DNA from: Candidatus Woesearchaeota archaeon | GTDB taxonomy: Archaea > Nanobdellota > Nanobdellia > Woesearchaeales > UBA12501 | Direction of reading: 5' to 3' | DNA: 64,000 nucleotides | Assembly (NCBI GenBank): GCA_030651375.1 | Contig: JAUSFM010000009.1 | Location: forward strand, 65,345 to 129,344 | Shown: positions 1 to 64,000 of the stretch, piece by piece | How positions within the stretch are numbered: the stretch's first letter is position 1 | Layout: each line of letters opens with the position of its first letter | Translations under genes and position numbers: made by a program | Notes under the pieces: model-generated | The model's database searches: none | The model's input: the letters and a program-made list of their open reading frames with translations, nothing else | Told to the model about the DNA's origin: nothing

Positions 1-143
1 TGACTTAGAAGATCAACCAAATCATTCTGGCCTGCGAGACCTTGTAGTCAAATACACCAACCGAGCACGAGAAACAGGAGAAACCATTTTTGAATTCTGA
101 ACTTCTTAAACAAACAAAAAAGATAAAAAATAAAATAAAAAAT

Positions 144-557
144 TTAGAAAATTTCTTTCTTCAGCAGCGCCTTTTCAAGCGACCATTTGCCGTTGCCGTG
201 CAGCATCAGCGCAAGGAACAGGCAGAGATACAGAATCGCCATCTCGCCTTTGTTCACGAGCGGATTCCAGCCGCCGCCAGCGTGCACCATAAAGTATGCA
301 ACCAGCATTTGGACAGCACTCACCACTGCGGCAAGCCGCGTGAACAAGCCGACCAAAATCGCAAGGCCTGCTGCAAGTTCAACAATGCCGGCAACGCCCA
401 TGAGCGAAGCAAGGGACGGAACCTGTTGGCCGCCAAACCAGCCCAATAATTTCTGCGCGCCGTGGGAGAAAAACAGAAAACCAGCGAGCAGCCGAATCAC
501 GAAAAAGAACGAATCGTGATGCTTTTGCACATATTTTGCAATACACATAGAGTACAC
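144..557 (-). CDS. DoxX-family integral membrane protein
   Basis: 137 aa with 4 hydrophobic helices and a DoxX-like SHGAQKLLGWFGG motif. Divergently oriented from the ALDH gene across an AT-rich promoter region. Confidence 0.55.
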   Translation of the reverse strand: MYSMCIAKYVQKHHDSFFFVIRLLAGFLFFSHGAQKLLGWFGGQQVPSLASLMGVAGIVELAAGLAILVGLFTRLAAVVSAVQMLVAYFMVHAGGGWNPLVNKGEMAILYLCLFLALMLHGNGKWSLEKALLKKEIF

Positions 558-559
558 CT

Positions 560-700
560 CTTAATGGTTTTTTTATATTTTTATATACACTGGCTGGGGA
601 GTTTATAAAATTAGCGGAACAAAGGGTTTATTTAACCAATCATCACAAACAATATAAATCATGAACCACCTGCTGAAAATTACAAATCAAACGGTGATAC
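560..700. promoter_or_regulatory. AT-rich divergent promoter region with TATA-like boxes (tttatata, tttataaaa)
   Basis: Intergenic AT-rich stretch between divergent genes. TATA-like octamers sit about 25-35 bp from each start. Confidence 0.35.
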
Positions 701-701
701 G

Positions 702-2066
702 ATGATGCAGTCCCTCAATCCGGCAACTGGCGAGCTTCTCAAAGAATTTCAAGCACTTTCATTTGAACAAGCAGCCGTGGAAGTAAAAAAAACGAGGAGT
801 GTATGGCAGAAATGGAAAACATCGAAACTTTCGTATCGCCTTGAAATCATCAAGCATGTCGGCGAGAACCTCAAAAAAAACAGCAAAGACTATGGCCGGC
901 TCATGGCGCTTGAAATGGGCAAGCCAATCAAACAGGGCATTGCAGAAGCTGAAAAATGCGCGTCAGTCTGTGATTATTACTGCGCCAACGCGAAAAAATT
1001 TCTCAAGGATAAAAAAGTAAAAACAGATGCGGCAAAAAGTTATGTTTCATTCGAGCCCATGGGCGTGATTCTTGCCATCATGCCGTGGAACTTTCCCTTT
1101 TGGCAGGCCATGCGCTGCGCCATTCCGGCGCTGGCCGCGGGCAACGTTGTCGTCTTAAAACACGCGAGCAATGTTCCTCAATGCGCGCTTGCGCTTGAAG
1201 AACTCTTTCGCCAATCCTGCTTGCCAGAGCACTGCTTCAAAACACTCCTTATCGACGGTGCAACGGCAACAAAACTGATTGATGCAGACCTTGTCGATGC
1301 GGTTTCATTAACCGGCAGCAATGCCGCAGGGCAAAAAGTGGGTGAGGCAGCAGGGCGAAACATCAAAAAAGTGGTGCTTGAACTGGGCGGCTCTGACCCC
1401 TTCATTGTTTTGGAAGATGCCGATGTTGCGGCGGCGGCAAAAATCGGCGCATATGCACGCATGATAAACACTGGCCAGAGCTGTATCGCAGCAAAGCGAT
1501 TTATCGTCATCAAAAAAGTCGCTGAAGAATTCCAACGCTTATTTGTCGAAGAATTCAAAAAACTCAAAATGGGCGATCCGCTCGATGAAACCGTAACGGT
1601 CGGGCCGCTGGCGCGGGAAGACCTTGCCAATGAGATTGATGCGCTGGTCAACGACGCAGTTTCACAGGGCGCAACCGTGCTCATCGGCGGCAAGCGTGCT
1701 GACAGAAAGGGTGCGTACTACGAGCCAACTATTATTACGAACGTGAAACCAACCATGCGCATCAGCAGCGAGGAAACATTCGGCCCGGTTGCGGTGCTCA
1801 TAATTGTTGATACTGAAAAACAGGCGATTCAAGAAGCCAACAACACAGAATTCGGCCTCGGCGCAAGCCTGTGGACAAAAAATACAGCAAAAGCAAAAAA
1901 GCTTGCGCACCAGATAGACGCTGGCCTCGTGTTCATCAATGACTTTGTGAAGTCAGACCCGCGCCTGCCGTTCGGCGGGGTAAAAAAATCAGGCATCGGC
2001 AGAGAACTTTCTGAATACGGCATCAAAGAATTTATGAACGCCAAAAGTGTTGTGGTGAAACAATGA
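702..2066 (+). CDS. NAD(P)-dependent aldehyde dehydrogenase (succinate-semialdehyde DH-like)
   Basis: 454 aa. ALDH glutamate motif VLELGGSDP and catalytic-cysteine motif GQSCIAAKR. Stop overlaps the next gene as ATGA. Confidence 0.85.
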   Translation: MMQSLNPATGELLKEFQALSFEQAAVEVKKTRSVWQKWKTSKLSYRLEIIKHVGENLKKNSKDYGRLMALEMGKPIKQGIAEAEKCASVCDYYCANAKKFLKDKKVKTDAAKSYVSFEPMGVILAIMPWNFPFWQAMRCAIPALAAGNVVVLKHASNVPQCALALEELFRQSCLPEHCFKTLLIDGATATKLIDADLVDAVSLTGSNAAGQKVGEAAGRNIKKVVLELGGSDPFIVLEDADVAAAAKIGAYARMINTGQSCIAAKRFIVIKKVAEEFQRLFVEEFKKLKMGDPLDETVTVGPLAREDLANEIDALVNDAVSQGATVLIGGKRADRKGAYYEPTIITNVKPTMRISSEETFGPVAVLIIVDTEKQAIQEANNTEFGLGASLWTKNTAKAKKLAHQIDAGLVFINDFVKSDPRLPFGGVKKSGIGRELSEYGIKEFMNAKSVVVKQ

Positions 2067-3760
2067 AAACATCAATGAAAAAAGAACTGCCGGAAATAAA
2101 AGCATCCGATCTTCTCGTCCAATGCCTTGAAGCCGAAGGTGTCAAATATATTTTCGGCCTGCCCGGCGAGGAAAACGAGGATCTTCTTTTTTCACTCGAC
2201 AAATCATCCATCAAATTCATTTCAACGCGCCACGAGCAGGGCGCGGCGTTCATGGCTGATGTCTATGGAAGGCTGACGGGGAAAGCAGGAGTATGCCTCG
2301 CGACCTTAGGTCCGGGCGCAACGAATCTTATTACGGGTGTTGCTGACGCGCATCTCGATAAGGCACCGCTGGTCGCCATCACCGGACAAGGAAGTTCACG
2401 CCGGCTTCACAAAGAAAGCCACCAGATTGTTGACATTGTCAATTTGTTCAAGCCGATTGTAAAATGGAATACGTCGATAAACCATCCGGACATTATTCCT
2501 GAAATTGTGCGCAAGGCATTCAAGCTGGCTGAAATTGAAAAGCCAGGAGCGACACATTTCGAATTGCCAGAAGATATCGCAAAACTGAAGGTTGCCGGAA
2601 AAGAGCCAATTGTTCCGCAGCGGGTTCGCCGGTCTGCGCCGGATTACAAAGCATTGCAGGCAACCGTTGACCTTTTGAAGCAGTCAAAAAAACCGCTCAT
2701 CATTGCTGGCAATGGCGCGATTCGCAAGCTCGCCTCAAAACATCTCATTGAATTTGTTGAAACAACACATATTCCCGTGGTCTCAACTTTTATGGGCAAA
2801 GGCGCGATTGGCGACAAAAATCCGCATTCTCTTTTTGCCGTCGGCCTTCGCGGACGTGATTATGTCATGTGTGCGATTGAACAAGCTGACCTTATCATCA
2901 CCATTGGCTACGATATTGGAGAATACGATCCGCAGGCATGGAACCCCGACAAGAAAAAGAAAATTGTGCATATTGACTTTTTGCCTGCTGAAGTCTATGA
3001 ATATTATCAGCCGGACATTGAAGTGGTGTGCGACATCTCCGGCATGCTCTGGGAACTCAACGCGCTCCTCAAAAAAGAAAAAATTTCTTTTGCACAGAAC
3101 TGGTTTGCCCCTATTCGCAACGCCATACAAAAAGACATTGAATCATACGACTTGAAAGAAGGGCAGGCATTGACCGTGCCCGGCGCCCTAAATATCATCC
3201 GCAGCATCATGCGCGATGACGACATCCTCATTTCTGACGTCGGCGCGCACAAGATGTGGATTGCGCGTAATTATCCTGTTTATTCACCAAACACCTGCAT
3301 TATTTCCAACGGCTTATCCAGCATGGGTATTGCGGTACCCGGTGGCGTTGCGGCAAAATTGGCGCATCCGGGCAAGCATGTTGTTGCAGCAACCGGCGAC
3401 GGTGGCTTCATGATGAATTCTCATGAAATTGAGACAGCAAAACGTATCGGTGTTGGCTACACGATTGTTGTCTTTAACGACTTTGATTATGGCCTGATTT
3501 CGTGGAAACAAGAAGACCACCATGGCCGCTCCGTCGGCACAAAGTTGGGAAATCCTGACTTCAAAAAATACGCTGAAAGTTTTGGCATTCGCGGGTATTG
3601 TCCGAAAACAGTTAGCGAATTAAAATCAAACTTGAAAGAGGCAATCGAAAGCGGCGCGTTGTGCCTTGTTGAAGTACAGATTGACGCAGGGGAAAACAAG
3701 CGGCTTGGCAAAAAATTGCAGAGTGATTTATGCAGTGTGTTTTATGGGAAGAAAAAATGA
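2063..3760 (+). CDS. Thiamine-pyrophosphate enzyme, acetolactate-synthase large-subunit-like
   Basis: 565 aa. N-terminal TPP pyrimidine-binding domain and C-terminal TPP-binding motif GDGGFMMN...N. Translationally coupled to the ALDH gene. Confidence 0.8.
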   Translation: MKTSMKKELPEIKASDLLVQCLEAEGVKYIFGLPGEENEDLLFSLDKSSIKFISTRHEQGAAFMADVYGRLTGKAGVCLATLGPGATNLITGVADAHLDKAPLVAITGQGSSRRLHKESHQIVDIVNLFKPIVKWNTSINHPDIIPEIVRKAFKLAEIEKPGATHFELPEDIAKLKVAGKEPIVPQRVRRSAPDYKALQATVDLLKQSKKPLIIAGNGAIRKLASKHLIEFVETTHIPVVSTFMGKGAIGDKNPHSLFAVGLRGRDYVMCAIEQADLIITIGYDIGEYDPQAWNPDKKKKIVHIDFLPAEVYEYYQPDIEVVCDISGMLWELNALLKKEKISFAQNWFAPIRNAIQKDIESYDLKEGQALTVPGALNIIRSIMRDDDILISDVGAHKMWIARNYPVYSPNTCIISNGLSSMGIAVPGGVAAKLAHPGKHVVAATGDGGFMMNSHEIETAKRIGVGYTIVVFNDFDYGLISWKQEDHHGRSVGTKLGNPDFKKYAESFGIRGYCPKTVSELKSNLKEAIESGALCLVEVQIDAGENKRLGKKLQSDLCSVFYGKKK

Positions 3761-4161
3761 AACAAGGAACACTTGCTGGCGCAGTTATCATTCAGAACAA
3801 GCGGCTTCTCCTAATTCATAACATCAAACATGGCAGGCGCATCGAAGTGCCCGGCGGAAAAGTACATTCCGGAGAAACGCATGAGCAAGCGCTGGTTCGC
3901 GAGTGTCTCGAAGAAATTGGTGTGACTGTTTCTGTCGGCACAAAAATCGGTGTGTATCATACACCCTCCCCTGAAGGCGTGTTCAACTGCCATCTGTATC
4001 ACTGCACTATTCTTCACGGCGAGCCAACCATTTGCGAGCCGCACAAGTGCGACAAAATCGGATGGTATACCTACAACAAGCTCGAACAGCTGAAAAAAGA
4101 CGGTCTGCTCGTGCCGAATGTGGTGGGTGCGATGGAGCATTTGAAGGGGATGATGAAGTAA
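3757..4161 (+). CDS. NUDIX hydrolase
   Basis: Nudix box GGKVHSGETHEQALVRECLEEIGV. Start moved to the MKQGT Met to reduce overlap with the upstream gene. Confidence 0.8.
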   Translation: MKQGTLAGAVIIQNKRLLLIHNIKHGRRIEVPGGKVHSGETHEQALVRECLEEIGVTVSVGTKIGVYHTPSPEGVFNCHLYHCTILHGEPTICEPHKCDKIGWYTYNKLEQLKKDGLLVPNVVGAMEHLKGMMK

Positions 4162-4197
4162 TAAAACATTTAAACAACCTTTTCTGTTCCCTGTTTT

Positions 4198-5655
4198 ATG
4201 AATCTTTCAAGGACCATGTCCACCCAGCACCCCGACAACGTGGCGCTGCCCTTTTTTGGCACCAACGGTGTCATTGGTGACAGTGACGAGGTTCGCGAGG
4301 CGTTCTACGCCTTCGTTGAATTGGGCATTCGCGAGCAGTTGTGGGACTTTGAAGGCAAGGACGTTGACAACAGCGTCGTGCGCAAGTTGTTGCTGGACTA
4401 TCCTGACTTTTTCAAAAAGAAACAGCTCGGCAAGGATGTTTTTCTGACCTATCGCGTGCCAAATCCTGACGTTGAAAAAAATGAAGGAAAAATACTTCTT
4501 GAAACGCTGGAAAGCATCCCCCTCAGTTTCGATACAGCAAAATCATTTTACCAGAATGACATTCCTCCGATTTTCGAGCTCGCAGTGCCGATGGTTTCGT
4601 CGTCAGCCTCCATTATCCGCATCGCTGAATATTATAAACACTATATTGTCGGCAGGCAAACCAGCACCATCCATGACACCACCATCGGAAAATGGCTCGG
4701 CACATTTTCTCCTGACACCGTGCGGATCATGCCACTGTTTGAAGACAAGGACTCAATGCTCAATGCCCACACCATGAGCAAGGAATTTATCGCCAGCCAA
4801 AAAATAAAGGATTATCTCCGCGTCTGGCTTGCGCGAAGCGATCCGGCGCTGAATTACGGTTCAGTCGCCACCGTGCTGATTGAGAAAATCGCGCTCCAGC
4901 GATTGGACGTGTTGTCTGAAAAACTCTCCATTGACATTCATCCGACGCTTGGCTGCGGCTCGGCGCCCTTTCGGGGAAATCTCAAGCCGACAAACGTTGA
5001 GCGAATCATTACGGCGTACCCATCGGTGCAAACATTTACCATCCAGTCAGCATTCAAATACGATTATCCCGAACAAAAAGTCAAGGACGCCGTTGCAGCG
5101 ATTGAGGCGACAAAACCAAAAAAGCCGTTCGCGGTTGATGAAAAAGCTCTGTTTCCCATTATTGAAAAACTTGAGGCGGCGTATCAGAAACAAATAAAAC
5201 TGCTTGCACCAATAATTAACGAATTTTCTGTATTTGTGCCGCGCCGAAGAAAACGAAAACAGCACATCGGCTTGTTTGGATATTCCCGCAGTACAACCGG
5301 CGTGCATCTTCCCCGTGCAATTCCCTTTTGCTGTTCTCTTTATTCACTCGGCTTGCCGCCTGAATTACTGGGCATGCACGCGCTGACCGAGAAAGATGTT
5401 GATACATTGCATCATGCCTATCCATCCTTTGAATACGATATTCGCGACGCTGCACAATTTTTGAACAAGGACACGCTTGATTTTTTTCCCAAAGAAATCC
5501 AGAAAACAGTTTCTGAAGCAGTGCAGCGTTTTGGCGCACCGGTTCACGAGGGCCATAAAAAAATCACGAGTGAGATTGTCAAAGAATTCAAGGCGAAACG
5601 CGTGTCGGCCGACAAGATTGAGGCGGCCGGGAAGATACGGGGATTTTTGGGATAA
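4198..5655 (+). CDS. ppcA: Archaeal-type phosphoenolpyruvate carboxylase
   Basis: 485 aa. Family motifs MSTQHPDN, ARSDPALNYG, PTLGCGSAPFRG, FTIQSAFKYD and LGLPPELLGM match archaeal-type PEPC (PepcA). Confidence 0.88.
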   Translation: MNLSRTMSTQHPDNVALPFFGTNGVIGDSDEVREAFYAFVELGIREQLWDFEGKDVDNSVVRKLLLDYPDFFKKKQLGKDVFLTYRVPNPDVEKNEGKILLETLESIPLSFDTAKSFYQNDIPPIFELAVPMVSSSASIIRIAEYYKHYIVGRQTSTIHDTTIGKWLGTFSPDTVRIMPLFEDKDSMLNAHTMSKEFIASQKIKDYLRVWLARSDPALNYGSVATVLIEKIALQRLDVLSEKLSIDIHPTLGCGSAPFRGNLKPTNVERIITAYPSVQTFTIQSAFKYDYPEQKVKDAVAAIEATKPKKPFAVDEKALFPIIEKLEAAYQKQIKLLAPIINEFSVFVPRRRKRKQHIGLFGYSRSTTGVHLPRAIPFCCSLYSLGLPPELLGMHALTEKDVDTLHHAYPSFEYDIRDAAQFLNKDTLDFFPKEIQKTVSEAVQRFGAPVHEGHKKITSEIVKEFKAKRVSADKIEAAGKIRGFLG

Positions 5656-5677
5656 GAAAAAAAGATAAATAAAAAAT

Positions 5678-5902
5678 TTATTTCAATCCCAGCTTTTCAT
5701 GCAGCCAGCAGTAGCCCCAGAAACTTTCAACCAAGGCAATCCAGCCGATGACGAGCACAGCCCAATTCAGCCACTCGTTGGCAAATTGCAATTTCCACGG
5801 TCCGAGCCACCAGAACGCCAGCGCGAACCGCAGAACGCGGTCGGTTGCATTAAGATTTTGTTTGCTCATAAGAGCACCTCCTTTTTGAACAATATACGCC
5901 AA
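5678..5902 (-). CDS. Small two-helix membrane protein (DUF2892/YgaP-like)
   Basis: 74 aa, Trp-rich, two predicted TM helices. Confidence 0.4.
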   Translation of the reverse strand: MAYIVQKGGALMSKQNLNATDRVLRFALAFWWLGPWKLQFANEWLNWAVLVIGWIALVESFWGYCWLHEKLGLK

Positions 5903-5956
5903 CGGGGTATAAAAAGGTTATTAGCGAATCACTCCTTCGCCTGCTTCCAGGAGCCA

Positions 5957-6364
5957 TCAAAGAGTACAAATAACATACGACGCGACTTTCGAATAGCGCT
6001 GAAAAGATTCTTCCAACGCTTCATGTACAAATTCTCTCGCTTGGTCTGGTTCGAAAAATGAGGTTTGGTATGTTGCTGAAACTGTTTTGTTGTGGCGTAT
6101 TTGTTCACTATATGTGCGGACTCGTTTAGCAAGCATTTGTAGGTACAGGGCGCCGTGTTCTGTGGTGAGATTAAGGCGCACTTCCTGCGTTGCGGTTTTA
6201 GTCCGCGCAAATGCAAGTTTATTCCTGAATCCCACTTTAAAGCGTTGCGACTCGTTGAGCGGCCGTTGAAATTCAGCAAAGATAGTTTCTCGGTTCTCAT
6301 GATTCAATACGCCTACTTCGCGCAAGGCATTTTCAGCTTCAGTCACAAACGTATCAAGATCCAT
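5957..6364 (-). CDS. Hypothetical protein
   Basis: 135-aa ORF with coding-like composition. No recognised motif. Confidence 0.35.
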   Translation of the reverse strand: MDLDTFVTEAENALREVGVLNHENRETIFAEFQRPLNESQRFKVGFRNKLAFARTKTATQEVRLNLTTEHGALYLQMLAKRVRTYSEQIRHNKTVSATYQTSFFEPDQAREFVHEALEESFQRYSKVASYVICTL

Positions 6365-6409
6365 GTAGTATCAGACTAAAAGAACTGTTCGTTCTATTTA
6401 TCCATTTCA

Positions 6410-6423
6410 CCAGATATATCTGG
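6410..6423. promoter_or_regulatory. Perfect 14-bp palindrome CCAGATATATCTGG
   Basis: Lies between the stop of the HTH_10 gene (6429) and the start of the 5957..6364 gene. Candidate operator or terminator hairpin. Confidence 0.3.
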
Positions 6424-6428
6424 TATGC

Positions 6429-7064
6429 TTAAATCTGCTGTGCGGCACGATTAATCAGTTTATTTTCTGCCTTGAGAAGATGCTCGCCGACTGTTGCCGG
6501 CGATAATTTCAAGCCGCGTGCAAGTTGCATAATTGTTGTTTTGCGTGGCAGGTGATAATATCCTTGTTCATGCGCATATTGAAAAATCTTTTTCTGCTGC
6601 GGCGAAAGAAGGGTGTGGGAAAAATCAACTTTGCCAATTGAAAGCACCGTCACTGCGCCTGCTTTTTTCAGTTCGGCAAGCATCAGCTTGATAGCATCAC
6701 GGTCAACAACGCCGACGTGCCAGTATTCAAAGCCGCCGTGCACCGTGTGCAGGTCAATAAAAAAGCCGTTATATTTCTGGATAATATTCTGGACAAATCC
6801 TTTTTGGCGAAGAACAACGATGAGCAACAGCGTGTCTTTTGACCGCTCCACTTCTTTTATGGTCTTGTATGCCCCTGTTTTTTGGAGGAAGCCAATAATC
6901 CCCTCAAACTGTTTTTCATCACCGTTGATGTAATAGAAATATTGTTTCTCCTTTGGATTTCGGGACTGGATATCAACGACCGTGATGTGGTGCTTGGGAA
7001 ATCGTTTGCTCAACTCGGTCTCAAAACAGCCGCGATGGTGTATTTTGAAGCTGAATTTGAACAT
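6429..7064 (-). CDS. HTH_10 (Bat-type) transcriptional regulator
   Basis: C-terminal KTTIMQLARGLKLSPATVGEHLLKAENKLI is the HTH_10 fold typical of archaeal regulators. An N-terminal sensor-like domain precedes it. Confidence 0.7.
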   Translation of the reverse strand: MFKFSFKIHHRGCFETELSKRFPKHHITVVDIQSRNPKEKQYFYYINGDEKQFEGIIGFLQKTGAYKTIKEVERSKDTLLLIVVLRQKGFVQNIIQKYNGFFIDLHTVHGGFEYWHVGVVDRDAIKLMLAELKKAGAVTVLSIGKVDFSHTLLSPQQKKIFQYAHEQGYYHLPRKTTIMQLARGLKLSPATVGEHLLKAENKLINRAAQQI

Positions 7065-7066
7065 AG

Positions 7067-8779
7067 TTATCTCTCCAATACTTTCTCAATCTGCGCTAGC
7101 GTCCTCGTATTCAGCACGTGCCGTTTTTCTAGCCATCCTCTGCGTGCAGTGATGACGCCGTATTTCACATACTCAAGCTGCTCTTTCGCGTGCGCGTCAG
7201 AACTGACCACAAACGAACAGCCAATTTCGCGTGCTGCATGAACGTGCACATCATTCAAATCCATTCGTGCGGGCTGTCCGTTGATTTCCAGAAATACGCC
7301 GTTATCTTTCGCCGTCTGAAACACTTTGTCAGCGTCAAATTCAACACTATTTCGTTGATTAATCAGCCGTCCGGTCGGATGGCCAAATACATTGACTGGA
7401 TACTTTTCCATTGCAGTACAAATCCGTTTCGTCATCTCTGAAGAAGGCATTCGAAACGCCGAGTGAATGGACATCAGCACGACGTCCAGTTTCTTGCACG
7501 CTGTCTTTGACAACGCAAGCTCGCCGTTTTTTGTTATGTCTATTTCCGCGCCCTTGAAAATGCGGATTCCAATTTTTTTCTCTGCTTTGTCAATTTCCGC
7601 GGCCTGTTTCGTCAGCCGTTTTTCATTTAGCGGGTTGACAATCCCCATGCCGCCGACGTGGTCAGTAATCGTGACAAATTTCCAGCCAAGCTGCTGGGCT
7701 TTTTTTGCCATCTCCTCAATGCTGTGTGCACCATCGCTCCAGTTGGTCTGTGTTTGAAAATCGCCACTGATGTCAGGCAACTCAACCAGTTTTGGAATCT
7801 TGTGCTTCAGCGCCAGTTCAATTTCGCCGCGGTTCTCGCGCATTTCCGGTGGCATCCATTGCATGCCGAGTTTTTTATAAATCTCCTCTTCTGTTTTGCC
7901 GGCAACACGTTTCTTGCCTTTCACGGTGAAAAGGCCGTACTCGCTTAAGGTCAGCCCTTTTTTGAGCGCCAGTTTTCGCAGGGCAACTGAATGTTCTTTG
8001 CTTCCTGTAAAGTATTGCAGTGCCGAGCCGTACTGGTTTTTGTTGACCACGCGTGCGTCCACTTGCAGTCCATTCGATAAACGGATACTGCTTTTGCTTT
8101 CGCCGTGCGCCAGCACTTTTGCCACGTCGTTCATTGACACAAAGACATCCATTATTTTTTTATTGTTTTGCCCAACGATAAGAACATCAACATCGCCCAC
8201 AGTTTCCTTGCCGCGTAGGTATGAGCCGGCAGGCATCGCCTTCTCCACGCCTTGCATTTTTTTCAGATACGAAATAATATCTTCCACCATCAGCGATGCT
8301 TCGCCCAACAAGAACCGGTGAGGTGCCCATGTTTGCAGGCGTCCGATGCTTTCCAGAATCTGCTGCTGTTTTTTTTCGCCCATTCCTTCCAATTTGCTTA
8401 TTTTTCCCTGCTGTGCTGCCTTTTTGAGGTCGGGGAGGGTTTTTATTTTTAGTTTTTGGTACAACAACTTGATTGTTTTCGGGCCAATACCTTCGAGATG
8501 GAAGAGTTCTTCTGCAACCGGCATTTCTTTTTTGAGCTTTTCAAAATAAAAGCTTTTTCCGGTGGTGAGATACTCCTCTATTTTTTGCGCAATATGTTCG
8601 CCAACGCTGGGAACGTCTTTCAGTTTCCTTTCTTTTGCAACATCAGCAATATCTTCTGGGTAACTTTCTACACTCTGCGCGGCTTTTCGATATGCTTGCG
8701 GCTTCCATTGCACGTTTTGAATATCGAGAAGATCGGCAATTTGGTACAGAATCTTGGCAACCTCGCTGTTCTTGCGCAT
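7067..8779 (-). CDS. polX: Family X DNA polymerase with C-terminal PHP domain
   Basis: Pol beta-like N-terminus with HhH (EGIGPKTIKLL) and nucleotidyltransferase motif GSYLRGKETVGDVDVLIV. PHP phosphoesterase His/Asp motifs at the C-terminus. Start set at the MRKNSEVAKI Met; the track ORF extends to 8851. Confidence 0.85.
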   Translation of the reverse strand: MRKNSEVAKILYQIADLLDIQNVQWKPQAYRKAAQSVESYPEDIADVAKERKLKDVPSVGEHIAQKIEEYLTTGKSFYFEKLKKEMPVAEELFHLEGIGPKTIKLLYQKLKIKTLPDLKKAAQQGKISKLEGMGEKKQQQILESIGRLQTWAPHRFLLGEASLMVEDIISYLKKMQGVEKAMPAGSYLRGKETVGDVDVLIVGQNNKKIMDVFVSMNDVAKVLAHGESKSSIRLSNGLQVDARVVNKNQYGSALQYFTGSKEHSVALRKLALKKGLTLSEYGLFTVKGKKRVAGKTEEEIYKKLGMQWMPPEMRENRGEIELALKHKIPKLVELPDISGDFQTQTNWSDGAHSIEEMAKKAQQLGWKFVTITDHVGGMGIVNPLNEKRLTKQAAEIDKAEKKIGIRIFKGAEIDITKNGELALSKTACKKLDVVLMSIHSAFRMPSSEMTKRICTAMEKYPVNVFGHPTGRLINQRNSVEFDADKVFQTAKDNGVFLEINGQPARMDLNDVHVHAAREIGCSFVVSSDAHAKEQLEYVKYGVITARRGWLEKRHVLNTRTLAQIEKVLER

Positions 8780-8856
8780 ATCTCTGTTCTGGGAAATGTA
8801 TTTTAAATAGTTTATTATCGAAACGCTTATAAACCTCCTCTTTTCTGTCACAGTTT

Positions 8857-9519
8857 ATGAATCCACGCGTACTTGTCATGGCAGGAAAAGACAGTGATGC
8901 TGACCGTATTTTTGAGTACATCATTCGTGCTGGCCGGCAACATGGCCTGTTCTCACGAGCTTCAAGTGCCGTGCTCCAGGCGCGTACTCTTGACGAAGCG
9001 ATTGCAGCATTACCAACCGCCCCGGAATTAATTTTCTCCAGCGTTGCTCCTGCAAAGATTGGTGTTTCAGAGCCGCTTTCTACCGCGTCGATTGCGTATC
9101 TTGCTGCAGTCAAAACCTATCGAGATGCGCAGAGCAGGTATGTGCCTTTGGTGTTGTCCGGAAACTATATCTCAGGCATTCATGACTCCCGAACAGGTTA
9201 TCATCCTCTTGAGCATGGGGCGGTACTCGCACAGCCTGATGTTTGTATTGTTGAGCAGCGCTATAGCGATCCACGATTTTTATCAATCGTCAATAATTTG
9301 GCTCGCTTATTTTCAGAACCAGAACTCTATCGCTCTGCTTCCCGGTTGGTGACCTCGGTTGGCGAGAAGATTTTTCACCAGACACACCTCGAACAGTCTG
9401 TGCCCCAGCATTTCAGTTTTGGAGTTCATGGAAAACGGCAGACGGCTATGGTTTTGCTTCCTGCCTATTTCTTAGAAACTACTCCTCTTTCTGCCGAATC
9501 TATACAAAACCGTCAGTAA
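8857..9519 (+). CDS. Hypothetical protein (atypical codon usage)
   Basis: 220-aa ORF. Codon flavour (tct, cgt, ctt rich) differs from the GC3-rich neighbours. Confidence 0.4.
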   Translation: MNPRVLVMAGKDSDADRIFEYIIRAGRQHGLFSRASSAVLQARTLDEAIAALPTAPELIFSSVAPAKIGVSEPLSTASIAYLAAVKTYRDAQSRYVPLVLSGNYISGIHDSRTGYHPLEHGAVLAQPDVCIVEQRYSDPRFLSIVNNLARLFSEPELYRSASRLVTSVGEKIFHQTHLEQSVPQHFSFGVHGKRQTAMVLLPAYFLETTPLSAESIQNRQ

Positions 9520-10501
9520 ACAATTCTTCCCACTTATTTTTTCCCAGAACAACGAGCGCCTCTTTGAAGGTAATAATCGGTTTCTTGTAGCGCTCAAAAT
9601 CATCAACGGCGATTCTTGGGCAGGCCAGTTCGACAAATCCATCGACGGTGTAAAAATTATATATCTTGTCCGGCGTCATTTCTCTCATCGTAATCAACAA
9701 CACATTTTTCCCTTGCTTTTCAAAACCCTCTTTCAATAGTTGGTACGCGCCGAATTTTTGGCCGACCTTGAGGCCGATGATGATGCCGACGGTTTTTGCC
9801 TCTTTCATTTTTTCTATTGATGCGGCGCGCTGCGTAATTATCTCGCGGCGTTTTTCATCCATGAGCACAACGTCCTCGTTGTAGGTGTCCAGCAAAATAA
9901 CGGGTGTTTCCGGCAGCGCGAGTGCCGCGCCGAGCGCGTGGAACTGGTTGCCGAGCACGACGACTGCTTCAATATTGTTTTCTTTTTTGCTTTTTTTCAA
10001 GCCGCCATATTCGCAGCCGACCACATGGCCGTTGACGTGCGCATAGCCCTGCTTATTTGGAATGAATACTTTTTTTCCGTGCTGTTCGTAGAACTGTTTT
10101 ATTTTTTCAATGAGGTGAATGTGCTGAATTGAACTTACAAGGCCAATGGTTGTGTACTGTTCAAGAAACTTTTTTGATTTTTCAGCCAGCGGCATCAAAT
10201 CTTTGGTGTCTTCTACATACACATACAGAATCGGAAAATCGATTTTCACAAACGGCGCATGGCCAAAGTGCACAATCAGTTCTGCACCAACTGCTTTTGC
10301 CTCGTCCAAATCAATGTCACACCCGCCCCAACAGTGTTCTCCCGAAATAATAAATCGGGTGGCGGGAACTGCTGTTTGCAGCGGCGCCATAATATCCAAT
10401 ACGTCCATCTTGATGCCGAGCGGCAGCTGGACAAGCACAGTTTTTGGCTTTCGCTCTACCAGCTCTTGAATTGTTTTGTCTAACTGAAAATTGAAGCGCA
10501 T
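9500..10501 (-). CDS. dph2: Diphthamide biosynthesis enzyme Dph2 (2-(3-amino-3-carboxypropyl)histidine synthase)
   Basis: 333 aa. Matches archaeal Dph2 in length and in cysteine motifs (GEHCWGGCD; ELACPRIAVDD). An archaeal/eukaryotic marker. Confidence 0.85.
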   Translation of the reverse strand: MRFNFQLDKTIQELVERKPKTVLVQLPLGIKMDVLDIMAPLQTAVPATRFIISGEHCWGGCDIDLDEAKAVGAELIVHFGHAPFVKIDFPILYVYVEDTKDLMPLAEKSKKFLEQYTTIGLVSSIQHIHLIEKIKQFYEQHGKKVFIPNKQGYAHVNGHVVGCEYGGLKKSKKENNIEAVVVLGNQFHALGAALALPETPVILLDTYNEDVVLMDEKRREIITQRAASIEKMKEAKTVGIIIGLKVGQKFGAYQLLKEGFEKQGKNVLLITMREMTPDKIYNFYTVDGFVELACPRIAVDDFERYKKPIITFKEALVVLGKNKWEELFTDGFV

Positions 10502-10552
10502 GAAACCGTCGGCAGAAGGGGAGTATTTAAACGTTTCTCTTTCTTATGTATA

Positions 10553-11254
10553 TTATGTATACCTCTCAATCTTAACATTCTCCGGCGAGACATTCCGGCT
10601 TTTCAGAAGCTGCTGGGTTTCCAGCACCATGTCTTTAAACCCGCAAAGATAAAACATCTTGTTATTCAACTCAGCTGGCACGTGGTGCTGCACACGCCCC
10701 TGAAGCCCGCTCCATTTCTCTTGCGACAACGTGACCAGATAGGTGAAGTTGGAGTACTGCTGCGCCAGTTTTTTCAGCTCGCTATACATCAAAATGTCAC
10801 CTCGAGTCCGACAGCCAAAGAGCAGGGTAAACGGGAATGCCGGATTATTTTTAACGTGCTCCGTCAGCATTGAATAGAACGGCGCGATACCGGCGCCGGT
10901 GCAGATAAGCCAATTTTTCATTCCATCCTTTGCTGCTTTTTTTTCGTCAAACACAAAAAAGCCAAACGGCCCCTGCATCTCAAACACCTCACCTTTTCGC
11001 GCGTTTTTGAGAATGTCAGAGGCAAAGCCGCCCGGAATAATTTTCACGCACAGCTCAATTTTTCCTTTTTCTGACGGCGGATTTAAAATAGAGTATGATT
11101 TTGTTTTTGTCTGGCCATTGTTTGTTATTTTTATGAGTACAAATTGTCCAGCCGTGAAGGTAAACTGGGCGGGCACATCGAATGAAAAGTACGCGATGTC
11201 ATTCGTGAGATACCTTATTTCCGTAAGCGTTGCTTTGAAGATTTCTTTGGGCAT
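10553..11254 (-). CDS. Ferredoxin-NADP-reductase-like FAD/NAD(P)-binding oxidoreductase
   Basis: FAD-binding_6-like N-terminus and NAD-binding GTGIAPF motif. Start moved to the internal Met (MPKEIFKA) because the track ORF start overlaps the sodA start codon. Confidence 0.65.
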
Positions 11255-11330
11255 GCCATCTGGGAAAAGGGAAACCTTTTTATACTTTCCGCAAATGTCT
11301 GTTTTATACTCACATTGGGGGTTGATTCTC
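11255..11330. promoter_or_regulatory. Divergent promoter with two ttttatact TATA-like boxes
   Basis: One box lies about 25 bp upstream of sodA; the other is oriented toward the oxidoreductase gene. Confidence 0.35.
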
Positions 11331-11936
11331 ATGGCACATACCTTACCAAAACTTGATTATGACTACAGCGCGCTTGAGCCGACCATTGACGCAAAAACAA
11401 TGGAGATTCATCACACAAAACACCATCAGGCCTACATTGACAAGCTCAACGCCGCGATTAAAGGGACTGCATTTGAATCAATGGACGTTGTTGAACTGAT
11501 AAAAAAATTAAACGAAGTTCCTGAAAACATCCGAACCGCTGTTCGCAATCATGGCGGCGGCCATCTGAATCATTCGTTCTTCTGGAAAATAATGGCGCCG
11601 AAAGCCGGCGGCGAACCAACCGGAAAAATTGGCGACGCCATCACGAAAACATTTGGCAGCTTTGAAAAATTCAAGGAAGAATTTTCAAACGCAGGGCTGA
11701 ATCGCTTTGGTTCGGGTTGGGCATGGCTCGTTGCAGATCATGGAAAACTTGCAGTAGTCAGCACGCCGAATCAGGACAACCCGCTCACGGACGGAAAAAT
11801 TCCCTTGCTCGGATGCGACGTCTGGGAACACGCCTATTATTTACGCTACCAAAACAAGCGCGCTGATTATCTTGCCGCGTTCTGGAACGTGGTGAACTGG
11901 AAGGAAGTTGAGAAACAGTTTAAGGCATTGAAATAA
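11331..11936 (+). CDS. sodA: Fe/Mn superoxide dismutase
   Basis: [17 protein letters not shown] and the [18 protein letters not shown] motifs of the Fe/Mn SOD family. The track ORF 10899..11936 is an N-terminally over-extended artefact. Confidence 0.9.
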
Positions 11937-11962
11937 AAAGGCTTAAATATGCCCGCTCTATA

Positions 11963-12613
11963 GTGACTCTTATGGCAGAAACAACAACCCAAACAACCCA
12001 AACAACCCAATCAACCACAAAACAATTCATCACCCGCGAAACAACCATCGGTGACATTGTTGCGCAGTATCCGTATCCTGAAATAGTTGAGACCTTGATG
12101 GGCTTCGGCGTGCACTGCGTTGGCTGCGGCGCGAGTGCGTATGAGTCGCTGGAAGACGGCTTTGCCGGCCACGGCATGGGCGACACTGATATTGATGAGG
12201 CGGTTCGCCAGCTGAATGAAGTTATTGGCAAAATCGAAGAGGAGCGCAGCGTGGCGCCTGCACCTGTTGAAACAGAATCAAAACAAGACTATAACCTCAC
12301 GCTCACTGAATCCGCTGCTGCAAAAATCAGGGAACTGCGCAGCAGAGAAAAGAAAGATGACCATGCGTTACGCATCAGAATCATTCCCGGCGGCTGTTCT
12401 GGCTTCCAGTACCGCTTTATTTTTGACAACAAGACAACTGCTGACGATACTATTCTTGAAAAGCACGGCGTAAACCTGTGTGTTGACAAAGAAAGTCTGG
12501 CTATGCTCAACAATGCGAAAATAGATTTTGTCGATACGCTGCAGGGCAGCGGATTTAAGATAGACAATCCCAATTCAACTGATAACTGCCATTGTGGGAA
12601 GAGCTTTAAGTAA
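11963..12613 (+). CDS. Fusion protein: DUF1858-like CxxC domain + IscA/HesB Fe-S assembly domain
   Basis: N-terminal (TTQ)n low-complexity stretch, then a DUF1858-like segment with VHCVGCGAS. C-terminal HesB/IscA domain ends with the cluster-ligand motif CHCGKSF. Confidence 0.65.
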   Translation: MTLMAETTTQTTQTTQSTTKQFITRETTIGDIVAQYPYPEIVETLMGFGVHCVGCGASAYESLEDGFAGHGMGDTDIDEAVRQLNEVIGKIEEERSVAPAPVETESKQDYNLTLTESAAAKIRELRSREKKDDHALRIRIIPGGCSGFQYRFIFDNKTTADDTILEKHGVNLCVDKESLAMLNNAKIDFVDTLQGSGFKIDNPNSTDNCHCGKSFK

Positions 12614-12617
12614 CCAT

Positions 12618-13028
12618 TCAGGATTCTCTTCGTTCGATATCACTAACTTTGTCAAACCCTCCATCAAAAGAATAAATTATCGGCACATTTAGTTCACGTG
12701 CAGCGACGATAAGTGAGCAGTCAGTAAGTGTTAATGTTTTGTATTGTGCCATCAATCTTCCGATTTCGTAGTGCATCACTTTATCAACGTACATGACCTG
12801 AATCCGCTCAACATCAGTTAAGGAAACGTAGGCTTTGAGAAGATCTTCAAAGCGTACCTTCTTCATAAGAAAATTAATTACTTCGACAATGACATAATTC
12901 GTGACAATCATCTTTCCTATTTTCTTATCGAGCAACTGATTCATGATATCGATGCTCTTTTGTCGATGCTGATCTCCTTTGTACCAAAGACCGATGAATA
13001 TGTTTGAATCAACAATTACCGTGTTCAT
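12618..13028 (-). CDS. vapC: PIN-domain ribonuclease toxin (VapC-like)
   Basis: 136-aa PIN fold with N-terminal VDSNIF acidic motif. AT-rich relative to surroundings. Translationally coupled to the upstream small ORF. Confidence 0.65.
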   Translation of the reverse strand: MNTVIVDSNIFIGLWYKGDQHRQKSIDIMNQLLDKKIGKMIVTNYVIVEVINFLMKKVRFEDLLKAYVSLTDVERIQVMYVDKVMHYEIGRLMAQYKTLTLTDCSLIVAARELNVPIIYSFDGGFDKVSDIERRES

Positions 13029-13324
13029 AGTGTTGTGTCTATCTCCTCAAGCCAGTTTTTTCCTAAGTCAATCGGTTTGATGCTCTTCAGTAATTGGGTA
13101 ATCCTTTCCCGTGTATTGTCTTGTTTTTTTCCAAGTCGGCTTGCCAGCTCTTCTTGGTGTTCTGCCGCAATTTCAATGCTTTTTTCGATAAGTGTTTTTT
13201 GCGCAACGGAAATACCACGGTGCTTGAGATGAATCTGAAGCTCATCAAGAAGCAGAACGCTTTCCCTTGCTATCCTGCGTGTTGTGTCTGGTTCCATAGT
13301 GACCACTTGACTACTTGTAGTCAA
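13025..13324 (-). CDS. Putative antitoxin partner of VapC
   Basis: 99-aa charged ORF overlapping the PIN gene start by 4 nt. Typical toxin-antitoxin arrangement. Confidence 0.4.
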   Translation of the reverse strand: MTTSSQVVTMEPDTTRRIARESVLLLDELQIHLKHRGISVAQKTLIEKSIEIAAEHQEELASRLGKKQDNTRERITQLLKSIKPIDLGKNWLEEIDTTL

Positions 13325-13353
13325 AACTACTATTTAAAGCTTGTGATATCAGA

Positions 13354-13953
13354 ATGTTTATAAATAACCTCATTTTTCCTTGTTCTATGGCTGACTTCCT
13401 CGACTTTCCTGACTTCGACCCCCCCCTGAAGCAGGTTGAACCTGACGACGCGCTGATTGTTCTTGCAGCGCTCCGCGCCGAGGAACAGGCGCGGCCAGAA
13501 TTGGTTGCTGTTTTCAAACCATTTCCCACACTGACAAGCGATTATCTCTATCTTCCACTGCGGCGCCGTGTTCGTCTTGGAATATTTAATCGCTCCAATA
13601 GTGGTTATCTTCACGGGCAGGGTACCGGCGACTGCATACGTGCATTGGACGGACGCAAAGGGCTGCAAGAACTTGCGCGCACGTGCCGCTGGACCTATCA
13701 AGTCCTCGCATTTTTTGATGCCTACACACAAGAACAACAAGAAGGAACCACACGACCGTTTACCAGCGGCACACTTCGCCAAACGAGCGACGGGAGAACC
13801 GTGCTCAAAAATATCCGCCACAACAGTTCTTCATTAGACACTGTTGTTCGCATTGCTGCCGAAGCCCAGCCAGACATTCTCAACCATTACTGGTCGCGCC
13901 AACGCGCAGAAGAGCAACGAGAAGTCTTAGTTCGCTCACCGTACGTTCATTAA
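13354..13953 (+). CDS. Hypothetical protein
   Basis: 199-aa ORF, no recognised motif. Confidence 0.35.
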   Translation: MFINNLIFPCSMADFLDFPDFDPPLKQVEPDDALIVLAALRAEEQARPELVAVFKPFPTLTSDYLYLPLRRRVRLGIFNRSNSGYLHGQGTGDCIRALDGRKGLQELARTCRWTYQVLAFFDAYTQEQQEGTTRPFTSGTLRQTSDGRTVLKNIRHNSSSLDTVVRIAAEAQPDILNHYWSRQRAEEQREVLVRSPYVH

Positions 13954-13982
13954 TTTTCTCTATTCCTTTCATCACACAAACC

Positions 13983-14011
13983 TTTATATACAAGTTCGCA
14001 TATACGAACTT
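13983..14011 (+). promoter_or_regulatory. TATA box (tttatata) followed by inverted repeat AAGTTCG-N6-CGAACTT: candidate DtxR operator
   Basis: 7-bp perfect inverted-repeat arms at 13992..14011 around a catata core, between the TATA box and the dtxR start codon (14016). Confidence 0.45.
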
Positions 14012-14015
14012 TTCT

Positions 14016-14417
14016 ATGATCACCGCGACCAAAGAGGATTATCTTCGGGCGATCTATCGCTTGGAGGAAAAACAGGGGCGGGCCGTCAAAGCCGTCGAGC
14101 TTGCCAAAGAATTGCACCTCGCTAAATCAACCGTCTCTGAACGGCTTCGGGAACTGTCGCGTGCAAAACTTGTCAAGCCGCAGTACTCAACGCTTTCCCT
14201 GACTGCCCGCGGTTGCGCTCTGGGGCGTACGCTGACCTACAAGCACCGCATCATTGAAGTGTTTCTCCATGACATGCTCAACTTCGACAAAAAGAAAATC
14301 CACGCCGAGGCACATAAATTGGAACACGCATTCAGCGATGAGGCAATCAAAAAGTTAAGCCGACTGTTGGGGAATCCGCGCACGGATCCGCACGGCTCAG
14401 CGATACCAGCGGTGTAA
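14016..14417 (+). CDS. DtxR/MntR-family metal-dependent transcriptional repressor
   Basis: 133 aa. N-terminal wHTH (KEDYLRAIYRLEEKQGRAVKAVELAKELHLAKSTVSERL) and metal-site His/Glu residues of the DtxR/IdeR/MntR family. Confidence 0.85.
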   Translation: MITATKEDYLRAIYRLEEKQGRAVKAVELAKELHLAKSTVSERLRELSRAKLVKPQYSTLSLTARGCALGRTLTYKHRIIEVFLHDMLNFDKKKIHAEAHKLEHAFSDEAIKKLSRLLGNPRTDPHGSAIPAV

Positions 14418-14419
14418 TC

Positions 14420-15706
14420 ATGTCAAAAAGTTCTTTCTTTCTCGGCGTCCTGCTTTTCGTAGCTGGCATTGTATTTCTTTTTCTTCCTCACGATGTACAC
14501 CTTAAAGTAACCTTTGGCATAAACCTTCCTCACGTCATTCACTCGCTCATTGGCGCCGGTGTTGGACTTATCGGGCTTATCAGTATCTTTAATTCACGCT
14601 TTGAGCGTTCGTTGCCTTTTTTTGCTGTGCATCGCCGTGTGCTGAAAAAAATTGTTGTTATGCTGTTCTTTCTTGTTGTCACTGCCAGCGTTTTTTTTCA
14701 GGCATCAGAAGGAAGCCACGAGCCGGGCAAGGCGAGCATCGAAACTGATGGTCAGCACGTGCCTGATGATTATGCCGATCTACACACGGTTGCACAAGCG
14801 CAAATGGGCGCTGTCGGTGAGGTAAGCGAATTTCCCGGTATTGATCCGACTGTGTATCTAACGGCGTGGAACTTCGACAATCTCCCCCCTGAAGAGCGCG
14901 CCAAATTCTACAAAGAAACTCCTCGCGCCGATGATACCATGCTGCGCGAATACTGGTTTTATGCTGAAGAAACAGAAATTGAAATCGCTCCCGGTGTTTT
15001 TTTTCCGGCATGGGCATATAATGGGCAAGTTCCTGGCCCCACGATTCGCGCAACTGAAGGAGATACGGTCCGCATTTATTTCACCAACAAGGCAGAAAAA
15101 CCCCACACCATGCACTTCCACGGCTTCCACCCGGCAGAGATGGACGGTTCCATGCCGCACCAGCTGGTGCTGCCCGGTGAAACCTTTACGTATGAATTCA
15201 CTGCCGAGCCGTTTGGCACCCACCTGTACCACTGCCATTCAGTTCCCCTTGCCCAGCACATCACCAAGGGATTATACGGCGTCTTTATTGTTGACCCAAA
15301 AACTGACCCGCGGCCGAAGCCAAACACAGAACTTGTCATGCTGATGAATGGCTTTGATCCGAACTTTGACGGCGAAAATGAAGTCTATGCTGTCAACACG
15401 GTTGCGTTTTATTACATGAAACATCCTATCAAAGTAAAAAAAGGCGAGCTGGTTCGCATTCACTTGAGCAACATGCTCGAGATTGATCAGATTAATTCAT
15501 TCCATCTTCACGGAAACTTTTTTGACAAATACAACACAGGCACCACCCTGACGCCGAGTGATTATACTGATATTTTGATCCTTGGCCAGGCCGAACGTGC
15601 AATCCTTGATGTGCGTTTCAAGTATCCCGGCCAGTACATGTTCCACTCCCACAAAACCGAGTTTGCCGACAAGGGATGGATGGGTATGTTTGAGGTGGAA
15701 GAATGA
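14420..15706 (+). CDS. Membrane-anchored two-domain multicopper oxidase
   Basis: N-terminal TM region, then copper-ligand motifs HTMHFHGFH, HCHSV...H and FHSHKTEF (T1 Cys, T2/T3 His pairs). Confidence 0.8.
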   Translation: MSKSSFFLGVLLFVAGIVFLFLPHDVHLKVTFGINLPHVIHSLIGAGVGLIGLISIFNSRFERSLPFFAVHRRVLKKIVVMLFFLVVTASVFFQASEGSHEPGKASIETDGQHVPDDYADLHTVAQAQMGAVGEVSEFPGIDPTVYLTAWNFDNLPPEERAKFYKETPRADDTMLREYWFYAEETEIEIAPGVFFPAWAYNGQVPGPTIRATEGDTVRIYFTNKAEKPHTMHFHGFHPAEMDGSMPHQLVLPGETFTYEFTAEPFGTHLYHCHSVPLAQHITKGLYGVFIVDPKTDPRPKPNTELVMLMNGFDPNFDGENEVYAVNTVAFYYMKHPIKVKKGELVRIHLSNMLEIDQINSFHLHGNFFDKYNTGTTLTPSDYTDILILGQAERAILDVRFKYPGQYMFHSHKTEFADKGWMGMFEVEE

Positions 15707-16890
15707 GCCGCCGCGCGAACCTCTGGGTTCGGGGGCTTTTGCCGCTCTTGTTACTTGCGGTTCTTCTCTTCAGCTTTGTTAACTTCGGTCCGCTTGGTGT
15801 TTTTAAGGCATCCTTTCCGCCGATTGAAGAAGTCTTCATTGACCGCGTCGTGTTCGCGCCAGAGCAGGTTACGCTCGATGTGCTCAATGACGGCCCGCAA
15901 CCAGTCACCGTCTCACAGGTGCTTGTAAACGATGTGTATTGGAATTTTAAAATGGAACCAAGCTCGACGCTTTCGCCGCTGCAGCGCGGAAAAATTGATC
16001 TGGTGTATCCCTGGGTTGAAGGCGAACCGATTGGATTCACGCTGATTGCCAGCGATGGCGTGACGTTTGATAAAGAAGTCGAGATTGCTTTTTTGACGCC
16101 AACCTTCAATTGGCTGTACTTCAAAACATTTGTCATGCTTGGCTTATATGTCGGTGTGATTCCCGTCCTTATTGGCTTGTTGTGGTTTCCGTTTCTTAAA
16201 CAACTGCACCGCAAATGGTACAGTTTCCTGCTCGCCTTCACCATCGGCCTGCTCATCTTTTTAGGATTCGATGCACTCAAAGAAGCATTCGACTTAGTTG
16301 GGTCAGTTGCAGAAACTCTGAACGGTGTTGGCATCTTTGTCATTGGCTTCCTGCTCTCGATTCTTGTTCTTTCTGCAGTCAGCTACCGGACTGAATTTGT
16401 TAAGCAAAAAAGCGCGCATGTCAAGGCACTTGTCTGGGGCTATCTCATTGCGCTGGGCATAGGGTTGCACAACTTGGGCGAGGGACTCGCCATTGGAAGC
16501 GCCTATGCGTTTGGTGAAATTGCGCTCGGCGCCACGCTGGTCATCGGATTCATGGTGCACAATGTTACCGAAGGCGTTGCGATTGTCACGCCGCTCACTC
16601 GCAGCGGTGAACGGTTTCGCAGCATACTTCCACATCTTGTCGGCATGGGCATTCTCGCAGGAATACCAACTATTCTTGGCACGCTCATTGGCGGTTTTTC
16701 ATACGGTCCGGCGTTGGGCGTATTTTTCTTTGCCATCGGCGCCGGCGCGATTTTTGATGTTGCGTTTGACATCGCACGCCATCTTGCCGAAGAAAAAGGA
16801 AAATGGATTTCCATCTTTACCCTGCCGAATGTTATTGGATTTTTCATTGGCTTATTGGTCATGTACCTGACTGGATTTTTAGTAGTGTGA
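15703..16890 (+). CDS. ZIP-family divalent metal permease with extra N-terminal extracytoplasmic domain
   Basis: C-terminal ZIP signatures GLHNLGEGLAIG and HNVTEGVAIV (ZupT-like). About 150 aa of non-ZIP domain sits between the first TM and the ZIP core. 4-nt overlap with the MCO gene. Confidence 0.8.
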   Translation: MSRRANLWVRGLLPLLLLAVLLFSFVNFGPLGVFKASFPPIEEVFIDRVVFAPEQVTLDVLNDGPQPVTVSQVLVNDVYWNFKMEPSSTLSPLQRGKIDLVYPWVEGEPIGFTLIASDGVTFDKEVEIAFLTPTFNWLYFKTFVMLGLYVGVIPVLIGLLWFPFLKQLHRKWYSFLLAFTIGLLIFLGFDALKEAFDLVGSVAETLNGVGIFVIGFLLSILVLSAVSYRTEFVKQKSAHVKALVWGYLIALGIGLHNLGEGLAIGSAYAFGEIALGATLVIGFMVHNVTEGVAIVTPLTRSGERFRSILPHLVGMGILAGIPTILGTLIGGFSYGPALGVFFFAIGAGAIFDVAFDIARHLAEEKGKWISIFTLPNVIGFFIGLLVMYLTGFLVV

Positions 16891-16899
16891 GGAATAAAA

Positions 16900-17268
16900 A
16901 TGGCTAAGCTTTTTCTGCTGCTTTTTTTCTGTATCATGGTTCTGTTGGCAGGGTGCAGTACGCTGCCAGAATCAAACACCGTGCCTACCGGCGCGGTGAA
17001 AGAATTTACCATAACAGCGCAAAACTGGGAATTTTCACCTGCAACTATTCGCGTCAATGAAGGCGACACCGTCGTTATTCATGCACGCACGATTGAAGGA
17101 ATTCACGGCCTACTGTTTCCTGATTTCAATATCAATAAACGGCTTGATCCGGGAGAAGAAGTAACCATTGAATTTGTTGCCGATAAAAAAGGCATCTTTC
17201 CTTTTGCCTGCTCGGTGTATTGTGGGAATGGGCATACTGCAATGAATGGAATTTTGATTGTGGAGTAA
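16900..17268 (+). CDS. Cupredoxin-fold lipoprotein with CuA-like motif
   Basis: Lipobox LLAGCS. CSVYCGNGHTAM resembles the CuA C-x3-C-x3-H-x2-M ligand set of COX2/N2OR cupredoxins. Confidence 0.6.
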   Translation: MAKLFLLLFFCIMVLLAGCSTLPESNTVPTGAVKEFTITAQNWEFSPATIRVNEGDTVVIHARTIEGIHGLLFPDFNINKRLDPGEEVTIEFVADKKGIFPFACSVYCGNGHTAMNGILIVE

Positions 17269-18538
17269 TACCATGCTCTCCTTTCTCAAATCATTCCGCT
17301 GTCTAAAAGACAGAAACTTCTGGACTTTTTTTGGTTCAGGGCTGCTCGTCAGCGTTGCCTACATGGACCCCGGCAACTGGGGCACCGACATCAGCGGCGG
17401 AGCATCGTTTAATTATGATCTTCTCTGGGTGATTTGGCTTGCTTCGGGCATGGGTATGCTTTTTCAATATCTTTCAGGCAAGCTCGGCATTGCCGGCTAT
17501 TCCCTGCCGGAACTCGTCAAGGAACGCTTCAAAAATAAATGGGCAGTGCTCTCATATTGGCTCCTTGCAGAAGTTGCGATTCTTGCGACTGACCTTGCTG
17601 AATTTTTGGGAATTGTCGTCGCGCTGAACTTATTGTTTGGCATTCCGCTCATTTATGGAACGTATCTTGCCATTGCCGATGTGCTCGTCATTATATTCCT
17701 CACTCAAAAACGGTTTCGCTTGCTTGAACAGGTGTTTGTTGTCTTTGTCTCCATCATCGGGCTTGCGTATGTGTACGAATTGTTCATCACCAAGCCAGAT
17801 ATTTCTGCAATCCTCATTCATTCCATCACGCCGAAACTGACGGCGGCGAGCGCGCTCATTGCCGTTGGCATCATTGGAGCGACGGTCATGCCGCATGCGC
17901 TCTTTGTGCATTCATGGCTGCTGAAAAATAAAATAATCAGCAGCAACGGCAAACTGGGCAACAAAAAAACAATCCTGAAATATCACCTTATTGATAATGT
18001 TGTTTCCCTCACGATTGCCGGTGGAATCAACGCGGCAATTCTGATTATGTCAGCTGCTGCGTTTTACCATATCGGCGCGCCGGTAGCAACACTGGAGGAA
18101 GCGTACAAAACGCTGATACCCTTGTTTGGCACGTTTGCGGCGGTCGTCTTTGCCGTTGCGCTGTTATCCGCAGGCATCTCATCGTCGGTGACCGGCACGC
18201 TTGCCGGACAGTCAATCATGGACGGGCTTACCAATTTTAAAATTCCGCTCTGGGTGCGCCGTGTCATCACCCGCGGCATCAACGTGATTCCCGTAACCAT
18301 CGCGATTGTGCTCGGCATTGACCCGCTGAAGATATTAGTTCTGAGTCAAGTTGCGTTGAGTCTTCTGATACCTCTTCCGCTGATTCCGCTCCTAGTGTTT
18401 ACCTCAAACAAAAAAATTATGAAATCTTTGGTCAATAAAAAAATAACCACCGTCTTCGCAGTCCTTTTTGCGGCAATCATTCTCTGCTTTAACGCGTACC
18501 TATTATATTCAGTCTTTACCGGCGGCGTTCAGTTTTGA
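17258..18538 (+). CDS. mntH: NRAMP-family Mn2+/Fe2+ transporter
   Basis: DPGNWGTDI metal-binding motif, 11-12 TM helices, 426 aa. Confidence 0.85.
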   Translation: MWSNTMLSFLKSFRCLKDRNFWTFFGSGLLVSVAYMDPGNWGTDISGGASFNYDLLWVIWLASGMGMLFQYLSGKLGIAGYSLPELVKERFKNKWAVLSYWLLAEVAILATDLAEFLGIVVALNLLFGIPLIYGTYLAIADVLVIIFLTQKRFRLLEQVFVVFVSIIGLAYVYELFITKPDISAILIHSITPKLTAASALIAVGIIGATVMPHALFVHSWLLKNKIISSNGKLGNKKTILKYHLIDNVVSLTIAGGINAAILIMSAAAFYHIGAPVATLEEAYKTLIPLFGTFAAVVFAVALLSAGISSSVTGTLAGQSIMDGLTNFKIPLWVRRVITRGINVIPVTIAIVLGIDPLKILVLSQVALSLLIPLPLIPLLVFTSNKKIMKSLVNKKITTVFAVLFAAIILCFNAYLLYSVFTGGVQF

Positions 18539-18554
18539 GAAATAGGCCTGCCAT

Positions 18555-19211
18555 TTACCGCTGTGTCACCACACCAACTTGCTTGCAGTATTTTCGTATT
18601 GGGCACCGGCTGCAGTGCGGGCTGATGGGCGTGCAGGTGTGCTGGCCGAAGGCGACGAGCATTGAGTTAATTTTCTCCCAGTACTCTTTTGGCAGTTTTT
18701 TCCGCAGCGCCATTTCAGTTTCATACGGCGTTTTTGTTTTGACATACCCCAACCGGTTGCTGATGCGGTGGACATGGGTATCAACGCACATGCCGGGCTT
18801 TTGAAAGCCGACAGCCACGACGAGGTTTGCGGTTTTTCGCCCGACACCGGGCAGTTCGATAAGCTCTTCGACGGTCTGCGGAATTGTTCCTCCAAATTTT
18901 TCCTGTAGTACCAGCGGAAGCTGTTTCAAATGGCGCGCTTTTGTTTTGTAAAAGCCGACCGGATAAATAAGCTGTTCGATTTCTTTTTCTGAAAGCGTTC
19001 CGAGGTCTGCGACATGGTGGATGCGGGAAAATAATTTTCTGCAGGCTGCTGCGGTTGTCTGGTCCTTTGTGCGGGCAGAAAGAATCGTAGCAATGAGCAC
19101 CTTTTCAGGATCGTTTGTTTGTATTTTGATTAAATCAACAATCGGGACCTTGTAGTTCTTGACTTCTTTTTCAAGAATCTGGTACACCGTATCAATGCTG
19201 GCGCTGTTCAT
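18555..19211 (-). CDS. nth: Endonuclease III (DNA glycosylase/AP lyase)
   Basis: HhH-GPD motif LPGVGRKTANLV, catalytic Lys/Asp, and 4Fe-4S loop C-x6-C-x2-C-x5-C (CTPISPHCSRCPIRKYC). Confidence 0.9.
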   Translation of the reverse strand: MNSASIDTVYQILEKEVKNYKVPIVDLIKIQTNDPEKVLIATILSARTKDQTTAAACRKLFSRIHHVADLGTLSEKEIEQLIYPVGFYKTKARHLKQLPLVLQEKFGGTIPQTVEELIELPGVGRKTANLVVAVGFQKPGMCVDTHVHRISNRLGYVKTKTPYETEMALRKKLPKEYWEKINSMLVAFGQHTCTPISPHCSRCPIRKYCKQVGVVTQR

Positions 19212-19451
19212 GGCAAAAAAAGAGAAAAAGAAGCATTTAAAGCTTTAGTTTTTTCTTGATGCTCTTCAAAAACTTGTTCCCGTCAGTCCCTTTTATTTTT
19301 CTTAACAAGCGGACATTTTGGCCGAGAGGGCCATCAAATAGAACACTGTCTTCTTTCTTTTTTACATTGCGTATCTTTCGTCCGCGCGGATCAGATTCAA
19401 GTGGCATGTGATTCACCTCACTATTTGGTGGAGATTTCCGCGTATAAAAAG

Positions 19452-19694
19452 TTAGTGCTTTTGGCTGCGTTGTGCTCCGCCGGTTTTGTAGGGCGTGTGC
19501 TCTGCTTTTACCTTTTGGGACGTACTCTCTTCAGGAACGATGTCGTAAATAGTGCGTTCATCGTAGCCGCAGTCCTTGCAGACCATGCACATGATGTCCT
19601 GATATTCAGCGACGGTAATTTTTTTTGAATTGCATTTGGGACAGGTATGGATGATACTTTTGAGAAGGTCTTCGCGGTTTTTGGAGGATTCCAA
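19452..19694 (-). CDS. Small Zn-ribbon protein
   Basis: 80 aa with CPKC...CKDC paired CxxC motifs. Confidence 0.45.
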   Translation of the reverse strand: MESSKNREDLLKSIIHTCPKCNSKKITVAEYQDIMCMVCKDCGYDERTIYDIVPEESTSQKVKAEHTPYKTGGAQRSQKH

Positions 19695-19705
19695 TTTCTA
19701 CCACC

Positions 19706-19807
19706 TAATACTTAATCTCAACCAACCTTTTTTGCAAGCAAAAAAGCTTGACCAAAATGGGGGCATCCTCGCTTCGCTCGGAGCCCCGCGCGTTAATACT
19801 TAATCTC
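19706..19807. repeat. 14-bp direct repeat TAATACTTAATCTC x2 flanking two hairpin-forming segments
   Basis: Copies at 19706..19719 and 19794..19807. Between them lie palindrome CTTTTTTGCAAGCAAAAAAG and GC-rich hairpin GGGGC...GCCCC. Confidence 0.5.
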
Positions 19808-20047
19808 CACATCCCCTTCTTTTATCTTGCACTGGCAGCACAAGCGGTGCTTTTCATCAATCCCCATTTGCGCCTCTGCTTCGGTGCGTTCCGATAGGTG
19901 TTCCATGCCGCTGATTATTTCAACGTAGCACGTGCCGCACAAGCCGTTTTCGCAGCCGAACGGTATTCCCAACTCTTTGCAGGCATCCTTGATGGGCTCG
20001 CCTTCTTTGACGTCGCGCGATTCACCGCTGGAAATGATGGCTGGCAT
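19793..20047 (-). CDS. 2Fe-2S ferredoxin
   Basis: 84 aa. Cluster-ligand pattern GCENGLCGTCYV ... CCQC typical of the Fer2 family. Confidence 0.7.
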   Translation of the reverse strand: MPAIISSGESRDVKEGEPIKDACKELGIPFGCENGLCGTCYVEIISGMEHLSERTEAEAQMGIDEKHRLCCQCKIKEGDVEIKY

Positions 20048-20177
20048 GAAACGAAAAACCGTGCTGGTGGTTTATATAGGTTGCGGAAATTGATTATTTT
20101 ACTTCAACTATTTCCCTGTTTAGTTCACCCAATCTTTGATAGAAATCCATTTATAGGGGTATCACTTTTTGTTTTTT

Positions 20178-21449
20178 ATGATTAAAAAATCTATTATCTC
20201 AACCATCTTAATACTGCACTTTATACTTTTTAGTTATCCTGTTTTAGGATTAGAGTGTCAATATACTTCAAATCTTGAATATTCAACGGAAGAAGAAGGT
20301 TGGTACTTAAATAATGAGTTATTAGATGGTTCTCCTACTCAGGAAATAATAGGGTCGAATGATAACTTTGAATCTCACAAAGTATACAACCCCTTCGAAT
20401 TTCCCATAACAGTTGAAATTAGTTATGCTACTTTTTCGACATGGTACGGGGGGAGTAATGGTGGAATTACTGGCGTTGTACCTCCTAAACAGTATGTTAC
20501 TCTAATAAGTCATCATACAGCTGATGGGCAGATTCGAGATTTAAAGTTCAAAATTATTGAACCATCCGGAATTATTAACAAACTTGAATTAGTTAAAAAA
20601 AATAAACTTGTCTGTAAAGAATGTGGTGGAAAAGTGTGCATGGATGATGGCTTAACCTGTGAAATAAATTCCGAATGTGGCAGCGGAAAGTGTATAGAAA
20701 AAATATGCTCTCCTAACAATTACTGCTATAATAATAACTGCGAATGCTCCTTTTTTGAAGTTCAATCAAAAGATAACACCAAATGTGAGAATAATAATAT
20801 CTTTTTCGGATTAACATTTATGGCGATGTTACTTATTATCGGCGCACTCATCTTCATCAAAATAATGAGGGAAAAAAGAAAAACAACACAAGCAAAAAAA
20901 GAAGCAGATGTAAAAGTTGAAAAAGAAAAACAGATAACTGCGGAGAAAGAAAGAGAAAAATACGATAAAGAACTTAGTGTTTTAAAAGAACGCCAAGATG
21001 CAATATTAAGAAAAGAAGAGGAATTGGAGGAATTAAAGAGACTTTCTAGTCTAACAAAACAAGAGAAGGAAAATATCCAAAAATTATCAGAAGAAATAAC
21101 TAAAGAAACACTTGAAATGGAGAAAAATGTAAAAAAAAGATTTGCGGTTTCTATGGAACCATATCCAAGTAAATATGCAAGCCATAGGCGTGTTTTTAAA
21201 AATCCCTATCTGGGTGGCTACGAATGTTTTTATGAAGAAAGACTTGACCCCAAAAAATATTCTTTGTCAAAGCTGGTTCATAGGTGGGTTTGGAAAAAAG
21301 CAAATGGGAGGGAACCAAAACAAGGTTATCATATCCATCACATTGATGGAGATAAATACCATAATGATGCAAAAAACCTTGAAGAAATTAAAGGAGACGA
21401 ACATTATGGACTGCATAGAAATGAAAGACAAATTCCCCCTCAATCTTGA
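20178..21449 (+). CDS. Signal/TM-anchored Cys-rich, coiled-coil protein with C-terminal HNH endonuclease domain
   Basis: N-terminal hydrophobic helix, Cys-rich module (CKECGGKVC...CGSGKC...NNCEC), TM helix and K/E-rich coiled coil. C-terminal HNH motif HIHHIDGDKYHNDAKNLEEIKGDEHYGLH. Strongly AT-rich. The track start 20169 is TTG; the ATG at 20178 is preferred. Confidence 0.6.
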   Translation: MIKKSIISTILILHFILFSYPVLGLECQYTSNLEYSTEEEGWYLNNELLDGSPTQEIIGSNDNFESHKVYNPFEFPITVEISYATFSTWYGGSNGGITGVVPPKQYVTLISHHTADGQIRDLKFKIIEPSGIINKLELVKKNKLVCKECGGKVCMDDGLTCEINSECGSGKCIEKICSPNNYCYNNNCECSFFEVQSKDNTKCENNNIFFGLTFMAMLLIIGALIFIKIMREKRKTTQAKKEADVKVEKEKQITAEKEREKYDKELSVLKERQDAILRKEEELEELKRLSSLTKQEKENIQKLSEEITKETLEMEKNVKKRFAVSMEPYPSKYASHRRVFKNPYLGGYECFYEERLDPKKYSLSKLVHRWVWKKANGREPKQGYHIHHIDGDKYHNDAKNLEEIKGDEHYGLHRNERQIPPQS

Positions 21450-21596
21450 TCTCATGCCTCTTTTTTCCATTTTTTTTATCGAGTAATCTCCCCGTTCATC
21501 CCACCCACTGGACATCCCCATTCTGCCTTAAAACCCCCGATCACAGGCCATAAGCCCCAAACTCCGTAGCACTGGACACTGGACAGATGCGCGTGA

Positions 21597-21613
21597 GGTT
21601 TATATAGTACCAC
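21597..21613 (+). promoter_or_regulatory. BRE/TATA-like promoter (gaggtttatatagtacc) for the Bro-N gene
   Basis: TATA-like octamer about 25 bp upstream of the ATG at 21629. Confidence 0.4.
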
Positions 21614-21628
21614 TCCCTCAACAAAGTA

Positions 21629-22474
21629 ATGGATCAAAAAACTGCTTTGGTCGTGTTTGAAGACAAGAAAATACGAAGAATCTGGCATAATGACGAATGG
21701 TATTTCTCTGTTGTTGATATAATCGGTGTACTCATTGATACTCCCGATGCTCGGAACTACTGGAAAGTTCTCAAACATCGTTTATTAAAGGAAGGAAGTG
21801 AAGTGGTTACAAAATGTAACCAGTTGAAATTACCCGCCCCGGATGGTAAACTAAGGGAAACCGACTGTGCGAACACCAAAAACATGTTCAGAATCATCCA
21901 AACAATACCTTCTCCCCGTGCAGAAACGTTTAAGATGTGGCTCTCTCAAGTCGGCTACGAGCGCGTCCAAGAAATCGAAAATCCGGAATTAGGCCAAGAC
22001 CGCATTAAAAAATATTATGAGCTGAAAGGCTATCCCCAAGACTGGATTGACAAGCGCCTTCGGGGAATTGCTATTCGCCAAGAACTCACCGATGAATGGA
22101 AAAACAGAGGCGTTGGTGAACAGCGTGAGTACGCCATCCTCACCAATGAGATTTCACAGGCAACATTTGGCGTTCCCATCAAAACGCACAAGGAAATCAA
22201 AGGCCTTGACCCGAAATTCAAGAACCAAAACCTGCGCGACCACATGTCTGACCTCGAACTTATTTTTTCAATGCTGGGCGAACGGCTGACCACTGAAGCA
22301 GCGCGCAAGAAAGACGTTCACGGTTTTACCGAGAATCTTGAAACAGCACAAGAAGGCGGCGCGGTTGCCGGCCGCGCGCGTACCGACGCTGAAAAGACTT
22401 TAGGCATTGCTGTTGTTTCTCCAGAAAATGCACTTGATATTGTTCACCAAAAGAAGCGCATAGAAAAAAAGTGA
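21629..22474 (+). CDS. Bro-N domain protein (DinD/antirepressor-like)
   Basis: N-terminus LVVFEDKKIRRIWHNDEWYFSVVDIIGVL fits the Bro-N/KilA-N pattern. C-terminal charged domain. Confidence 0.6.
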   Translation: MDQKTALVVFEDKKIRRIWHNDEWYFSVVDIIGVLIDTPDARNYWKVLKHRLLKEGSEVVTKCNQLKLPAPDGKLRETDCANTKNMFRIIQTIPSPRAETFKMWLSQVGYERVQEIENPELGQDRIKKYYELKGYPQDWIDKRLRGIAIRQELTDEWKNRGVGEQREYAILTNEISQATFGVPIKTHKEIKGLDPKFKNQNLRDHMSDLELIFSMLGERLTTEAARKKDVHGFTENLETAQEGGAVAGRARTDAEKTLGIAVVSPENALDIVHQKKRIEKK

Positions 22475-22499
22475 TTACCCAATTGCTCGTCGCACATCG

Positions 22500-22787
22500 C
22501 TATTTTCTCACATATGTTGCGAGTGTTCTTTCAACTTGATTTCCAGGATGTCTTAAATCGAGAGGGTGACCAATCTGGCGCAGGCGTCCAACCAGTTGGC
22601 GTTTGGTATAATAACCCTCGATCGTGCCACCTTTTTGATCCCTGAACCAAATTTCGAAACCGCGCGGTTCATGATTAAGAAATGGTGGAACATATGCGAC
22701 TGAAAGTTTTGTTCTGCCCTCTTCCGTTCGTAAATACCAGCTTGTATCTGTATTTTGTCTCCAGTACGCTTGTTCCATAAGGTTCAC
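22500..22787 (-). CDS. Hypothetical protein
   Basis: 95-aa ORF, 4-nt overlap with the aEF-1beta stop. Confidence 0.3.
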   Translation of the reverse strand: MNLMEQAYWRQNTDTSWYLRTEEGRTKLSVAYVPPFLNHEPRGFEIWFRDQKGGTIEGYYTKRQLVGRLRQIGHPLDLRHPGNQVERTLATYVRK

Positions 22788-23059
22788 CCAATCGTCCGTC
22801 TGACATCAATCACATCAACCGAGCCAACGCCGGGTATTGTCTGGATTTCTTTTTCAAGCTCGTCGGTTGAGCCGCGGCTTTCATCCAGTAGGAAAACCGT
22901 CTTGAGGCACTTCAGCCCGAACGCGACTTCCTCGACGTCGGTCTTGCCGTATTCTGCCCCGAATTCAGTGATCTTTTTTTCTAATTCTTTTTGCACAAGA
23001 GAAAGGTCATTCTCAGCAGATTCCGGCATAATTCGCAGGGTAATAACAACTGTTGCCAT
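22784..23059 (-). CDS. ef1b: Archaeal translation elongation factor 1-beta
   Basis: 91 aa. MATVVITLRIMPESAENDL...VAFGLKCLKTVFLLDESRGSTDELEKEIQTIPGVGSVDVIDVRRT matches aEF-1beta. The track ORF (22784..23332) is an N-terminal over-extension. Confidence 0.85.
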   Translation of the reverse strand: MATVVITLRIMPESAENDLSLVQKELEKKITEFGAEYGKTDVEEVAFGLKCLKTVFLLDESRGSTDELEKEIQTIPGVGSVDVIDVRRTIG

Positions 23060-23063
23060 GGTG

Positions 23064-23243
23064 CTAATTCGGCCCGAGAAAGCCGCAGGTGCACTGGTAT
23101 TGCGCCACAATGCGGCGGCACTTGCCACAGCGGATGATTTCCTTGCCGCACTTTGGGCAGGGGAATCGGGTGACGTCTTTGGCGCCGGCGACATTGGTCT
23201 TGCACGACATGCACTGTATAGTGTGTTCGTTTGTTGAGGACAT
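23064..23243 (-). CDS. Zn-ribbon RNA-binding protein (COG2888 family), conserved partner of aEF-1beta
   Basis: Hand-translated 59-aa ORF MSSTNEHTIQCMSCKTNVAGAKDVTRFPCPKCGKEIIRCGKCRRIVAQYQCTCGFLGPN with four CxxC pairs. Absent from the ORF track because it is under 60 aa. Confidence 0.75.
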   Translation of the reverse strand: MSSTNEHTIQCMSCKTNVAGAKDVTRFPCPKCGKEIIRCGKCRRIVAQYQCTCGFLGPN

Positions 23244-23291
23244 ACGACTGCAAGGAAAGGCGGGGGTTTATAAAGCTTTTGGGTTCCACGC

Positions 23292-23777
23292 TTATTTAGA
23301 AAACACACCTTCTGTTGCCTTGATTTTTTCAAAGACTTTTTTCATATCCTCTGTTTTGACTTTAACTGAATGAGTTCGGAGGCCGATATTAAAGGCGCTG
23401 TCTTGATTATCATACACTCCCGTGTCTACCATCACCGGCACGGTTTCTTTGTGGCCGAACGGCGGCACTGCGCCGATCTCACAGCCGGTTTTTCGCATCA
23501 CTTCTTCCGGAGTTGCCATTCGTATTTTATTTTTTGACCAGCCAACCTGTTCTGCTACCCGTTTCACATCCACTTTTTTATCTGCGGGAATATTCACCAC
23601 CACCCACGCATTGGCATCATTCGTAAACAGAAGTGCTTTGATTCCTTGGTGTAATGCGAATCCTCTGGTCTTAGCCGCGTCTTCGCTGGTAATCACTGCT
23701 TCATGCTCAAGATAGGTTGGCTTGATATCTAACTCGGAAAAAAATGCGCGTATCCGTTCAACTTCTTCGTAGCCCAT
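23292..23777 (-). CDS. YbaK/ProX-type aminoacyl-tRNA deacylase domain protein
   Basis: 161 aa with the YbaK-like fold signature (HQGIKALLF...GAVPPFGH). Confidence 0.75.
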   Translation of the reverse strand: MGYEEVERIRAFFSELDIKPTYLEHEAVITSEDAAKTRGFALHQGIKALLFTNDANAWVVVNIPADKKVDVKRVAEQVGWSKNKIRMATPEEVMRKTGCEIGAVPPFGHKETVPVMVDTGVYDNQDSAFNIGLRTHSVKVKTEDMKKVFEKIKATEGVFSK

Positions 23778-23860
23778 ATCCCCACAGACTTTTGGATTCT
23801 TTATATACTTTTCTAACCATCACAACAATCATTATAAACCAAACACTTTTTCTTTTTTGT

Positions 23861-24640
23861 ATGGTTGTCGCTGGTGCTGATGAGGGGGATGACATCCCCA
23901 TTGAAATTGATATGGCTGAATTTGATGCTGCATCCTCGGTGCAGGCTCCACCAATACCAAATGCATCTTTTGCATCTTTTTCTGTTACCCATTTTTTCCG
24001 GCTTGCCGTGCTTTATGGGTACCCGTCTGACGCGGAAAAACTGGGGCGCCTGAAAGACTCCGAACCTGCTGCGCGGGATTATTTCCTGAACAACGCGCCG
24101 GGCGCTGCGTATTTTCAGGGTAAGATATTTGACCTTCCTGAATTTGTCGAGCGGGGGCGTTCGGCATTTACGCATCCTCCCGATCGAACCACTATCAATG
24201 GTGCACGTGGTGCAGGTGCTCGTTCATGGCTGATGACCGCATATTGGCTTGCCGAGTACGCAGGCGATGATGAACTTCGGCAGCAGATTGGCAGTCCAGC
24301 GCTTGAGCGTGTGCCGTACCTTGCGTATAAAATCGGGCGCCAGACACGCAACGAATCCTTGGCCAATACCGCGCGCGGGCATATTACCGACACTGATCCA
24401 CTTTTCGGCATTATTCTCGGCATGATTGAGGACGATGATGGCCTGCTGCGTGCCTGCGCTGGAAATTATATCCCCCCTAATGCGCGGTTTGTTTCTGACG
24501 TGGCAAAACGAAGAGGATATCACGAACTAACCGAGCGAGTTAACGACTATCTCTTTACCGCAGTGGAACAAGGCCTCCCATTGGGCGACAAAAAAACCAT
24601 CCAGACTGTTGATTATCTCGTTGAACTCTTTAACGCATAA
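23861..24640 (+). CDS. Hypothetical protein
   Basis: Long ORF with coding-like composition and no recognised motif. Start uncertain: the track gives 23744, with an ATG at 23861. Confidence 0.4.
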   Translation: MVVAGADEGDDIPIEIDMAEFDAASSVQAPPIPNASFASFSVTHFFRLAVLYGYPSDAEKLGRLKDSEPAARDYFLNNAPGAAYFQGKIFDLPEFVERGRSAFTHPPDRTTINGARGAGARSWLMTAYWLAEYAGDDELRQQIGSPALERVPYLAYKIGRQTRNESLANTARGHITDTDPLFGIILGMIEDDDGLLRACAGNYIPPNARFVSDVAKRRGYHELTERVNDYLFTAVEQGLPLGDKKTIQTVDYLVELFNA

Positions 24641-24747
24641 CTTCCCTTTCAACATAAAAAATATAAAAAATTCATAAAAATTCATTCTTGAGTACTAACA
24701 AACCTTTTTATATCAATCTGCCTGTGTACTACTCACAAGGGGGTTGA

Positions 24748-26832
24748 TTGATGGCGAATAAGCATTTTCAGCGCATGGACAAAGTTCTTGGCCTCCCGCC
24801 TGCGCCGCATGGTGCACCTGCCAAAGAAAAAAATGCCAGCCATCACCATCCCGAACATACCTCTCCTGCTTCACCTACTGCAACGCATAGGCATGGTTTT
24901 CTCGCGCGATTCAAAAAGCACCCATCGCATCCCTCTATTCAAAACGCTCCTGCCGGTGCTTATCCGAGTGACTTCGCACAACAGGAGCGCGCTGACGTTG
25001 ACGAGCTGAAAAAGCACCAGATTGAGCTCGATCACCTCGCACTTCAACAGCAGGCCAGAGAACAAGCTCGAGAAGAGCAAGAGCCTACCGGCGCGGAAAA
25101 ATATCTTCTCAAGGAAAAAGAAAAACTGCTCAAAGAGCGGTTCACGCTTGAAGGCGACATTGTTGCGCTCACGAAACGTCGCGCCCAGCTTGTTGGCCAG
25201 ATGCGAGTCGGCATCACTGAAGAAGAAAAAAAAGCCCGAACAAAAATTGAAAGCTCCCTGCGCGGCCTCGCGAACGAGCGCGAACGGCTCCTCACCGTGG
25301 TCAAAAATCTCAAGCCGCAGGCTGATGAGCTCCGCCGGCAGATGTCACCTAGTTTTTTCACCATCGAAAAGCATGAAAAAGAACTCGCAGCGCGCGAAGA
25401 AAAAATATCGCTTGCTGACGCACGATTGAAAAAAATCAGCGATGAGCTCCGCCACCATGAATTTGAGCTCGGAAAAAAACAGGCAGGCCTTGCCCATGAA
25501 GAGCGCGAGCTCACTGAACAGCAGCGCGCGCTCAAGGAACGGCTTGCACAGGAAAGCCAGCGCGTTGCGCTCATGCTCGCGGAAAAAGAAGCGCTGCTCA
25601 AAAACAAGTACAAAATATGGGAGCAACAGATTGACCGGCGCGAGCACGCAATCGCCGGTGCCGAGCGAAACTTCAACAAGGAAAAAGGAAAACTCTACCT
25701 TGAATTTGAAAAAGAGCACGAAAAACTCGGCCACAGCCTCGAAGAAGAGCGCACCAAGCTCTACGGCGACTTGCAGCAGCAGAAAGACCATCTCAGCCGG
25801 GATCTCGTCGATCTGGAAACCAAAAAGCGACAGCTTGAGCAGGCAGTGCTCGAGAAAAAAGAGACCATTCACGATATCGCTGAAACTGAACGCCTGCTCA
25901 ATGAAAAAGAAGAGCATCTGCTCAACAAAATCCGGATGCTTGAGACGGACGAGCATCGCCTCCACTCTCGCGAGAATGAGATTATCGGCAAAATCAAACA
26001 GCTCGAGAGCGACCAGCAGCTGCTCGATGACAAGGAAAACGAGCTCATTGACGTGCTGAAAAAACTGGATATGCGTGAAGGCGAGCTGCGTAATCATGAG
26101 CGTATGCTGAATGTCAAGGGCAACGAACTCACGGCTCGGGAGCATGACATCCAGAAAAAAATGGACGAGGCACAAGAAAAGCTTGACGCCATCAAAACGA
26201 ATAATTCACTCAAGCTGAACACCGCCGAGCTCGAAAAGGCCGCCACTAAAATCGTCGGTGAAATTGAATCTCTCGCACACAAAAAAGAATCTCTCATCAA
26301 ACAGCAAACACTCCAGCACGACATTGAGGCGCTGCAAAAATCAAAAAAACTCATTGCAGCCGAACTTGAAAAAGAGCGGGGCGCGCTCGAGCAGGAGATC
26401 AACAAGCTCGTTGCCAAAGTTGCTGACATGGAACAGGTCTTTGTCGCTGACGACCGGCTCAAGCAGCGCCAGGACTTCATGGAACGGAAAGAAGATGCGC
26501 TTGAGCAGGAGCATGCCCACATTCAGGAGCAGCTCAACCAGCTTGAAACCAACAGCATAAACGCGGTTGCAGCATTGTCATCAGTTCAGCAGCAGAAAAA
26601 TACTGCAAAAGAGATTTTCGAGGCCGACTCGCGCGAAAAAGTTGAGATCTACGCAATGATTGAGCAGGCGCGCGACGCCATTGTCGCCGGCACCTTCGAT
26701 CTTGCCAAGCAAATCTACGCGGCGATTCAGGAAGCGTACAAAACATTCAACCTTGCTGAAGCAGACCGCCGGAAAATTTACTTTGATGTGGTTGAGCTCA
26801 AGACGGACATTGAGCTCGGCGCGCTCTGCTGA
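24748..26832 (+). CDS. Large coiled-coil protein (SMC/cytoskeletal-like), His-rich N-terminus
   Basis: 694 aa. E/K/L/Q-rich heptad-like sequence throughout and a His/Pro-rich first 70 aa. Lies directly upstream of parA. Confidence 0.6.
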   Translation: MMANKHFQRMDKVLGLPPAPHGAPAKEKNASHHHPEHTSPASPTATHRHGFLARFKKHPSHPSIQNAPAGAYPSDFAQQERADVDELKKHQIELDHLALQQQAREQAREEQEPTGAEKYLLKEKEKLLKERFTLEGDIVALTKRRAQLVGQMRVGITEEEKKARTKIESSLRGLANERERLLTVVKNLKPQADELRRQMSPSFFTIEKHEKELAAREEKISLADARLKKISDELRHHEFELGKKQAGLAHEERELTEQQRALKERLAQESQRVALMLAEKEALLKNKYKIWEQQIDRREHAIAGAERNFNKEKGKLYLEFEKEHEKLGHSLEEERTKLYGDLQQQKDHLSRDLVDLETKKRQLEQAVLEKKETIHDIAETERLLNEKEEHLLNKIRMLETDEHRLHSRENEIIGKIKQLESDQQLLDDKENELIDVLKKLDMREGELRNHERMLNVKGNELTAREHDIQKKMDEAQEKLDAIKTNNSLKLNTAELEKAATKIVGEIESLAHKKESLIKQQTLQHDIEALQKSKKLIAAELEKERGALEQEINKLVAKVADMEQVFVADDRLKQRQDFMERKEDALEQEHAHIQEQLNQLETNSINAVAALSSVQQQKNTAKEIFEADSREKVEIYAMIEQARDAIVAGTFDLAKQIYAAIQEAYKTFNLAEADRRKIYFDVVELKTDIELGALC

Positions 26833-26896
26833 TTTTTGTGTTTTTTTGTGCTCATTTTTCTTGTTGTACGCTCTATTGTCTCGATGTACATTCATC

Positions 26897-26952
26897 ATTT
26901 TGTTTTCTCGTTTTGTTTCTCGTTTTGTTTCTTGTTTTGTTTCTTGTTTTCT
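26897..26952. repeat. Tandem repeat, about 12-bp unit TTTTGTTTCT(C/T)G x4-5
   Basis: Direct tandem copies seen in the sequence, intergenic between the coiled-coil gene and parA. Confidence 0.7.
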
Positions 26953-27052
26953 ACAATCAAAATATTTATAAACCAGTGGCGAGTGTGATGTGTTGAAACC
27001 TGTATACACTTAAAAGAGAAAAAGAAAAAATCAGCCAAAAAGAGGGGATAGC

Positions 27053-27862
27053 ATGAGAAAAATCTGCATTATTAACCAAAAAGGCGGCGTGGCAAAAACA
27101 ACCACCGCTGTAAACCTCGGCGTTGGTCTTGCCAAGGAAGGAAAAAAAGTTCTCATTATCGACCTTGATGCGCAAGGAAACGTCGGCACCTGCCTGCCAG
27201 CAGAGTCAAAAAAAGACCTGTACGACTTTCTGGTTGAAAACGCCGACATCCGCGAGTGCATCTCCGGCGTCACCGAAAATCTCGACCTTATCAAAAGCAG
27301 GGAAACACTGGCAAAAGCCGAGCTCATTCTCGTGGGCGAAAGCTCCCGTGAAATGACACTTCGGAGAAAACTGCAAAACCTTGCAGGCTATGATTACGTG
27401 CTGCTTGACTGCCCGCCGAGCCTCGGCCTGCTGAACCAGAACGCCATGCTGTTTGCAACCGAAGCGCTTATTCCGGCATCCACCGACATTCTCGGGATTG
27501 ATGCGCTGCGAAAAATGCGCTTTATTGTTGACAAAATCAATGACGTGTTCGGCCACAGCCTGACCATCAGCAAGGTGGTTCCCACGCTCTACGATGTACG
27601 CAATAAAGTGTGCAATACCGTGCTGAAACAAATGCAGAGCGAGTTCTACGAGCTGGTCTCTGACCCGATTCGTGTCAATGCAACGCTCAAAGAGGCGCCG
27701 GCAGAGAAGAAGTCAATCTTCGACTACGCCCCAAACTCGCGCGGTGCTGAAGACTACCGCAAGCTCGTCAAGCAAGTATTGCGCGACGAGGAGAAATACG
27801 TCAAACTTGCGCGCTCTCCCGCGTCAATGCGGATGCAAGTGAAAGAAGCGGTTATTGGATAA
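27053..27862 (+). CDS. parA: ParA/MinD-family partition ATPase
   Basis: Deviant Walker A KGGVAKTTTAVNLG and ParA motifs (IIDLDAQGN; DCPPSLG). Confidence 0.9.
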   Translation: MRKICIINQKGGVAKTTTAVNLGVGLAKEGKKVLIIDLDAQGNVGTCLPAESKKDLYDFLVENADIRECISGVTENLDLIKSRETLAKAELILVGESSREMTLRRKLQNLAGYDYVLLDCPPSLGLLNQNAMLFATEALIPASTDILGIDALRKMRFIVDKINDVFGHSLTISKVVPTLYDVRNKVCNTVLKQMQSEFYELVSDPIRVNATLKEAPAEKKSIFDYAPNSRGAEDYRKLVKQVLRDEEKYVKLARSPASMRMQVKEAVIG

Positions 27863-27951
27863 ATATGTTTTTTTATCTTTTTTTCTCTACTTCTTTTGTC
27901 TTTTAATTTTTTAGATATATTTTTATGCTTTTAGAATTAATTTTTTTTCAC

Positions 27952-28407
27952 TTATTGATCCGGCCCATAGTATCGCCGATTGCCCGGAAGCACCATGCTA
28001 TTGAGTCGGTGTTCGCCAACAGAGGTATATTCTTTTGTTGGGGTGGGTATCTTTTCCGGCTCGTCTCCCACGGTAAAACAGCCGCCATAGAAGCATTGGC
28101 AGGTGTCTGCGTAGGAGCAGGTGCAGCGCTGGTAGCAGCCGTACTTGGTTCTGAATCGATATTGTGACGGTGTTTCATCCATCAGCCGCTTGACTGCAAG
28201 CGGTGGCTGTTCGCTGACGAGATTTCCCGTCAGGCTCTGGCTTCCTCCTGCAGGAAGCTCGTTCGTGTATTCCACCAGCACATAGTTTGTTTGTGGTGTT
28301 TCATTGATTGACTGCGAGTATTGGTAGATGCCGCCCAGCGCAACTGCTGCGGTGATTAAGACTAACAGAAGGTCACGGTGGTCACTCATTCCTCTTTTTA
28401 TACTCAT
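27952..28407 (-). CDS. Small secreted Cys-rich protein
   Basis: N-terminal TM/signal, C-terminal CxC-rich segment (CYQRCTCSYADTCQCFYGGC). Last gene of the minus-strand sigma-like operon. Confidence 0.4.
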   Translation of the reverse strand: MSIKRGMSDHRDLLLVLITAAVALGGIYQYSQSINETPQTNYVLVEYTNELPAGGSQSLTGNLVSEQPPLAVKRLMDETPSQYRFRTKYGCYQRCTCSYADTCQCFYGGCFTVGDEPEKIPTPTKEYTSVGEHRLNSMVLPGNRRYYGPDQ

Positions 28408-28473
28408 AATGTGTGTTGGTGGCTTTTTTATTTAAATAGTTTGTGGATTGGTCATTCGAAATCTACTCATTCT

Positions 28474-29826
28474 CTATTTCTGGTACAAATCAGGATATTC
28501 TTTAACAAGCGCTTGGCGCATTTTTTCCTTGGCGCGGTTTTCGAGCTGCCTCGTTCGCTCACGGGTGATGCCCAACTGGTCTCCAATTGCCTCGAGTGTC
28601 ATTGGCTCTTCGCGGAGCAGGTGGCAGTCAACAATATATTTTTCGCGTTCGTCCAGTACATGAAGTACCCCGCGAATTGCCTGATTGGCAAATGGGGCGT
28701 TGGGAGTAATCATCTCTTCCGGGGTTGGAGCATTTGACGCAACCCTTGAATATAAATTCTTGTCGTCAGCTGTTAGGCTGTCAAGAGACGCATCACCATC
28801 TGCCAAGCGCTGCTGCATGCCTCTTACTGACTTTGGCGAAACGTTAAAGTGTGCAGCAATCTCTTCAGGTGTTGCTTCATGGTCTTCATATAATAATTCA
28901 GGCATACGGCTTGTTCCTACTTTTGGCAGCAGATAATATAATTTTCTTTGCACTTGGCTTGTTCCTATCTTCACCATTCTTCTGTTCGCTATGTTGTCAG
29001 CATAGATTTGTGCTTTTATCCAATGCACGGCATAGGTGATAAAATTCTTGCCTTTTTTAGGGTCATATTTCCGCGCGGCGCTCATGGCGCCCAAATAGCC
29101 ACTGCTCACTGATTCATCCCATGCTTGTTTGTTCGTACGAGGGTGTATGCCCATCTGATGTACGACCTGATAGACAAAGTGTACTGATGACTCAACCAGG
29201 CGCTTAACCGCTTCTTTTCCCTCTTCACTGTCCGGGCCGTACGCTTGTACCGTGTGGCCCCATTCATACTGTTGCTCTTTTAATGCCTGTCTATCTTCCA
29301 AAGGTAGTTTTTGTGCACGTTGAGGCATTGGTTTTTTCAATTTCTTAACCGGAAGCCGGACAATCTCTGCTTCCGGCGGCGTTTCATAAGGTGTCCTGTC
29401 AAATGCGGTCGTGATGAAACGTTCGAGAATAAAATCAAGTGAACTGACAGACACATGCTCATTTCGTACCTCAATCTCCCCTTTTTCTTTCAGATAGTGG
29501 AGTCTCTCTCTCACATTTGTCTCTTCGAGCTTCACGCCACCAATTTTTTGGAGTACGAGATCATCAAGCGGAATTTCAGTTGCAAAGTGTTCTGCTTTTG
29601 ATGGGTCTTCTGCAATCATCTGTGCGACAATTGAGCCGACAAAATAATAGGGCTCTTGAGAAAAAGAATACAGGGGAAATGCTCGGTCTGCATAGCGTTG
29701 GAGGCCAAGAGCAATAACTGTTTCTGTTGACATGGTATCAAGAAGTGGAAGTGCTTGCAGCTCTTTACGTAGATGAGGGGGAAGTTCGCTTGAACCCTGC
29801 TTTAAAAAAGGGAGCACCGTTGCCAT
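28474..29826 (-). CDS. Sigma-70-family-like protein with new conserved N-terminal domain (paralog 1)
   Basis: C-terminal half has a sigma region-2-like segment (FITYAVHWIKAQIYADNIANRR) and a region-4.2-like HTH (MTLEAIGDQLGITRERTRQLENRAKEKMRQ). The N-terminal ~150 aa (RAFPLYSFSQEPYYFVGSIVAQ...) is shared with the two downstream paralogs. Confidence 0.75.
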   Translation of the reverse strand: MATVLPFLKQGSSELPPHLRKELQALPLLDTMSTETVIALGLQRYADRAFPLYSFSQEPYYFVGSIVAQMIAEDPSKAEHFATEIPLDDLVLQKIGGVKLEETNVRERLHYLKEKGEIEVRNEHVSVSSLDFILERFITTAFDRTPYETPPEAEIVRLPVKKLKKPMPQRAQKLPLEDRQALKEQQYEWGHTVQAYGPDSEEGKEAVKRLVESSVHFVYQVVHQMGIHPRTNKQAWDESVSSGYLGAMSAARKYDPKKGKNFITYAVHWIKAQIYADNIANRRMVKIGTSQVQRKLYYLLPKVGTSRMPELLYEDHEATPEEIAAHFNVSPKSVRGMQQRLADGDASLDSLTADDKNLYSRVASNAPTPEEMITPNAPFANQAIRGVLHVLDEREKYIVDCHLLREEPMTLEAIGDQLGITRERTRQLENRAKEKMRQALVKEYPDLYQK

Positions 29827-29894
29827 AAAGTTCTTGTGTGGTGTTTATTATTTTAAAAAGGTGTTGGTACTGATTGGCTAATCTCGTAATTTCA

Positions 29895-31193
29895 TTATTC
29901 AAAATCATCAGGATTCAAACAACGGCGAAGATTTACTAAGGCTGCCGAATGGAGTTGGCTGGCGCGAGATTCAGTGAAACCCAAAATGCGGCCGATCTCT
30001 TTTAAATTTAAATCTTCTTTGTAATACAATCTTAGAAAAATTCTCATATTTTGTTGTGTTTCCGGCCTACAGGGAACTCCTTCTGCAGTTGAAAAGGTAA
30101 TGCTATCCAACGCGCCCCACAGCATTGATTCTTCTTGGCGTAGCGCTGCCATCGTGTCAAGATAGACACTTTTTTCATCAGGTACTACTCGGGGAACATC
30201 AATATATTTTCCATTTTTATCTTTAGGCTTATCATCCAAACTCATAACCCTTGGTGCGCTCACTTGTGCTTCGTCATATTGTTCTTGTGTAATGCCGGCA
30301 CGCTCAAGAATCTGTTCGAGTGGAATATCCGTTGTTCCTGTTTCAAACAGCAATGCAGCGCGCGCATCTTCCACATCCTTGAGCCGTTCACGCACGCTGC
30401 GAGAAACCCCATCAAGGTGGCGTAAATAATCCAATATCGTGCCGCGGATGCGCATTTCTGCATACGGCCTGAAACCACCTTGTTTTGCATCAAATTTTTT
30501 TTTGGCGTCCAAAAGGCCGAGGTATCCTTCACTGATTAAATCATCAACCTCAACGCTGCGCGGCAAGCGTTGAGCAATGCGATATGCTAAACGTTTTACC
30601 AGCGGCATATACTCCGTCGCAAACGCTTCTTCTTCGCCATCGCGTATCTCTCTCCTTTTTTTCTCTTTTGTTTCTCTTGTTTCTTTCTTCGGCATTCCCA
30701 CTACTTTTTTTTCATATTCAACCGGCAGCCCATACGTTGCATACAGCACATCCCACAAGACAGCATTAACCAACTGCAGGGGAACATTCCCTTCCGGAAG
30801 AATGCCGGCTTCTGTCAGATACGCAAGCCGTTCGTCGACGGTGTTTTTGTTTAGTCCAACTCCTCCCAACTGGGTGACGGTAAATTCGCTGTGCGGTATG
30901 CCTGCGAGTGTATCGCCAGCTTGTTTTCGTAGCTCCGGATATTCCTGCAGTGCCGCAGCAATGACTGACGCGACAAAATACGTTGGCTCGCCGGAAAAAG
31001 AATACAGCGGAAAGCTTTTGTCGACTATTCTTTCCGGCGTGCCGCGCTGGAGCAATTCGGCTCTGGAATATGCCCTGAACATTCCTCCGACAGCGAGCTG
31101 ATACGCCGTTGCTGTCATAAATGTTTCTGCGAGCTGCTCCAGACTTCTATCTTGCTGCGGTGCAGGAAAGGGGAGAACGGTTGCGGCGGACAT
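29895..31193 (-). CDS. Sigma-70-family-like protein, FliA/WhiG-like (paralog 2)
   Basis: Region 2 YMPLVKRLAYRIAQRLPRSVEVDDLISEGYLGLLDAKKKFDAKQGGFRPYAEMRIRGTILDYLR. Region 4 DLNLKEIGRILGFTESRASQLHSAALVNLRR. The N-terminal domain carries the shared FPLYSFSGEPTYFVASVIAA motif. Confidence 0.8.
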   Translation of the reverse strand: MSAATVLPFPAPQQDRSLEQLAETFMTATAYQLAVGGMFRAYSRAELLQRGTPERIVDKSFPLYSFSGEPTYFVASVIAAALQEYPELRKQAGDTLAGIPHSEFTVTQLGGVGLNKNTVDERLAYLTEAGILPEGNVPLQLVNAVLWDVLYATYGLPVEYEKKVVGMPKKETRETKEKKRREIRDGEEEAFATEYMPLVKRLAYRIAQRLPRSVEVDDLISEGYLGLLDAKKKFDAKQGGFRPYAEMRIRGTILDYLRHLDGVSRSVRERLKDVEDARAALLFETGTTDIPLEQILERAGITQEQYDEAQVSAPRVMSLDDKPKDKNGKYIDVPRVVPDEKSVYLDTMAALRQEESMLWGALDSITFSTAEGVPCRPETQQNMRIFLRLYYKEDLNLKEIGRILGFTESRASQLHSAALVNLRRCLNPDDFE

Positions 31194-31205
31194 GGCATCA
31201 CTCGT

Positions 31206-33026
31206 TTATTTTTCTAACTCAAAGAGCACTTCTTTCGGTGCAACCAGTTCTTTATCAGGTACGATTTCTCGGTCAAATGTAGAGTCTAACGCTTCTGATA
31301 CGGAATGTAATGGTGCAAAGCCTCCCGGCGATTGTTCTTCTTCCTTCTCGTCATCGCCCAAGAAGTCAATGTCCTCAATGGATCCATACGTTTTGTCTGT
31401 TTCAGAAACTATTTCTGGCCTACGCCCTGTTCTTTCTTTTGGCCTATACTGCTCATCACGTTCCCGATAGAATCTTCCAATGGGAGTTTCAGTATCCGCG
31501 CACTGCATTTCCTCAACGTGATACCCATGTTTCAGCATTGCAATGACTCCTGCTTCCAAATCCTCCCGCGTTATCAGCTCACCACTTTTTTTCGGTTGTA
31601 GGTATGCTGGTTTTTTTCCGGTGACTGCACCCAATCTATCAGTAATATCCTGCTCCGGCACGAGCGTGTACTTGGGCAACCGGTCAACCAACTCGCGCGA
31701 AACATACGGCATTCTTCTGACACCATACGATTCTTCATATTCCCGCACGAGATTCAATGCCAGTGCCGCCGGCAAAATTCTCATTTCATCAAGGTCAGGA
31801 AGGGGAATCTCACACACTTCCTGTACTCGCCGAGGATCAAAATATTCAACGCCATTAAATTCTATCGGCCTGCACCCGATATACAGCTCTGACAGCATTT
31901 TTCCGATATTTCTGCCGTGCATATCAAAGCGAGATTTTGCCGCACGATACATAAGATAGCTTGCCACTTCCTGCCCCGTTATCGGATAAAATGTTTCAAG
32001 TACTTGTCGGTATGCCTCAATAAAGTCTTTCTTTTTCAGTGTTCCGGCACTGCCTCCCATGGTTCGTAACCCACCATATCTTTTCAACAATTTCTGCATG
32101 CCATAGTTAGGAAAGCCGGGGTCAATGGAGTATTTTAATGCCGTCATGACCTCAAGGGTTTGGGTGTACGTTAATTGTTTCGGTGCCTCAGCAAGTATCT
32201 GTTTTGATGTTTTTCCTCCTTCGTCCAATTCTTTTTCAAACTCCTCTAACTCTTCAGGTGTCATCTCTGCAAGTTCGTGTTCAAATTCCCTGACAAGATT
32301 TACGCCATAACTTTTATGTTTTAATGTGTTGGGTGAACTCGTTGCTCCTATGTGATGATTTGTCGCTGGTTTTTTACGCTTGTACAGAGATTTATCAGGA
32401 ATGTCTTGTTTTAATTTTTTAAGCGCGCGTTCCAAGCTTCGTGACGGCGTGCCAAAGTCACGCGTGCGCAAAGTGACTTTTCTTTGTATGATAAAGGCAT
32501 CGTCACTATTCCCTGTTTCTTCTTCTCCTTCTGGTTTTCGGTATGCTTCAATGGGCATAATATCCGCAGCCGGATGCTCGCTTTCATAGGCTGGTGGATT
32601 TCCAAATGTCATTGCAATGAAATCTCGGAGTACAAAATCTATGGTGCTTATCGAGACATTTTGGTTAGGAAGCATTGCAATCACACCATTTTCTCTCAAA
32701 TAGTCAAGCCTCTCTCTCTCATTTGCCTCTTCCAGCCGCACACCGCCAATATTCTGCAGCACGAGACGTTCCAGTGGAATTTCAGTTGAAAATAAGGGTG
32801 CCTGTGCAGGATCGTCCACCAGTATCTGCGCAACAATGGAGCCGACAAAATATTCTGGCTCTTGAGAAAAAGAATGCAGTGGAAATGCGCGCTCTGCATA
32901 GCGTTGCAGCCCAAGACTTTGCACTGTTTCTTGTGACAGCCGGTCAAGGAGACTAAATTCTTGCAGCTCTCGTAGAGTGCGCGGAGAAATTTCTTCAGGT
33001 TTGCTGAATTGAAGAACATCGGCCAT
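31206..33026 (-). CDS. Paralog 3 of the shared N-terminal domain; diverged C-terminus without obvious sigma motifs
   Basis: First ~150 aa are about 60% identical to paralog 1 (RAFPLHSFSQEPEYFVGSIVAQ...). The 609-aa remainder is acidic/charged with no clear sigma region 2 or 4. Start set at the ATG (MADVLQF); the track start 33035 is GTG. Confidence 0.55.
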   Translation of the reverse strand: MADVLQFSKPEEISPRTLRELQEFSLLDRLSQETVQSLGLQRYAERAFPLHSFSQEPEYFVGSIVAQILVDDPAQAPLFSTEIPLERLVLQNIGGVRLEEANERERLDYLRENGVIAMLPNQNVSISTIDFVLRDFIAMTFGNPPAYESEHPAADIMPIEAYRKPEGEEETGNSDDAFIIQRKVTLRTRDFGTPSRSLERALKKLKQDIPDKSLYKRKKPATNHHIGATSSPNTLKHKSYGVNLVREFEHELAEMTPEELEEFEKELDEGGKTSKQILAEAPKQLTYTQTLEVMTALKYSIDPGFPNYGMQKLLKRYGGLRTMGGSAGTLKKKDFIEAYRQVLETFYPITGQEVASYLMYRAAKSRFDMHGRNIGKMLSELYIGCRPIEFNGVEYFDPRRVQEVCEIPLPDLDEMRILPAALALNLVREYEESYGVRRMPYVSRELVDRLPKYTLVPEQDITDRLGAVTGKKPAYLQPKKSGELITREDLEAGVIAMLKHGYHVEEMQCADTETPIGRFYRERDEQYRPKERTGRRPEIVSETDKTYGSIEDIDFLGDDEKEEEQSPGGFAPLHSVSEALDSTFDREIVPDKELVAPKEVLFELEK

Positions 33027-33059
33027 GCCTTTCACCGTTATTTTCTTCTTTTAAAAATA

Positions 33060-36000
33060 TTACTCAAGCAATCTCGGCGCCATGGCTTCAACATCGTTGA
33101 CATGCGCCAATCCGAAAAGCGTTTTTCCTGCCTTTCGCAGTTGAGTTTCAAGTGCATGATATCCTGCATCAGCAGGGACACCGTGTTGTGTCAGCACCTT
33201 CATGGTTTGGTTCTCATCAAGGAATCCAACCTGTTTCATCAATTCTGCCCGCGAATCATCGTAATGCATTGCCTGCGCCCATCCTGCTGCCAGCTTCCAA
33301 TATGCTTTTGAAAATACGTCATACCCTATGAGTTGTTGATCGCCCAACTTTTCCGTTGCCATATACTCCCGGATGTATTTTTCCAACTGTAGGTCTGGTT
33401 TTTCTCCATCAAGCAACAGCGCAGGCATGATGCGGTTCACAGGAATTTTTGTTCCATCCGATTTTTTCCATGAAAACGGCTCATACAAAATCGCCGCTGC
33501 AACAAAAGGAGAAACATGATACCCTTCTCCAGTCACTGCTTTTCGCATAGTGTCAGGGAATTGGCGTATGGCCGCGTTGATGCGCCCGGGTGTTACTTGC
33601 GGAGGCATCAATTCAGCAAGATCAGAGGTGAGCACAATATCTTCAACGCCGTAGGCGTGCTCTGCGTCATTGCCTTTCAGGACAATCTGGTCGGCTGCAA
33701 ATCTGCCTGATCTTCTCATGTACTCAAAGAGCCGCCGTGAAAATTCCGGCTGATATGCGGCCACAAGCAACGCGACGGCTTCTTCTTCATTCTTCGGTGC
33801 AGTGCTCAGGCGATACTGGTACACACCATCTTCGGCGCGCGGTGTTATTCGTGCGCCGAGAGAGCCGGATCTTCGTTCTGGCTGTACTAACACCGGTGTT
33901 TCTTCTCTTTTTGAAGGTGTTGTTCCTGCGGGAGCTGGTGCAGTATATCCTGTTGTTTCTGCCGCCGATGCTGGTGCAAGTGGTGCCTGTTCTCCTGCAG
34001 GCGATGCAACCTTTTCTTCCAGCGAGGGTATCACCACTTTTGTTCCCTTGGGAAGCCCGACAACATCTTCAACCGTTGTGCGTCCCGTCAATGATTCCAA
34101 TGCATAATCAAACGCTTTGAAATAGACTTCACGTTGGCGCGCCTTGATGTCTGATGCCGTTGGAGTGCCTGATTCAGGCGTAAAAAGATTTGTTTTTGAA
34201 TACACCTGTAGAAGTTCTGGGCCAAGAATAGCGTACAGTGCCGCATGGTTTGGCGGTGCTAATGGCTCTGGCTTAAGGTCAACTTCTGCCCATAATTTAA
34301 TTTTCAATGCCGTGCTTGCGGCGATGCCTAATCCTGATGCTTTTAATCTATGGGTATTGACAAACTCGTGCAGTTTTCCAACAGCTTTTTTCGTGACTTG
34401 AGCTGCAACAACATATTCCACAACCATGTTTGGCACATACAAATGTTGGTCATCAAATCGTATCCGGCGCTGTGCTGTATTATAGTATCCTTTCTCCAGA
34501 ATTTTATGCCGTAACGCCGTTGCGAGGTACGCCATTGCGTATGTGTCGTCGAATGGATGGGTTGATGATGAAGTGGCAGGAGCGGGAACTTCTGGGCGTG
34601 CTGAAGCTGGTGAAGCAGGAGCAGGAACCGAAACAAGTACGTCATCAATTGATGCAGCTATTGGTGTTGGCGCAGGAGCTGGCGATGGTGCCGGAGGAGG
34701 AACTGGTATTGGTGAGAGAGCTGGAGATGGCGCAGGGGCAGGTCGAGTGGCTGGAGAATCTACATTCGCGGATTCTGCCGCAACATAGTCACCCAACAAT
34801 GTGCCGCCTGCTTTCATCGTGTCGAAGGCGAGGTTGAATGATTCACGGAATCGCTGGCGGACAGGCGTGGCTGGTTTAGCGAATTTTTCAACAGCGGCAA
34901 AGTATTTTTGTCCTTGTAATCTTTGGATGGCTTCAAATGGCACACCAAAAAATCCAGCTATTTCTACATCCAAATATTTCTTTACATCTGTAAGATCACT
35001 CAGATGGATGGCAAGAATATCCTCCATCATTACTCCTGCAGGTGCATCATGATGATGGCGCAGCAATGGATGCTCTTTTCCTTTCCATTGTTGAAACGCC
35101 CCATCGGTTATTCTGGTTTTTAATAGTTCACGAACTTTGTAATACCGGGGAACATCCCCACTTTTAATCGGCTTGTGGCCGGGAAGCGTAATCATATCTG
35201 TCGTCGGATCATACAGCTTTTGATAGCGTATTCCCCTTTCTATTCCCTGCGCAAGATAGCGGAGTGGGTCGGTGAGAAGTAAATCATCGGACAGAACGAA
35301 TTTTCTTCCGGCAGATGCTGCTGAAGCGGCAGGATGTGGTGGTGCGGGCGCATCCGGTGCATCCGGTTCAACCACCGTATCAATCGTTGCGGCACGAGCT
35401 GCTATTCTCTGCTCTTCTGCTTCTGATGGTGCTTCACCAGCCACTGCGCCGCCGGTAAGCTCTTGATACCATACTGACTGGTGCTCCCGCACAATCGGAA
35501 ACAGTTGAGGAAGGAGATTATTGATGCTTGGCCAGTCAAGGTCAACGGTCTTTGCTTTTTTCAGTAAACCATCTTCCACTGCGCGATGTGCAAGGGCAGA
35601 ATCAATGCCGAGAGATGCTTCCAAATCAGCGTAGGTTCTGATGCGAACATCGCCCGCTGATTTGTAAAGCCCAAAGAATTTGACATCAAGGGGAGAGAAT
35701 TTTTGATGGAGGGAAAAGGGAACATGGCCAAAAGCGTCTGCATAGACTTCGTTAACATAGCGTTGGTATGACGTATAGCGAGCGTTATATCCATCGCTTC
35801 CTTCTCGTGCTTGGTGTGGGGTTACTGCAAGCAAAGGAATATCGGCAGGGGATGATGGGGTCAGTGTTTGGCTGTGCGCAACAAGTTGTTGGTGCTCGGC
35901 ATCGTAGCCAAGCATAATTCCTTCAGCAGTGTACTGGCCGGTTTGCACGAGGTGGCTAAACACAGCCTGCGCAAGTTCTTCGAGCAGGGGACGTGAAGGA

Positions 36001-37169
36001 ACAGAACGGGGAGAGGGAGGTGGAGCAGGAGTTACAGGAGCTGGTTCAACCGCTGGTACAGATTCAGGCACGCGTGGCGCTGGTTCAGCCACGCGTGGTG
36101 GCACTTGTTCTGGTGTTTCACTTTCATATTCTTTTACCGCCTTTTCCAATGCTGTGTCAAACACTTCAAAAAATACTTTTTCCTGCGCGGTTTTAAACCG
36201 GCTTGCATCTCTTGGCTTGTATTCGTGTTTCGGATTAAATACACCTGAATTATGTGCGTTGATTATTTCATCTTCAGAAGCACCAAATAAATCTGCAAGT
36301 TCATCGAGTGATAACGATTGTGTTGGTGTTTTACCAGGAGCACTTTCGCGCCATAATTTTACTTTGAGCACGTTTCGAGCTTCTGCACCGTCGTCTTTTC
36401 GTAATCCTTTACTATCCATATACTTGTGTGCTGTTCCACCTGTTGTAAATCCTGCTAAACTTTTTGCAATGCCATATCCAACAATATGGTCCGAATCATA
36501 TCTTATTCCTTCTGCAAATTTTATTTGTTTTCGTTCACCGTCATAATAGTCTTTGCGTATTCGTTCGTATAACCGTTCGACAAGAATGTCCTGCATATCT
36601 TCAGCTGTTGTATCTTTTGGCGGCGTCGGTTCTTTGTGAAGGGGTGCCGGTGCAATTGGTTCAGGTTCACGTTCACGAATAGGCGCTGGCACCGGTACAA
36701 CTATCTCGGGTGGTGCTGCCCTAGCCGGAGCTGCTGAAGCTGCTGCACGCTCCTCTCGTTCCGCCAAACGATTTCGTGTGCGTTCTGCCAGAGAATCCGT
36801 GCTCAATTCAATAACTTCAATCTGGCGATCGGATTGTTGAACATACGTGAGAAACAACGGTTGAGAAGAATCGCGCGCTTCAACATAGTGTGCTGCCTCT
36901 GAAAAAACACCGAGCGGAATGCCATTTGCTGCAACACCGACATCTTTTCCAACTGATTTTACTTCAATGGCAGTTCGTGAGATGAAACCATCAAGGCCGA
37001 CGATGCCGGTCGATCCGTGGTATGTTTTGTCAGGTGTTCCGTGCAGTTGAATTTCGAGTGGCCTGCCAAGTAAGGCAGCAGTAACTTCGTCAATGGTTGT
37101 TGTGGCACTCGTTGCAGAATCAAGCGGTATAATGCCTGCCCTTCCTACCTTAAACCAGTGTTCAGCCAT
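33060..37169 (-). CDS. Giant modular protein: PD-(D/E)xK-like N-terminal domain, internal ~150-aa repeats, Pro/Ala-rich linkers
   Basis: 1369 aa. The N-terminus has a restriction-endonuclease-like motif GIVGLDGFIS...AIEVKSVG (D...EVK). Two related modules (ERLYERIRKDYYDGERKQIKF...VFFEVFDTALE versus LEKGYYNTAQRRIRF...VYFKAFDYALE) are separated by PAPxP-rich linkers. First gene of the operon. Confidence 0.6.
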   Translation of the reverse strand: MAEHWFKVGRAGIIPLDSATSATTTIDEVTAALLGRPLEIQLHGTPDKTYHGSTGIVGLDGFISRTAIEVKSVGKDVGVAANGIPLGVFSEAAHYVEARDSSQPLFLTYVQQSDRQIEVIELSTDSLAERTRNRLAEREERAAASAAPARAAPPEIVVPVPAPIREREPEPIAPAPLHKEPTPPKDTTAEDMQDILVERLYERIRKDYYDGERKQIKFAEGIRYDSDHIVGYGIAKSLAGFTTGGTAHKYMDSKGLRKDDGAEARNVLKVKLWRESAPGKTPTQSLSLDELADLFGASEDEIINAHNSGVFNPKHEYKPRDASRFKTAQEKVFFEVFDTALEKAVKEYESETPEQVPPRVAEPAPRVPESVPAVEPAPVTPAPPPSPRSVPSRPLLEELAQAVFSHLVQTGQYTAEGIMLGYDAEHQQLVAHSQTLTPSSPADIPLLAVTPHQAREGSDGYNARYTSYQRYVNEVYADAFGHVPFSLHQKFSPLDVKFFGLYKSAGDVRIRTYADLEASLGIDSALAHRAVEDGLLKKAKTVDLDWPSINNLLPQLFPIVREHQSVWYQELTGGAVAGEAPSEAEEQRIAARAATIDTVVEPDAPDAPAPPHPAASAASAGRKFVLSDDLLLTDPLRYLAQGIERGIRYQKLYDPTTDMITLPGHKPIKSGDVPRYYKVRELLKTRITDGAFQQWKGKEHPLLRHHHDAPAGVMMEDILAIHLSDLTDVKKYLDVEIAGFFGVPFEAIQRLQGQKYFAAVEKFAKPATPVRQRFRESFNLAFDTMKAGGTLLGDYVAAESANVDSPATRPAPAPSPALSPIPVPPPAPSPAPAPTPIAASIDDVLVSVPAPASPASARPEVPAPATSSSTHPFDDTYAMAYLATALRHKILEKGYYNTAQRRIRFDDQHLYVPNMVVEYVVAAQVTKKAVGKLHEFVNTHRLKASGLGIAASTALKIKLWAEVDLKPEPLAPPNHAALYAILGPELLQVYSKTNLFTPESGTPTASDIKARQREVYFKAFDYALESLTGRTTVEDVVGLPKGTKVVIPSLEEKVASPAGEQAPLAPASAAETTGYTAPAPAGTTPSKREETPVLVQPERRSGSLGARITPRAEDGVYQYRLSTAPKNEEEAVALLVAAYQPEFSRRLFEYMRRSGRFAADQIVLKGNDAEHAYGVEDIVLTSDLAELMPPQVTPGRINAAIRQFPDTMRKAVTGEGYHVSPFVAAAILYEPFSWKKSDGTKIPVNRIMPALLLDGEKPDLQLEKYIREYMATEKLGDQQLIGYDVFSKAYWKLAAGWAQAMHYDDSRAELMKQVGFLDENQTMKVLTQHGVPADAGYHALETQLRKAGKTLFGLAHVNDVEAMAPRLLE

Positions 37170-37251
37170 AAGTCCCCAGCAAGCATGTGGAGAAGAAGTG
37201 TTTAATAAGGCTTTATATGGTGGAGAATATATGAATAACCATCCTTAAAAA

Positions 37252-38304
37252 TCAGGCATGAATCGTTTTTCCCTCAATCTCTATTTTCTTCCCCATCATC
37301 TGCTCCACCACAAATACATTCGTCTTGGTGTGGTTCGTTATCTCGCTCGTTTTTATTTCCCCGCCAAGCAATCCAAGAAGCGGAATCAAATTGTCAGCAA
37401 GGTGCTGGTCAACCGCAGCGCCGCTCTGAATTTCAGCAAGCAGTTTCTGCGCGCAGTCACTTCCCACTTCCTCTGCCCGTTTTCCTTTTTCACCCAGCAC
37501 GTCAGCGCCCAGCCGAATCGGATTTTTGGCATCAATATCATTTTTGTCTTTGGAGAAAATCGCCCAGAGCGTGATGCCGCAGCCGTCGCTTGGCGTATTC
37601 ACATATTCTGCTGTTATATTTATCGGGCATGACACTTTCTGACCCAGCGCGACTTTTGCACCCCGTGCCATGCGCTCGGAAACCTGCGCGTCTTGCAAGG
37701 TTGCTGAAGCGTGCGCAATTCCTTTGATGTGGATGAGGTGGTGTTGTTCTGTAAGCGCAAACGGCACACTTTTTTTCCCCTCGTCAAGCGTGGTGTGCGA
37801 ATCAATCTTTATATCAACTCTGCCGGCGCCTTTTGGATAATAGCCGCGCTGCTCAAGCTTGCACATGATGTCTGCATATCTCCGAAATTGCGGCACAATA
37901 ATTTCGCAGAAATAATCCCAGCTCGGGCTCCATGCAACATCAGTGCCGCCGGTTATTTTGAGGCGGAATTTTTCGCCGGAAAAGGCCAGCGGCAGAAGAA
38001 GGGATTGCATCAGCAAGGTAATTGAGCCGGCCGTGCCGATGTCCAATGACAGCGTGCGGCCTTTTAGCTTTCCCGGAACGTAGTTAATCGTGGTTGAGCC
38101 GAGTACGGCGTCATCACCATATGCATTGCACAGTTGTTCCATGGCTTTGATTGCCGTGAGGTGCTGCGCCTTCAAGCCGGGTTCGGCACGGCCCGCACGA
38201 ATTTTATCAACGGTAACTGCTTTGCCCATGAGCGTTGAAATGCCGATTGCGGTTCGCACGATTTGCCCACCGCCTTCAAGATACGAGCCATCGATGGTGT
38301 TCAT
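37252..38304 (-). CDS. rtcA: RNA 3'-terminal phosphate cyclase
   Basis: MNTIDGSYLEGGGQIVRTAIGIS N-terminus and overall length fit RtcA. The track ORF is extended 5 codons upstream. Confidence 0.85.
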   Translation of the reverse strand: MNTIDGSYLEGGGQIVRTAIGISTLMGKAVTVDKIRAGRAEPGLKAQHLTAIKAMEQLCNAYGDDAVLGSTTINYVPGKLKGRTLSLDIGTAGSITLLMQSLLLPLAFSGEKFRLKITGGTDVAWSPSWDYFCEIIVPQFRRYADIMCKLEQRGYYPKGAGRVDIKIDSHTTLDEGKKSVPFALTEQHHLIHIKGIAHASATLQDAQVSERMARGAKVALGQKVSCPINITAEYVNTPSDGCGITLWAIFSKDKNDIDAKNPIRLGADVLGEKGKRAEEVGSDCAQKLLAEIQSGAAVDQHLADNLIPLLGLLGGEIKTSEITNHTKTNVFVVEQMMGKKIEIEGKTIHA

Positions 38305-38354
38305 ACCATTCGCTAACAAGGATGTTTTTATAAATTTTAGGAAAAACTATTTAT

Positions 38355-38789
38355 ATGCCACAATGTATTGTTTGTGCTATGGCATCAAAAAGAGGGAAAA
38401 GAAGGGGAACAAAGAAGCCGGCGAAACGAACAACACGGCACGCGGCAAAGAAGGCGACAAAACGAACGCAAAAACGCGTCGTTAAAAAACCCGCGAAAAA
38501 ATCAAAATCATCTCCAAAAAAATCAAAATCAACACAAACGACACCAAAGCAAAAAATTGTTGGCCTTGTCACTCATTTCTATCCGCACATCAGCGTCGGG
38601 ATTGTTGAAGTCAAAGCGCCGCTCAAGATTGGTGATTCTATAACCATATCCGGCCACGGCAAGAGCTTCAAGCAAAAAATAACATCGATGCAGATTGAGC
38701 ACGAATCAATCAAAACCGCGCGGAAAGGCGATTTTATTGGGATTAAAACGCTCCGGCCGGTAAAGGAGAAGGATGTTGTGATGAAATAA
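38355..38789 (+). CDS. Protein with K/R-rich histone-H1-like N-terminal tail and small beta-barrel C-terminal domain
   Basis: The first ~70 aa are mostly K/R/A/T/P (KRGKRRGTKKPAKRTTRHAAKKATKRTQKR...), followed by a ~75-aa globular domain. Confidence 0.45.
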   Translation: MPQCIVCAMASKRGKRRGTKKPAKRTTRHAAKKATKRTQKRVVKKPAKKSKSSPKKSKSTQTTPKQKIVGLVTHFYPHISVGIVEVKAPLKIGDSITISGHGKSFKQKITSMQIEHESIKTARKGDFIGIKTLRPVKEKDVVMK

Positions 38790-38794
38790 TCTTT

Positions 38795-39715
38795 TTATTC
38801 TTGCTTCTTAAACCATTCCACCGTCTTTTTCAGCCCATCTTTGAATGGGATTTCCGCGTGCCAGTCAAGCACCTTCTTCGCTTTTTCACTATTCAAAAAG
38901 CTGTGCCGAATATCACCCGGTCGTTCTTGGCTATGTGCCGTTGTTCCTTTTCCCACAATTTCCTTCAACATTGTTGCCAAGTGATTTACGCTTGTCTGCG
39001 CGCCGGTGCCAATGTTAAACACATCATTCTCCCCTTTGGTCAATGCAAGCACATTCGCCGCTACAATATCATCAACAAAAATATAGTCACGCGTCTGTTC
39101 GCCATCCCCGAAAATGGTGCACGGCTTTCCTGCCAACATAGCGCGAATAAAGAGCGGCACCACACCAGCTTCGCCGCCATCTTGGTGCGGCCCGTACACG
39201 TTCGCATACCGCAGAATCACAAAGGGGATTTTGTACAAATTCTGGTAACAGCGCAGGTACAATTCACTCGTCATCTTGCTGGCGCCGTACGGTGAGAGTT
39301 GGAGGAGCGCATCTTGTTCATTCAGCCCGTTTTTTCCCGGCTCTTTGTCACCGTACACCGCTGCTGATGAGGAAAAAATAATTCTTTTAACACCATTTTT
39401 TCTGGAACATTCAAGCACGTTAATGAGCCCGAGCACATTTATTTCATAATCTTTCACTGGGTCGCGCACTGAAGCCTCGGCGCTTGCCTGCGCGGCGTGA
39501 TGGTTCACCACATCTGGCTTTTCTTTTTCAAAAATGCCAGTAAGTTGGGCGGCATTGCGGATGTCCGCGTGATAGAAGCGCATTCCCGTGGGCACGCGTT
39601 GTTTTTTTCCGGTGCTCAAGTCATCAACTATAGCAACATCGTGCCCTGCTGCTGCGTAGGCCTGCGCGATATGGCTGCCAATAAATCCAGCGCCTCCGGT
39701 AATAAGAATTTTCAT
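38795..39715 (-). CDS. NAD-dependent nucleoside-diphosphate-sugar epimerase/dehydratase (GalE-like)
   Basis: Rossmann motif MKILITGGAGFIGSH and catalytic YxxxK (YGASK). Confidence 0.85.
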   Translation of the reverse strand: MKILITGGAGFIGSHIAQAYAAAGHDVAIVDDLSTGKKQRVPTGMRFYHADIRNAAQLTGIFEKEKPDVVNHHAAQASAEASVRDPVKDYEINVLGLINVLECSRKNGVKRIIFSSSAAVYGDKEPGKNGLNEQDALLQLSPYGASKMTSELYLRCYQNLYKIPFVILRYANVYGPHQDGGEAGVVPLFIRAMLAGKPCTIFGDGEQTRDYIFVDDIVAANVLALTKGENDVFNIGTGAQTSVNHLATMLKEIVGKGTTAHSQERPGDIRHSFLNSEKAKKVLDWHAEIPFKDGLKKTVEWFKKQE

Positions 39716-39748
39716 AATGAAACCTTACGATGGTGAAGTTTTCGGTGG

Positions 39749-39973
39749 TTAGCGCCGCTTTTTCCGCTGTAGTCCGGTAATCTGTGCAAGTTTGGTAAAT
39801 AATTTTGATGCATGTGACGCCTCGCCCATAAATGCTTTGTTCTGCTGTTCGAGCTGTTTTTTTGTCGGGAGTTCCGCATCTTCCTGCTCAAGTTCCTGCA
39901 ATTCTTTTTTTGCAAGGGAAGGAATCTTCATTGCTGAATGCCGTTCAAGACTGCTTTTTCGCCTGTTTTTCAT
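39749..39973 (-). CDS. Hypothetical small basic protein
   Basis: 74-aa ORF, charged, no motif. Confidence 0.3.
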   Translation of the reverse strand: MKNRRKSSLERHSAMKIPSLAKKELQELEQEDAELPTKKQLEQQNKAFMGEASHASKLFTKLAQITGLQRKKRR

Positions 39974-40844
39974 GTCTGCCCTCTTTTTCTTTTTCCTCTT
40001 TGGTATCTTTAGTGTTTAGAATGATGATATTACCCCTGCCTTTTTTAATTTTTCTTATTTTTCCTGCGGTTTCAAGCTCGGTGAGGACGAGGCTGATTTT
40101 TCCCTCTGAAAGTGGCACCTGCTTGCGGAGCTCTTTTTGCGTGGTACGGCCGTCTTGTTCCTTGATAAATTCCATGACTTGCTGTGCCACTGCGTCTTCT
40201 TCTTTTTTTATTTCATTGTCTTCATCGTTTTCGGTGCTTGTTTCTTCTGTTTCATTTTCATTATTTCCCTCATTTTCACTACTTACTTTTTTCTTTTTCC
40301 GTTCCGGACTGTTCATAAACTTATAAAAAACATAAATAACTACAAGCACAATGATTCCCGCAACACCAAAAAGGGCGTACGTGGTAAACCGCTTCTCTTC
40401 GATAAAGATGTTGTCCACATCAAGCGCGCTTTCAGCGAGAATATCATCTTCTGCGGCGAAGCTCGGAAGGAGGAACAGGTCAAACACATACGATCCGTCT
40501 TCCTTGACCACGACACGCTCTTCTGTTGTCAGGAGGGATGCATTTTCTTTGTACTGCGCGCGGATAATATACTCACCCTTGTCAACAGTAAACGCGTAGG
40601 TGCCATCGGTTGAAACCATGCGCTGCTTGGGGCTGGTGCTTATCTCGGCAACGGCTTTTTCAAGTTTTTTGAGGTCAAGATTGTAAATTGTGCCGTGGAT
40701 AAGTGCCGCAGCGCTTACCATCTGAAGCGATATAAGCATAGCAAGAAGCACAAAAATTCCTATGGCGGTTATTCGCTTGGCTACCATTTTTACCCAAGGG
40801 GCTGGTCGAAGAGGGGGTATAAAAGCATTATGGTTTTCGAGCAA
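39945..40844 (-). CDS. Membrane-tethered winged-helix transcriptional regulator
   Basis: N-terminal TM helix, carboxypeptidase-regulatory-like beta domain, second TM helix and acidic linker. C-terminal wHTH (VMEFIKEQDGRTTQKELRKQVPLSEGKISLVLTELETAGKIRK). Confidence 0.5.
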   Translation of the reverse strand: MLENHNAFIPPLRPAPWVKMVAKRITAIGIFVLLAMLISLQMVSAAALIHGTIYNLDLKKLEKAVAEISTSPKQRMVSTDGTYAFTVDKGEYIIRAQYKENASLLTTEERVVVKEDGSYVFDLFLLPSFAAEDDILAESALDVDNIFIEEKRFTTYALFGVAGIIVLVVIYVFYKFMNSPERKKKKVSSENEGNNENETEETSTENDEDNEIKKEEDAVAQQVMEFIKEQDGRTTQKELRKQVPLSEGKISLVLTELETAGKIRKIKKGRGNIIILNTKDTKEEKEKEGRHEKQAKKQS

Positions 40845-41106
40845 AATACGTCGATAATGTGGGCTTTAATCGGGTACACATAGTCAAAAAAAGCCGTAAA
40901 ACAGCGTATTTTCAATTTTAAAGCTTCAGTAAAGTTTTATTCGTTTCATGCACGTTGAATAAAGTTTTATCATGAAGCTTTTGGCAAGTATCTTTATAAG
41001 CACTTTCGCCTCATATTTCCTTGGTGGTTGTTGCAGGGGCGCAATGGCCGTTGCATCACCGACCAAAAACATTCAAAAACTATTCAACCAAAACTGGAGG
41101 GATACC

Positions 41107-42753
41107 ATGAAACAAATTAAAAGATATGGATCATTGATTGCCCTTTTTTTGATGGCCATTCTGGCCATGGCAGTGCCTATTGCTGCACGAGAACACCAAG
41201 GCCTCGGGCTTGGAATTGGCGTGCGAGCATCCGCAGCTGCACAGGCAGATACTGATGCGGCTACTACTGATATAGGTGTACCTGCTGACACTGCTGTTTC
41301 GGCAGACGTCTCCGGCATGCCTCGAATTGGCGCCCGACGTCCCTTTGCTATGCCCATTGGCATAAAAAACGCACAATGTGTGCACGCATGTATTGAATCA
41401 ACTGCCCGGGCATCTTCGAGCGGCACCGTCTCCGATGACCAGCGCAGGCAATGCATGGAAAAATGCAACGCTGAAAAAAAAGCTGAAAAGGAACAGCGCA
41501 AAGAACAGCGTGACGAAAAAAAGGCATGGCACGGAAATTTTTCAGGAGCAGTGCGCGCCATTACTGGACAGCAAAAAATAATCCGCGAGGACTTCAAAGA
41601 CTTCAGAAAATCAATGAAGAATGAAACATCGAATGAAACGTCCGATGAAAAACCAAGCATGACCGACGAAGAAAAGGCAAAGCTTCAGGAAGCAAAGAAA
41701 GCAATGCTCGATCAAATTGATAATCTGCGCGAGAAAAAGCAGGAACTCTTCGAATCAATTCCCGCAGCGTTCAAAACCCCTCGGCTTATTGCCCGTGGTG
41801 AAATGATGCAGCTCAACCATGCACTTGGCCGCACCCAACAGGATTATGCGGACGCGAAAAAGCTGCACGTTGAGTCACGCGCGAGAATTGAAGCACAGAA
41901 AAAGGCGTATCACGTCTGCATGCAGAACACCAAATCCGCAGTTAATGATGCTGATGCAACGCGATCCGCAGAAGCGCAGGTTGATTTCAGCCACTGCAAA
42001 GAAATAAAAAAGGAATTTTCAGGCGATGTGAAAACATTTCTCCTGAAAACAGCTGACATGGTTGTTGAATCCCTCAACAAGCTCAAATATCAAGTGAAGC
42101 TTTCCGAGGACATCACCGACGAGGCATCAGTAACACTGGTTGCGGAAATTGAACAGCGGATTATCGATGTTAAAAACGCCCGCGTTACCGTTGAAGAGCT
42201 AAAAGATGAGGCTGATAGCGTGCAGCTTAAGGCTGCGGCAAAAACAATTCGCGACGCATGGCAGGAGACCAGAGTCCTTTTCAAAAAGGACGTTGGCGTA
42301 CTCATGCAGGCAAAGCTGGGCAACATTATCAACCGCATGGACCAACTCAAAGAAAAATTCAGCAAGGCACGTGACCTGCTGAAAGGCAAGGGCGCTGATG
42401 TGTCGTCTCTCGACGACATGCTCGGTTCCTTTGACGCGAAATTGAGCACAGCACGAGCAGACTATGAACAGGCCGTGACGCTTTTTGCACAGGCGCAGTC
42501 AGCAAAAAATGCAGACAGCGTGGTGAAACAGGCGCATGAGCTGGTTAAGCAGGCGCGGACTGACCTCAAATCTGCACAGGAAGAGCTTCGTAAGCTCACT
42601 GCAGAACTGAAGGTGCAGCTCCGGGCAACCGCAGAAACAGAAGCAGCTGCATCTGCACAACCTGCATCTTCAGAGGCACGCGAAAGCACTGTCTCTGCTG
42701 ATGTAAATGCGCAGGCCGAGGCATCTGCTGAAGTATCTGCATCGAGCGACTAA
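41107..42753 (+). CDS. Secreted alpha-helical/coiled-coil protein
   Basis: Signal peptide MKQIKRYGSLIALFLMAILAMAVPIAA, then a K/E/A/Q-rich helical sequence. The track ORF starts upstream at 40972. Confidence 0.5.
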   Translation: MKQIKRYGSLIALFLMAILAMAVPIAAREHQGLGLGIGVRASAAAQADTDAATTDIGVPADTAVSADVSGMPRIGARRPFAMPIGIKNAQCVHACIESTARASSSGTVSDDQRRQCMEKCNAEKKAEKEQRKEQRDEKKAWHGNFSGAVRAITGQQKIIREDFKDFRKSMKNETSNETSDEKPSMTDEEKAKLQEAKKAMLDQIDNLREKKQELFESIPAAFKTPRLIARGEMMQLNHALGRTQQDYADAKKLHVESRARIEAQKKAYHVCMQNTKSAVNDADATRSAEAQVDFSHCKEIKKEFSGDVKTFLLKTADMVVESLNKLKYQVKLSEDITDEASVTLVAEIEQRIIDVKNARVTVEELKDEADSVQLKAAAKTIRDAWQETRVLFKKDVGVLMQAKLGNIINRMDQLKEKFSKARDLLKGKGADVSSLDDMLGSFDAKLSTARADYEQAVTLFAQAQSAKNADSVVKQAHELVKQARTDLKSAQEELRKLTAELKVQLRATAETEAAASAQPASSEARESTVSADVNAQAEASAEVSASSD

Positions 42754-42781
42754 TACCAAGAATAATAAGAAATACCACCTT

Positions 42782-42843
42782 CCCGCGCTGTCGGTTATCC
42801 AATCCCAAACCCGGCTATGACAGCGCGGTTTTTTATTTTTTTT
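42782..42843 (+). terminator. Stem-loop (10-bp stem CCGCGCTGTC/GACAGCGCGG) followed by a T-tract of about 15 nt
   Basis: Directly downstream of the stop at 42753. The inverted repeat plus oligo-T is visible in the sequence. Confidence 0.55.
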
Positions 42844-42926
42844 AGGTGGGACGTGAGTGGTTTGCTGTAGAAATAAACTAAAAAACTCAAATAGAGCAAT
42901 AACAAAAAAAATGGCGGGGTGTCCTC

Positions 42927-43184
42927 ATGAAAAAAATCCTACATATCATCGTATTAATTGCCGTTGTCTTTGCATTGTCCGGATGCGTGTTTGGGCCAAA
43001 GAAAAGCAAATTGGTGCCGGACGGGCCTGCGCAACCTCTTGGTTCAGGAGCATCTGCCCTTTCCAATTCAGCAAATACAGTCATCACTGACCATGACGAA
43101 CAAGAACTGGCAGACTTGTCAAGGGAACTTGATGAGGACATCAATTTCGATGACATTGAAGAATTGACCAAATTAGATATCTGA
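42927..43184 (+). CDS. Small acidic lipoprotein
   Basis: Lipobox-like LSGC after a hydrophobic signal; acidic C-terminus. Confidence 0.4.
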   Translation: MKKILHIIVLIAVVFALSGCVFGPKKSKLVPDGPAQPLGSGASALSNSANTVITDHDEQELADLSRELDEDINFDDIEELTKLDI

Positions 43185-43319
43185 TTTTGTTTTATTTATT
43201 TTTGGTTTCATGTGCGCATAGCCACTAGGCTCTGCCGTATTTTTTTTTGAATTCGTGCAGCGGGCACGCTATCATCATCGTATAAAAAACAAAAAAATAA
43301 CTACAACGAGGTGTAACTG

Positions 43320-44312
43320 ATGGTACAAGCAAGAACGCAAGCAAGAACATTTGATGAATACGAAGAAGTTAGTGCAGTATATGAGCGCGACTATGTGGAG
43401 TGGGAATCAGAGCTGCTTCCGCTTGAAGTGCTGGCAGCAGAAGAAGGAGTGGCATTAGACCCGTGTCATCATCCGGGAAGCGATGCCCAGCCCATTCTGT
43501 TGACCAAGCGGAAAGAGCGGGAAAAAACATTCCAACCTGATGAGCTCGATGCGTTGCTCGACTCCATCGTCGCCACCAGCACGCCGATCACTGGCAAGCC
43601 AGCACCACCTGAATCATCTCACCAGCCCTACAAAGATGTTGCAACGCTGCTTTCTGAATTTCAGGCTGCGCATGACGAGCTTCGATCCTATGCATTGAGC
43701 GACTTGGCTGATGGCGCCAACCGGCAGGAGTACCAACGTGCACTCGGAACAGCGGTCGGCGTTCTTGACGGGCTCAAGCACCATTATGTCGGCCTTGCTG
43801 ACACGCTAGCGGCGCTCGAAGAAGAACAGTATCGGCGAATGGAACAAAAAACCGGACATCTTGCTGAAGAACAAAAGCAGCTTGGACTGGATCGCGATAT
43901 GTACGACTTGATTCGGCACGATGAAACTGCTGGAGTTGCCTGCACCAGCGGCACAGTGTTGTTTCGGGCAGAAAGCAAACTCGCTGCACAGATTGGGCAA
44001 CGAACTCGCCGGATAACCACACTTGAAAAATCGTTTGCTGCAGACCGGAGCGTTAACTATGTGCTCAACAATTCCTTGGGGAGAGCGTGGACTGCCGTCG
44101 AAAGAATTGAAGATATGCAAGGCAGCATGGCCAACGGCTTTGCGCTGTATGCAGCGTTGCGCATGGCGCCCCATGAGCATGCGCTTGACCATCTTCAGCA
44201 AACGCTTGCTACGGTGCAGGCAGAAACCTATCGGGACTCACTGTCTGCTGCGCTGAGTATAATGCATGGACAAACCGTGCCGCAGCAGGCGTATCTTGGA
44301 GCAGTGCAGTAA
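43320..44312 (+). CDS. Hypothetical protein
   Basis: 330-aa ORF, coding-like, no recognised motif. Confidence 0.4.
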   Translation: MVQARTQARTFDEYEEVSAVYERDYVEWESELLPLEVLAAEEGVALDPCHHPGSDAQPILLTKRKEREKTFQPDELDALLDSIVATSTPITGKPAPPESSHQPYKDVATLLSEFQAAHDELRSYALSDLADGANRQEYQRALGTAVGVLDGLKHHYVGLADTLAALEEEQYRRMEQKTGHLAEEQKQLGLDRDMYDLIRHDETAGVACTSGTVLFRAESKLAAQIGQRTRRITTLEKSFAADRSVNYVLNNSLGRAWTAVERIEDMQGSMANGFALYAALRMAPHEHALDHLQQTLATVQAETYRDSLSAALSIMHGQTVPQQAYLGAVQ

Positions 44313-44363
44313 ACGCAGTAACAATGCAAGCTGAGAAACTTTTTATTTTTGTTTTATTCTTCT

Positions 44364-46088
44364 TTATTTTTCTATCTGGTACACATGTACTTTTTTCCCT
44401 TGAACATCAGAATACGCAAGCAACCCGCCTCTGCTGATGGCCATGGTGCGAACTGTTTCTGCATTTCCCTGATAGTTTTCGGGGTAGAAATGGCTCAAGA
44501 AAGTTCCAGGCTCTCCCCGTTCTGTTGGAAGGCGGTACGCTTTAATGCTGCCCACTTCTTCGTCGGGCATTTTCGTGAGGGCGTACAAGACACCATTATG
44601 GATCGAATGGTTCATGGGAAGGCACCTGCGCTCAATCTCTTTCGGATCGATAAGGGGGAATGGTTTTTGGCTCTCTGTTAATTGCCCTAATCTCCGATCA
44701 ACCGCCATGATATTGGCTGCTTTGAAATATAACCTCTTTCCATCAATCACAATACGTGAACCATCACTCCACTCACTTGTTTTTATGCCACCTGACCAGG
44801 GGTGGTATCTGATGGGCGTTCCAATAATTTGCTGTCCATTTGATGCAGCAATAATATTATTGTGGCTCCGTTCTATCGCATTGTTTGGGCTGAGATTAAA
44901 ATAGAAAACTCCATCTTGTTCAGTAACCTGGCTAATCTCTCGTGGATATTGAAGTATATCTTCTGCTTTGAGCAGTTGTATTGCGCGGTTAAATTTGTCC
45001 TCTGTTTCCGTTATCTCCTGAAGATTAGGAGTGTATCGCTTGACCATCTTATTCTGTCGCGCATTAGCGCCAACAACATACAATGTGCCATCGCTTCCAA
45101 TGCTGAGGCTGCCTTCGAAACTGGTCGTACCTACAGCACCATCAAAGAGTGCTTTCATCCCGGTCTCTATTGTGCGTCCTGAATACGTTGGAAGGGTATC
45201 CGTTCTGATGAGGTAGAGCACCATATCTGCATATTCATGCTGTCGGATGTCATCTTCACTATCTTCTGGCTTTACCAGTACTGCAAGTCTTTGGTCAGAT
45301 AAAAATGCAAGCGCTAATGGTGTAAATTCTGACAAAGTAAAGTCAATGGTCTTATCAGAAAGCAACTTTGGTGGCGACGTGAGGTTGCGTGTGCGTAATT
45401 GTGCATCGAAAGCTTCATGGCGTTTCAATCTTTTCCCTTGTCCTTCTTTTGCTCGATGATATTCGTCTCTCACGCCATCAATGCCCTCTCCGCGGCCGGT
45501 AACACCACCGTCGTCTCGCGTCATAAAACCGAACTCTGATTCAAACATCCCTCTGAAATATCCGACACCGGAATCGCGTGCGAGCAGTTTTTCACGAACC
45601 TCTTGTACTGGCAGCTCGTGCCCGCGTGCTTTGACCAACCCAAAGAGAATCGTACTATCGAGCCACGCGTTTAAATCACTCTCTCCGCCCTCATTCTCCA
45701 ATCCCCTTTCAGCAGTCAGAACGCCGTACTCACGCGGAGATAGGGTCATCATCTTTAGTGCAGCTTCTTCGAGTTGAGAAACATCAACATGGCGAACATC
45801 TATATCAACTAAGTGTGCAACTCGGTCTAATGCAGCTTCTTCTTTTCTAATATGATAATCTAACACATGGGCTAAATCTCGATCTAATATCCCCCTCCTC
45901 GTGAGGTCATCAAAATTTTGGTACATAAGGGCAGGCAGTTCCTGCGCAGTGACTGGGCGTTCCATTGCTGCACTAAGTGCAGGGAGCAGGTCATCAAGTC
46001 TTTTTTTGCGGAGTTCTGTATCCTTAAACTGGTTTCCATACTCAACGATTGCTTTTCGCATTCGAGTGATATCTTCATACGTAACCAT
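44364..46088 (-). CDS. Hypothetical protein with C-terminal beta-propeller-like repeats
   Basis: 574 aa. The C-terminal half has repeated G-S/T-hydrophobic beta-strand patterns (SIGSDGTLYVVG, IIAASNGQQIIG, VLYALT). Confidence 0.4.
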   Translation of the reverse strand: MVTYEDITRMRKAIVEYGNQFKDTELRKKRLDDLLPALSAAMERPVTAQELPALMYQNFDDLTRRGILDRDLAHVLDYHIRKEEAALDRVAHLVDIDVRHVDVSQLEEAALKMMTLSPREYGVLTAERGLENEGGESDLNAWLDSTILFGLVKARGHELPVQEVREKLLARDSGVGYFRGMFESEFGFMTRDDGGVTGRGEGIDGVRDEYHRAKEGQGKRLKRHEAFDAQLRTRNLTSPPKLLSDKTIDFTLSEFTPLALAFLSDQRLAVLVKPEDSEDDIRQHEYADMVLYLIRTDTLPTYSGRTIETGMKALFDGAVGTTSFEGSLSIGSDGTLYVVGANARQNKMVKRYTPNLQEITETEDKFNRAIQLLKAEDILQYPREISQVTEQDGVFYFNLSPNNAIERSHNNIIAASNGQQIIGTPIRYHPWSGGIKTSEWSDGSRIVIDGKRLYFKAANIMAVDRRLGQLTESQKPFPLIDPKEIERRCLPMNHSIHNGVLYALTKMPDEEVGSIKAYRLPTERGEPGTFLSHFYPENYQGNAETVRTMAISRGGLLAYSDVQGKKVHVYQIEK

Positions 46089-46190
46089 GTCTCTAAGAAT
46101 CCTGCTCTTTTATTTAAAGATATATGGTTTCTATTTGATATATGCTCACTCTTTATCACCGACTACCTACCGCACACCACCGACAGCCGA

Positions 46191-47195
46191 TTACACAACC
46201 CACATCTTTCCTTTGTGGTGCACCACATTGACTTTTTTCCCGATGGGGAGCGGGCCGAGGCGAACATTTGAGATGCGCATGGGCTGGTAGGTTTCAGGGT
46301 CCATCACTTCGCCGAAGGGCTTGTTCTTAATCACCGTCGCGAGCAAGGGCTCGACTTTTTCTGCCTTCATCAGTGTGCCTGATTTGGTGCTGGTGCTGGT
46401 ATTTTTTTCAAAATCAAAATACACAATCTGCTTGCCGCGCCGCAGGAGTTTCATAAGCACGCCATCCAGCAAAAACGCGTCGCCTTCTTTCAGCGGCATT
46501 GGTTCAAAATAGATGTTCAGCCGGTACACATCTTTGCTGGTGAATTTGTCCAGCGTAAAGATTCGCACGCTGCTTTTCAGCACGCCGCCGAATTTCTTGT
46601 GCAGCAGCACCCCAATTTTTTTGAGAAACGCCTGTTTGGTAATGTAAAAATCCATGCCGTTCTGCACGCGCAGTTCAGTAGTCGCCTGCGCTCCTTTTCC
46701 TTTTTCAAGGTCGAGTTTTTTCCGGATGTACGCGTACACATCTTCCGGCGCTTTTCGTATCTGCAAAATTCCTTCAAAGTATTGCGTGCCGCTCTTGCCG
46801 CAGTGGTTGCAGATGGTTAAAAAAATCGCGAGCGGTGTAAGGTGGGGCATTTCTTCGCCTTTACGCTGTATCCCCACTTGTATTTCTATTTCAAGTCCGG
46901 GTTTGGGGCTTGCATATGCTTCCTTGAGCCGCTCGAGTTCATGTTCAGGAATAATCACTTTGCCGGTCTCCTGTTTCTTCTGCTTTGCCATCCCTTTTCC
47001 AACTGCTTCGCGTATGATTTCACGGAAACCCTTAAAGGCGAGCCAGGTGTTTTTGCGTTTGTACCTGCGGCAGTGCACGCAAATATCAAGCCGTGTTTCT
47101 AATGGCTCGAGCGGGTTTTCTCGGTGTGCGCACGCAGCGCAGAGCTCGCCTTCAATGTCCTTTTTTCCGCAGCGCGGGCAGAAGTGGGGTCTCAT
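46191..47195 (-). CDS. nmd3: NMD3-family (ribosomal large-subunit export adaptor homolog)
   Basis: N-terminal double Zn-ribbon CPRCGKK...CAAC...CVHCRRY followed by the NMD3 domain. Start moved to MRPHFCPRCG; the track ORF is over-extended to 47360. Confidence 0.75.
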   Translation of the reverse strand: MRPHFCPRCGKKDIEGELCAACAHRENPLEPLETRLDICVHCRRYKRKNTWLAFKGFREIIREAVGKGMAKQKKQETGKVIIPEHELERLKEAYASPKPGLEIEIQVGIQRKGEEMPHLTPLAIFLTICNHCGKSGTQYFEGILQIRKAPEDVYAYIRKKLDLEKGKGAQATTELRVQNGMDFYITKQAFLKKIGVLLHKKFGGVLKSSVRIFTLDKFTSKDVYRLNIYFEPMPLKEGDAFLLDGVLMKLLRRGKQIVYFDFEKNTSTSTKSGTLMKAEKVEPLLATVIKNKPFGEVMDPETYQPMRISNVRLGPLPIGKKVNVVHHKGKMWVV

Positions 47196-47247
47196 TCTTC
47201 TGCGCAGGAAGCAAACCTTTTTAAATCTTTGTTTATAAGCCAATCCC

Positions 47248-47844
47248 ATGAACCGCGCACAACTGGGCACATTTCTCAAAAGGGCATGGCGCTTTCTCTG
47301 GCACGACGAATCGGTCTGGAGCTGGGTTGCCAATGTGGTCATCGCCTTTGTGCTTATCAAATTCGTTGTCTATCCTGGCCTTGGCTGGCTTCTCGGCACG
47401 CCGTTTCCTATCGTCGCTGTCGTGTCCGGCAGCATGGAACATCGCGGCGGATTTGACACCTGGTGGGCAGACCATGAAAAATTTTATGAACAGCATGGCA
47501 TTGCCAACGATGTTTTCAAAACATTCCCCTTTTCCAATGGCTTCAACAAAGGCGACATTATGATACTGCGCGGGCTGAAAAAAGAAAATATTAAAAAAGG
47601 GACGGTGATTGTCTTTCACACATCACGGCTTTCTGAGCCGGTGATTCACCGTATTGTGGAAGTCGGCGATACCGGCTCCACAGTTACCACCAAAGGTGAC
47701 TTCAACAGCCAAAGCCACTCATTTGAGCAGGACATTCCTCTCAACCAAATCATTGGCGAGGCAGTTGTCAAAATTCCTTATCTCGGATACATCAAAATTT
47801 GGTTTGTGCAATTGCTCAACGCCATCGGCGTTGGCTCTTCATAA
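47248..47844 (+). CDS. Signal peptidase I, archaeal/eukaryal Sec11 type
   Basis: N-terminal TM and the catalytic SGSMEH motif of S26B peptidases. Confidence 0.8.
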   Translation: MNRAQLGTFLKRAWRFLWHDESVWSWVANVVIAFVLIKFVVYPGLGWLLGTPFPIVAVVSGSMEHRGGFDTWWADHEKFYEQHGIANDVFKTFPFSNGFNKGDIMILRGLKKENIKKGTVIVFHTSRLSEPVIHRIVEVGDTGSTVTTKGDFNSQSHSFEQDIPLNQIIGEAVVKIPYLGYIKIWFVQLLNAIGVGSS

Positions 47845-47889
47845 CCACCTACCCTAACCACCTAATCATCAAGCAACGGAGGCACTACT

Positions 47890-48210
47890 ATGTTTTGTCC
47901 AAAATGCGGCGGTATGCTGATGCCGAAAAAAGACGGTAATCGGCGCATTCTCGTCTGCAGCTGCGGCTTCAAGGACGTGAAAGCAGAAGAAACCCTCATC
48001 ACTGAAATTAAGCGCGAATCAAAAAGCGTTGAAATAGTTGACATTGACCAGTCAGAGACCCAGTCTCTGCCAGTTACCGACGCGAAGTGCCCACAATGCG
48101 GCCATGAAAAAGCGCACTACTGGATGGTTCAAACCCGCGCGTCTGACGAGCCGGAAACAAAATTCCACCGCTGCAAATCCTGCAAGCACGTCTGGCGGGA
48201 CTATAGTTAG
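47890..48210 (+). CDS. tfs: Transcription factor S / RNA polymerase subunit M (TFIIS-type Zn-ribbon)
   Basis: N-terminal Zn-ribbon CPKCGG...CSCG. C-terminal TFIIS ribbon CPQCG...TRASDEPETKFHRCKSCKHVW containing the acidic DE hairpin. Confidence 0.85.
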   Translation: MFCPKCGGMLMPKKDGNRRILVCSCGFKDVKAEETLITEIKRESKSVEIVDIDQSETQSLPVTDAKCPQCGHEKAHYWMVQTRASDEPETKFHRCKSCKHVWRDYS

Positions 48211-48272
48211 GCGTTGGGTGTTGGCTTTCGGTATTTTGGCGTTGGGTGTTTGGTATCTGGTCGGGGTGACTG

Positions 48273-48518
48273 ATGGATTTTTTTCCGTACCTTTCTGACA
48301 AAAAATCGGTTTCAATTATCGTCCGCCCACGGGCTCCAGAAACAAAAATAATGAAATGGGACACTGAAAAAAATGCGTTGCGCGTTGATGTTGCCGCACC
48401 GCCGGAAGACAACAAGGCGAACCGAGAGATTATCAAATTCTTTTCCAAGCTGACGAAGAAAAAAGTCACCATACTCACTGGTTTGACGAGTAAAAAGAAA
48501 GTACTTCGTATTGCATAA
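48273..48518 (+). CDS. DUF167 (YggU-like) family protein
   Basis: 81 aa. VDVAAPPEDNKANREIIKFFSK matches the APPVDGxAN core of DUF167. Confidence 0.7.
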   Translation: MDFFPYLSDKKSVSIIVRPRAPETKIMKWDTEKNALRVDVAAPPEDNKANREIIKFFSKLTKKKVTILTGLTSKKKVLRIA

Positions 48519-48591
48519 CGATTCTCCACAACCACAAACTTTTTTAATAGTTGTTTCTCTTGTTGGTCTATTCTTTTTTCGAGGTTTTGCA

Positions 48592-49302
48592 ATGGCTGAA
48601 GAACAGGTGATGGATCACGGAAAAGACTATTTTATTCTCGCACGTAAATTTGCAACGGTGTGCACACTCGCTGAACTGGTGAGTCGGCGAAAGAGAGATG
48701 GGGATGCGCGCGCTTCGTATTTCTGGCTTGCGAATTTTGTGGTGTACGACCCCGGCAGCGCCGAAGAAGACAGCCCATATCTCACCGTCTGTGGTGATGG
48801 CCATCTCAATCCGTTTAAAAAAATGACTCATCGGTCCGAGTTTGAAGAACATCTATCTGGTGGCGAATATCCACTCACTCCCGAGCTTGATCATACAGTC
48901 AAAGAAGCTCTTGTTCGCGGAACAGCGGTTCGCATTTCGTACGCAGGGCTGAGCAATTCTGGTGGGCCGCGCCTTGAGTTGCCGTCTAAAAACAATACCA
49001 CCTACCTCATCATTAATCCCCTCGAACTTGTTCGTTTCCAAGAACATCGGCCTTATTTCAATGAGTCCCAGCGTGCTCTGCTTACTGCCCTGTATGGTGC
49101 TCCTCAAGACCACGGCAGAATGTTGATGGATGCAGGCGGCCGGAACACTGCAATCATCATGCTCGCTGAACCATATGTGCGCGAACAGCCGCACCCCTTT
49201 GTGCGCGCGTGCTGGACCAACACGGTGGACGCGGGTTCGCTTGTTGAGCTCTGTGAGAACTTCAAAGAAAATGATGGTTTCATTCTTGGTGTGCTTCGTT
49301 AA
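48592..49302 (+). CDS. Hypothetical protein
   Basis: ORF with coding-like composition. The track start 48511 trimmed to the MAEEQ Met. Confidence 0.35.
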   Translation: MAEEQVMDHGKDYFILARKFATVCTLAELVSRRKRDGDARASYFWLANFVVYDPGSAEEDSPYLTVCGDGHLNPFKKMTHRSEFEEHLSGGEYPLTPELDHTVKEALVRGTAVRISYAGLSNSGGPRLELPSKNNTTYLIINPLELVRFQEHRPYFNESQRALLTALYGAPQDHGRMLMDAGGRNTAIIMLAEPYVREQPHPFVRACWTNTVDAGSLVELCENFKENDGFILGVLR

Positions 49303-49319
49303 ATACAACTACCGCATAC

Positions 49320-52300
49320 TTAAAATTCAAATTTTTTATCCTGCTCTCCTTGTGCTGCTTCTCCTTCTTCAAACAAATATTTTTTCTTGTGCGGCAATTT
49401 CTGTTTCAGTTTTTCAACAAGTGTCTTGCTTTTCTGGCGGACGAAACTCAATGCGTCACTCGCAATGCCCAAACTGCCGATGCTCGTTTTCAGGCGCGCT
49501 GCAGAGTCGCTGTCAAGATGCGTTATTTTCCGGTAGCTGAAACTCCCCAGCCCAAGTGCACCGAGCGTGAGAAGGGTGAGAATCGAGCCCAGTCCAAACA
49601 TGCTAAACTCTCCGTCCTCTTTGACAAATCCAAGCGCTTTTCCAACGCCGGCGATGCGGCCGGTTAGCAGATCGTTGGATACCGTTTCTGTTTGTTCTGC
49701 TGTTGCAGCGCCGGTCACACCATCTCCTCCTGCTGTTTCTGATTCAGTTGCTGACTCGAACGATGATTCTGATTCTTGCGCAGCAGCTTCACCATCTGAT
49801 GATGTTTCACTCGTCGTGCCGATACTGCTTATCGATGCAGGTGCTGATGCGGGCAGGGTGCTTGCCGGTCTGCTCTGCTGCTGACTCTGTGTTGGCCCGC
49901 CACCGCCTCCTCCGCCGCCACCGGCTGCTCCTCCTCCTGTGCTTCCTGTTCCAGTATTTCCCGTGCTACTTGTATTCGGGGCGCTCAGTGAGATATTAAG
50001 TATGCCTTCTTCTGAAAGCTTGGTGAAGAGCACACCATCGCAGGTTGCATTGTACCGATACAGCCCTTCTGCGGTAAAACTCTGCACACGTTCATAGCGA
50101 TTGCTTGCTGCATTGAACGCTGCAATACTCGTGTCGTTGTTGACCGTTAAGAAACAAACCGCATCAGTAATCACCTCATTTGACGTCGAATTGCGGTAAT
50201 TCAGCTGCATCGTCACCGTCTGATTTGGCTGTTTTGGCGAATCACTGCTCAACACAACCCCCGCATTTGGCTCAACGGTGAAGCTGCTGAAATGGTTGGC
50301 GGTAAAGCTGACAGCGTTGTCCGTGCATACCACATTAATGCAGGCCGTGCTGCTATTTTCGCTGCATACGAATCCTGCTGCGCGCACTTTGTCAGCGGCC
50401 GTGTACACTGCTTCTGCGGCGACAATCTTTGTTGGGCACGTCACATTTTTTATGGTCACGCGAGCTGTGTTGTTATATTCACTGCCAAGCATCGTTGTAT
50501 TAACGCTGACCAGCCGATCGCTCAATCGTATCGCATTGTCAAAATCCCTGCCGCGTGCGTCCTTGCCGCCGGTAAAATTGACCGAGCCGCGCTCTTTTTT
50601 CTCGATGAAAAGGTCTGAACCATTTGCGAGATTTGGCGCTGCGTTGAAGTTCGTAGTGTTGCCGTCAAATGTTGCAACGGAAGGAAGTTGGCTCAACACC
50701 ATAGTAAGCGCGGTGCTCATTGTTTGGCTGAGATTGATTATTTTGTTTTGTTTTGTATACGTTCCCGCCTCAACCGTGACGGTGTGCGGCGTCAGAATAT
50801 CATTCACTGCTCCGTATACTCCTTCGACGAGCAGGAAGTTCATTGCACTTACATTTTTTGTGGTGATGGTTGAGCCATTCTGAAGAGTTATAGTCATATT
50901 CGTCAGGAGCGGCTGGCTGTTGTTATTCGTTGTGTTCACGGAAAGGTACCAGTCCAGTTCAACGCTTGTCGTGGTGTTTGCCTCAATTGTTTTCGACGTG
51001 GTTGTTGTGTTAATCAGCTGGTTTCGCCCGCCAAACCCTTTCATGCCCAGCGCGCCGTTTGTTGCAGAATCATTCACCTGTGCATTCGCCGCGCCATCAA
51101 ACAATATGCCCGTCGAGAAATTCGTGAGCGTGCACGATTTCACGCGCGCGTTGTTGGTGGTCATCGCCATCCCTGTTCCCACATTCGTATTCTTGCTGAC
51201 GAATGAAAATCCGTCGCAATCAAGTGTGATGTTGTCTGCTGAAAGCGTCATACAGGTTCCATTTCCTCCATACTCAAGCGACGCATTCATCAGAATGTTT
51301 CGGTTTGGTTTGGTATACTGTTTGCACGCCGCCACAAACGGATATATCGTTATCGTATCCTGCGCAGCAGCAGGAGTTGTATCCGACGCACTGCATGACC
51401 CGTTCCAGTCAATGCTTTTTTCTGTCGTGAAAAACGTGGTGTACTCGTAATATGATGATGTTGCATTGTATACCATAGCATGAGACACATTTTCGATGGT
51501 AATCGTGCAGTTTGCGTTTCCCACAATAGGCGCGCCGGTCGTATTCGTATAATTTGCAAAGAAGGTTATGTCGTCATCAACCGTGCTGTTTTTGCTGCCG
51601 CGCTGCGCATCATTGTCGTCAAAAATAGTCAGCACCGCGCTTGCGCTTGTGGTGAAGTTTCCATAAGCGTCAAAGTTTGTGACGTTAAAGGTGGTATTGT
51701 CTCCTGATGAGCTCATAACCATACAACTGGCACATTTTTTTCCATCGTCAAAAATAAATCCATTAAGCACTGGCGGATTTTTCATCGTGACAACAGCCGT
51801 TGCATTAAGGCGCGGCTCGCGTGAGATGTTGATAATAATGTTTCCCGGCTTGATACTGATTGACTCGTTGAGATTCATTTTCACAAAATTAACCGCGCCG
51901 GGATAGGCAACCAGCCCATCGCCATTTCCAATTTGCGCGCCGGCCAGCATTTCAAGATTTTCCAGCGTTTGCGCAGCGAAGTTTGTTGTCGCTGAATTGT
52001 TGAACTGGCTGTATTTGATCGGCTCTTGAATTGTTTGAACCAGCTCAAGCGCGTCAATGCGCAGGAACGTGAGGCCGGTGCCTGCATCAGCTATTTTTTT
52101 CCCCGTGTTTCTCAACAGCACACGCAGTTCATCAACACGCAGAATACGATTCTGGAACTGCTGTGAGAATTGGTTTGCGAGCGCAACAAGTCCGGCAACA
52201 TGCGGTGTTGCCATGCTGGTGCCTGACAACGTGGTGTACCGATTGTTGTTGCATACTTGTCCGCTTCCGCCGGCAGGGCAGTTTTGCTGTGCCGTTGAAT

Positions 52301-53390
52301 TTATCGATGAGCCCGGCGCGAGAACATCAAGAAGGATATTTCGATTGGTGAATGCTGAAATTGCGTCTGCTTTTGTCGTCGAGCCAACCGCCGTGACATT
52401 GGAAAGGCATGCCGGAAGCGCAATGCCACCCGTGTTGGCGCTGTTGCCTGACGCCGCGAGCATCATAATGCCCTGTCCATACGCCGTGTTCGCCGCGTCA
52501 GTGAACGCAAGAGTTTGTCCATTTGCATCACAGCTTGCGGCGTCGCTGAAGATGCCCGTGCCCAAGCTCATGGTGATGACATCAATGCTGTAATTGTTTT
52601 TGTTTGCAATACAAAAATCAATCCCTTTGAGAATATTCGAGAGATCCGTGCTGCTGTCCTTGCCAAATACTTTGACCGCGACAATGCCTGCGTTTTTTGC
52701 CACACCCACCAGATTATTTCCTCCTGCTGTGGCCGGAGCGTTTGCCGCCACAATGCCGGCAACATGGGTGCCATGGCCGTTTTCATCGGTTGCGTTGCCA
52801 AACAGTTCGGTCTGATTATTTGGGCAGCACGCCGAGCCGTTGTTAGTACAATAACAGTATTGCGCAACAATATTGTTCTTCAGGTCAGGGTGAGTCGGGT
52901 CAATGCCCGTGTCAAGTACGCATACACCTCTCCCTGTCCCGGTGATGTTTGCCCCTCCCACCACTAATTGGTGCACCGTGGTTGCTTTGATAAGCGGTAC
53001 GCTTTGCTCAAGCAGCAGGTGCATTTTCGTGTCAGGAATGATTGCCGCAACGTTAGGATTGTTCTGCAATTCAGCCAGCGTGTCCTTTGGCACGGTCGCA
53101 GCAATCATATTAAGCATTTCAAATGTTTCAATATTTTTTACGCCCGGGGCATCGAGCGAGTCGCTGATGACGCTGTCTTGTTTTTCACGAACACCCTCTT
53201 GTACTGTTGCGAGTGACATTCCTGCTGTGGAAGCAGTCTCTTTGAGTACAATAATCACATCATTGGTTTGCTGGGGGACGAGGTTCACCGCAGTGTCTTC
53301 AGCGGTGCTTCCAGCGGTAAAAAGAGCCAGACTAATAAGTACAGTAAAAAGAACTACCATCCTCTTTTTTTGAATGTCCATCACCTTCAT
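49320..53390 (-). CDS. Giant secreted subtilisin-like serine protease (S8) with Ser/Thr/Gly-rich stalk and C-terminal TM anchor
   Basis: Catalytic triad motifs DTGIDPTHPDL, HGTHVAG and GTSMATPHVAG. More than 40 NxS/T sequons in the ~700-aa extension, poly-Gly (GGGAAGGGGGGGGG), and a TM helix FGLGSILTLLTLGALGLG near the C-terminus. Confidence 0.85.
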   Translation of the reverse strand: MKVMDIQKKRMVVLFTVLISLALFTAGSTAEDTAVNLVPQQTNDVIIVLKETASTAGMSLATVQEGVREKQDSVISDSLDAPGVKNIETFEMLNMIAATVPKDTLAELQNNPNVAAIIPDTKMHLLLEQSVPLIKATTVHQLVVGGANITGTGRGVCVLDTGIDPTHPDLKNNIVAQYCYCTNNGSACCPNNQTELFGNATDENGHGTHVAGIVAANAPATAGGNNLVGVAKNAGIVAVKVFGKDSSTDLSNILKGIDFCIANKNNYSIDVITMSLGTGIFSDAASCDANGQTLAFTDAANTAYGQGIMMLAASGNSANTGGIALPACLSNVTAVGSTTKADAISAFTNRNILLDVLAPGSSINSTAQQNCPAGGSGQVCNNNRYTTLSGTSMATPHVAGLVALANQFSQQFQNRILRVDELRVLLRNTGKKIADAGTGLTFLRIDALELVQTIQEPIKYSQFNNSATTNFAAQTLENLEMLAGAQIGNGDGLVAYPGAVNFVKMNLNESISIKPGNIIINISREPRLNATAVVTMKNPPVLNGFIFDDGKKCASCMVMSSSGDNTTFNVTNFDAYGNFTTSASAVLTIFDDNDAQRGSKNSTVDDDITFFANYTNTTGAPIVGNANCTITIENVSHAMVYNATSSYYEYTTFFTTEKSIDWNGSCSASDTTPAAAQDTITIYPFVAACKQYTKPNRNILMNASLEYGGNGTCMTLSADNITLDCDGFSFVSKNTNVGTGMAMTTNNARVKSCTLTNFSTGILFDGAANAQVNDSATNGALGMKGFGGRNQLINTTTTSKTIEANTTTSVELDWYLSVNTTNNNSQPLLTNMTITLQNGSTITTKNVSAMNFLLVEGVYGAVNDILTPHTVTVEAGTYTKQNKIINLSQTMSTALTMVLSQLPSVATFDGNTTNFNAAPNLANGSDLFIEKKERGSVNFTGGKDARGRDFDNAIRLSDRLVSVNTTMLGSEYNNTARVTIKNVTCPTKIVAAEAVYTAADKVRAAGFVCSENSSTACINVVCTDNAVSFTANHFSSFTVEPNAGVVLSSDSPKQPNQTVTMQLNYRNSTSNEVITDAVCFLTVNNDTSIAAFNAASNRYERVQSFTAEGLYRYNATCDGVLFTKLSEEGILNISLSAPNTSSTGNTGTGSTGGGAAGGGGGGGGGPTQSQQQSRPASTLPASAPASISSIGTTSETSSDGEAAAQESESSFESATESETAGGDGVTGAATAEQTETVSNDLLTGRIAGVGKALGFVKEDGEFSMFGLGSILTLLTLGALGLGSFSYRKITHLDSDSAARLKTSIGSLGIASDALSFVRQKSKTLVEKLKQKLPHKKKYLFEEGEAAQGEQDKKFEF

Positions 53391-53426
53391 TTACTGCCTC
53401 GTTCGGCAGGGAATATGTATCCTTTT

Positions 53427-53462
53427 TCTTTTATAAATCTTGTGAAGATAGGTTTATATATG
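53427..53462. promoter_or_regulatory. Divergent promoter region with TATA-like boxes (cttttataaatc; ggtttatatatgg)
   Basis: The second box lies about 22 bp upstream of the + strand gene at 53483. Confidence 0.35.
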
Positions 53463-53482
53463 GCCACCTGTCCCGCTCCACT

Positions 53483-53980
53483 ATGCGACCTGAACTTGAA
53501 ACAAAAACCCTCGTTAACCGGTTAAAAGATACTGACATTGGCAAGGCAGGAGTATCCCGCCCTGAATGTCAACGCATGATAGCAGATGTTGTGCGTGAAT
53601 ACGTTGAAACAGCGTATGCAGTGACTAGTACAGTCATTGCACGGGCGCTTGAGGAATTACGCAACAATGCTGATTACCGCGCTGAAGGAAGAACCCCATT
53701 CTGGACACGCTCCGCCACTGACTGGGACCTCTCTCGTTTTACCAGTGCACAACGAAATCCCTATCTCACCGTAGTGCCGCATAAAAAAATTGGCGATGCT
53801 GCACGCTATTTTATTCAGAAAAAAAATCCAGGTATCTCAGTTGATATCAGCTGGTCAAAAGACCATGCCAGCGCTTTTGCGCAACAGCTCATTTATTATC
53901 GGGATGATACTGCGTTAGAACTATACATCAACAAACATTTCAGGCCAAAACGCATAATCTACCAATTTCGCGAGAGTTAG
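53483..53980 (+). CDS. Hypothetical protein
   Basis: 165-aa ORF, no motif. Confidence 0.35.
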   Translation: MRPELETKTLVNRLKDTDIGKAGVSRPECQRMIADVVREYVETAYAVTSTVIARALEELRNNADYRAEGRTPFWTRSATDWDLSRFTSAQRNPYLTVVPHKKIGDAARYFIQKKNPGISVDISWSKDHASAFAQQLIYYRDDTALELYINKHFRPKRIIYQFRES

Positions 53981-53990
53981 TTAGCTGTCG

Positions 53991-55025
53991 TTACATTCTC
54001 GGCTGCTGCTGGCTCATGCAGTGAATCGTGCCAAAGCCGAACACGACGTGGTAGCAGTTGATGCCGACTACTTTTCGCTGCGGGAATTGTTCCTGAATAA
54101 TCCTCAGCGCTTTCTCATCATTCTTGTGCCCAAAAATAGGCACGAGCACAACCGTATTGCCGATGTAGAAATTCGCATAGCTTGCCGGCACCCTTCCTTT
54201 GTCATCGCCCACCACACCGGGCATGGGCAGTTTGATGACCGTAAGTTTTTTCCCATCCTGATCCGTTTCTTTGCATAGAATGTCATAATTTTCTTTCAGC
54301 ATCGGATAATTTTCATCGTTGGCATCATCTTCATACGCGCATAGCACTGTTGTGGGGTTTACAAACCGCGCAAGGTCATCAACGTGGCCATCGGTGTCAT
54401 CACCCACAATGCCTTCATTGAGCCAGATAATTTTTTTGACGCCCAAAAAATCCTTCAGATACTGCTCAATCTGCTGTTTTGAAAGCTGTGGATTCCTATT
54501 TTTGTTAAGCAGGCACTGTGCCGAGGTCAGCAGCGTTCCCTTACCGTTGACATCGATTGAGCCGCCTTCGAGCACAATGCCGGGCGCGAACCGCTCAATC
54601 TTCATTGTTTCGTTAATCCATTCGGGAATGTGAGAATCTTTGAGCAGTTCTTCGTACTTGTTGCCCCACGCGTTGAAAATCCAGTGCGTCATGGCGAGCT
54701 TTTTTTCTTTTTTATTCACCACAAAGATTGGGCCGTAGTCACGAAACCAGACATCGGCATACTCATGGACATGGAGCGTTATTTTTGAGAAATTGCATTT
54801 TTTCTTTTCAAGCGCCGCCATCACTTTTTTCTTCATCGCTTCATTTTTGACGAGTAAATTCACCTGTTCACTGGAATGAACTGCTGCAATAATCTCTGCC
54901 ATGGCCTTTTCTGCCTCCGGCATATTCGGAAACGTAAGTGGGTCATGCGGCCACGAGAGCCAGATAGCATCGTGCGGTTCCCATTCTGCGGGCATCTGAT
55001 AACCGAGCTGAGAAGGCGTTTTCAT
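53991..55025 (-). CDS. aguA: Agmatine deiminase
   Basis: MKTPSQLGYQMPAEWEPHDAIWLSWPHD N-terminus and C-terminal catalytic Cys region (GTIHCMSQQQP) of the agmatine/porphyranase-type deiminase family. Confidence 0.85.
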   Translation of the reverse strand: MKTPSQLGYQMPAEWEPHDAIWLSWPHDPLTFPNMPEAEKAMAEIIAAVHSSEQVNLLVKNEAMKKKVMAALEKKKCNFSKITLHVHEYADVWFRDYGPIFVVNKKEKKLAMTHWIFNAWGNKYEELLKDSHIPEWINETMKIERFAPGIVLEGGSIDVNGKGTLLTSAQCLLNKNRNPQLSKQQIEQYLKDFLGVKKIIWLNEGIVGDDTDGHVDDLARFVNPTTVLCAYEDDANDENYPMLKENYDILCKETDQDGKKLTVIKLPMPGVVGDDKGRVPASYANFYIGNTVVLVPIFGHKNDEKALRIIQEQFPQRKVVGINCYHVVFGFGTIHCMSQQQPRM

Positions 55026-55029
55026 TGTC

Positions 55030-55875
55030 TCACTTTTTACACAAACGTCCATACGTTTCCGGCCGGCGGTTGCGCATGAATCCCCATGCGTCGCGGATGT
55101 CCTTGTTTTTGCTGGTATCAACATCAACAATCAGAATTTCTTCCTTGTCGCCGGCGCGCTGAATCACATTGCCAAATGCGTCGCATACAAATGAGCCGCC
55201 CCAGAAATGCAGTTCATTTTCTTCGCCAACACGGTTGACCGCAGCGACAATGACACTGTTTGCAATGGCGTGGCTGCGCTGGATGGTTTCCCACGCATCG
55301 TGCCACTCACCCTCATGTGCTTCATGGTTTTTGATAGTGCCGATTGCCGTGGGGTAGAAAATAATTTCAGCGCCGTTGAGCGCGCATACCCGTGCCGCTT
55401 CAGGAAACCACTGGTCGTAACATATCAGGACAGAAAAGGTGGCATACTTTGTTTTGTAAACAATATACTCGTCGCTACTTTCCTTGAAATAGTCCTTTTC
55501 ATAAAACAGCGGGTCGTGGGGGATGTGGTGCTTGCGGTAGGTGTCGAGCTGTTTTCCGTCGGCGTCAAACACCAGCGCAGAATTGTACTCTGTTTTTCCT
55601 TTTTTTTCATAGAATGGCACAACAAGCACCACTTTTAATTCATCTGCAAGCGCAGAAAACCGTTCACTGAACTGGTTTGGAATGGATTCAGCCAGCGCCG
55701 AAAAATCTTTTTTTTGTTCGCGCGGAAAATAGCGCGTCGCGAACAGTTCCTGCAGGCAGATGATTTTGGCACCTTTCTTCGCTGCAGCCCTAATTTTTTC
55801 AATAGTTTTCTGTATGTTTTCGGGCTTGCTTTCACCGGCAGCACTTTGAATGAGGCCAATGGTTACGTTGGTCAT
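55030..55875 (-). CDS. aguB: N-carbamoylputrescine amidase (carbon-nitrogen hydrolase family)
   Basis: Nitrilase-superfamily E-K-C triad context (ICLQELF; ...LICYDQWFPE). Adjacent to aguA. Confidence 0.85.
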   Translation of the reverse strand: MTNVTIGLIQSAAGESKPENIQKTIEKIRAAAKKGAKIICLQELFATRYFPREQKKDFSALAESIPNQFSERFSALADELKVVLVVPFYEKKGKTEYNSALVFDADGKQLDTYRKHHIPHDPLFYEKDYFKESSDEYIVYKTKYATFSVLICYDQWFPEAARVCALNGAEIIFYPTAIGTIKNHEAHEGEWHDAWETIQRSHAIANSVIVAAVNRVGEENELHFWGGSFVCDAFGNVIQRAGDKEEILIVDVDTSKNKDIRDAWGFMRNRRPETYGRLCKK

Positions 55876-55927
55876 GGTTCATCTAATAAAAAAAGAAGAA
55901 GTATTTAAAGGTAGCTGCTCGTCACTG

Positions 55928-56599
55928 CTACTCAACCATCCCTTCACAGGTAAATTTGAGTTCAGTGTACAAACCAACCGTGTTTCCAGCGAGCTTGTTG
56001 ACCAGTTCTTTTTGCCAGTACGTCTTTCCCTTAAGGAGTTTTTCCTTGACCGTGCATGTTGCCTTCTGGCCAGGCTTGAGCACTTCAGTGCCACATTCTT
56101 TTTGTGGTTCAGTTACCCGGTTGCTGTTCAGTTGGATTCTCATAGCATCTTTTTCAGTGACCTCTTCAACGCCGATGCGGGTGAGCTGATATTCTTTTTT
56201 GCCCTTGTTTTCAATCGTAAACGTTACCATTGACTCTCCGTCGGGGAATAGTTTTCCGCAGACCACATTTGAGAACCATGATGTTTTCTCCTCTTTCTTT
56301 TGAACGTCAGCAGCGCTGCCGATAACTGTTTTTTCAGAAACAGTTACGCTGTTTGGTTGGGAGTATTCAGGAGCGAGTTGTGGTTTTTCTTGCTGTTCTT
56401 GTTTGTTTTCACCTGCTATTACTTCTGGCTGTTCAGCTGCTTGCGCTGCCGGTTCTTGAGCATCTGCCATTGCAGGCTCTTGATCTTCTGGGCTTTCCAG
56501 TTGTGCAGTCACTTCAGGAGCGGTTTGTTGTTGGGTGCGGGCGCAGCCGCTCAAGGCAATAACTCCAACAAGAATCAGGACAAAGAGCATTTGTTTCAT
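55928..56599 (-). CDS. Secreted lipoprotein with acidic Q/E/A/P-rich linker (paralog A)
   Basis: Lipobox LSGC; low-complexity acidic linker. C-terminal domain related to the adjacent paralog (EEKTSWF...). Confidence 0.5.
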   Translation of the reverse strand: MKQMLFVLILVGVIALSGCARTQQQTAPEVTAQLESPEDQEPAMADAQEPAAQAAEQPEVIAGENKQEQQEKPQLAPEYSQPNSVTVSEKTVIGSAADVQKKEEKTSWFSNVVCGKLFPDGESMVTFTIENKGKKEYQLTRIGVEEVTEKDAMRIQLNSNRVTEPQKECGTEVLKPGQKATCTVKEKLLKGKTYWQKELVNKLAGNTVGLYTELKFTCEGMVE

Positions 56600-56612
56600 A
56601 GGTACACCTTTT

Positions 56613-57377
56613 TTATGTTCGGCATTTAAAATCAGTTTGCGTTGAGACAAATCTCGAACGTGCTTCAACGCTGTTAATCATTTCTTGCTTTTCCTTGATA
56701 AATTTGTGTGTTTCAGGATAGCGTAGGCTTGCTGGGCAGCGGTTACATTCAAGCGTTTGGCCAGCCTTGACAATCATCGTGCCACAGCAGGCGTTAATCT
56801 GCTCATTCGTGAGCCGGTTGCCATTTATTGCTAATTTTATGGGCACATTGGTTGCTTCGTCGGCTCCAATTCGGGAGTATGCATTGGCCCACGTGAGATT
56901 GTATTCACGATTGTCATTATTGGTGAAACGGAAGGAAAGCGCATCTTCATGTTTCGTGCCGGTGCCAAACGTTCCCTGTTTTTCACCAGTGTACCGTTCA
57001 CATTGCAAGCCGGCAAACCAGCTTTTTTCCTCGGTTTTTCGGGTGTCGCGCGTTTCGCCGAGTACTGTTTCCTGTTTTGTTACTTCAACATTTGTTTCAA
57101 GCTGGGCAAGTGCAGATGCTGGTTTTGGGTCAAGCACAGAATTGCCCGTGAGGCCGGTGCCTGCTGCAGAATCAGCATTTTCTGGTGCAGTTTCAGATTC
57201 TGGCACTGCGGCTGGTGCTGCTTCTGCAGTTTCTTCAGGTGCAGTTGCATCTGGTTGTGATGGCTCTTGCTGTTCTGGCTTTATTTCCTGTTTTGAACAT
57301 CCTGCAAGACTCAACATCAATATACTTATAGCAAAAAGGACAGAGAATATGTGCATTGTTCTCATAGCGATTGCCAC
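56613..57377 (-). CDS. Secreted lipoprotein with acidic linker (paralog B)
   Basis: Lipobox LAGCS, acidic E/A/P linker, C-terminal domain with EEKSWFAGLQCE similar to paralog A. Confidence 0.5.
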   Translation of the reverse strand: MAIAMRTMHIFSVLFAISILMLSLAGCSKQEIKPEQQEPSQPDATAPEETAEAAPAAVPESETAPENADSAAGTGLTGNSVLDPKPASALAQLETNVEVTKQETVLGETRDTRKTEEKSWFAGLQCERYTGEKQGTFGTGTKHEDALSFRFTNNDNREYNLTWANAYSRIGADEATNVPIKLAINGNRLTNEQINACCGTMIVKAGQTLECNRCPASLRYPETHKFIKEKQEMINSVEARSRFVSTQTDFKCRT

Positions 57378-57486
57378 CTCACATGGGTATACATCAATTG
57401 ATGCGAAATAGTATATAAATATTGTGCATTTTGAAACAGCTTATTTGAGGGGAATACTCTCTGATTTTATCTGATTTCTCTCGCTC

Positions 57487-57990
57487 TCATCTGAAGAAAT
57501 ACGACCAAATAACGAGAATAGCCAGTGCAATCGTGCTAATCTTCCAGAGAATGTCACTCTTTATCTCGACAAACTCATCTTCTGCCGGTACTGTTGCCGT
57601 CGATGTGCTGTTTTTTGCTTCTTTTTGTTTCTTTTCTTCCGGTTCGTTGCGTTCTTGTATCTCTACTATTTTTGAAATCCGCGCTGGCTTTGGTGCAGGC
57701 TTTACTGCCGCTGCTTTTATTGTTTTTTTTGCCGGCGCTGCGCGCGTTTTTGCTTTTTGCTCTTTTTCTTTTTTCTGGCTTTGCTGCTTTTGTTCAGTTT
57801 TTTGCTTTTGTTTTTTGGGCGCCGGCGCAGGTTCGTGTACTGATGCTCTTGATTCGCCTGATTCTGATTCTCCCGCTACCTTTCTGACGCTTTCTGCAAT
57901 AGAATACATTGGGTCACTGGTGCCGGTGCCAGCGCTGGATGCGTATTCGCTTTGGTAGATACCCGTCTTATCAGCCATATTCATAAGCAT
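57487..57990 (-). CDS. Tail-anchored K/A/Q-rich protein
   Basis: 167 aa with a highly basic low-complexity middle and a single C-terminal TM helix. Confidence 0.4.
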   Translation of the reverse strand: MLMNMADKTGIYQSEYASSAGTGTSDPMYSIAESVRKVAGESESGESRASVHEPAPAPKKQKQKTEQKQQSQKKEKEQKAKTRAAPAKKTIKAAAVKPAPKPARISKIVEIQERNEPEEKKQKEAKNSTSTATVPAEDEFVEIKSDILWKISTIALAILVIWSYFFR

Positions 57991-58112
57991 TGGCCTGTTT
58001 TTTTATAAAGTTTGTTGTCCTCGAATATCCGTATCTATCTCCCCCTCTATTATTCCAAACAGAATAAACTGGGCAATAACCTTTTTAAAAACCTGCTTCA
58101 GTGAATCGAATC

Positions 58113-59327
58113 ATGGCACGAAAATACCTTTTCACCAGCGAAAGTGTCAGCGAAGGACACCCGGACAAACTCTGCGACCAGATTTCAGACGCGATTCTCG
58201 ACGCCATCCTCGCCAAGGATCCCAACGGCCGCGTCGCGGTTGAGTGCCTCGTCAAGACCGGCTTTGTCGTTGTCGCCGGCGAAGTGACCACGACCGCGTA
58301 TGTTGATATTCAAAGCATTGTGCGCAGCGTCATCTGCGAAGCAGGCTACGACCGCCATGATTTGGGATTTGAAGGCCAGACGTGCGGTGTTCTTGTCGCG
58401 CTTTCAGAACAATCACCTGACATCGCGCAGGGCGTTGATGAGCGTTCTGCAACGGGAAAAGAAACTGCCGAACAAGGCGCCGGCGACCAAGGATTAATGT
58501 TTGGCTATGCCACTAATGAAACCCCTGAATTCATGCCGCTGCCCATTAGCACCGCGCACAAGCTTCTCTTAAAACTGCGCGACCTTCGCAAAACACATGT
58601 GCTTCCGTACCTTCGGCCTGACGCAAAAAGCCAAGTCACGGTTGAGTATGACGGTGGAAAACCCGTGCGTATTCACACCGTTGTTTTGTCCGCTCACCAT
58701 TCGCCTGATGTTACGCACGCGCAGATAAAAAAAGACCTCATCGAACACGTCATCAAGCCGGTGTGCGGAAACTACCTCGACGATTCAACCATCTATCACG
58801 TTAATCCAACCGGAAAATTTGTGGTCGGCGGGCCGGTTGCCGACGCAGGCCTTACCGGCAGAAAAATAATTGTTGACACCTATGGCGGCCACGGTAGCCA
58901 CGGCGGCGGCGCATTTTCCGGAAAGGACCCCAGTAAAGTTGACCGGTCCGGGGCATACGCCGCGCGCTACATTGCAAAAAACATTGTCGCCGCGGGACTC
59001 GCCGACAAATGCGAAGTCCAGCTTGCGTACGCCATCGGCGTTGCCGCTCCTGTTTCCATTTTGGTCAACTGCTTTGGCACCAACAGGGTTTCGGAAGAGA
59101 AACTTTCTGAACTGGTGAGAACCCACTTTCCCATCAAGCCCGCTGACATTATTTCTCATTTGAAACTCCGCAGGCCCATTTTCAGAAAAACAGCAAGCTA
59201 CGGCCACTTTGGCAGGGACGACCCTGATTTCACGTGGGAAAAACTGGACAAGGTTGACGCGCTGAAACAGGACGCGGGGCCGCTGCATGCTCCTGAACAT
59301 ACAGGGAAAGATGTGGCGCTGGATTGA
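58113..59327 (+). CDS. metK: S-adenosylmethionine synthetase, bacterial/eukaryal MetK type
   Basis: [43 protein letters not shown] and [23 protein letters not shown] are hallmark MetK motifs. Confidence 0.9.
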
Positions 59328-59337
59328 ATTGGTTGAT

Positions 59338-60345
59338 ATGGCTGCTCTTCGTAATTCTAACAAGAATCTTAACTCAAACAAAGCTACGGGAAGGAAAATA
59401 GTCTGGTTCTTGGGGGCAGGAGCTTCTCGAGGTGCTGGTGCCGCACTGCGGGTCGGCGGGTCGGGAGGTACAATTAAAATTCCAATTCAAGCCGACTTTT
59501 GGGACGTTGTTCTAAGGTATGGATCTAAAAAGGATGCTGACAAAATACAATCTTTTTTATTTAGATATTTTGCAGGTTATGATAGGACACCTGCGCGTAG
59601 TAATCGAAAAGAACGAAGAGAAGTATTGAAAAATATTGATGTCGAAGAAGTTTTTACTTTTTTGAGTGAGAGAATCAAAACCAAGCAAATTCCTGACTCT
59701 TTAAAAACTTATTTTACGGAAATTCAGTCAAAACTAATACGCACGGTGACAAAAACCCTTCGTAAATTCGAACCAAATGCCCAAACTAAGAAAACCTATG
59801 CCACCTTCTCTAAAAATCTTCTGCGAACAAGAGACGCTGTTGTATCTTTTAATTACGATACTATCTTCGAATATTCTTTGCCAAAAAACAAACCCTTCTT
59901 TTATCAGGATGTTTCGAAAAAAACTAAATTTTATGCTGTTTTCAAGCCGCATGGTTCTATAAACTGGAAGATGGGGGAAAACAAAAAACTTGAAGTTGAC
60001 GATTATGTTGACGAACCCGAACTAATCCCTCCAACACATCTAAAATTTATCGGAGAACAAATTGACCCAATAAAACTGCTTTGGAAAAAAATGGAAATTC
60101 AAATGCAAGCAGCCAAAACTTTTGTTTTTATAGGTTATTCATTTCCTGATGCTGATTTCTACTTTTCTTCTGTTATGCGATCTGTTTTAACAAAAACTAA
60201 AAGAAATGTTAAAATAATCCTTGTTGACCCCGATGCTCAGCGATTGTCAGAAAAGTTTGGTAAACGTTTCTCAATAACTCAAAACAGGATTCTAAAATAT
60301 TTTGATTTATCACAACTTCTTCAAATTAAGCGTAAGACATTATAG
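59338..60345 (+). CDS. SIR2_2-family (defence-type SIR2-like) protein
   Basis: N-terminal IVWFLGAGASRGAG, then FNYDT and HGSINW motifs of the SIR2_2 fold. AT-rich gene immediately after metK. Confidence 0.65.
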   Translation: MAALRNSNKNLNSNKATGRKIVWFLGAGASRGAGAALRVGGSGGTIKIPIQADFWDVVLRYGSKKDADKIQSFLFRYFAGYDRTPARSNRKERREVLKNIDVEEVFTFLSERIKTKQIPDSLKTYFTEIQSKLIRTVTKTLRKFEPNAQTKKTYATFSKNLLRTRDAVVSFNYDTIFEYSLPKNKPFFYQDVSKKTKFYAVFKPHGSINWKMGENKKLEVDDYVDEPELIPPTHLKFIGEQIDPIKLLWKKMEIQMQAAKTFVFIGYSFPDADFYFSSVMRSVLTKTKRNVKIILVDPDAQRLSEKFGKRFSITQNRILKYFDLSQLLQIKRKTL

Positions 60346-60510
60346 TTCGGTCATTTCAGATAAGTCCGCTTTTGAATTTATTTTTCTGCCTTTTAATCCC
60401 GCCAAAACTATCTTTACCAATACGTTCCCTTCCTCTAACTGTATTCGTTTAGGTCTCATTTGATCTATCTCACCGAAAGCTTTATATATACATATACATT
60501 AATACTCTCT

Positions 60511-60723
60511 ATGTCGAAACTTATCAGCGTCTCGGATGATGTGTACACAACCCTTAAAGAGATGAAGGGTGAGGAAAGCTATTCTGTTGCCATAAGAAAA
60601 CTCTTTACCCCTAAGTCGAATAAAGAGAAGATACTCAGTTTTTACGGGAAAGGTGGGATTGACAAAGAAATGATAAAAGAGGTTCAAAAATCATGGAAAC
60701 AGTGGTCAGAAAAATATGTTTAG
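60511..60723 (+). CDS. Putative VapB-like antitoxin
   Basis: Small ORF (MSKLISVSDDVYTTLKEMKG...) overlapping the PIN gene start. Confidence 0.4.
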   Translation: MSKLISVSDDVYTTLKEMKGEESYSVAIRKLFTPKSNKEKILSFYGKGGIDKEMIKEVQKSWKQWSEKYV

Positions 60724-61076
60724 ATTCTGATGTTGTTATCTCTTTATTGAACAAAGATGAACCTACCTATGTTTCTCTTCAAAAACTTAATGCAACCTTT
60801 TGCATCACCGCAATAACCTCATTTGAAATATGGTGTGGAAAGAACAAACCAGAGACCGTCTTTGAAATCCTCGAGTCCTTTCACACGCTCGACTTTGATA
60901 CTCATGCAGGCCGCCTTGCGGGCGACATTTTTCGAAAACTCAAAGAACAAGGACGGCTTATCGAAATGCGGGATATTTTCATTGGCGCAATATGCATCAA
61001 AAATAATATGGAACTGTTCACCCTCAACAAAAAACATTTTGAGCGGCTAAAAGAATTTGGCTTAATTCTAGTATAA
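60693..61076 (+). CDS. vapC: PIN-domain toxin (VapC-like)
   Basis: 127 aa. N-terminal LDSDVVI acidic motif and PIN fold pattern. Confidence 0.65.
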   Translation: METVVRKICLDSDVVISLLNKDEPTYVSLQKLNATFCITAITSFEIWCGKNKPETVFEILESFHTLDFDTHAGRLAGDIFRKLKEQGRLIEMRDIFIGAICIKNNMELFTLNKKHFERLKEFGLILV

Positions 61077-61081
61077 GGCTA

Positions 61082-62359
61082 TTATCTCATTCCCATCACT
61101 CGCTCTGCTTGAGCAATCGCATAGTTTCTAAGATACCGTTCTGCTTGTTTCGATGCATTCGCAGGCAAGTTTCTTCCCCGCATGATATGCTCGTCAAGAG
61201 CTGCATAATCATGGCTGCGTACATAGAATTCAACTGCTTTTCTCACGGCACGGAGCCGGAGATTGTCAGGCAATACGTCTGCGCGCGCTATCCATAAAAA
61301 ATCAGATGCGTGGGGCTTCTGCGGCCACGTTTGTGAAAGCAGGTAGCTGATGCCGTATGCTTTCATTTCTGGGGAGAGATCATCGTGGTCCAAAATAGTA
61401 AGCCGTATATTGCTATATGAATCCCGATCTTTTTGAAACCGAATAAAATCACTCAATGCTTTTTTTCGCAGCGTTTCTGGAAGCGCAGTGTCTGCAATAA
61501 ACGCTACGACCTGATCTCTATACCTCAAATGTTCATTCTGTCTAATCCATGTTGATGCAACACTGGTGGCTTTTTCACGCGCTTTTTTTCGTACTTCTTT
61601 TGGAAGGAATCTTTCATTTGCCATACATTTGAGTGCAAGATACTCATTCTCTCGGGTATGTTCTTCTATTGCTTTTTCTGCAGCGGGGCCAAGAGCGGCT
61701 CGTATCTGTATGCGATGGGGAGCAGGGATTCTTTTGTTTGTTCTACTCTCTTCATACAAATGTTCATACGAGCCCTGTTCAACACAGTTGGTTATATACG
61801 CTGATAGCGCAGCATCCATCCCTGCTTCTGCTGCATGCCGTACTTCATCAGGAACTTTACGGTTGTGGGAAAGTGCCAGGACTTCAATATAATTTCCTTT
61901 TTCCACATCGAACTCAACAAGATTTTTTCCTGCAGCAACACGAGTTTCATCAGGAGCATATTTGTTTTGGACGAGATTGAGAAGACGATACTGTCCTCCG
62001 TCTCCTCCGCGCGCCACATACAATTCGATCAGCTTTTCCCCGGCGGCACGGCGAATGTCATCGGGAAGTGTTGTATCTAGTGCCAGAACTTCTAATTCAC
62101 CGGTATCTTTTTTTTGCAGTACTTTTCGCGCCGCAGCGGGAAGGTGTTTTTCTGCATCTTCTGGTATTCCTGCTGGAAGAGAATCTCTATTCTCCTCCAC
62201 AGTAAGAATGGAAAGAGCAGTGTACATTCCGCGTTGGACATAGGTTGATACTGCCAGTTTTCCTGCGGCAAGACGCTTTGCTTCATCCGGATGCCAGCGC
62301 ATGACGGCCAGCAGCGATTCCAGCGTATCGCGCGGTTCAAGATCAGGAGTTGGTCCCAT
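61082..62359 (-). CDS. Repeat-containing hypothetical protein (HEAT/PBS-lyase-like repeats)
   Basis: Recurrent ~30-aa units containing AAG(K/E)xL(V/I)E(F/L)YV..G.Y. Confidence 0.4.
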   Translation of the reverse strand: MGPTPDLEPRDTLESLLAVMRWHPDEAKRLAAGKLAVSTYVQRGMYTALSILTVEENRDSLPAGIPEDAEKHLPAAARKVLQKKDTGELEVLALDTTLPDDIRRAAGEKLIELYVARGGDGGQYRLLNLVQNKYAPDETRVAAGKNLVEFDVEKGNYIEVLALSHNRKVPDEVRHAAEAGMDAALSAYITNCVEQGSYEHLYEESRTNKRIPAPHRIQIRAALGPAAEKAIEEHTRENEYLALKCMANERFLPKEVRKKAREKATSVASTWIRQNEHLRYRDQVVAFIADTALPETLRKKALSDFIRFQKDRDSYSNIRLTILDHDDLSPEMKAYGISYLLSQTWPQKPHASDFLWIARADVLPDNLRLRAVRKAVEFYVRSHDYAALDEHIMRGRNLPANASKQAERYLRNYAIAQAERVMGMR

Positions 62360-62477
62360 ACAAAAGAACTAAGTATAGATGTTTATATAGTTTGTTGGGG
62401 TGGAGAATAAAACCCCCTGAACGTTTAAAAATCAACCACAACAATATTTATAAATATGCTCCCGTGCCACCGACGAT

Positions 62478-64000
62478 ATGACGTTTAGACACCGCACCAC
62501 GCCGGAACAGCGCCGGAGAAAGCTCAAGGAACTTCTTGCAGCAGGAAAACTCGTGCGCGTTATCGAGGCACACAACGGCTTGAGTGCGTTGGTAGCGACC
62601 GAAACAAAAGTGGAAGTTGGCGGAGAGTTAAAAGAATTCGACGCAGTCTGGGAAAGCAGCCTCACTGATTCCGCCTCAAAGGGCCAGCCGGACATTGAAG
62701 TCGTTAGCTATGATTCCCGCATCAACACCATCCAAGAAATTTCAAACGTCACCGACAAGCCGATTATTGTTGACGGTGACACCGGCGGCGATCCGAGCCA
62801 TTTTGAATATTTTGTCAAGCGGCTGGAGCACATCGGCGTCTCTGCGGTCATCATCGAAGACAAAGTGTTTCCGAAGCGTAACAGTTTGGATGCCGACGCG
62901 AAACAAGATCTTGAAGACCCGCATCTCTTTGCCACAAAAATCAAGCGCGGCAAGAGCATGCTGCTGACGGATGAATTTCTGATTTTTGCGCGCCTTGAAA
63001 GTTTGATTGCCGGCGCTAGTGTTGAAGATGCGCTGAAGCGCGCGCGCATCTACCTGCAGGCAGGCGTTGATGGCATCATGATTCATGACAAGGCAAAAGA
63101 CCCAGCGCAGGTGTTCCGGTTTGCTGAAGAATACAAAAAACTTTGCAGCGAGCTCGGCGTCAGCAAGCCCTTGGTCAGCGTGCCCACCACCTACAACACC
63201 GTGACTGAAGAAGAGTTGGCTGCACGCGGATTCAACATTGTCATCCACGCAAATCATTTATTGCGCTCTTCGTACAAGGCCATGCAGGCAGTGGCAAAAA
63301 CAATCCTCACCAACGGCCGCTCCTTTGAGGCGGACGCGCAGTGCGCTGCCGTCAAAGACATCTTTGAGATTGTCGGCTTTTCCGACGTCAAAAAGAAAGA
63401 TGAACAATACGCACCAAAATACACGGGCTTCCGCGCCATCATTCCGGCAGCAGGCGCCAGCAGTGTTTTTTCTCATCCAAAGGCATTGCTGGATATTAAC
63501 GGCAAAACCGTGCTTGAGCGCCAGCGGGACACGCTCCAGCGCGCCGGCATCCGCGAAGTGTCGGTCATCCGCGGCTTCAAAAAAGAACTGTTCACCGTGC
63601 CAAAAATAAAATACCACGACAACGACCAGTACCAGACTACCCACATTCTTGATTCGTTGTTCTGCGCCAAGGATGACATGGGCAATGGCTTTGTTCTTGC
63701 CTATGCGGACGTATTGTTCCACGAGTCACTTATCAAAAACCTGCTCGATGCGCATGGTGATATCGTCCTTGTCGTCGATAATACGTATCGCCACCACACG
63801 CATGAAGTGGACAAGGAACTCGACCTCGTTATTGCAACGAACGAGCCCTCGCTGCGCCACCTCAACCCCTCCCTGCACCGCCACGTTTCCCGCATCGGCA
63901 AAAAAATTCAGAAAGAAAACGCAACGCACGAATTTGTCGGGCTTGCAAAATTTACGCCTGCAGGAGCCGACGCATTGTTAAAACTGTATGATGAATGCCG
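62478..64000 (+). CDS. pepM: Phosphoenolpyruvate mutase fused to a C-terminal nucleotidyltransferase domain (3' partial; runs off window)
   Basis: Hand-translated open frame missing from the ORF track because no stop falls in the window. PepM-diagnostic EDKVFPKRNS (EDK-X5-NS) plus DGDTGGD metal site. From about residue 310 the motif AIIPAAGASSVF...GKTVLERQRDTLQRAG indicates a LicC/PntC-like sugar-nucleotidyl/cytidylyltransferase fold. Confidence 0.75.
   Translation, partial: MTFRHRTTPEQRRRKLKELLAAGKLVRVIEAHNGLSALVATETKVEVGGELKEFDAVWESSLTDSASKGQPDIEVVSYDSRINTIQEISNVTDKPIIVDGDTGGDPSHFEYFVKRLEHIGVSAVIIEDKVFPKRNSLDADAKQDLEDPHLFATKIKRGKSMLLTDEFLIFARLESLIAGASVEDALKRARIYLQAGVDGIMIHDKAKDPAQVFRFAEEYKKLCSELGVSKPLVSVPTTYNTVTEEELAARGFNIVIHANHLLRSSYKAMQAVAKTILTNGRSFEADAQCAAVKDIFEIVGFSDVKKKDEQYAPKYTGFRAIIPAAGASSVFSHPKALLDINGKTVLERQRDTLQRAGIREVSVIRGFKKELFTVPKIKYHDNDQYQTTHILDSLFCAKDDMGNGFVLAYADVLFHESLIKNLLDAHGDIVLVVDNTYRHHTHEVDKELDLVIATNEPSLRHLNPSLHRHVSRIGKKIQKENATHEFVGLAKFTPAGADALLKLYDEC

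Follow-up and report, generated by a model that had tools for sequence, protein, structure and literature searches.

The window analysed here, 64,000 nucleotides of a Candidatus Woesearchaeota contig, encodes a 1369-aa protein (hereafter the giant) which we propose, with moderate confidence, to be a modular, helix-turn-helix (HTH)-based cytoplasmic scaffold that serves the sigma-70-like products of the genes immediately downstream as a dedicated regulator or adaptor. As judged from sequence comparison, the giant is a member of a rare, undescribed DPANN-archaeal family with the layout N-domain, R(n), C-domain, where R is a repeated module.

The ORF is uninterrupted from its ATG start, as originally predicted, and its product is identical to the deposited entry 'MAG: hypothetical protein Q7R76_02810 [Candidatus Woesearchaeota archaeon]'. 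The gene was also expected to head a cluster of sigma-like genes, and it is in fact the first of four on the same strand, separated by gaps of 24, 12 and 68 bp. The last two encode members of the sigma-70 family (Sigma70_r2 and r4 in Pfam; FliA-like and RpoH-like in NCBIfam), and the first downstream gene, which begins 24 bp after the stop codon of the giant, showed no sigma domains. All three downstream products carry at their N-terminus a second novel domain, sN, which comprises about 165 aa and is acidic (pI 4.6-6.1). AT-rich TATA-like boxes (ATATAAAG / TTATTAAA) located 32-49 nt upstream of the ATG represent a possible archaeal promoter of the cluster; a scan for bacterial promoters and terminators, which are not expected to apply in an archaeon, gave no more matches than chance. 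The features of the locus are as follows.

37201..37218, minus strand: AT-rich TATA-like boxes, candidate promoter
33060..37169, minus strand: whole gene of the giant, 1369-aa modular protein (stop codon 33060-33062)
36735..37106, minus strand: N-domain, aa 22-145, beta-rich, seven strands with flanking helices
36606..36734, minus strand: Pro/Ala-rich linker 1, aa 146-188, no secondary structure, lower pLDDT
36117..36605, minus strand: R1, aa 189-351, first copy of the repeat module
35997..36116, minus strand: linker 2, aa 352-391, Pro/Ala-rich by composition
35445..35996, minus strand: M2, aa 392-575, divergent R with an insertion
35295..35444, minus strand: linker 3, aa 576-625, Pro/Ala-rich by composition
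34785..35294, minus strand: R2, aa 626-795, 'YLAQ..IE.R ... RFRES' subtype of R
34554..34784, minus strand: linker 4, aa 796-872, Pro/Ala-rich by composition
34074..34553, minus strand: R3, aa 873-1032, copy of the repeat module
33789..34073, minus strand: linker 5, aa 1033-1127, less Pro/Ala-rich, its end predicted to be disordered
33063..33788, minus strand: C-domain, aa 1128-1369 (AlphaFold pTM 0.83)
31206..33035, minus strand: downstream gene 1, 609 aa, sN (aa 4-171) and an uncharacterised C-terminal region
29895..31193, minus strand: downstream gene 2, 432 aa, sN and FliA/WhiG-like sigma-70 regions 2-4
28474..29826, minus strand: downstream gene 3, 450 aa, sN and RpoH-like sigma-70 regions 2-4

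The giant begins with a beta-rich domain, after which one module of about 150 aa occurs five times (R1, M2, R2, R3 and part of the C-domain). R1 and R3 share 28% identity (aa ~204-342 vs ~891-1025, E=2e-12), and iterative profile searches joined aa 190-350, 633-790 and 876-1030 into the single repeat family R. Comparison with the R profile by hhalign added M2 (aa 392-575; 94.7%, E=5.7e-8) and the N-terminal half of the C-domain (89%, E=2e-6). Thus the two related modules that had been recognised as a minimum are indeed related, and the total rises to five R-derived modules. The closest relative of M2 is in P0010. The C-domain, which is the best-conserved part of the family, continues after its divergent R half into an all-helical extension with two further HTH-like pairs. 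The linkers proved to be as rich in proline and alanine as had been anticipated, with a P+A fraction of 0.44-0.52 vs 0.12-0.18 in the domains, and no tandem repeats were detected in them at the DNA level.

Transmembrane segments, a signal peptide and cysteines are all absent from the giant. The AlphaFold models were confident (pLDDT ~85), and the domains are independent of each other (pTM 0.57 for the N-domain together with R1 vs 0.83 for the C-domain alone). Among the homologs, the number of R copies varies from one to five and the order of the modules varies too. These features point to a cytoplasmic protein of scaffold-like build, and the suggestion of a scaffold made in the original prediction fits this modular organisation with flexible linkers.

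Among 1.84 billion representative proteins we found 18 real relatives, in DPANN or archaeal contexts except for P0019, whose contigs are too short to place. Four further candidates from the exhaustive search (P0020-P0023) were dropped as Pro/Ala low-complexity matches. Searches of Pfam, NCBIfam, PHROG, PADLOC and PDB gave no meaningful match to the giant; an NCBIfam PspA match (E=8.5e-4) fell in aa 299-395, a Pro/Ala-rich linker region, far below cutoff and was rejected. A word-index search with the full protein returned only the giant itself and P0002, probably because the low-complexity linkers dominated the index, and neither the repeat alignment A1 nor the N-terminal 145 aa retrieved any protein, the giant included; these misses reflect the limits of the word index and are not evidence of absence. 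For related loci, a search of genome contigs with a single sequence found nothing, the 4-sequence alignment A5 retrieved one GTDB locus (L003) and three metagenome loci, and patterns could not be seeded from the 10-sequence C-domain alignment because of its divergence. The family offers three confidently predicted domains without a recognisable structural neighbour.

The association with sigma genes recurs across the family. Taking as independent lineages those whose C-domains share 40% identity or less, a sigma-70-family gene adjoins a family member in five of seven (the window, L001/L017/L018, L002, L006/L007 and L010). The check put forward with the original prediction, whether homologs co-occur with sigma-like genes, thus has a positive outcome. 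In the two others, represented by P0004 (L003-5/L015) and P0014 (L011), no sigma gene was found within 6-10 kb. The next gene, 23-57 bp downstream, begins with sN in four of the six lineages with readable downstream DNA. Loci L016-L018 were found by C-domain similarity alone and the sN gene was present in all three; as they fall in lineages 1 and 2, already counted, they confirm those two and add none. The complete layout of N-domain, at least one R, C-domain and an sN gene directly downstream occurs in the window, L001, L006/7 and L010, and L017 shares it except for the N-domain, its gene being cut off at the 5' end. The sN domain is not a copy of a module of the giant, an idea that we discarded given hhalign probabilities of 0.5% against the R and C-domain profiles and 0.1% against the N-domain. 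RecA matches of the sN profile were treated as spurious, as they consisted of fusion chains of several copies in which no single stretch was significant. The giant itself had no Pfam or NCBIfam hit to Sigma70_r2, r3 or r4, and a local sigma HMM matched the neighbouring genes only.

The R module is predicted to be built around HTH elements. In the AlphaFold model of R1 (pLDDT 85), with its helix-turn-helix pairs and wing strand, the predicted order is a long helix, a small three-stranded sheet, a helix-turn-helix plus strand (winged-helix-like), a three-helix HTH and a long C-terminal helix. Sigma region 4 accounted for 30 of the 32 hits of the R profile against all PDB sequences (E=0.07-0.2), with profile positions 80-127 aligned to RpoD 550-593, and hhalign aligned the same part of R, over 27 columns, with the HTH of region 4.2 in the local sigma-like proteins (E=0.0045, probability 7.7%). 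Weak Pfam HTH hits were scattered over 6 of 29 repeats, with Sigma70_r4 in one of the 29 (E=0.04). This resemblance to sigma region 4 is marginal and may reflect a generic HTH only. The modules are further found fused to transcription proteins. R, in the same subtype as R2, is joined to an ECF sigma in P0017 and to a sigma-54-activator AAA+ in P0016, where it replaces the usual C-terminal DNA-binding HTH; P0019 combines a sigma-54-activator AAA+, a Fis-type HTH and the C-domain. The contigs of P0016 and P0017 are archaeal, carrying L15e, S3Ae and S15.

The HTH-like elements in every module, together with the position that R takes in P0016, could suggest instead an autonomous multivalent DNA-binding protein, a chromatin organiser or transcription factor whose five R modules would each bind DNA and bridge or coat sites, its adjacency to sigma genes being due to shared regulation or horizontal origin. 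In keeping with this explanation, R2 and R3 have basic pI values (8.7 and 9.2), and two lineages have the family with no adjacent sigma gene. However, the whole giant is acidic (pI 5.8), as are R1, M2 and the C-domain, and the repeated tight pairing with an sN gene is hard to explain without a functional link. As no basic residues are conserved in the putative recognition helices and the pI of the R modules spans 4.2-9.7, DNA binding is not indicated by charge, and we consider this explanation unlikely. A different role is suggested by bacteria, where as a rule a sigma gene is co-transcribed with its antagonist: the modules might serve as protein-binding decoys (e.g. sigma-region-4-like surfaces) that keep the sigma-like proteins out of action until a signal frees them, without contact with DNA. 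The acidic sN domains and the basic character of about half of the R modules would suit such an anti-sigma-like sequestering protein, and DPANN genomes have yielded no anti-sigma factor (PMC8204110). Nevertheless, ASD/zf-HC2, RsbW-type kinase and FlgM were not detected in the giant with Pfam and NCBIfam, and a zinc-binding ASD is excluded because the protein has zero cysteines and hence no HxxxCxxC motif; the fusions in cis to an ECF sigma and to AAA+ activators fit a role in adapting or targeting more readily than an inhibitory one. We regard sequestration as quite improbable.

The original prediction considered that the giant could belong to a mobile element, as its nuclease or scaffold, or to a defence or conflict system, with a PD-(D/E)xK-like endonuclease reminiscent of Hjc/NucS at the N-terminus. 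The letters on which it was based, D59...E69-V-K71, are present, but they do not form a conserved motif: in the alignment of the 10 family members with this domain at their N-terminus, D59 is kept in six and E69 in seven, and K71 occurs solely in the window protein. The invariant or near-invariant positions are Y50, Y109, G60 and N82, that is, Tyr, Gly and Asn rather than the acidic and Lys residues of Hjc/NucS-type nucleases, with which the likeness is confined to the D...ExK pattern and to the comparable size and mixed alpha/beta make-up of the N-terminal domain, whose alpha-beta-beta-beta start is loosely reminiscent of the fold. No nuclease family matched the whole giant in Pfam or NCBIfam, and the N-domain profile and its 10 members drew no hits in Pfam, NCBIfam or PDB at E<=1-10. 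Fold prediction gave a confident model (pLDDT ~90 over the domain), and Foldseek against PDB returned no nuclease and no significant match. With the putative catalytic residues unconserved and neither a profile nor a fold match, we found no support for the nuclease assignment.

A link to mobility could be seen in a related genome that lacks the four-gene block where synteny would place it, between the 151-aa gene and RtcA, and has a family member elsewhere, and in the two tyrosine recombinase genes upstream of the pair in L006/L007; the sigma-like proteins also match MzaA weakly, through generic sigma regions only. Against these points, PADLOC had no match for the giant or for the 609-aa and 151-aa proteins, PHROG had none for the giant, and no relatives were found in IMG/VR viral contigs. 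The block has no flanking att-like repeats longer than 9 nt (a single 9-mer was found), the window contains no integrase, and a GC content of 0.46-0.49 does not stand out from the remainder of the window. Around the block lie housekeeping genes of the chromosome that are syntenic with the relative. A mobile or defence nuclease is therefore, in our judgement, highly improbable.

We return to the giant as a scaffold for sigma-like proteins. Encoded directly upstream of the sigma-like genes, it may therefore be the missing partner of these archaeal factors. It would be co-transcribed with proteins that all begin with the acidic sN domain, and could bind them through its conserved terminal domains, its R modules or both, while the R modules, with their predicted winged-helix-like unit and a three-helix HTH most like sigma region 4.2, would contact DNA or components of transcription. 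Because it is a long flexible molecule with many modules, the giant could hold or position several sigma-like factors at once. Counting against this proposal are the two lineages with no sigma gene nearby, the marginal likeness of R to region 4, the charge pattern of the R modules with no conserved basic residues in the putative recognition helices, and the lack of similarity between sN and any domain of the giant. Transcription initiation is defined by sigma factors in bacteria, whereas TBP, TFB and TFE are used in archaea. Sigma-70 genes are common in Woesearchaeota (Castelle et al. 2021, PMC8204110). More tentatively, we suggest that DPANN archaea of the Woesearchaeota/Nanoarchaeia possess a hybrid regulatory module, made by adding archaeon-specific adaptors (sN, R and C-domain) to sigma-70-like factors of bacterial origin and to sigma-54-activator-like ATPases; here the giant would be a multivalent platform that tethers several sigma-like factors via sN and links them with DNA or with the transcription apparatus of the archaeon. 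The fusions of R and the C-domain to ECF sigma and sigma-54-activator ATPases suggest such a lineage-specific toolkit for adapting bacterial transcription parts to an archaeal cell. If this more tentative view is true, the giant would be a transcription-factor scaffold of a new class and would supply the control of the 'archaeal sigma factors' that has long been sought. The conserved gene directly upstream of sigma-like genes, together with the novel sN domain, provides a concrete, testable candidate.

Three known systems resemble parts of this locus. In bacterial enhancer-binding proteins of the NtrC family, an AAA+ domain with GAFTGA is followed by a C-terminal Fis-type HTH; likewise P0016 and P0019 carry a sigma-54-interaction AAA+ with intact GAFTGA, joined to R or the C-domain, which takes the place of the DNA-binding HTH or follows it. 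Unlike these proteins, the window protein has no AAA+ domain, and P0016 lies on an archaeal contig, although sigma-54 is not known in archaea. The -35-binding HTH of sigma-70 region 4 (PDB 1ku3, RpoD 550-613) is the best PDB match of the R profile, through the second HTH of R and the helix that precedes it, and the corresponding region 4.2 in the local sigma-like proteins also aligns with R. However, the scores are marginal (E ~0.1), no Sigma70_r4 Pfam hit of R reaches threshold, the recognition helix of R is shorter, and R adds an N-terminal winged-helix-like half and a long C-terminal helix. Finally, as in bacterial sigma/anti-sigma or sigma/co-factor pairs, a sigma-70 gene is tightly linked to a non-sigma partner on the same strand, with short spacers and recurrently across lineages. 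In contrast to those pairs, the genes sit in an archaeon, which has TBP, TFB and an RNA polymerase of archaeal type, and the non-sigma partner, a protein of 600-1800 aa built of repeated novel modules, lacks known anti-sigma domains, a zinc site and a membrane anchor; the sigma-like proteins, for their part, carry the novel N-terminal sN domain of about 165 aa.

The original prediction had placed a 1369-aa modular protein at the head of a cluster of sigma-like genes. That ORF exists at the stated size and place, as shown by the ORF call, the same-strand genes downstream and the Sigma70_r2 and r4 domains in two of their products. The reading frame of the giant protein opens with an ATG and is uninterrupted, and an identical protein is already present in NCBI, on a 195-kb contig. 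The GC content of the gene (0.47-0.49) is like that of the remainder of the window, whose gene content is archaeal and chromosomal (NMD3, RtcA, a DUF7343 regulator, diphthamide synthase, archaeal-type PEP carboxylase and PolX). The genes concerned are:

33060-37169, minus strand: gene of the giant protein, 1369 aa
28474-33035, minus strand: three ORFs of 609, 432 and 450 aa lying 3' of the giant gene, with gaps of 24, 12 and 68 bp
27952-28407, minus strand: directly 3' of the cluster, a 151-aa protein with an N-terminal hydrophobic anchor and a Cys-rich C-terminus

The three downstream proteins share an acidic N-terminal domain of about 165 aa, here called sN (FPLYSFS.EP.YF ... IGGV.L.E...ERL.YL), which is 56% and 39% identical between paralogs and found no match in Pfam or PDB. 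In the 432- and 450-aa proteins sN is followed by sigma-70 regions 2-4, one being FliA/WhiG-like and the other RpoH-like according to NCBIfam, both under the trusted cutoffs; the 609-aa protein lacks sigma domains.

This association recurs with relatives of the giant protein on other DPANN contigs. We scanned every fetched locus with local HMMs for the sigma and sN domains and for the giant's own N-domain, R and C-domain, and grouped the loci by C-domain identity into seven lineages with no more than 40% identity between them. The original prediction had proposed looking for such co-occurrence at homologous loci: in five of the seven lineages (window/L016, L001/L017/L018, L002, L006/L007 and L010) the family member has a sigma-70-family gene as its neighbour; no nearby sigma gene was present in the other two, represented by P0004 (L003-5/L015) and P0014 (L011). 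Among the six lineages whose downstream sequence could be read, four have sN at the start of the next gene, which begins 23-57 bp past the stop codon. An sN gene was also present in all three metagenomic loci found by C-domain similarity alone (L016-L018); since these fall in lineages 1 and 2, already counted, they confirm those two and add no independent ones. The sN-sigma gene of L001 (10520-11832) is split into ORFs of 75 and 358 aa, likely through a frameshift or assembly error, and is intact (437 aa) in the near-identical L017 (1495-2808).

The duplicated modules proposed for the giant protein were recovered by pairwise BLAST of its segments (aa 204-342 against aa 891-1025, 28% identity, E=2e-12). 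Iterated profile searches over the family defined a single repeat of about 150 aa, R, at aa 190-350 (R1), 633-790 (R2) and 876-1030 (R3), with 29 instances in 17 proteins. In profile-profile comparisons, aa 392-575 (M2) proved to be a divergent R (hhalign 94.7%, E=5.7e-8, 141 columns), and the first half of the C-domain was R-like as well (89%, E=2.3e-6); five R-derived modules thus follow the N-domain of the giant protein. The linkers have a Pro+Ala fraction of 0.44-0.52 versus 0.12-0.18 in the domains, and their DNA is not a tandem repeat. The protein contains no cysteine and no membrane-spanning hydrophobic segment (best 19-residue Kyte-Doolittle mean, 1.06).

Of the 22 matches that an exhaustive HMMER search with aa 186-1369 found among 1.84 billion representative proteins, four were discarded as Pro/Ala low-complexity artefacts and one was the giant itself; with so few true matches, the family is extremely rare. 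Its named members are all annotated as hypothetical proteins of Candidatus Woesearchaeota or Candidatus Nanoarchaeia, and archaeal markers (split RpoB with Rpb5, L15e, S3Ae, Topo VI, TFS) were present on all examined contigs of sufficient length. Members are 360 to 1842 aa long: in its smallest complete form (P0007, P0008 and P0009; 611-639 aa) the protein comprises the N-domain, one R and the C-domain, and larger ones bear extra R copies in variable number and order, the giant's R2 corresponding to module 1 of P0002. Three members fuse these domains to bacterial-type initiation proteins. In P0017 (L008 8001-9218), on an archaeal contig (L15e, RtcB), R forms the N-terminus of an ECF-type sigma factor. 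In P0016 (L009 340-1704), also on an archaeal contig (S3Ae, S15), R occupies the usual place of the DNA-binding HTH in a sigma-54-interaction AAA+ protein with an intact GAFTGA. P0019 (L013 28-2193) joins a sigma-54-type AAA+ domain with an intact GAFTGA loop to a Fis-type HTH and the C-domain, its contigs being too short to place. Sigma-54 is not known from archaea, and the target of the P0016 and P0019 ATPases is therefore unexplained. The neighbours of P0017 encode ParA, HicB, a PLD-type nuclease and T4SS-like proteins (TraC/VirB4-like, TrbC pilin), a setting that may represent a conjugative element in a DPANN archaeon.

AlphaFold2 models built from family alignments were confident and covered aa 1-352 (mean pLDDT 85.4, about 90-97 in the domains and 62-70 in the linker; pTM 0.57) and aa 1095-1369 (pLDDT 85.6, pTM 0.83); the pTM of the former implies that the N-domain and R1 are independent. 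The modelled N-domain is rich in beta structure, its seven strands being accompanied by one internal helix and by flanking helices. R1 begins with a long helix and a small three-stranded sheet, continues with a winged-helix-like unit of two helices and a strand and then with three helices, the last two forming an HTH on LSLDELADLFGASEDEIINAHNSG, and closes with a long C-terminal helix; the C-domain shares this opening and adds helical pairs. Against all PDB chains, the R profile matched sigma-factor region 4 best, in 30 of 32 matches, at marginal E-values (0.07-0.2), positions 80-127 aligning to RpoD 550-593 and to region 4 of Taq SigA. In the sigma-like proteins encoded nearby, the region 4.2 HTH aligned with this same stretch (hhalign E=0.0045, probability 7.7%), and weak Pfam HTH matches were found in six of the 29 repeats. 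On these models and profiles, R is predicted to hold HTH-type elements, and it may descend specifically from sigma region 4.

The PD-(D/E)xK-like nuclease proposed for the N-terminus is not supported by the alignment of the ten family members sharing the N-domain. Of the putative catalytic residues, D59 is present in six, E69 in seven and K71 in the window protein only, the other nine showing F, F, L, E, E, Q, V, M and E; Y50, Y109, G60 and N82 are invariant or almost so. No nuclease family was matched by the N-domain profile or its members among Pfam and PDB sequences, and no nuclease was among its fold matches. Like the nuclease reading, the companion suggestion of a mobile element or defence system proved largely wrong: the block has no flanking repeats, no integrase was detected at its borders or elsewhere in the window, and we found no viral relatives of the giant and no defence-system matches. 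Its position is nevertheless not fixed. L003, from a related MAG, keeps the gene order of the window between the 151-aa gene and the S8 protease (protein identity 40-68%), but the four-gene block (the giant gene and the three sN genes; 28474-37169, minus strand) is absent there between the 151-aa gene and RtcA (L003 669-2215), and the L003 family member (914 aa) lies elsewhere, beside TFS. The 151-aa protein, being syntenic in this relative lacking the block, probably stands outside the system. We consider a nuclease, mobile-element or defence component highly improbable. Directly upstream, the P0007/sN-sigma pair has tyrosine recombinase (Phage_integrase) genes (L006 1853-2710; L007 1-881 and 1701-2558), a hint that in that lineage the pair can be part of an integrative element or lie next to one.

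With moderate confidence, we propose that the giant protein is a multivalent scaffold acting with the sigma-like proteins. Its repeated association with sN-bearing sigma-like genes and the fusions of R or C-domain to bacterial-type initiation domains on archaeal contigs argue most strongly for this reading and uphold the scaffold role and the link to the sigma operon that the original prediction had sensed; the independent HTH-containing modules, the flexible tethers, the cytoplasmic character and the variable copy number add to them. As deduced from genomic context and a weak HTH similarity, the giant would most plausibly bind the sN domains, its R modules would contact DNA or other transcription components, and the sigma-like factors might be either activated or sequestered. 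Conserved basic residues are missing from the modules, and the giant as a whole is acidic, which speaks against DNA binding. The predicted HTH elements could instead belong to an autonomous multi-HTH DNA-binding protein, which we consider unlikely. An anti-sigma-like protein that sequesters its neighbours' products we regard as decidedly unlikely. On the sequence and profile comparisons made, the giant could be assigned to none of the known anti-sigma domains, sigma domains, PD-(D/E)xK nucleases or PADLOC systems.

Other features of the window were:

20001-22500: low-GC island (0.365 versus about 0.47), with a 426-aa HNH_3 endonuclease-domain protein (20169-21449) and a Bro-N protein (21629-22474); probably the relic of a mobile element or virus
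49320-53390, minus strand: another giant ORF, coding for a 1356-aa S8 subtilase that has an I9 propeptide and, in its C-terminal part, weakly matches the Nup98-type autopeptidase (S59); kept in the related MAG at 51% identity
58101-59327, plus strand: MetK, an S-adenosylmethionine synthetase of bacterial/eukaryotic type in an archaeal genome, with three S-AdoMet_synt domains; a probable further bacterial acquisition
60001-62400: second low-GC stretch (0.398), overlapping a 425-aa ORF (61082-62359, minus strand) that found no match in Pfam

Bacterial genes have been reported in DPANN archaea, and MetK fits this.

In the literature searched, we found no paper describing the partner family, sN or R; we regard the family as new in both sequence and structure. 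Sigma-70 genes are prevalent in Woesearchaeota, and the study reporting this found no anti-sigma factors and called the controlling mechanism unclear (Castelle et al. 2021, PMC8204110). That "archaeal sigma factors" should have a conserved partner would surprise specialists in transcription of archaea, and this partner offers a way to test what these factors do. The likeness of the giant-sigma-like cluster to bacterial sigma/anti-sigma operons is one of gene logic only.

Follow-up and report, generated by a model that had tools for sequence, protein, structure and literature searches.

A strain-variable accessory islet lies between metK and a convergent gene for a 425-aa protein in the MAG of a Candidatus Woesearchaeota DPANN archaeon, and it is made up of two independent modules. 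One is a VapBC toxin-antitoxin pair with a promoter of its own; the other is a cargo slot that here holds the gene of a solitary SIR2 protein. We consider it probable that, within this arrangement of variable islet, independent VapBC and exchangeable cargo, the SIR2 protein is a stand-alone, auto-inhibited NADase effector. The host is identified by the proteins around the islet, which match those of a Candidatus Woesearchaeota MAG exactly. The positions of the features within the window, that is the whole 64-kb stretch of DNA analysed, are collected in Table 1.

Table 1. Features of the islet and its flanks (positions in the window).
Feature	Position	Strand	Description
metK, left flank	58101..59327	+	bacterial-type S-adenosylmethionine synthetase, core gene; Pfam S-AdoMet_synt N, M and C domains
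Presence/absence islet (SIR2, vapB and vapC)	59331..61093		1,763 bp, missing from L089, L090 and L091
Variable cargo slot	59328..60469		from the metK stop codon to the vapB promoter; content differs among relatives
SIR2_2-superfamily protein, 335 aa, putative NAD+ glycohydrolase	59338..60345	+	Pfam SIR2_2 38.8 bits against 24.5
T-rich spacer downstream of SIR2, within the cargo segment	60346..60469	+	oligo-T runs read from sequence
Conserved vapB promoter region	60470..60510	+	contains TTTATATA (60481-60488), about 26 nt 5' of the ATG
vapB antitoxin, 70 aa	60511..60723	+	Pfam VAPB_antitox 46.9 bits against a cut-off of 27.9, 5e-12
vapC PIN-domain toxin, 127 aa	60693..61076	+	Pfam PIN 42.9 bits against a cut-off of 23.6, 9e-11
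425-aa helical-repeat protein, right flank	61082..62359	-	fast-evolving, no known family

The SIR2 protein and its family

The first gene of the islet had been read in the original prediction as that of a SIR2_2-type protein with GAGAS, FNYD and HGS motifs, and this assignment holds, catalytic residues included. The Pfam SIR2_2 (PF13289) match, the sole significant SIR2-type match of the protein in Pfam, covers residues 167-305 (1e-9) and lies above the curated gathering score; the SIR2 domain begins at residue 20 and no further domain is present. No NCBIfam model matched the protein. In an alignment of 32 family sequences, G26-A27-G28 of GAGAS, N172 and D174 of FNYD and H205 of HGS are invariant, A29 and S30 are nearly so (90% or more), and the counterparts of N172 and H205 in S. 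aureus Sir2 (SaSir2; PMC11514289) are its catalytic residues, N226 and H287. The protein has both the GxGxS nucleotide-binding motif and the catalytic Asn and His of the SIR2 type and, as far as its sequence allows this to be judged, probably hydrolyses NAD+. Residues 232-241 (PTHLKFIGEQ), of which PTHLKF is invariant in the family, align to residues 316-325 of SaSir2, the alpha15 gate helix, whose deletion unleashes NADase activity without HerA (PMC11514289).

Structural comparison of the AF2 model (pLDDT 89.6) gave the SIR2 of SIR2-HerA as the best Foldseek matches (E 1e-10, TM about 0.6), and among solved structures a sequence search, too, recognises only the SIR2-HerA subunits (PDB 8yhx, 8uae and 8w9l; phmmer, 1e-9). 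DSR2, matched over its SIR2 domain only (TM normalised to target 0.16-0.19), and ThsA follow, and most canonical sirtuins rank lower still: sirtuin 5 (5e-4) and SIRT6 fall under the immune SIR2s. The exception is CobB 6rxm (E 3.4e-6), which is placed between the SIR2-HerA and the DSR2 matches. The 335-aa protein contains no cysteine and consequently no Zn-binding Cys4 module. A canonical sirtuin deacylase (CobB, Sir2 or SIRT) was rejected on these two grounds, given that the SIR2 of SIR2-HerA ranks above CobB 6rxm as well; as predicted, the protein is a SIR2_2 protein of the defence type and not a housekeeping sirtuin.

ThsA, DSR and pAgo-associated SIR2 had been named in the prediction as systems with NAD+-depleting SIR2 effectors. 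The SIR2 NADase fold is common to the protein and to ThsA, DSR1/DSR2 and SIR2-APAZ (Foldseek E 1e-5 to 1e-4), but the likeness does not extend to architecture, as 335 aa hold no SLOG, Macro, APAZ or large sensor domain. Thoeris was rejected because the protein is a SIR2 domain only, without SLOG or Macro, the window encodes no ThsB/TIR, and the ThsA models of PADLOC match weakly (4e-4). DSR1 and DSR2 were rejected because they run to about 1000 aa, with SIR2 at the N terminus and a large sensor at the C terminus, and the short pAgo-SIR2 system (SPARSA) was set aside because the Aga_SIR2 model covers the SIR2 core only, there is no APAZ and the window has no Argonaute. SIR2-HerA (Nezha) comes closest: a SIR2_2 Rossmann core and a helical cap are common to both, and in the alignment the catalytic Asn and His coincide, with the PT(H/M)LK segment falling on the alpha15 gate helix. 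Nevertheless, its identity to the solitary SIR2 is only 12-18%, the solitary family has invariant motifs of its own (FLFRYF, VEEVFTFLSER and GYSFPDADxYFSS), and SIR2-HerA was rejected because HerA is found neither among the 55 window ORFs, which likewise include no TIR or pAgo, nor beside any of 21 bacterial family members. The defence-annotation tools to which the prediction had looked answer in part: in PADLOC, generic SIR2 and Aga_SIR2 models are matched at about 1e-12 (Aga_SIR2 3e-12), but the scores are modest and the models generic only.

A single-gene system has been described in sole-Sir2, which is CRISPR-supervised and for which NADase activity was shown in vitro; E. coli was protected against T2 and T4 by one of its close homologues (bioRxiv 10.1101/2024.12.27.630466). 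The protein studied here resembles it in being a partner-less SIR2 protein encoded by a single gene. Compared by description, however, sole-Sir2 (CRISIS) is larger, with ~440 aa: a DSR2-like SIR2 domain forms its C-terminal part, and the N-terminal part, which is not SIR2, is proposed to be the sensor. The present protein has 335 aa, consists of SIR2 only and is closest to SIR2-HerA.

The solitary family comprises 495 homologues, mostly about 330-345 aa in length and with 41-51% identity, and those that carry a name are all bacterial. Among 185,579 species representatives, about 21 encode such a protein, and these belong to at least eight bacterial lineages; the only archaeal member found among the homologues is that of the window. 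The genes of the family are nearly always lower in GC than the surrounding locus. Judged from its relatives and its composition, the gene here is of bacterial origin and was moved horizontally into the DPANN archaeon. Clustering of the neighbours in the window and 21 bacterial loci identified no conserved neighbour, and no VapBC, PIN or VapB either; as a positive control, the same method recovers conserved operons around distant SIR2 relatives. One such operon, of four genes, had no match in the PDB and was found in none of the complete E. coli genomes. A tblastn search of plasmid and phage collections with the SIR2 protein returned no matches, IMG/VR held no family member and one distant relative (26% identity), and in the BFVD viral fold library a Marseillevirus Sir2 was the only match, and a weak one.

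This distribution raises the possibility that the ~335-aa family is a horizontally mobile, NAD-dependent protein-modifying or metabolic enzyme (a deacylase, an ADP-ribosyltransferase or a regulator) with no part in immunity. Many bacterial copies have housekeeping neighbours, as in Parvibaculum, in Burkholderiales and at the locus of the closest homologue, and synteny around the gene is common to two Parvibaculum species, so that a non-defence role would fit these loci equally. Conservation is also unusually strong, with a mean column identity of 54% across phyla and 58 invariant columns in the 32-sequence alignment, and the protein has no sensor domain and no counterpart in the phage and plasmid collections. 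We regard a non-immune enzyme as unlikely, for several reasons: first, the protein lacks the cysteines of a Zn-binding Cys4 module. Second, most canonical sirtuins fall under the immune NADases in Foldseek, CobB 6rxm excepted, and SIR2-HerA subunits alone are recognised by sequence among solved structures. Third, the distribution is rare and patchy, with GC consistently under that of the host locus, and some family loci adjoin defence or mobile genes, namely Mrr, AbiE, a CBASS cyclase, Aga-TIR, STAND and PDC candidates, a transposase and a resolvase. These observations suggest a defence role for the solitary SIR2 family. The housekeeping neighbours and Parvibaculum synteny, the absence from plasmid, phage and IMG/VR collections, the lack of a recognisable sensor domain, the generic PADLOC matches and the divergence of the archaeal copy all count against an immune NADase.

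That divergence bears on a further possibility, that the archaeal gene is an inert passenger, recently acquired from bacteria and either unexpressed or losing its function. The copy is among the most divergent members of the family, with 14 of 106 highly conserved positions changed, and it alone of 120 homologues lacks about 13 residues, the GYL(D/N) motif included, just past the gate segment; in base composition it has not become more like the host, and as no TATA-like promoter is visible 5' of it, the archaeon would have to express it by read-through from metK. However, this explanation is improbable, given that the 335-codon frame is intact in AT-rich, stop-prone sequence, the catalytic and nucleotide-binding motifs are all kept, the structure is predicted with high confidence and the identical sequence occurs in a second, independent assembly (SRR13727527). 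The shortened loop, moreover, brings the archaeal protein to the spacing of SaSir2 without a gap. The start codon lies 10 nt past the metK stop codon, behind a Shine-Dalgarno-like GGTTGAT, and this arrangement would allow expression of SIR2 to be coupled to that of metK. A stand-alone NADase remains the favoured reading of the gene.

The islet and its VapBC pair

The three same-strand ORFs for the SIR2_2 protein, the VapB antitoxin and the PIN/VapC toxin (59338-61076) had been predicted to mark a turn to AT-rich composition after metK, and they do: GC and GC3 are 0.358 and 0.283 for SIR2, 0.376 and 0.451 for vapB and 0.380 and 0.383 for vapC, that is a GC of about 0.36-0.38 in the three genes against 0.54 in metK (0.540, with a GC3 of 0.582). 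The mean GC over the 64 kb is 0.469 with a standard deviation of 0.034 (1-kb windows), and the minimum within the islet, 0.334, is ~4 standard deviations lower. The sole other region of the window with an equally low GC is at 19.6-21.5 kb. Sigma-70 domains were matched by two ORFs.

Comparison with close relatives delimits the islet. Three of them (L089, L090 and L091, with 96% identity, also in metK) align to the window up to 59330 and then again from 61094, with a 22-nt AT-rich spacer alone separating the two convergent stop codons; since metK runs directly into the 425-aa gene in these genomes, the segment 59331-61093 is a presence/absence islet. In L085 (86% identical, also in metK) homology to the window is likewise lost at the metK stop codon and returns at about 60470, and the gene order is metK, a MazG-like gene on the minus strand, vapB, vapC, a 443-aa gene and PEP mutase. 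L093 has a third, unrelated sequence upstream of the same vapB promoter. The site is thus found empty (L089-L091), with MazG and vapBC (L085), with SIR2 and vapBC (the window and L001) or with a further upstream sequence (L093), and such variation of content between conserved flanks in close relatives is that of an accessory hotspot. The 425-aa gene of the right flank is present in the empty-site relatives as well as in L085 (32% amino acid identity) and L093 (55%), and its product matched no Pfam, NCBIfam or PADLOC family. Neither a flanking direct repeat, an inverted repeat nor a target-site duplication was found at the islet borders, where only short repeats at chance level occur and no integrase is encoded, and the window contains no tRNA gene and hence no tRNA-linked integration site.

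The predicted antitoxin/PIN-toxin pair is confirmed by Pfam VAPB_antitox and PIN matches above their cut-offs, the latter spanning positions 1-117 of 120, and by the arrangement of the genes, in which vapC overlaps vapB by 31 nt. A small antitoxin gene, an overlapping PIN toxin gene and the acidic active-site residues D11, E45 and D94, read from the VapC sequence, make this a type II VapBC pair by architecture. The pair resembles VapBC modules in having the antitoxin first, this overlap, a promoter of its own and purifying selection, and differs in that the matches of VapC to the NCBIfam VapC models fall under their equivalog cut-offs. It is not among the defence modules of PADLOC, which matched neither VapB nor VapC, nor the MazG-like protein of L085. 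Upstream of vapB, the window, L085 and L093 share the stretch AAGCTTTATATATACATATACATTAATAC letter for letter, and the sequence 5' of it differs in all three; it is preceded in the window by the spacer 60346-60469, which has no homology to L085 or L093 and whose T-rich sequence makes it a putative terminator after SIR2. The element TTTATATA is presumably an archaeal TATA box. A scan for bacterial promoters and terminators remained at chance level, the bacterial model being inapplicable to an archaeal host. Between the window and L085, VapB is 91% and VapC 88% identical in amino acids, dN/dS is 0.07 for vapB and 0.06 for vapC, and dS is 0.75-0.88 for vapBC and 0.69 for metK: vapBC has diverged in step with the core gene metK, under purifying selection.

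These results bear on the further claim that the three genes form a compact defence locus. The part of the claim that stands is that of a discrete accessory segment, absent from relatives that are 96% identical; a single SIR2-VapBC system, in which VapBC would for example sense infection, or regulate or back up SIR2, is very doubtful. The genes are adjacent, low in GC, on the same strand and all within the segment that these relatives lack. However, L085 and L093 have retained the vapBC genes together with their promoter, yet differ from the window in what stands in place of SIR2; vapBC resembles metK in its dS, but the relatives of SIR2 are all bacterial and its GC3 is 0.28; none of the 21 bacterial members of the SIR2 family has PIN or VapB as a neighbour; and a T-rich spacer of 165 nt lies between SIR2 and vapBC, which has its own promoter. 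Toxin-antitoxin genes are, furthermore, scattered in this genome: another PIN gene lies at 12621-13028, and HicAB is encoded a short way outside the window. In summary, the histories of the two modules are independent, and SIR2 is swapped, low-GC cargo.

Possible action of the two modules and their meaning

Under the favoured reading, the VapBC pair is of archaeal type, has its own conserved, presumed TATA promoter and was inherited with the core genome. It probably acts as a PIN RNase toxin restrained by VapB, with the possible effect of stabilising the islet or, under stress, of arresting growth. The cargo slot directly 5' of the vapB promoter is occupied here by a low-GC gene of bacterial origin, possibly co-transcribed with metK, for a minimal, partner-less SIR2_2 protein. 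This protein would be kept inactive, plausibly by the invariant PTHLKF segment that aligns to the alpha15 gate helix, until a cue from infection releases it; as an NADase it would then deplete NAD+, and the infected cell would stop growing, an antiviral outcome of the abortive infection type. More tentatively, and with rather less confidence, it is suggested that the ~335-aa family as a whole may be an uncharacterised single-gene immune NADase, gated by PTHLKF and without partner or sensor, that has spread as a low-GC insert in at least eight bacterial lineages and a DPANN archaeon, here in a cargo slot anchored by VapBC.

Each of the elements, SIR2_2 proteins, VapBC pairs and variable islets, belongs to an already well-known category. 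Defence and accessory hotspots between conserved core genes are known from the pangenomes of E. coli and Pseudomonas, and the Woesearchaeota islet is like them in that core flanks are fixed and the content between them alternates. It differs in being very small (1.8 kb), in residing in a DPANN archaeon and in confining the exchange to the gene next to a stable VapBC. The locus is a tiny archaeal hotspot in which an exchangeable cargo gene sits beside a stable toxin-antitoxin pair, and it documents what appears to be the transfer of an immune-type gene from a bacterium to a DPANN archaeon. Should the solitary SIR2 family prove to be an immune NADase, no smaller SIR2 defence unit would be known, and the family would raise the question of how a bare SIR2 domain senses infection without HerA, TIR signals, an Argonaute or a fused sensor. 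Because the protein aligns to the SaSir2 gate helix, this question is directly testable, with the archaeal copy providing a natural loop-deletion variant for comparison.

An accessory islet behind metK

Genes were called by ORF listing combined with profile searches and, together with the GC results, these confirmed the original prediction in its coordinates (59338-61076), its three-gene content and its AT-rich shift. Whereas metK has a GC of 0.54, SIR2, vapB and vapC are at 0.36-0.38, with a GC3 of 0.283 in SIR2 against 0.582 in metK, and the islet minimum of 0.334 compares with a 64-kb mean of 0.469 (sd 0.034, 1-kb windows). Three independent assemblies of close relatives, L089 (groundwater metagenome), L090 and L091 (GCA_900218215.1), show 96% identity to the window over 52805-59330 and all resume at 61094 with 90% identity; in them the metK stop codon is followed by a 22-nt AT-rich spacer and then by the stop codon of a convergent 425-aa gene. 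The interval 59331-61093 (1,763 bp), close to that predicted, is therefore present in the window and missing from these relatives. The islet borders show neither direct repeats nor a target-site duplication, and no tRNA gene or integrase adjoins them.

Features of the islet and of other variable loci (window positions, unless L001, the copy in the SRR13727527 assembly, or L085, a more distant relative with vapBC, is named)
Feature	Position	Strand	Remarks
metK	58101-59327	+	Left neighbour; SIR2, vapB and vapC directly after on same strand
SIR2_2 protein, 335 aa	59338-60345	+	Pfam 38.8 bits, cut-off 24.5
VapB antitoxin, 70 aa	60511-60723	+	PF02697
PIN/VapC toxin, 127 aa	60693-61076	+	31-nt overlap with vapB
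Helical-repeat flanking protein, 425 aa	61082-62359	-	Hyper-divergent
Second PIN-domain (VapC-like) gene	12621-13028	-	PF01850, 5e-15
90-aa ORF	13028-13297	-	Directly upstream of second PIN gene
426-aa ORF	20169-21449	+	C-terminal HNH_3 endonuclease domain
Bro-N protein, 281 aa	21629-22474	+	Adjoins HNH_3 ORF; full-length match to PDC-S13, a PADLOC candidate defence family, E 2e-116
HicA/HicB pair	L001 14871-15334		Flanked by PEP mutase and phosphonopyruvate decarboxylase genes, phosphonate cluster
MazG-like protein, 244 aa	L085 1438-2172	-	SIR2-slot occupant; partial MazG nucleotide pyrophosphohydrolase domain, 2e-8
HAD-type hydrolase	L085 6357-7199		At HicA/HicB position

Six neighbouring proteins have exact counterparts in NCBI entries MDO8642516-27, which all carry the label Candidatus Woesearchaeota archaeon and come from one 195-kb contig. 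The locus is identical over 14.7 kb in the Logan assembly of SRR13727527, and the diphthamide synthase, NMD3 and EF-1 guanine nucleotide exchange (EF1_GNE) domain protein encoded in the window agree with an archaeal host. Among the 55 window ORFs, two matched Pfam Sigma70_r2 and two Sigma70_r4 (E about 1e-15), which is unexpected on an archaeal contig. The metK product of this Woesearchaeota host has three domains (PF00438, PF02772, PF02773), the arrangement of the bacterial/eukaryotic type and not of the archaeal MAT family.

A resident VapBC beside an exchangeable slot

In L085 (about 86% nucleotide identity) the order is metK, the MazG-like gene, vapB, vapC, a 443-aa gene and PEP mutase; homology with the window ends at the metK stop codon and returns at about 60470 with AAGCTTTATATATACATATACATTAATAC, a conserved stretch ending just before the vapB ATG. 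In a third lineage, L093, vapB and vapC are present along with the downstream gene, and another unrelated sequence abuts the same vapB promoter. Given that the dS of vapB and vapC between window and L085 (0.75 and 0.88) is close to that of metK (0.69) and that their dN/dS is low (0.07 and 0.06), the pair has been under purifying selection and has diverged at the pace of the core genome. The interval 59328-60469 is a slot whose cargo is exchanged. VapBC stays in residence, and the slot next to it can hold any of at least three alternatives (genes or sequences), of which SIR2 is one. The MazG-like occupant of L085 gave no PADLOC match. Conserved about 26 nt upstream of the vapB ATG is TTTATATA, which resembles the TATA box of an archaeal promoter and would give a vapB transcript with a short leader; no such TATA-like element precedes the SIR2 gene, which starts 10 nt past the metK stop and may be expressed by read-through from metK.

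SIR2 and VapBC are linked by position; a functional link is not supported. Of the compact defence locus originally proposed, the discrete accessory islet and the immune-type SIR2 within it stand, while the partnership with VapBC is unsupported.

Toxin-antitoxin pairs are scattered in this genome; 12621-13297 is probably another VapBC pair, and a short way beyond the end of the window is HicAB, in whose position L085 has a HAD-type hydrolase, which indicates another small variable slot. A second low-GC islet (19600-22500), where GC reaches its minimum for the whole window (0.32 in 1 kb), holds the HNH_3 and Bro-N genes. The 425-aa helical-repeat protein matched no known family and shares 32% (L085) and 55% (L093) amino acid identity with its positional orthologues, against 88-95% for neighbouring genes.

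The SIR2 protein and its family

The prediction of a SIR2 domain also held at the level of catalytic residues: N172 and H205, invariant in a 32-sequence family alignment, stand opposite catalytic N226/H287 of SaSir2, the S. aureus Sir2 of SIR2-HerA (Nezha). The 58 invariant columns also cover G26-A27-G28, N172/D174, H205-G206-S207, H234-L235-K236-F237 (within PTHLKF) and most of G266-D273 (GYSFPDAD). As the protein is without any cysteine, the sirtuin Zn module is absent. With a confident AlphaFold model (pLDDT 89.6, pTM 0.88), Foldseek ranked SIR2 subunits of SIR2-HerA/Nezha first (8uae, 8yhx, 8w9l; E 1e-10 to 1e-8, TM about 0.6), then one CobB entry (6rxm, 3.4e-6), DSR2 and ThsA (1e-5 to 1e-4) and sirtuin 5 (5e-4); two SIR2-HerA subunits are the only solved relatives detectable by sequence. 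Residues 232-241 (PTHLKFIGEQ) align with SaSir2 alpha15 (residues 316-325), which covers the active site and whose deletion gives HerA-independent NADase activity (PMC11514289). The alignment supports a predicted NADase with a built-in gate.

Only one of the 32 aligned members diverges more than the archaeal copy, in which 14 of 106 highly conserved positions are changed. Directly past the gate segment this copy lacks about 13 residues, including a nearly invariant GYL(D/N) motif, and among 120 homologues it alone has a PTHLKF-GYSFP spacing of 34 residues (44-63 in the others), which is the spacing of SaSir2.

A search of 5.8 billion proteins returned 495 homologues, the best 120 being mostly about 330-345 aa with 41-51% identity, the window's identical copy aside; among the matches listed, all named homologues are bacterial. 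When 1.84 billion cluster representatives were searched with a profile, the family stood out as tight; scores then fall off sharply towards sister groups (355-375 aa), outside which small SIR2_2 proteins form a broad cloud. Members with at least 40% identity occur in about 21 of 185,579 species (one genome per species), none archaeal, with hosts including Parvibaculum, Hyphomicrobium, Burkholderiales, Solimonas, Lysobacter, Acidobacteriota, Bacteroidia/Cyclobacteriaceae, Elusimicrobia and Verrucomicrobiae; the collections of plasmids, phages and IMG/VR contain no member of the family. The gene nearly always has a lower GC than its locus (0.35 vs 0.49, 0.46 vs 0.63, 0.45 vs 0.64).

ORFs lying up to 5 kb from the gene were clustered all against all, which revealed no conserved neighbour except for synteny between two Parvibaculum species. 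Applied to distant SIR2_2 relatives, the same clustering brought out a conserved operon of four genes as well as type I R-M neighbours, and can therefore reveal partners where they are present. That operon encodes a ~470-aa protein (no PDB match), a SIR2 (full-length copies about 390-460 aa; matched part 22-43% identical) and ~197-aa and ~140-aa proteins; it occurs at twelve loci (L029, L039, L048, L052, L059, L066, L069, L071, L074, L077, L079, L080; around position 10000 in most), and a search of complete E. coli genomes did not find it.

Function and relation to known systems

The PADLOC census of the 55 window ORFs identified no HerA, ThsB/TIR or Argonaute. The 425-aa neighbour was ruled out as a partner, because it is kept where the islet is absent. 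Most likely, SIR2 hydrolyses NAD+ in abortive infection, working alone and kept in check by auto-inhibition. The main alternative, an enzyme with a non-immune role, is suggested by the housekeeping neighbourhoods of the family. The scan of its surroundings took in 96 genes (three per flank). Matches among them are to Mrr, AbiEi/AbiEii, a STAND NTPase, a CBASS cyclase and a TIR protein of the pAgo-associated kind, and also to a transposase, a resolvase and several candidate families of PADLOC; the remainder are housekeeping genes. Less probable is a true three-gene system of SIR2, VapB and VapC, the family never having been found travelling with VapBC elsewhere. An inert passenger gene is likewise a lesser alternative.

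Since the partner or sensor features that define SIR2-HerA, Thoeris, DSR and SPARSA are all lacking, the protein is placed in a solitary minimal SIR2_2 family. Sole-Sir2 (bioRxiv 10.1101/2024.12.27.630466) is a precedent as a single-gene SIR2 system, although its architecture differs. The window SIR2 belongs to no named system; it represents a solitary minimal family, here transferred into a DPANN archaeon. The categories involved are already familiar; the family itself is clearly delimited and portable, and lends itself to direct testing.

Follow-up and report, generated by a model that had tools for sequence, protein, structure and literature searches.

A PEP mutase-nucleotidyltransferase fusion gene and a phosphonopyruvate decarboxylase gene in a putative minimal phosphonate locus of a Woesearchaeota archaeon

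Background

Phosphoenolpyruvate (PEP) mutases (Ppm or PepM) are told apart from the rest of the isocitrate-lyase (ICL) superfamily by an EDK-X5-NS motif, and their single commonest architecture, a fusion of Ppm with a PF12804 domain, accounts for 33% of Ppm (Rice 2019, Nat Commun, PMC6697681). PntC enzymes make CMP-2-aminoethylphosphonate (CMP-AEP; PMC6697681). The assayed PF12804-type enzymes in the literature that we found are PntCs not fused to Ppm, i.e. Ari1348 and Tde1415, the latter fused to an AEP transaminase (AEPT). Our literature search turned up no later biochemical study of a PF12804 domain fused to Ppm. In fosfomycin biosynthesis, Fom1 is a cytidylyltransferase-PepM fusion acting on hydroxyethylphosphonate, according to the account cited in PMC6697681.

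For Ppm, Li & Horsman (2022, PMC8942020) reported a presence in 1.6% of the archaeal genomes of RefSeq. A Ppm-cytidylyltransferase fusion was noted in Borg elements, which are archaeal (bioRxiv 10.1101/2024.11.05.622173). No paper on phosphonates of DPANN archaea or Woesearchaeota was found in our literature search.

Results

A two-domain pepM gene at the end of the window

In the window (the whole 64,000-nt stretch of DNA analysed), an ATG at 62478 starts a forward-strand frame open for 507 codons up to the window end (62478..64000). The frame was missing from a program-made list of ORFs because it runs off that end. A public contig from a Logan assembly (L003), 100% identical to window positions 51082-64000 (12,919 nt), extended the window by 8.3 kb to a sequence of 72,359 nt. 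On this contig the stop codon of the gene ends at window-equivalent position 64178, and 507 of its 566 codons lie inside the window. The full-length product (P0128) was GenBank MDO8642528.1 (566 aa), which carries the label "phosphoenolpyruvate mutase" and whose residues 1-507 are identical to the window translation.

A single-sequence scan of GTDB genomes gave no close relative, and an alignment-based rescan succeeded. The fusion gene had a dN/dS of 0.07-0.09 against relatives, and each domain of the protein one of 0.04-0.09 against relatives ~90% and ~80% identical. GC content of pepM and ppd (0.49-0.52) was not distinctive against the window mean (0.47), and base composition gave no signal of horizontal transfer.

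The PEP mutase domain

The N-terminal part of the protein (62523..63407, forward strand, ~aa 16-310) matched PF13714 PEP_mutase (aa 16-277, E 2.6e-51) and the NCBIfam equivalog TIGR02320 "phosphoenolpyruvate mutase" (aa 16-299, 343.8 bits against a cut-off of 319.55). NCBIfam models of sister families gave the fusion protein 152.8 bits (phosphonopyruvate hydrolase, PPH; cut-off 374.4), 103.9 bits (methylisocitrate lyase, PrpB; cut-off 354.4) and 42.8 bits (CPEP mutase; cut-off 420). By these scores, identity as a phosphonopyruvate hydrolase or a methylisocitrate lyase was rejected. The PepM-specific gating-loop motif EDK-X5-NS was present as EDKVFPKRNS (62856..62885, forward strand, aa 127-136), in alignment with E114-S123 of Mytilus PepM. 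A sequence-only reading of this DNA had called the frame a PepM by that motif, and the TIGR02320 score bears the call out.

That reading had also proposed an alignment of catalytic residues to PepM, and in this alignment all of them were retained. The residues that we take to be catalytic or metal-binding in Mytilus PepM (W44, S46, L48, D58, D85, D87, E114, K120, N122, S123, R159 and H190) corresponded to identical residues here (W58, S60, L62, D72, D99, D101, E127, K133, N135, S136, R172 and H203, respectively). Most catalytic residues of the domain were invariant in 54 homologues; N135 was conserved in at least 90% of them, and L62 was absent from the conserved columns listed.

The closest solved relatives by sequence were the PepM structures 5unc (E 1e-45) and 1m1b (E 1e-44). 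As a full-length structure, the AlphaFold model of P0002, a relative 92% identical, was used (mean pLDDT 86.6). Its top Foldseek matches in the PDB were PepM 1pym, 1s2t and 5unc (E ~1e-22 to 1e-21, TMt 0.77-0.78). All of the 50 matches listed for it were PepM/ICL-superfamily structures, and the C-terminal domain was therefore modelled alone. Judged by its sequence, the N-terminal domain is a bona fide PEP mutase with all catalytic residues and a predicted activity.

The fused nucleotidyltransferase domain

The C-terminal part (63435..64000 in the window, forward strand; aa 320-566, the last 59 residues beyond the window end) matched PF12804 NTP_transf_3 (aa 320-440, E 4e-12, 47 bits against a cut-off of 27). 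Within the terms of profile searching, the size of the E-values excludes chance as the source of the Pfam matches to the protein. A profile built from 20 fused domains matched LicC (1jyk, 1e-17) and the PntC-AEPT Tde1415 (6pd1, 3.4e-8). The domain modelled alone (pLDDT 89.7, pTM 0.88) was matched by Foldseek to 6pd1 (TMq 0.73-0.75) and 1jyk (TMq 0.75, TMt 0.83), and UDP-glucose pyrophosphorylases were also among its matches. As modelled, this is a LicC/PntC-fold nucleotidyltransferase (NTase) domain with a complete NTase fold. The in-frame fusion to a LicC/PntC-like domain, as first read from the letters, agrees with both profile matches and with the TM of ~0.75. Aligned from end to end, the domain shared 30% identity with a stand-alone NTase of two relatives (L001 and L002), and its own dN/dS was 0.085-0.093.

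The signature loop IIPAAGASSVFSHPK (63438..63482, forward strand, aa 321-335) contains no Arg and falls 4-5 residues short of the canonical loop, (L/A)AG-x-G-x-R-L-x-P-L-T-x-x-x-PK. The signature Arg is kept by LicC, Tde-PntC and 7/7 stand-alone NTases from related clusters. It is not conserved in the fused family, where positions 1-5 of the loop contained no K or R in 34/100 domains, and the loop was 7-8 residues long in 81/100. The PK lysine is present (K335). D411, E551 and D557 (the latter two beyond the window end) were invariant in 54 homologues; they sit in the motifs expected for them, SDILF and GWxEIHxxxD, and are candidate counterparts, by sequence alignment, of the acidic metal ligands of LicC (D107 and E216/D218). 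As far as sequence can tell, the missing canonical G-x-G-x-R loop is a caveat for the whole fused family. With this loop missing, and with the assayed PntCs of the literature found all being non-Ppm-fused, CMP-AEP is an inference.

Genes and promoter-like elements around pepM

Past the window end, ~500 nt after pepM, L003 contains a full-length ORF for phosphonopyruvate decarboxylase (ppd, window-equivalent 64680-65810), the product of which scored 446.6 bits on TIGR03297 against a cut-off of 312.5. The dN/dS of Ppd was 0.09-0.10 against relatives ~90% and ~80% identical, and both the pepM fusion gene and ppd are under strong purifying selection (0.04-0.10). PepM and Ppd are identified by these results, and both are intact. 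A hicAB pair lies between pepM and ppd on the opposite strand, and a TPR gene between ppd and a conserved 106-aa ORF. No family matches were obtained for the TPR protein and the small downstream ORFs (106, 190, 242 and 99 aa).

A promoter-like element (62436..62456, forward strand) precedes pepM. It consists of a 20-nt motif CCACAACAATATTTATAAAT (62436-62455) with a TATA-like box TTTATAAATA at 62447-62456, centred ~26 nt before the ATG. Both pepM and ppd have their own TATA-like box ~26-28 nt ahead of the ATG, and such spacing suggests a leaderless archaeal transcript. The motif was found once in the 64-kb window with 3 mismatches allowed (expected 0.01). It is conserved before pepM in L001 and L002, with an identical copy before phnD in L002, and probably functions as a promoter. 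DNA homology to L001 and L002 starts at 62435. Immediately upstream of pepM these relatives have phnD-phnC-phnE and a gene for a 232-aa NTase, whereas the window has there a gene for an unrelated 425-aa repeat protein.

Phosphonate genes in the extended sequence

PepM and Ppd were the only phosphonate-related genes detected in 72 kb by tblastn and scanning of ~55 ORFs. The query for AEP transaminase (L007) was verified by 428 bits on TIGR03301, and tblastn with it found none in the 72,359 nt. No aminotransferase was found in Pfam/NCBIfam scans of ~55 ORFs from the 72-kb extended sequence, and no tblastn matches in 72 kb were obtained for an Fe-alcohol dehydrogenase (Fe-ADH), a stand-alone NTase, PhnD or two other aminotransferases. 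PhnY or another branch-point enzyme was not found within 72 kb, and the Pfam/NCBIfam ORF scans gave no glycan, lipid or other transferase genes at the locus or in 72 kb. An aldehyde dehydrogenase gene at 702-2066 was rejected as a pathway member; it is succinate-semialdehyde dehydrogenase-like, lies 60 kb away and scored 271 bits against the phosphonoacetaldehyde dehydrogenase cut-off of 636.

The prediction that ppd or a transaminase would follow pepM was right for ppd, with its score above the TIGR03297 cut-off, and no AEP transaminase was found within 72 kb. Phosphonate-decorated glycans or lipids had been predicted as well, and the locus gave this no backing in the form of glycan or lipid transferase genes. 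The proposal of CMP-AEP was not supported, with no AEP transaminase in 72 kb, the nearest archaeal relatives mostly having an Fe-ADH of the hydroxyethylphosphonate (HEP) route, and the Arg of the signature loop missing.

Archaeal origin and distribution of the fusion

The contig carrying pepM also encodes Dph2 (9500-10501), NMD3 (46191-47360), an archaeal-type PEPC (PF14010, 4198-5655) and HTH_10/DUF7343 regulators. In GenBank, all contig proteins looked up were named "Candidatus Woesearchaeota archaeon" (a DPANN MAG); the locus tags begin with Q7R76_, and the contig is 195 kb long. The attribution of the DNA to an archaeon was confirmed by these names and by the linked Dph2, NMD3 and PEPC genes. 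MetK and two sigma-70-like ORFs, bacterial-type, are also in the window.

The nearest homologues of the gene outside its own lineage were mixed bacteria and archaea (52-59% identity). GTDB yielded 427 hits, and in the archaeal HEP-type clade the nearest was L009 (70% identity). Among the best 80 GTDB species representatives with the same ~570-aa fusion, 38 were archaeal, Nanoarchaeota included. Thirty-eight archaeal genomes and many bacterial ones had the same PepM-NTase and Ppd core, usually accompanied by either an AEP transaminase or Fe-ADH, by a further NTase and by glycosyl- or phosphotransferases. Fe-ADH (HEP route) took the place of AEP transaminase in most of the nearest archaeal relatives, and most related clusters had a fused and a stand-alone NTase together. 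The fusion gene is real and intact. Since this fusion is the commonest known form of the enzyme and is found in archaea widely, and since GenBank already labels the gene, it is an ordinary member of a known family; on the same grounds, the claim that it was noteworthy for an archaeon does not hold.

Discussion

We think it quite likely that pepM opens a minimal module for phosphonate biosynthesis in this archaeon of the Woesearchaeota (DPANN). The PEP mutase domain would move the phosphoryl group of phosphoenolpyruvate from O to C in a Mg2+-dependent reaction, forming phosphonopyruvate. This reaction is thermodynamically unfavourable and would be pulled forward by TPP-dependent Ppd, yielding phosphonoacetaldehyde. 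An enzyme encoded away from the locus may then convert phosphonoacetaldehyde, either to 2-aminoethylphosphonate (by a transaminase) or to 2-hydroxyethylphosphonate or phosphonoacetate (by a dehydrogenase). The fused LicC/PntC-fold domain would most likely join the phosphonate and CTP into a CMP-phosphonate, which could be used for decorating a glycan, protein or lipid at the cell surface. We infer here what becomes of phosphonoacetaldehyde, what the fused domain does and to which substrate, and which molecule accepts the phosphonate in the end.

A rather unlikely alternative is that the fused NTase-like domain is not a phosphonate cytidylyltransferase but a paralogue that has diverged towards a different substrate, or towards binding or regulation. 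The true PntC would be the stand-alone NTase of the relatives, which is missing here, and the cell may either leave a small phosphonate free or depend on an NTase encoded elsewhere. The fused domain lacks the G-x-G-x-R loop kept by LicC, Tde-PntC and 7/7 stand-alone NTases, the presence of fused and stand-alone NTases in most related clusters implies non-redundant roles, and the assayed PntCs in the literature found are all non-Ppm-fused. Across the fused family, the residue aligned to E104 of Tde-PntC and D105 of LicC (amine contact) also appears, tentatively, to vary and to be non-acidic. Against this, purifying selection acts on the fused domain (dN/dS 0.085-0.093) as strongly as on PepM, and the domain retains the PK lysine together with D411, E551 and D557, which are acidic and invariant, and folds in the domain model as a complete NTase; moreover, an active cytidylyltransferase fused to Ppm has a precedent in Fom1, as cited, with a domain of another Pfam family.

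The remaining alternatives concern the gene as a whole. A decaying locus that has taken in toxin-antitoxin (TA) genes, has lost genes present in its relatives (for a transporter, a second NTase and tailoring) and no longer gives a product seems to us very improbable. It would fit the 425-aa repeat protein in place of phnD-phnC-phnE and the 232-aa NTase of L001 and L002, and the separation of pepM from ppd by hicAB and of ppd from the 106-aa ORF by the TPR gene; yet both ORFs are full length and above the equivalog cut-offs, all catalytic residues are kept, dN/dS is 0.04-0.10 and the promoter-like elements are retained. That the protein instead belongs elsewhere in the isocitrate-lyase/PEP-mutase superfamily, for instance as a phosphonopyruvate hydrolase, a methylisocitrate lyase or a CPEP mutase, and is catabolic or unrelated to phosphonates, is hardly credible. 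These sister families share the fold and match the protein significantly yet more weakly, far below their own cut-offs, while PepM passes its cut-off and EDKX5NS is present; the adjacent Ppd, an irreversible biosynthetic step, argues against a catabolic role. Bacterial contamination or mis-binning, favoured by bacterial as well as archaeal homologues at 52-59% and by MetK and the two sigma-70-like ORFs, is just as remote. Linkage to Dph2, NMD3, archaeal-type PEPC and HTH_10/DUF7343 on one contig is physical and not a matter of binning, an independent Logan assembly repeats 12,919 nt exactly, and an archaeal TATA-box-like promoter at leaderless spacing speaks against a bacterial origin.

Read as biosynthetic, the module adds Woesearchaeota (DPANN) to the archaeal lineages with phosphonate (C-P bond) biosynthesis, and some DPANN cells may bear phosphonate surface decorations for host attachment or phosphorus economy. 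The added knowledge is small, since GenBank already had the gene annotated, the architecture is the textbook one for most of the family, and archaeal genomes with it number in the dozens. It is improbable, in our estimate, that a genome-reduced and probably host-dependent DPANN archaeon makes a C-P compound via a two-gene module whose fused domain is not a PntC-type cytidylyltransferase. If it did, the "nucleotidyl activation" reading of about one third of PEP mutases would need revising, and the fused domain might work on a different substrate or with a different nucleotide, or it might control the unfavourable mutase reaction or draw it forward. For testing the role of the fused domain, this much reduced archaeal locus would be a clean place.

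Comparison with known systems

The PepM domain is 34% identical to Mytilus edulis PEP mutase (1PYM/1M1B) and has the same fold. Mytilus G47 is S61 here and the other listed active-site residues are conserved; the fusion protein adds a 9-residue insertion (aa 44-52) and the C-terminal domain. The fold of the latter is like those of LicC (1JYK) and the PntCs Ari1348 and Tde1415 (6PD1/6PD2; TM ~0.75), and by sequence alignment they have the PK lysine and, putatively, the acidic positions that bind metal in common. The fused domain differs in its loop (4-5 residues shorter, without the conserved Arg), in an identity of just 17-19%, and in a family-specific motif, DNSYxYHKHxxDKxLDLV, which LicC lacks and whose K446 and H440 are candidate substitutes for the missing Arg.

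In Fom1, as in the fusion here, PepM is covalently joined to a nucleotidyltransferase, which in the account cited activates a downstream phosphonate intermediate; by that account the transferase of Fom1 is N-terminal and of PF01467, whereas here it is C-terminal and of PF12804. Archaeal neighbourhoods with ppm and ppd, as here, are known from the methylphosphonate cluster of Nitrosopumilus maritimus, GCFs 869/685 (PMC8942020) and the Borg fusion (gene 308), which is of the kind seen here (bioRxiv 10.1101/2024.11.05.622173). Those other archaeal clusters hold tailoring genes (Fe-ADH and MpnS, glycan genes), whereas this locus has none within 72 kb.

The closest described systems are the Ppm-PF12804 fusions (PMC6697681). 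Here the local cluster is PepM-NTase and Ppd, without the usual transaminase, second NTase and transferases, and the host is a DPANN archaeon instead of a RefSeq bacterium. The gene has the same PF13714 and PF12804 pair, with PepM N-terminal and EDKX5NS; at ~570 aa and with Ppd as neighbour in both, the architecture is without differences.

Identification of a pepM-nucleotidyltransferase fusion gene

A forward-strand reading frame starting with ATG at 62478 remained open for 507 codons and continued past the window end (62478–64000); it was absent from the ORF list because the ORF tool drops frames touching a sequence end. In the window part of its product, Pfam detected PEP_mutase (aa 16–277, E 2.6e-51) and NTP_transf_3 (aa 320–440, E 4e-12). 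The NCBIfam equivalog for phosphoenolpyruvate mutase (TIGR02320) scored 343.8 bits against a cut-off of 319.55, and EDKVFPKRNS lay at aa 127–136 (62856–62885), confirming the sequence-only reading of an unlisted PepM (PEP mutase, Ppm) frame with the EDK-X5-NS motif. NCBIfam scores for phosphonopyruvate hydrolase, methylisocitrate lyase and carboxy-PEP mutase were all far under their own cut-offs. Mytilus PepM numbering was carried over by HMMER alignment, and all 12 residues that we take to form the Mytilus active site (W44, S46, L48, D58, D85, D87, E114, K120, N122, S123, R159 and H190) were identical in the window protein, so the catalytic-residue check proposed earlier also favoured PepM.

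The full-length protein was GenBank MDO8642528.1 (566 aa; residues 1–507 identical to the window translation), named "phosphoenolpyruvate mutase". By exact-sequence look-up, several window proteins were entries of one Candidatus Woesearchaeota MAG (tags Q7R76_, 195-kb contig), in which MDO8642527.1, encoded upstream of pepM, adjoined MDO8642528.1. The pepM contig also encoded Dph2, NMD3, an archaeal-type PEP carboxylase and HTH_10/DUF7343 regulators, and a TATA-like box (TTTATAAATA) lay ~26 nt upstream of the pepM ATG. This contig is archaeal by physical linkage as well as by binning.

Genes downstream of pepM

An independent Logan assembly contig (L003), identical to 51082–64000 of the window, extended the sequence to window-equivalent 72359. 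On it pepM (+) stopped at 64178 and was followed by a hicAB pair on the reverse strand (L003 7716–8179, window-equivalent 64181–64644) and then by ppd (64680–65810), encoding a 376-aa TPP enzyme that scored 446.6 bits on TIGR03297 (cut-off 312.5) and preceded by its own TATA-like box ~28 nt upstream. Beyond ppd were a reverse-strand TPR protein gene, four small ORFs matching no family in the searches of L003, tRNA-Glu(CUC) (69179–69253), and a reverse-strand gene (L003 399–2339, window-equivalent 70021–71961) for a 646-aa fusion of class 1 fructose-bisphosphatase with a DhnA/DeoC-type aldolase (479 bits on NF005321, cut-off 420). Within the 72 kb of extended sequence no AEP transaminase (AEPT), Fe-alcohol dehydrogenase (Fe-ADH), stand-alone nucleotidyltransferase (NTase) or phosphonate transporter was found, and none of the ~55 ORFs scanned was a plausible phosphonate transferase. 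The expectation of phosphonopyruvate decarboxylase (Ppd) or a transaminase downstream thus held by half, because only the Ppd was there.

Selection, promoter motif and possible cassette insertion

Two loci of close relatives, L001 (~90% protein identity by tblastn) and L002 (80%), were used as references for dN/dS, which was 0.04–0.08 for the PepM domain, 0.085–0.093 for the fused transferase domain and 0.09–0.10 for Ppd. Judged by these ratios, both genes are under strong purifying selection, so the locus is not a relic; the gene pair is real and functional, and probably makes a phosphonate derived from phosphonoacetaldehyde.

Upstream of pepM, L001 and L002 carried phnD (a TIGR03431 equivalog match), phnC, phnE and a gene for a 232-aa stand-alone NTase; 3′ of it they carried ppd, a homologue of the 106-aa member of the four small ORFs above and the same tRNA-Glu. 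Homology of the window to them began only at 62435, upstream of which the relatives' genes gave way to a low-GC patch and a repeat protein unrelated to them. A 20-nt motif including the TATA-like box (CCACAACAATATTTATAAAT; 62436–62455, unique in the window, 0.01 expected) recurred in the pepM promoter of each of the three genomes. It lay at 431–450 and about 3855–3875 in L002 and at about 3085–3105 in L001, and an identical copy was in the L002 promoter of the phosphonate transporter gene phnD. This suggests that genes for phosphonate synthesis and transport share a regulatory site in this lineage. In L001 (4834–5276), as in the window genome, the hicAB pair separated pepM from ppd; in L002 it was absent there. 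Just past hicAB in L001 came 64 nt (5315–5378) that repeat the 3′ end of pepM at 92% identity, as if a hicAB cassette had inserted with duplication.

Other features of the contig

The repeat protein (MDO8642527.1, 425 aa; 61082–62359, reverse strand), transcribed divergently from pepM and directly upstream, was made up of helical repeats with the pattern P(D/E)xxRxxAxxxLxxxYVxxGxY, had no match in the Pfam scan and was a singleton cluster in a 15-billion-protein collection. Directly upstream of this neighbourhood, the patch of about 59300–61076 (GC 0.34–0.36 versus a window mean of 0.47) contained a SIR2_2-like ORF (59287–60345), VapB (60460–60723) and VapC (60693–61076), and looks like an inserted defence/toxin-antitoxin islet.

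Two neighbouring reverse-strand ORFs (28474–29826, 450 aa; 29895–31193, 432 aa) had Sigma70_r2 and Sigma70_r4 domains and were called sigma-70 family factors of this Woesearchaeota MAG in GenBank; bacterial-type sigma factors are unexpected on an archaeal contig. Beside them were two giant ORFs with no Pfam match (31206–33035, 609 aa; 33060–37169, 1369 aa), and in their neighbourhood a ParA-like ATPase (27053–27862), a Bro-N protein (21629–22474) and an HNH protein (20169–21449). A mobile element or virus may have integrated here. An S-adenosylmethionine synthetase (58101–59327, forward strand) had N-terminal, central and C-terminal S-AdoMet_synt domains, which mark it as MetK of the type found in bacteria and eukaryotes and not as the MAT of archaea; it thus adds to the bacterial-like genes of this DPANN contig. 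A 1356-aa subtilase (49320–53390, reverse strand; Peptidase_S8 and Inhibitor_I9) bore a long C-terminal extension with a sub-threshold match to the Nup98-96 autopeptidase S59 (22.3 versus 28.4 bits).

Distribution of the fusion

Of 8,000 candidates scored in a protein search with the fusion, 5,570 were significant matches. Among the top 120, nearly every protein was 540–600 aa long and had the two Pfam domains together; those few that bore a name belonged to Marinimicrobia, Nitrospina, Aenigmarchaeota and Promethearchaeota. In a pattern scan that took a single genome for each GTDB species there were 427 relatives, and 38 of the best 80 were archaeal by record title (Promethearchaeota, Thermoplasmata, Bathyarchaeia, Nanoarchaeota/Nanoarchaeia, Halobacteria, Odinarchaeota and, at 70% identity, a "Methanosarcinales" MAG). 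Among Ppm as a whole, 33% are PF12804 fusions and ~60% carry a fused transferase of some kind (PMC6697681); Ppm occurs in 1.6% of RefSeq archaeal genomes (PMC8942020), and a PEP-mutase/cytidylyltransferase fusion was reported on archaeal Borg elements (bioRxiv 10.1101/2024.11.05.622173). The sequence-only reading that an archaeal example is noteworthy is thus not upheld: this fusion is an ordinary new case of an architecture that is well described, the gene already has its name in GenBank, and the locus is novel solely in its host lineage, Woesearchaeota.

In a tblastn census of flanks, the majority of archaeal fusion loci had Ppd, Fe-ADH and a second NTase (HEP type), and a minority Ppd, AEPT and NTase. 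A Nitrospinota set (L018, L023, L029, L032, L035, L036, L040 and ~30 more) encoded ~575-aa PepM-NTase fusions; unlike the archaeal and Marinimicrobia loci, these lacked Ppd, AEPT, Fe-ADH and a second NTase in the 8 kb to each side. The PEP mutase reaction is unfavourable. About 13% of Ppm neighbourhoods have no known branch-point enzyme, and most such families still encode Ppd (PMC8942020). A Candidatus Nanoarchaeia MAG (L020, 1119–13111) carried a DPANN cluster richer than the pepM-ppd pair of the window genome: PepM-NTase, Ppd, an aldehyde dehydrogenase (possibly of a phosphonoacetate route), a stand-alone NTase, two B12-binding radical-SAM enzymes, a flippase, a methyltransferase and a cytidylate kinase.

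The fused nucleotidyltransferase domain

With a profile built from 20 fused domains, the best solved relatives were LicC (1e-17) and the PntC-AEPT protein Tde1415 (3.4e-8). An AlphaFold model of the fused domain (aa 320–566; pLDDT 89.7, pTM 0.88) superposed on 6pd1 (Tde1415) and 1jyk (LicC) with TM ~0.75, and UDP-glucose pyrophosphorylases matched it equally well. Given the profile matches and the superposition, the earlier label of an in-frame LicC/PntC-like domain is fair at fold level.

In LicC, Tde-PntC and seven stand-alone NTases of related phosphonate clusters, the signature loop was (L/A)AG-x-G/A/S-x-R-L-x-P-L-T-x-x-x-P-K. In Ppm-fused domains it was IIPAAG-x4-F-x2-PK, 4–5 residues shorter and with the Arg not conserved; the loop of the window domain (AAGASSVFSHPK) has no Arg, in contrast to LicC and Tde-PntC. 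Rice et al. assayed Ari1348 and Tde1415, neither of them a Ppm-fused copy, and note that in the clusters they studied a separate transferase accompanies the fused one (PMC6697681). Since no later assay of a Ppm-fused PF12804 domain was found in the literature searched either, we infer CMP-AEP synthesis by the fused domain by analogy, and the Arg-less loop and the absent transaminase weaken it. Activity is favoured by the strong selection on the domain, by the invariant D411, E551 and D557, and by K335, which is present. On balance, the chance that the domain is the activating cytidylyltransferase seems even or slightly better. What the Arg-less transferase domain fused to Ppm does biochemically is the most interesting point left, and it concerns the whole family more than this window. 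Fom1, in which a transferase fused to Ppm is catalytically active (PMC6697681), offers a precedent, but its transferase belongs to a family other than that of the PF12804 domain described here.
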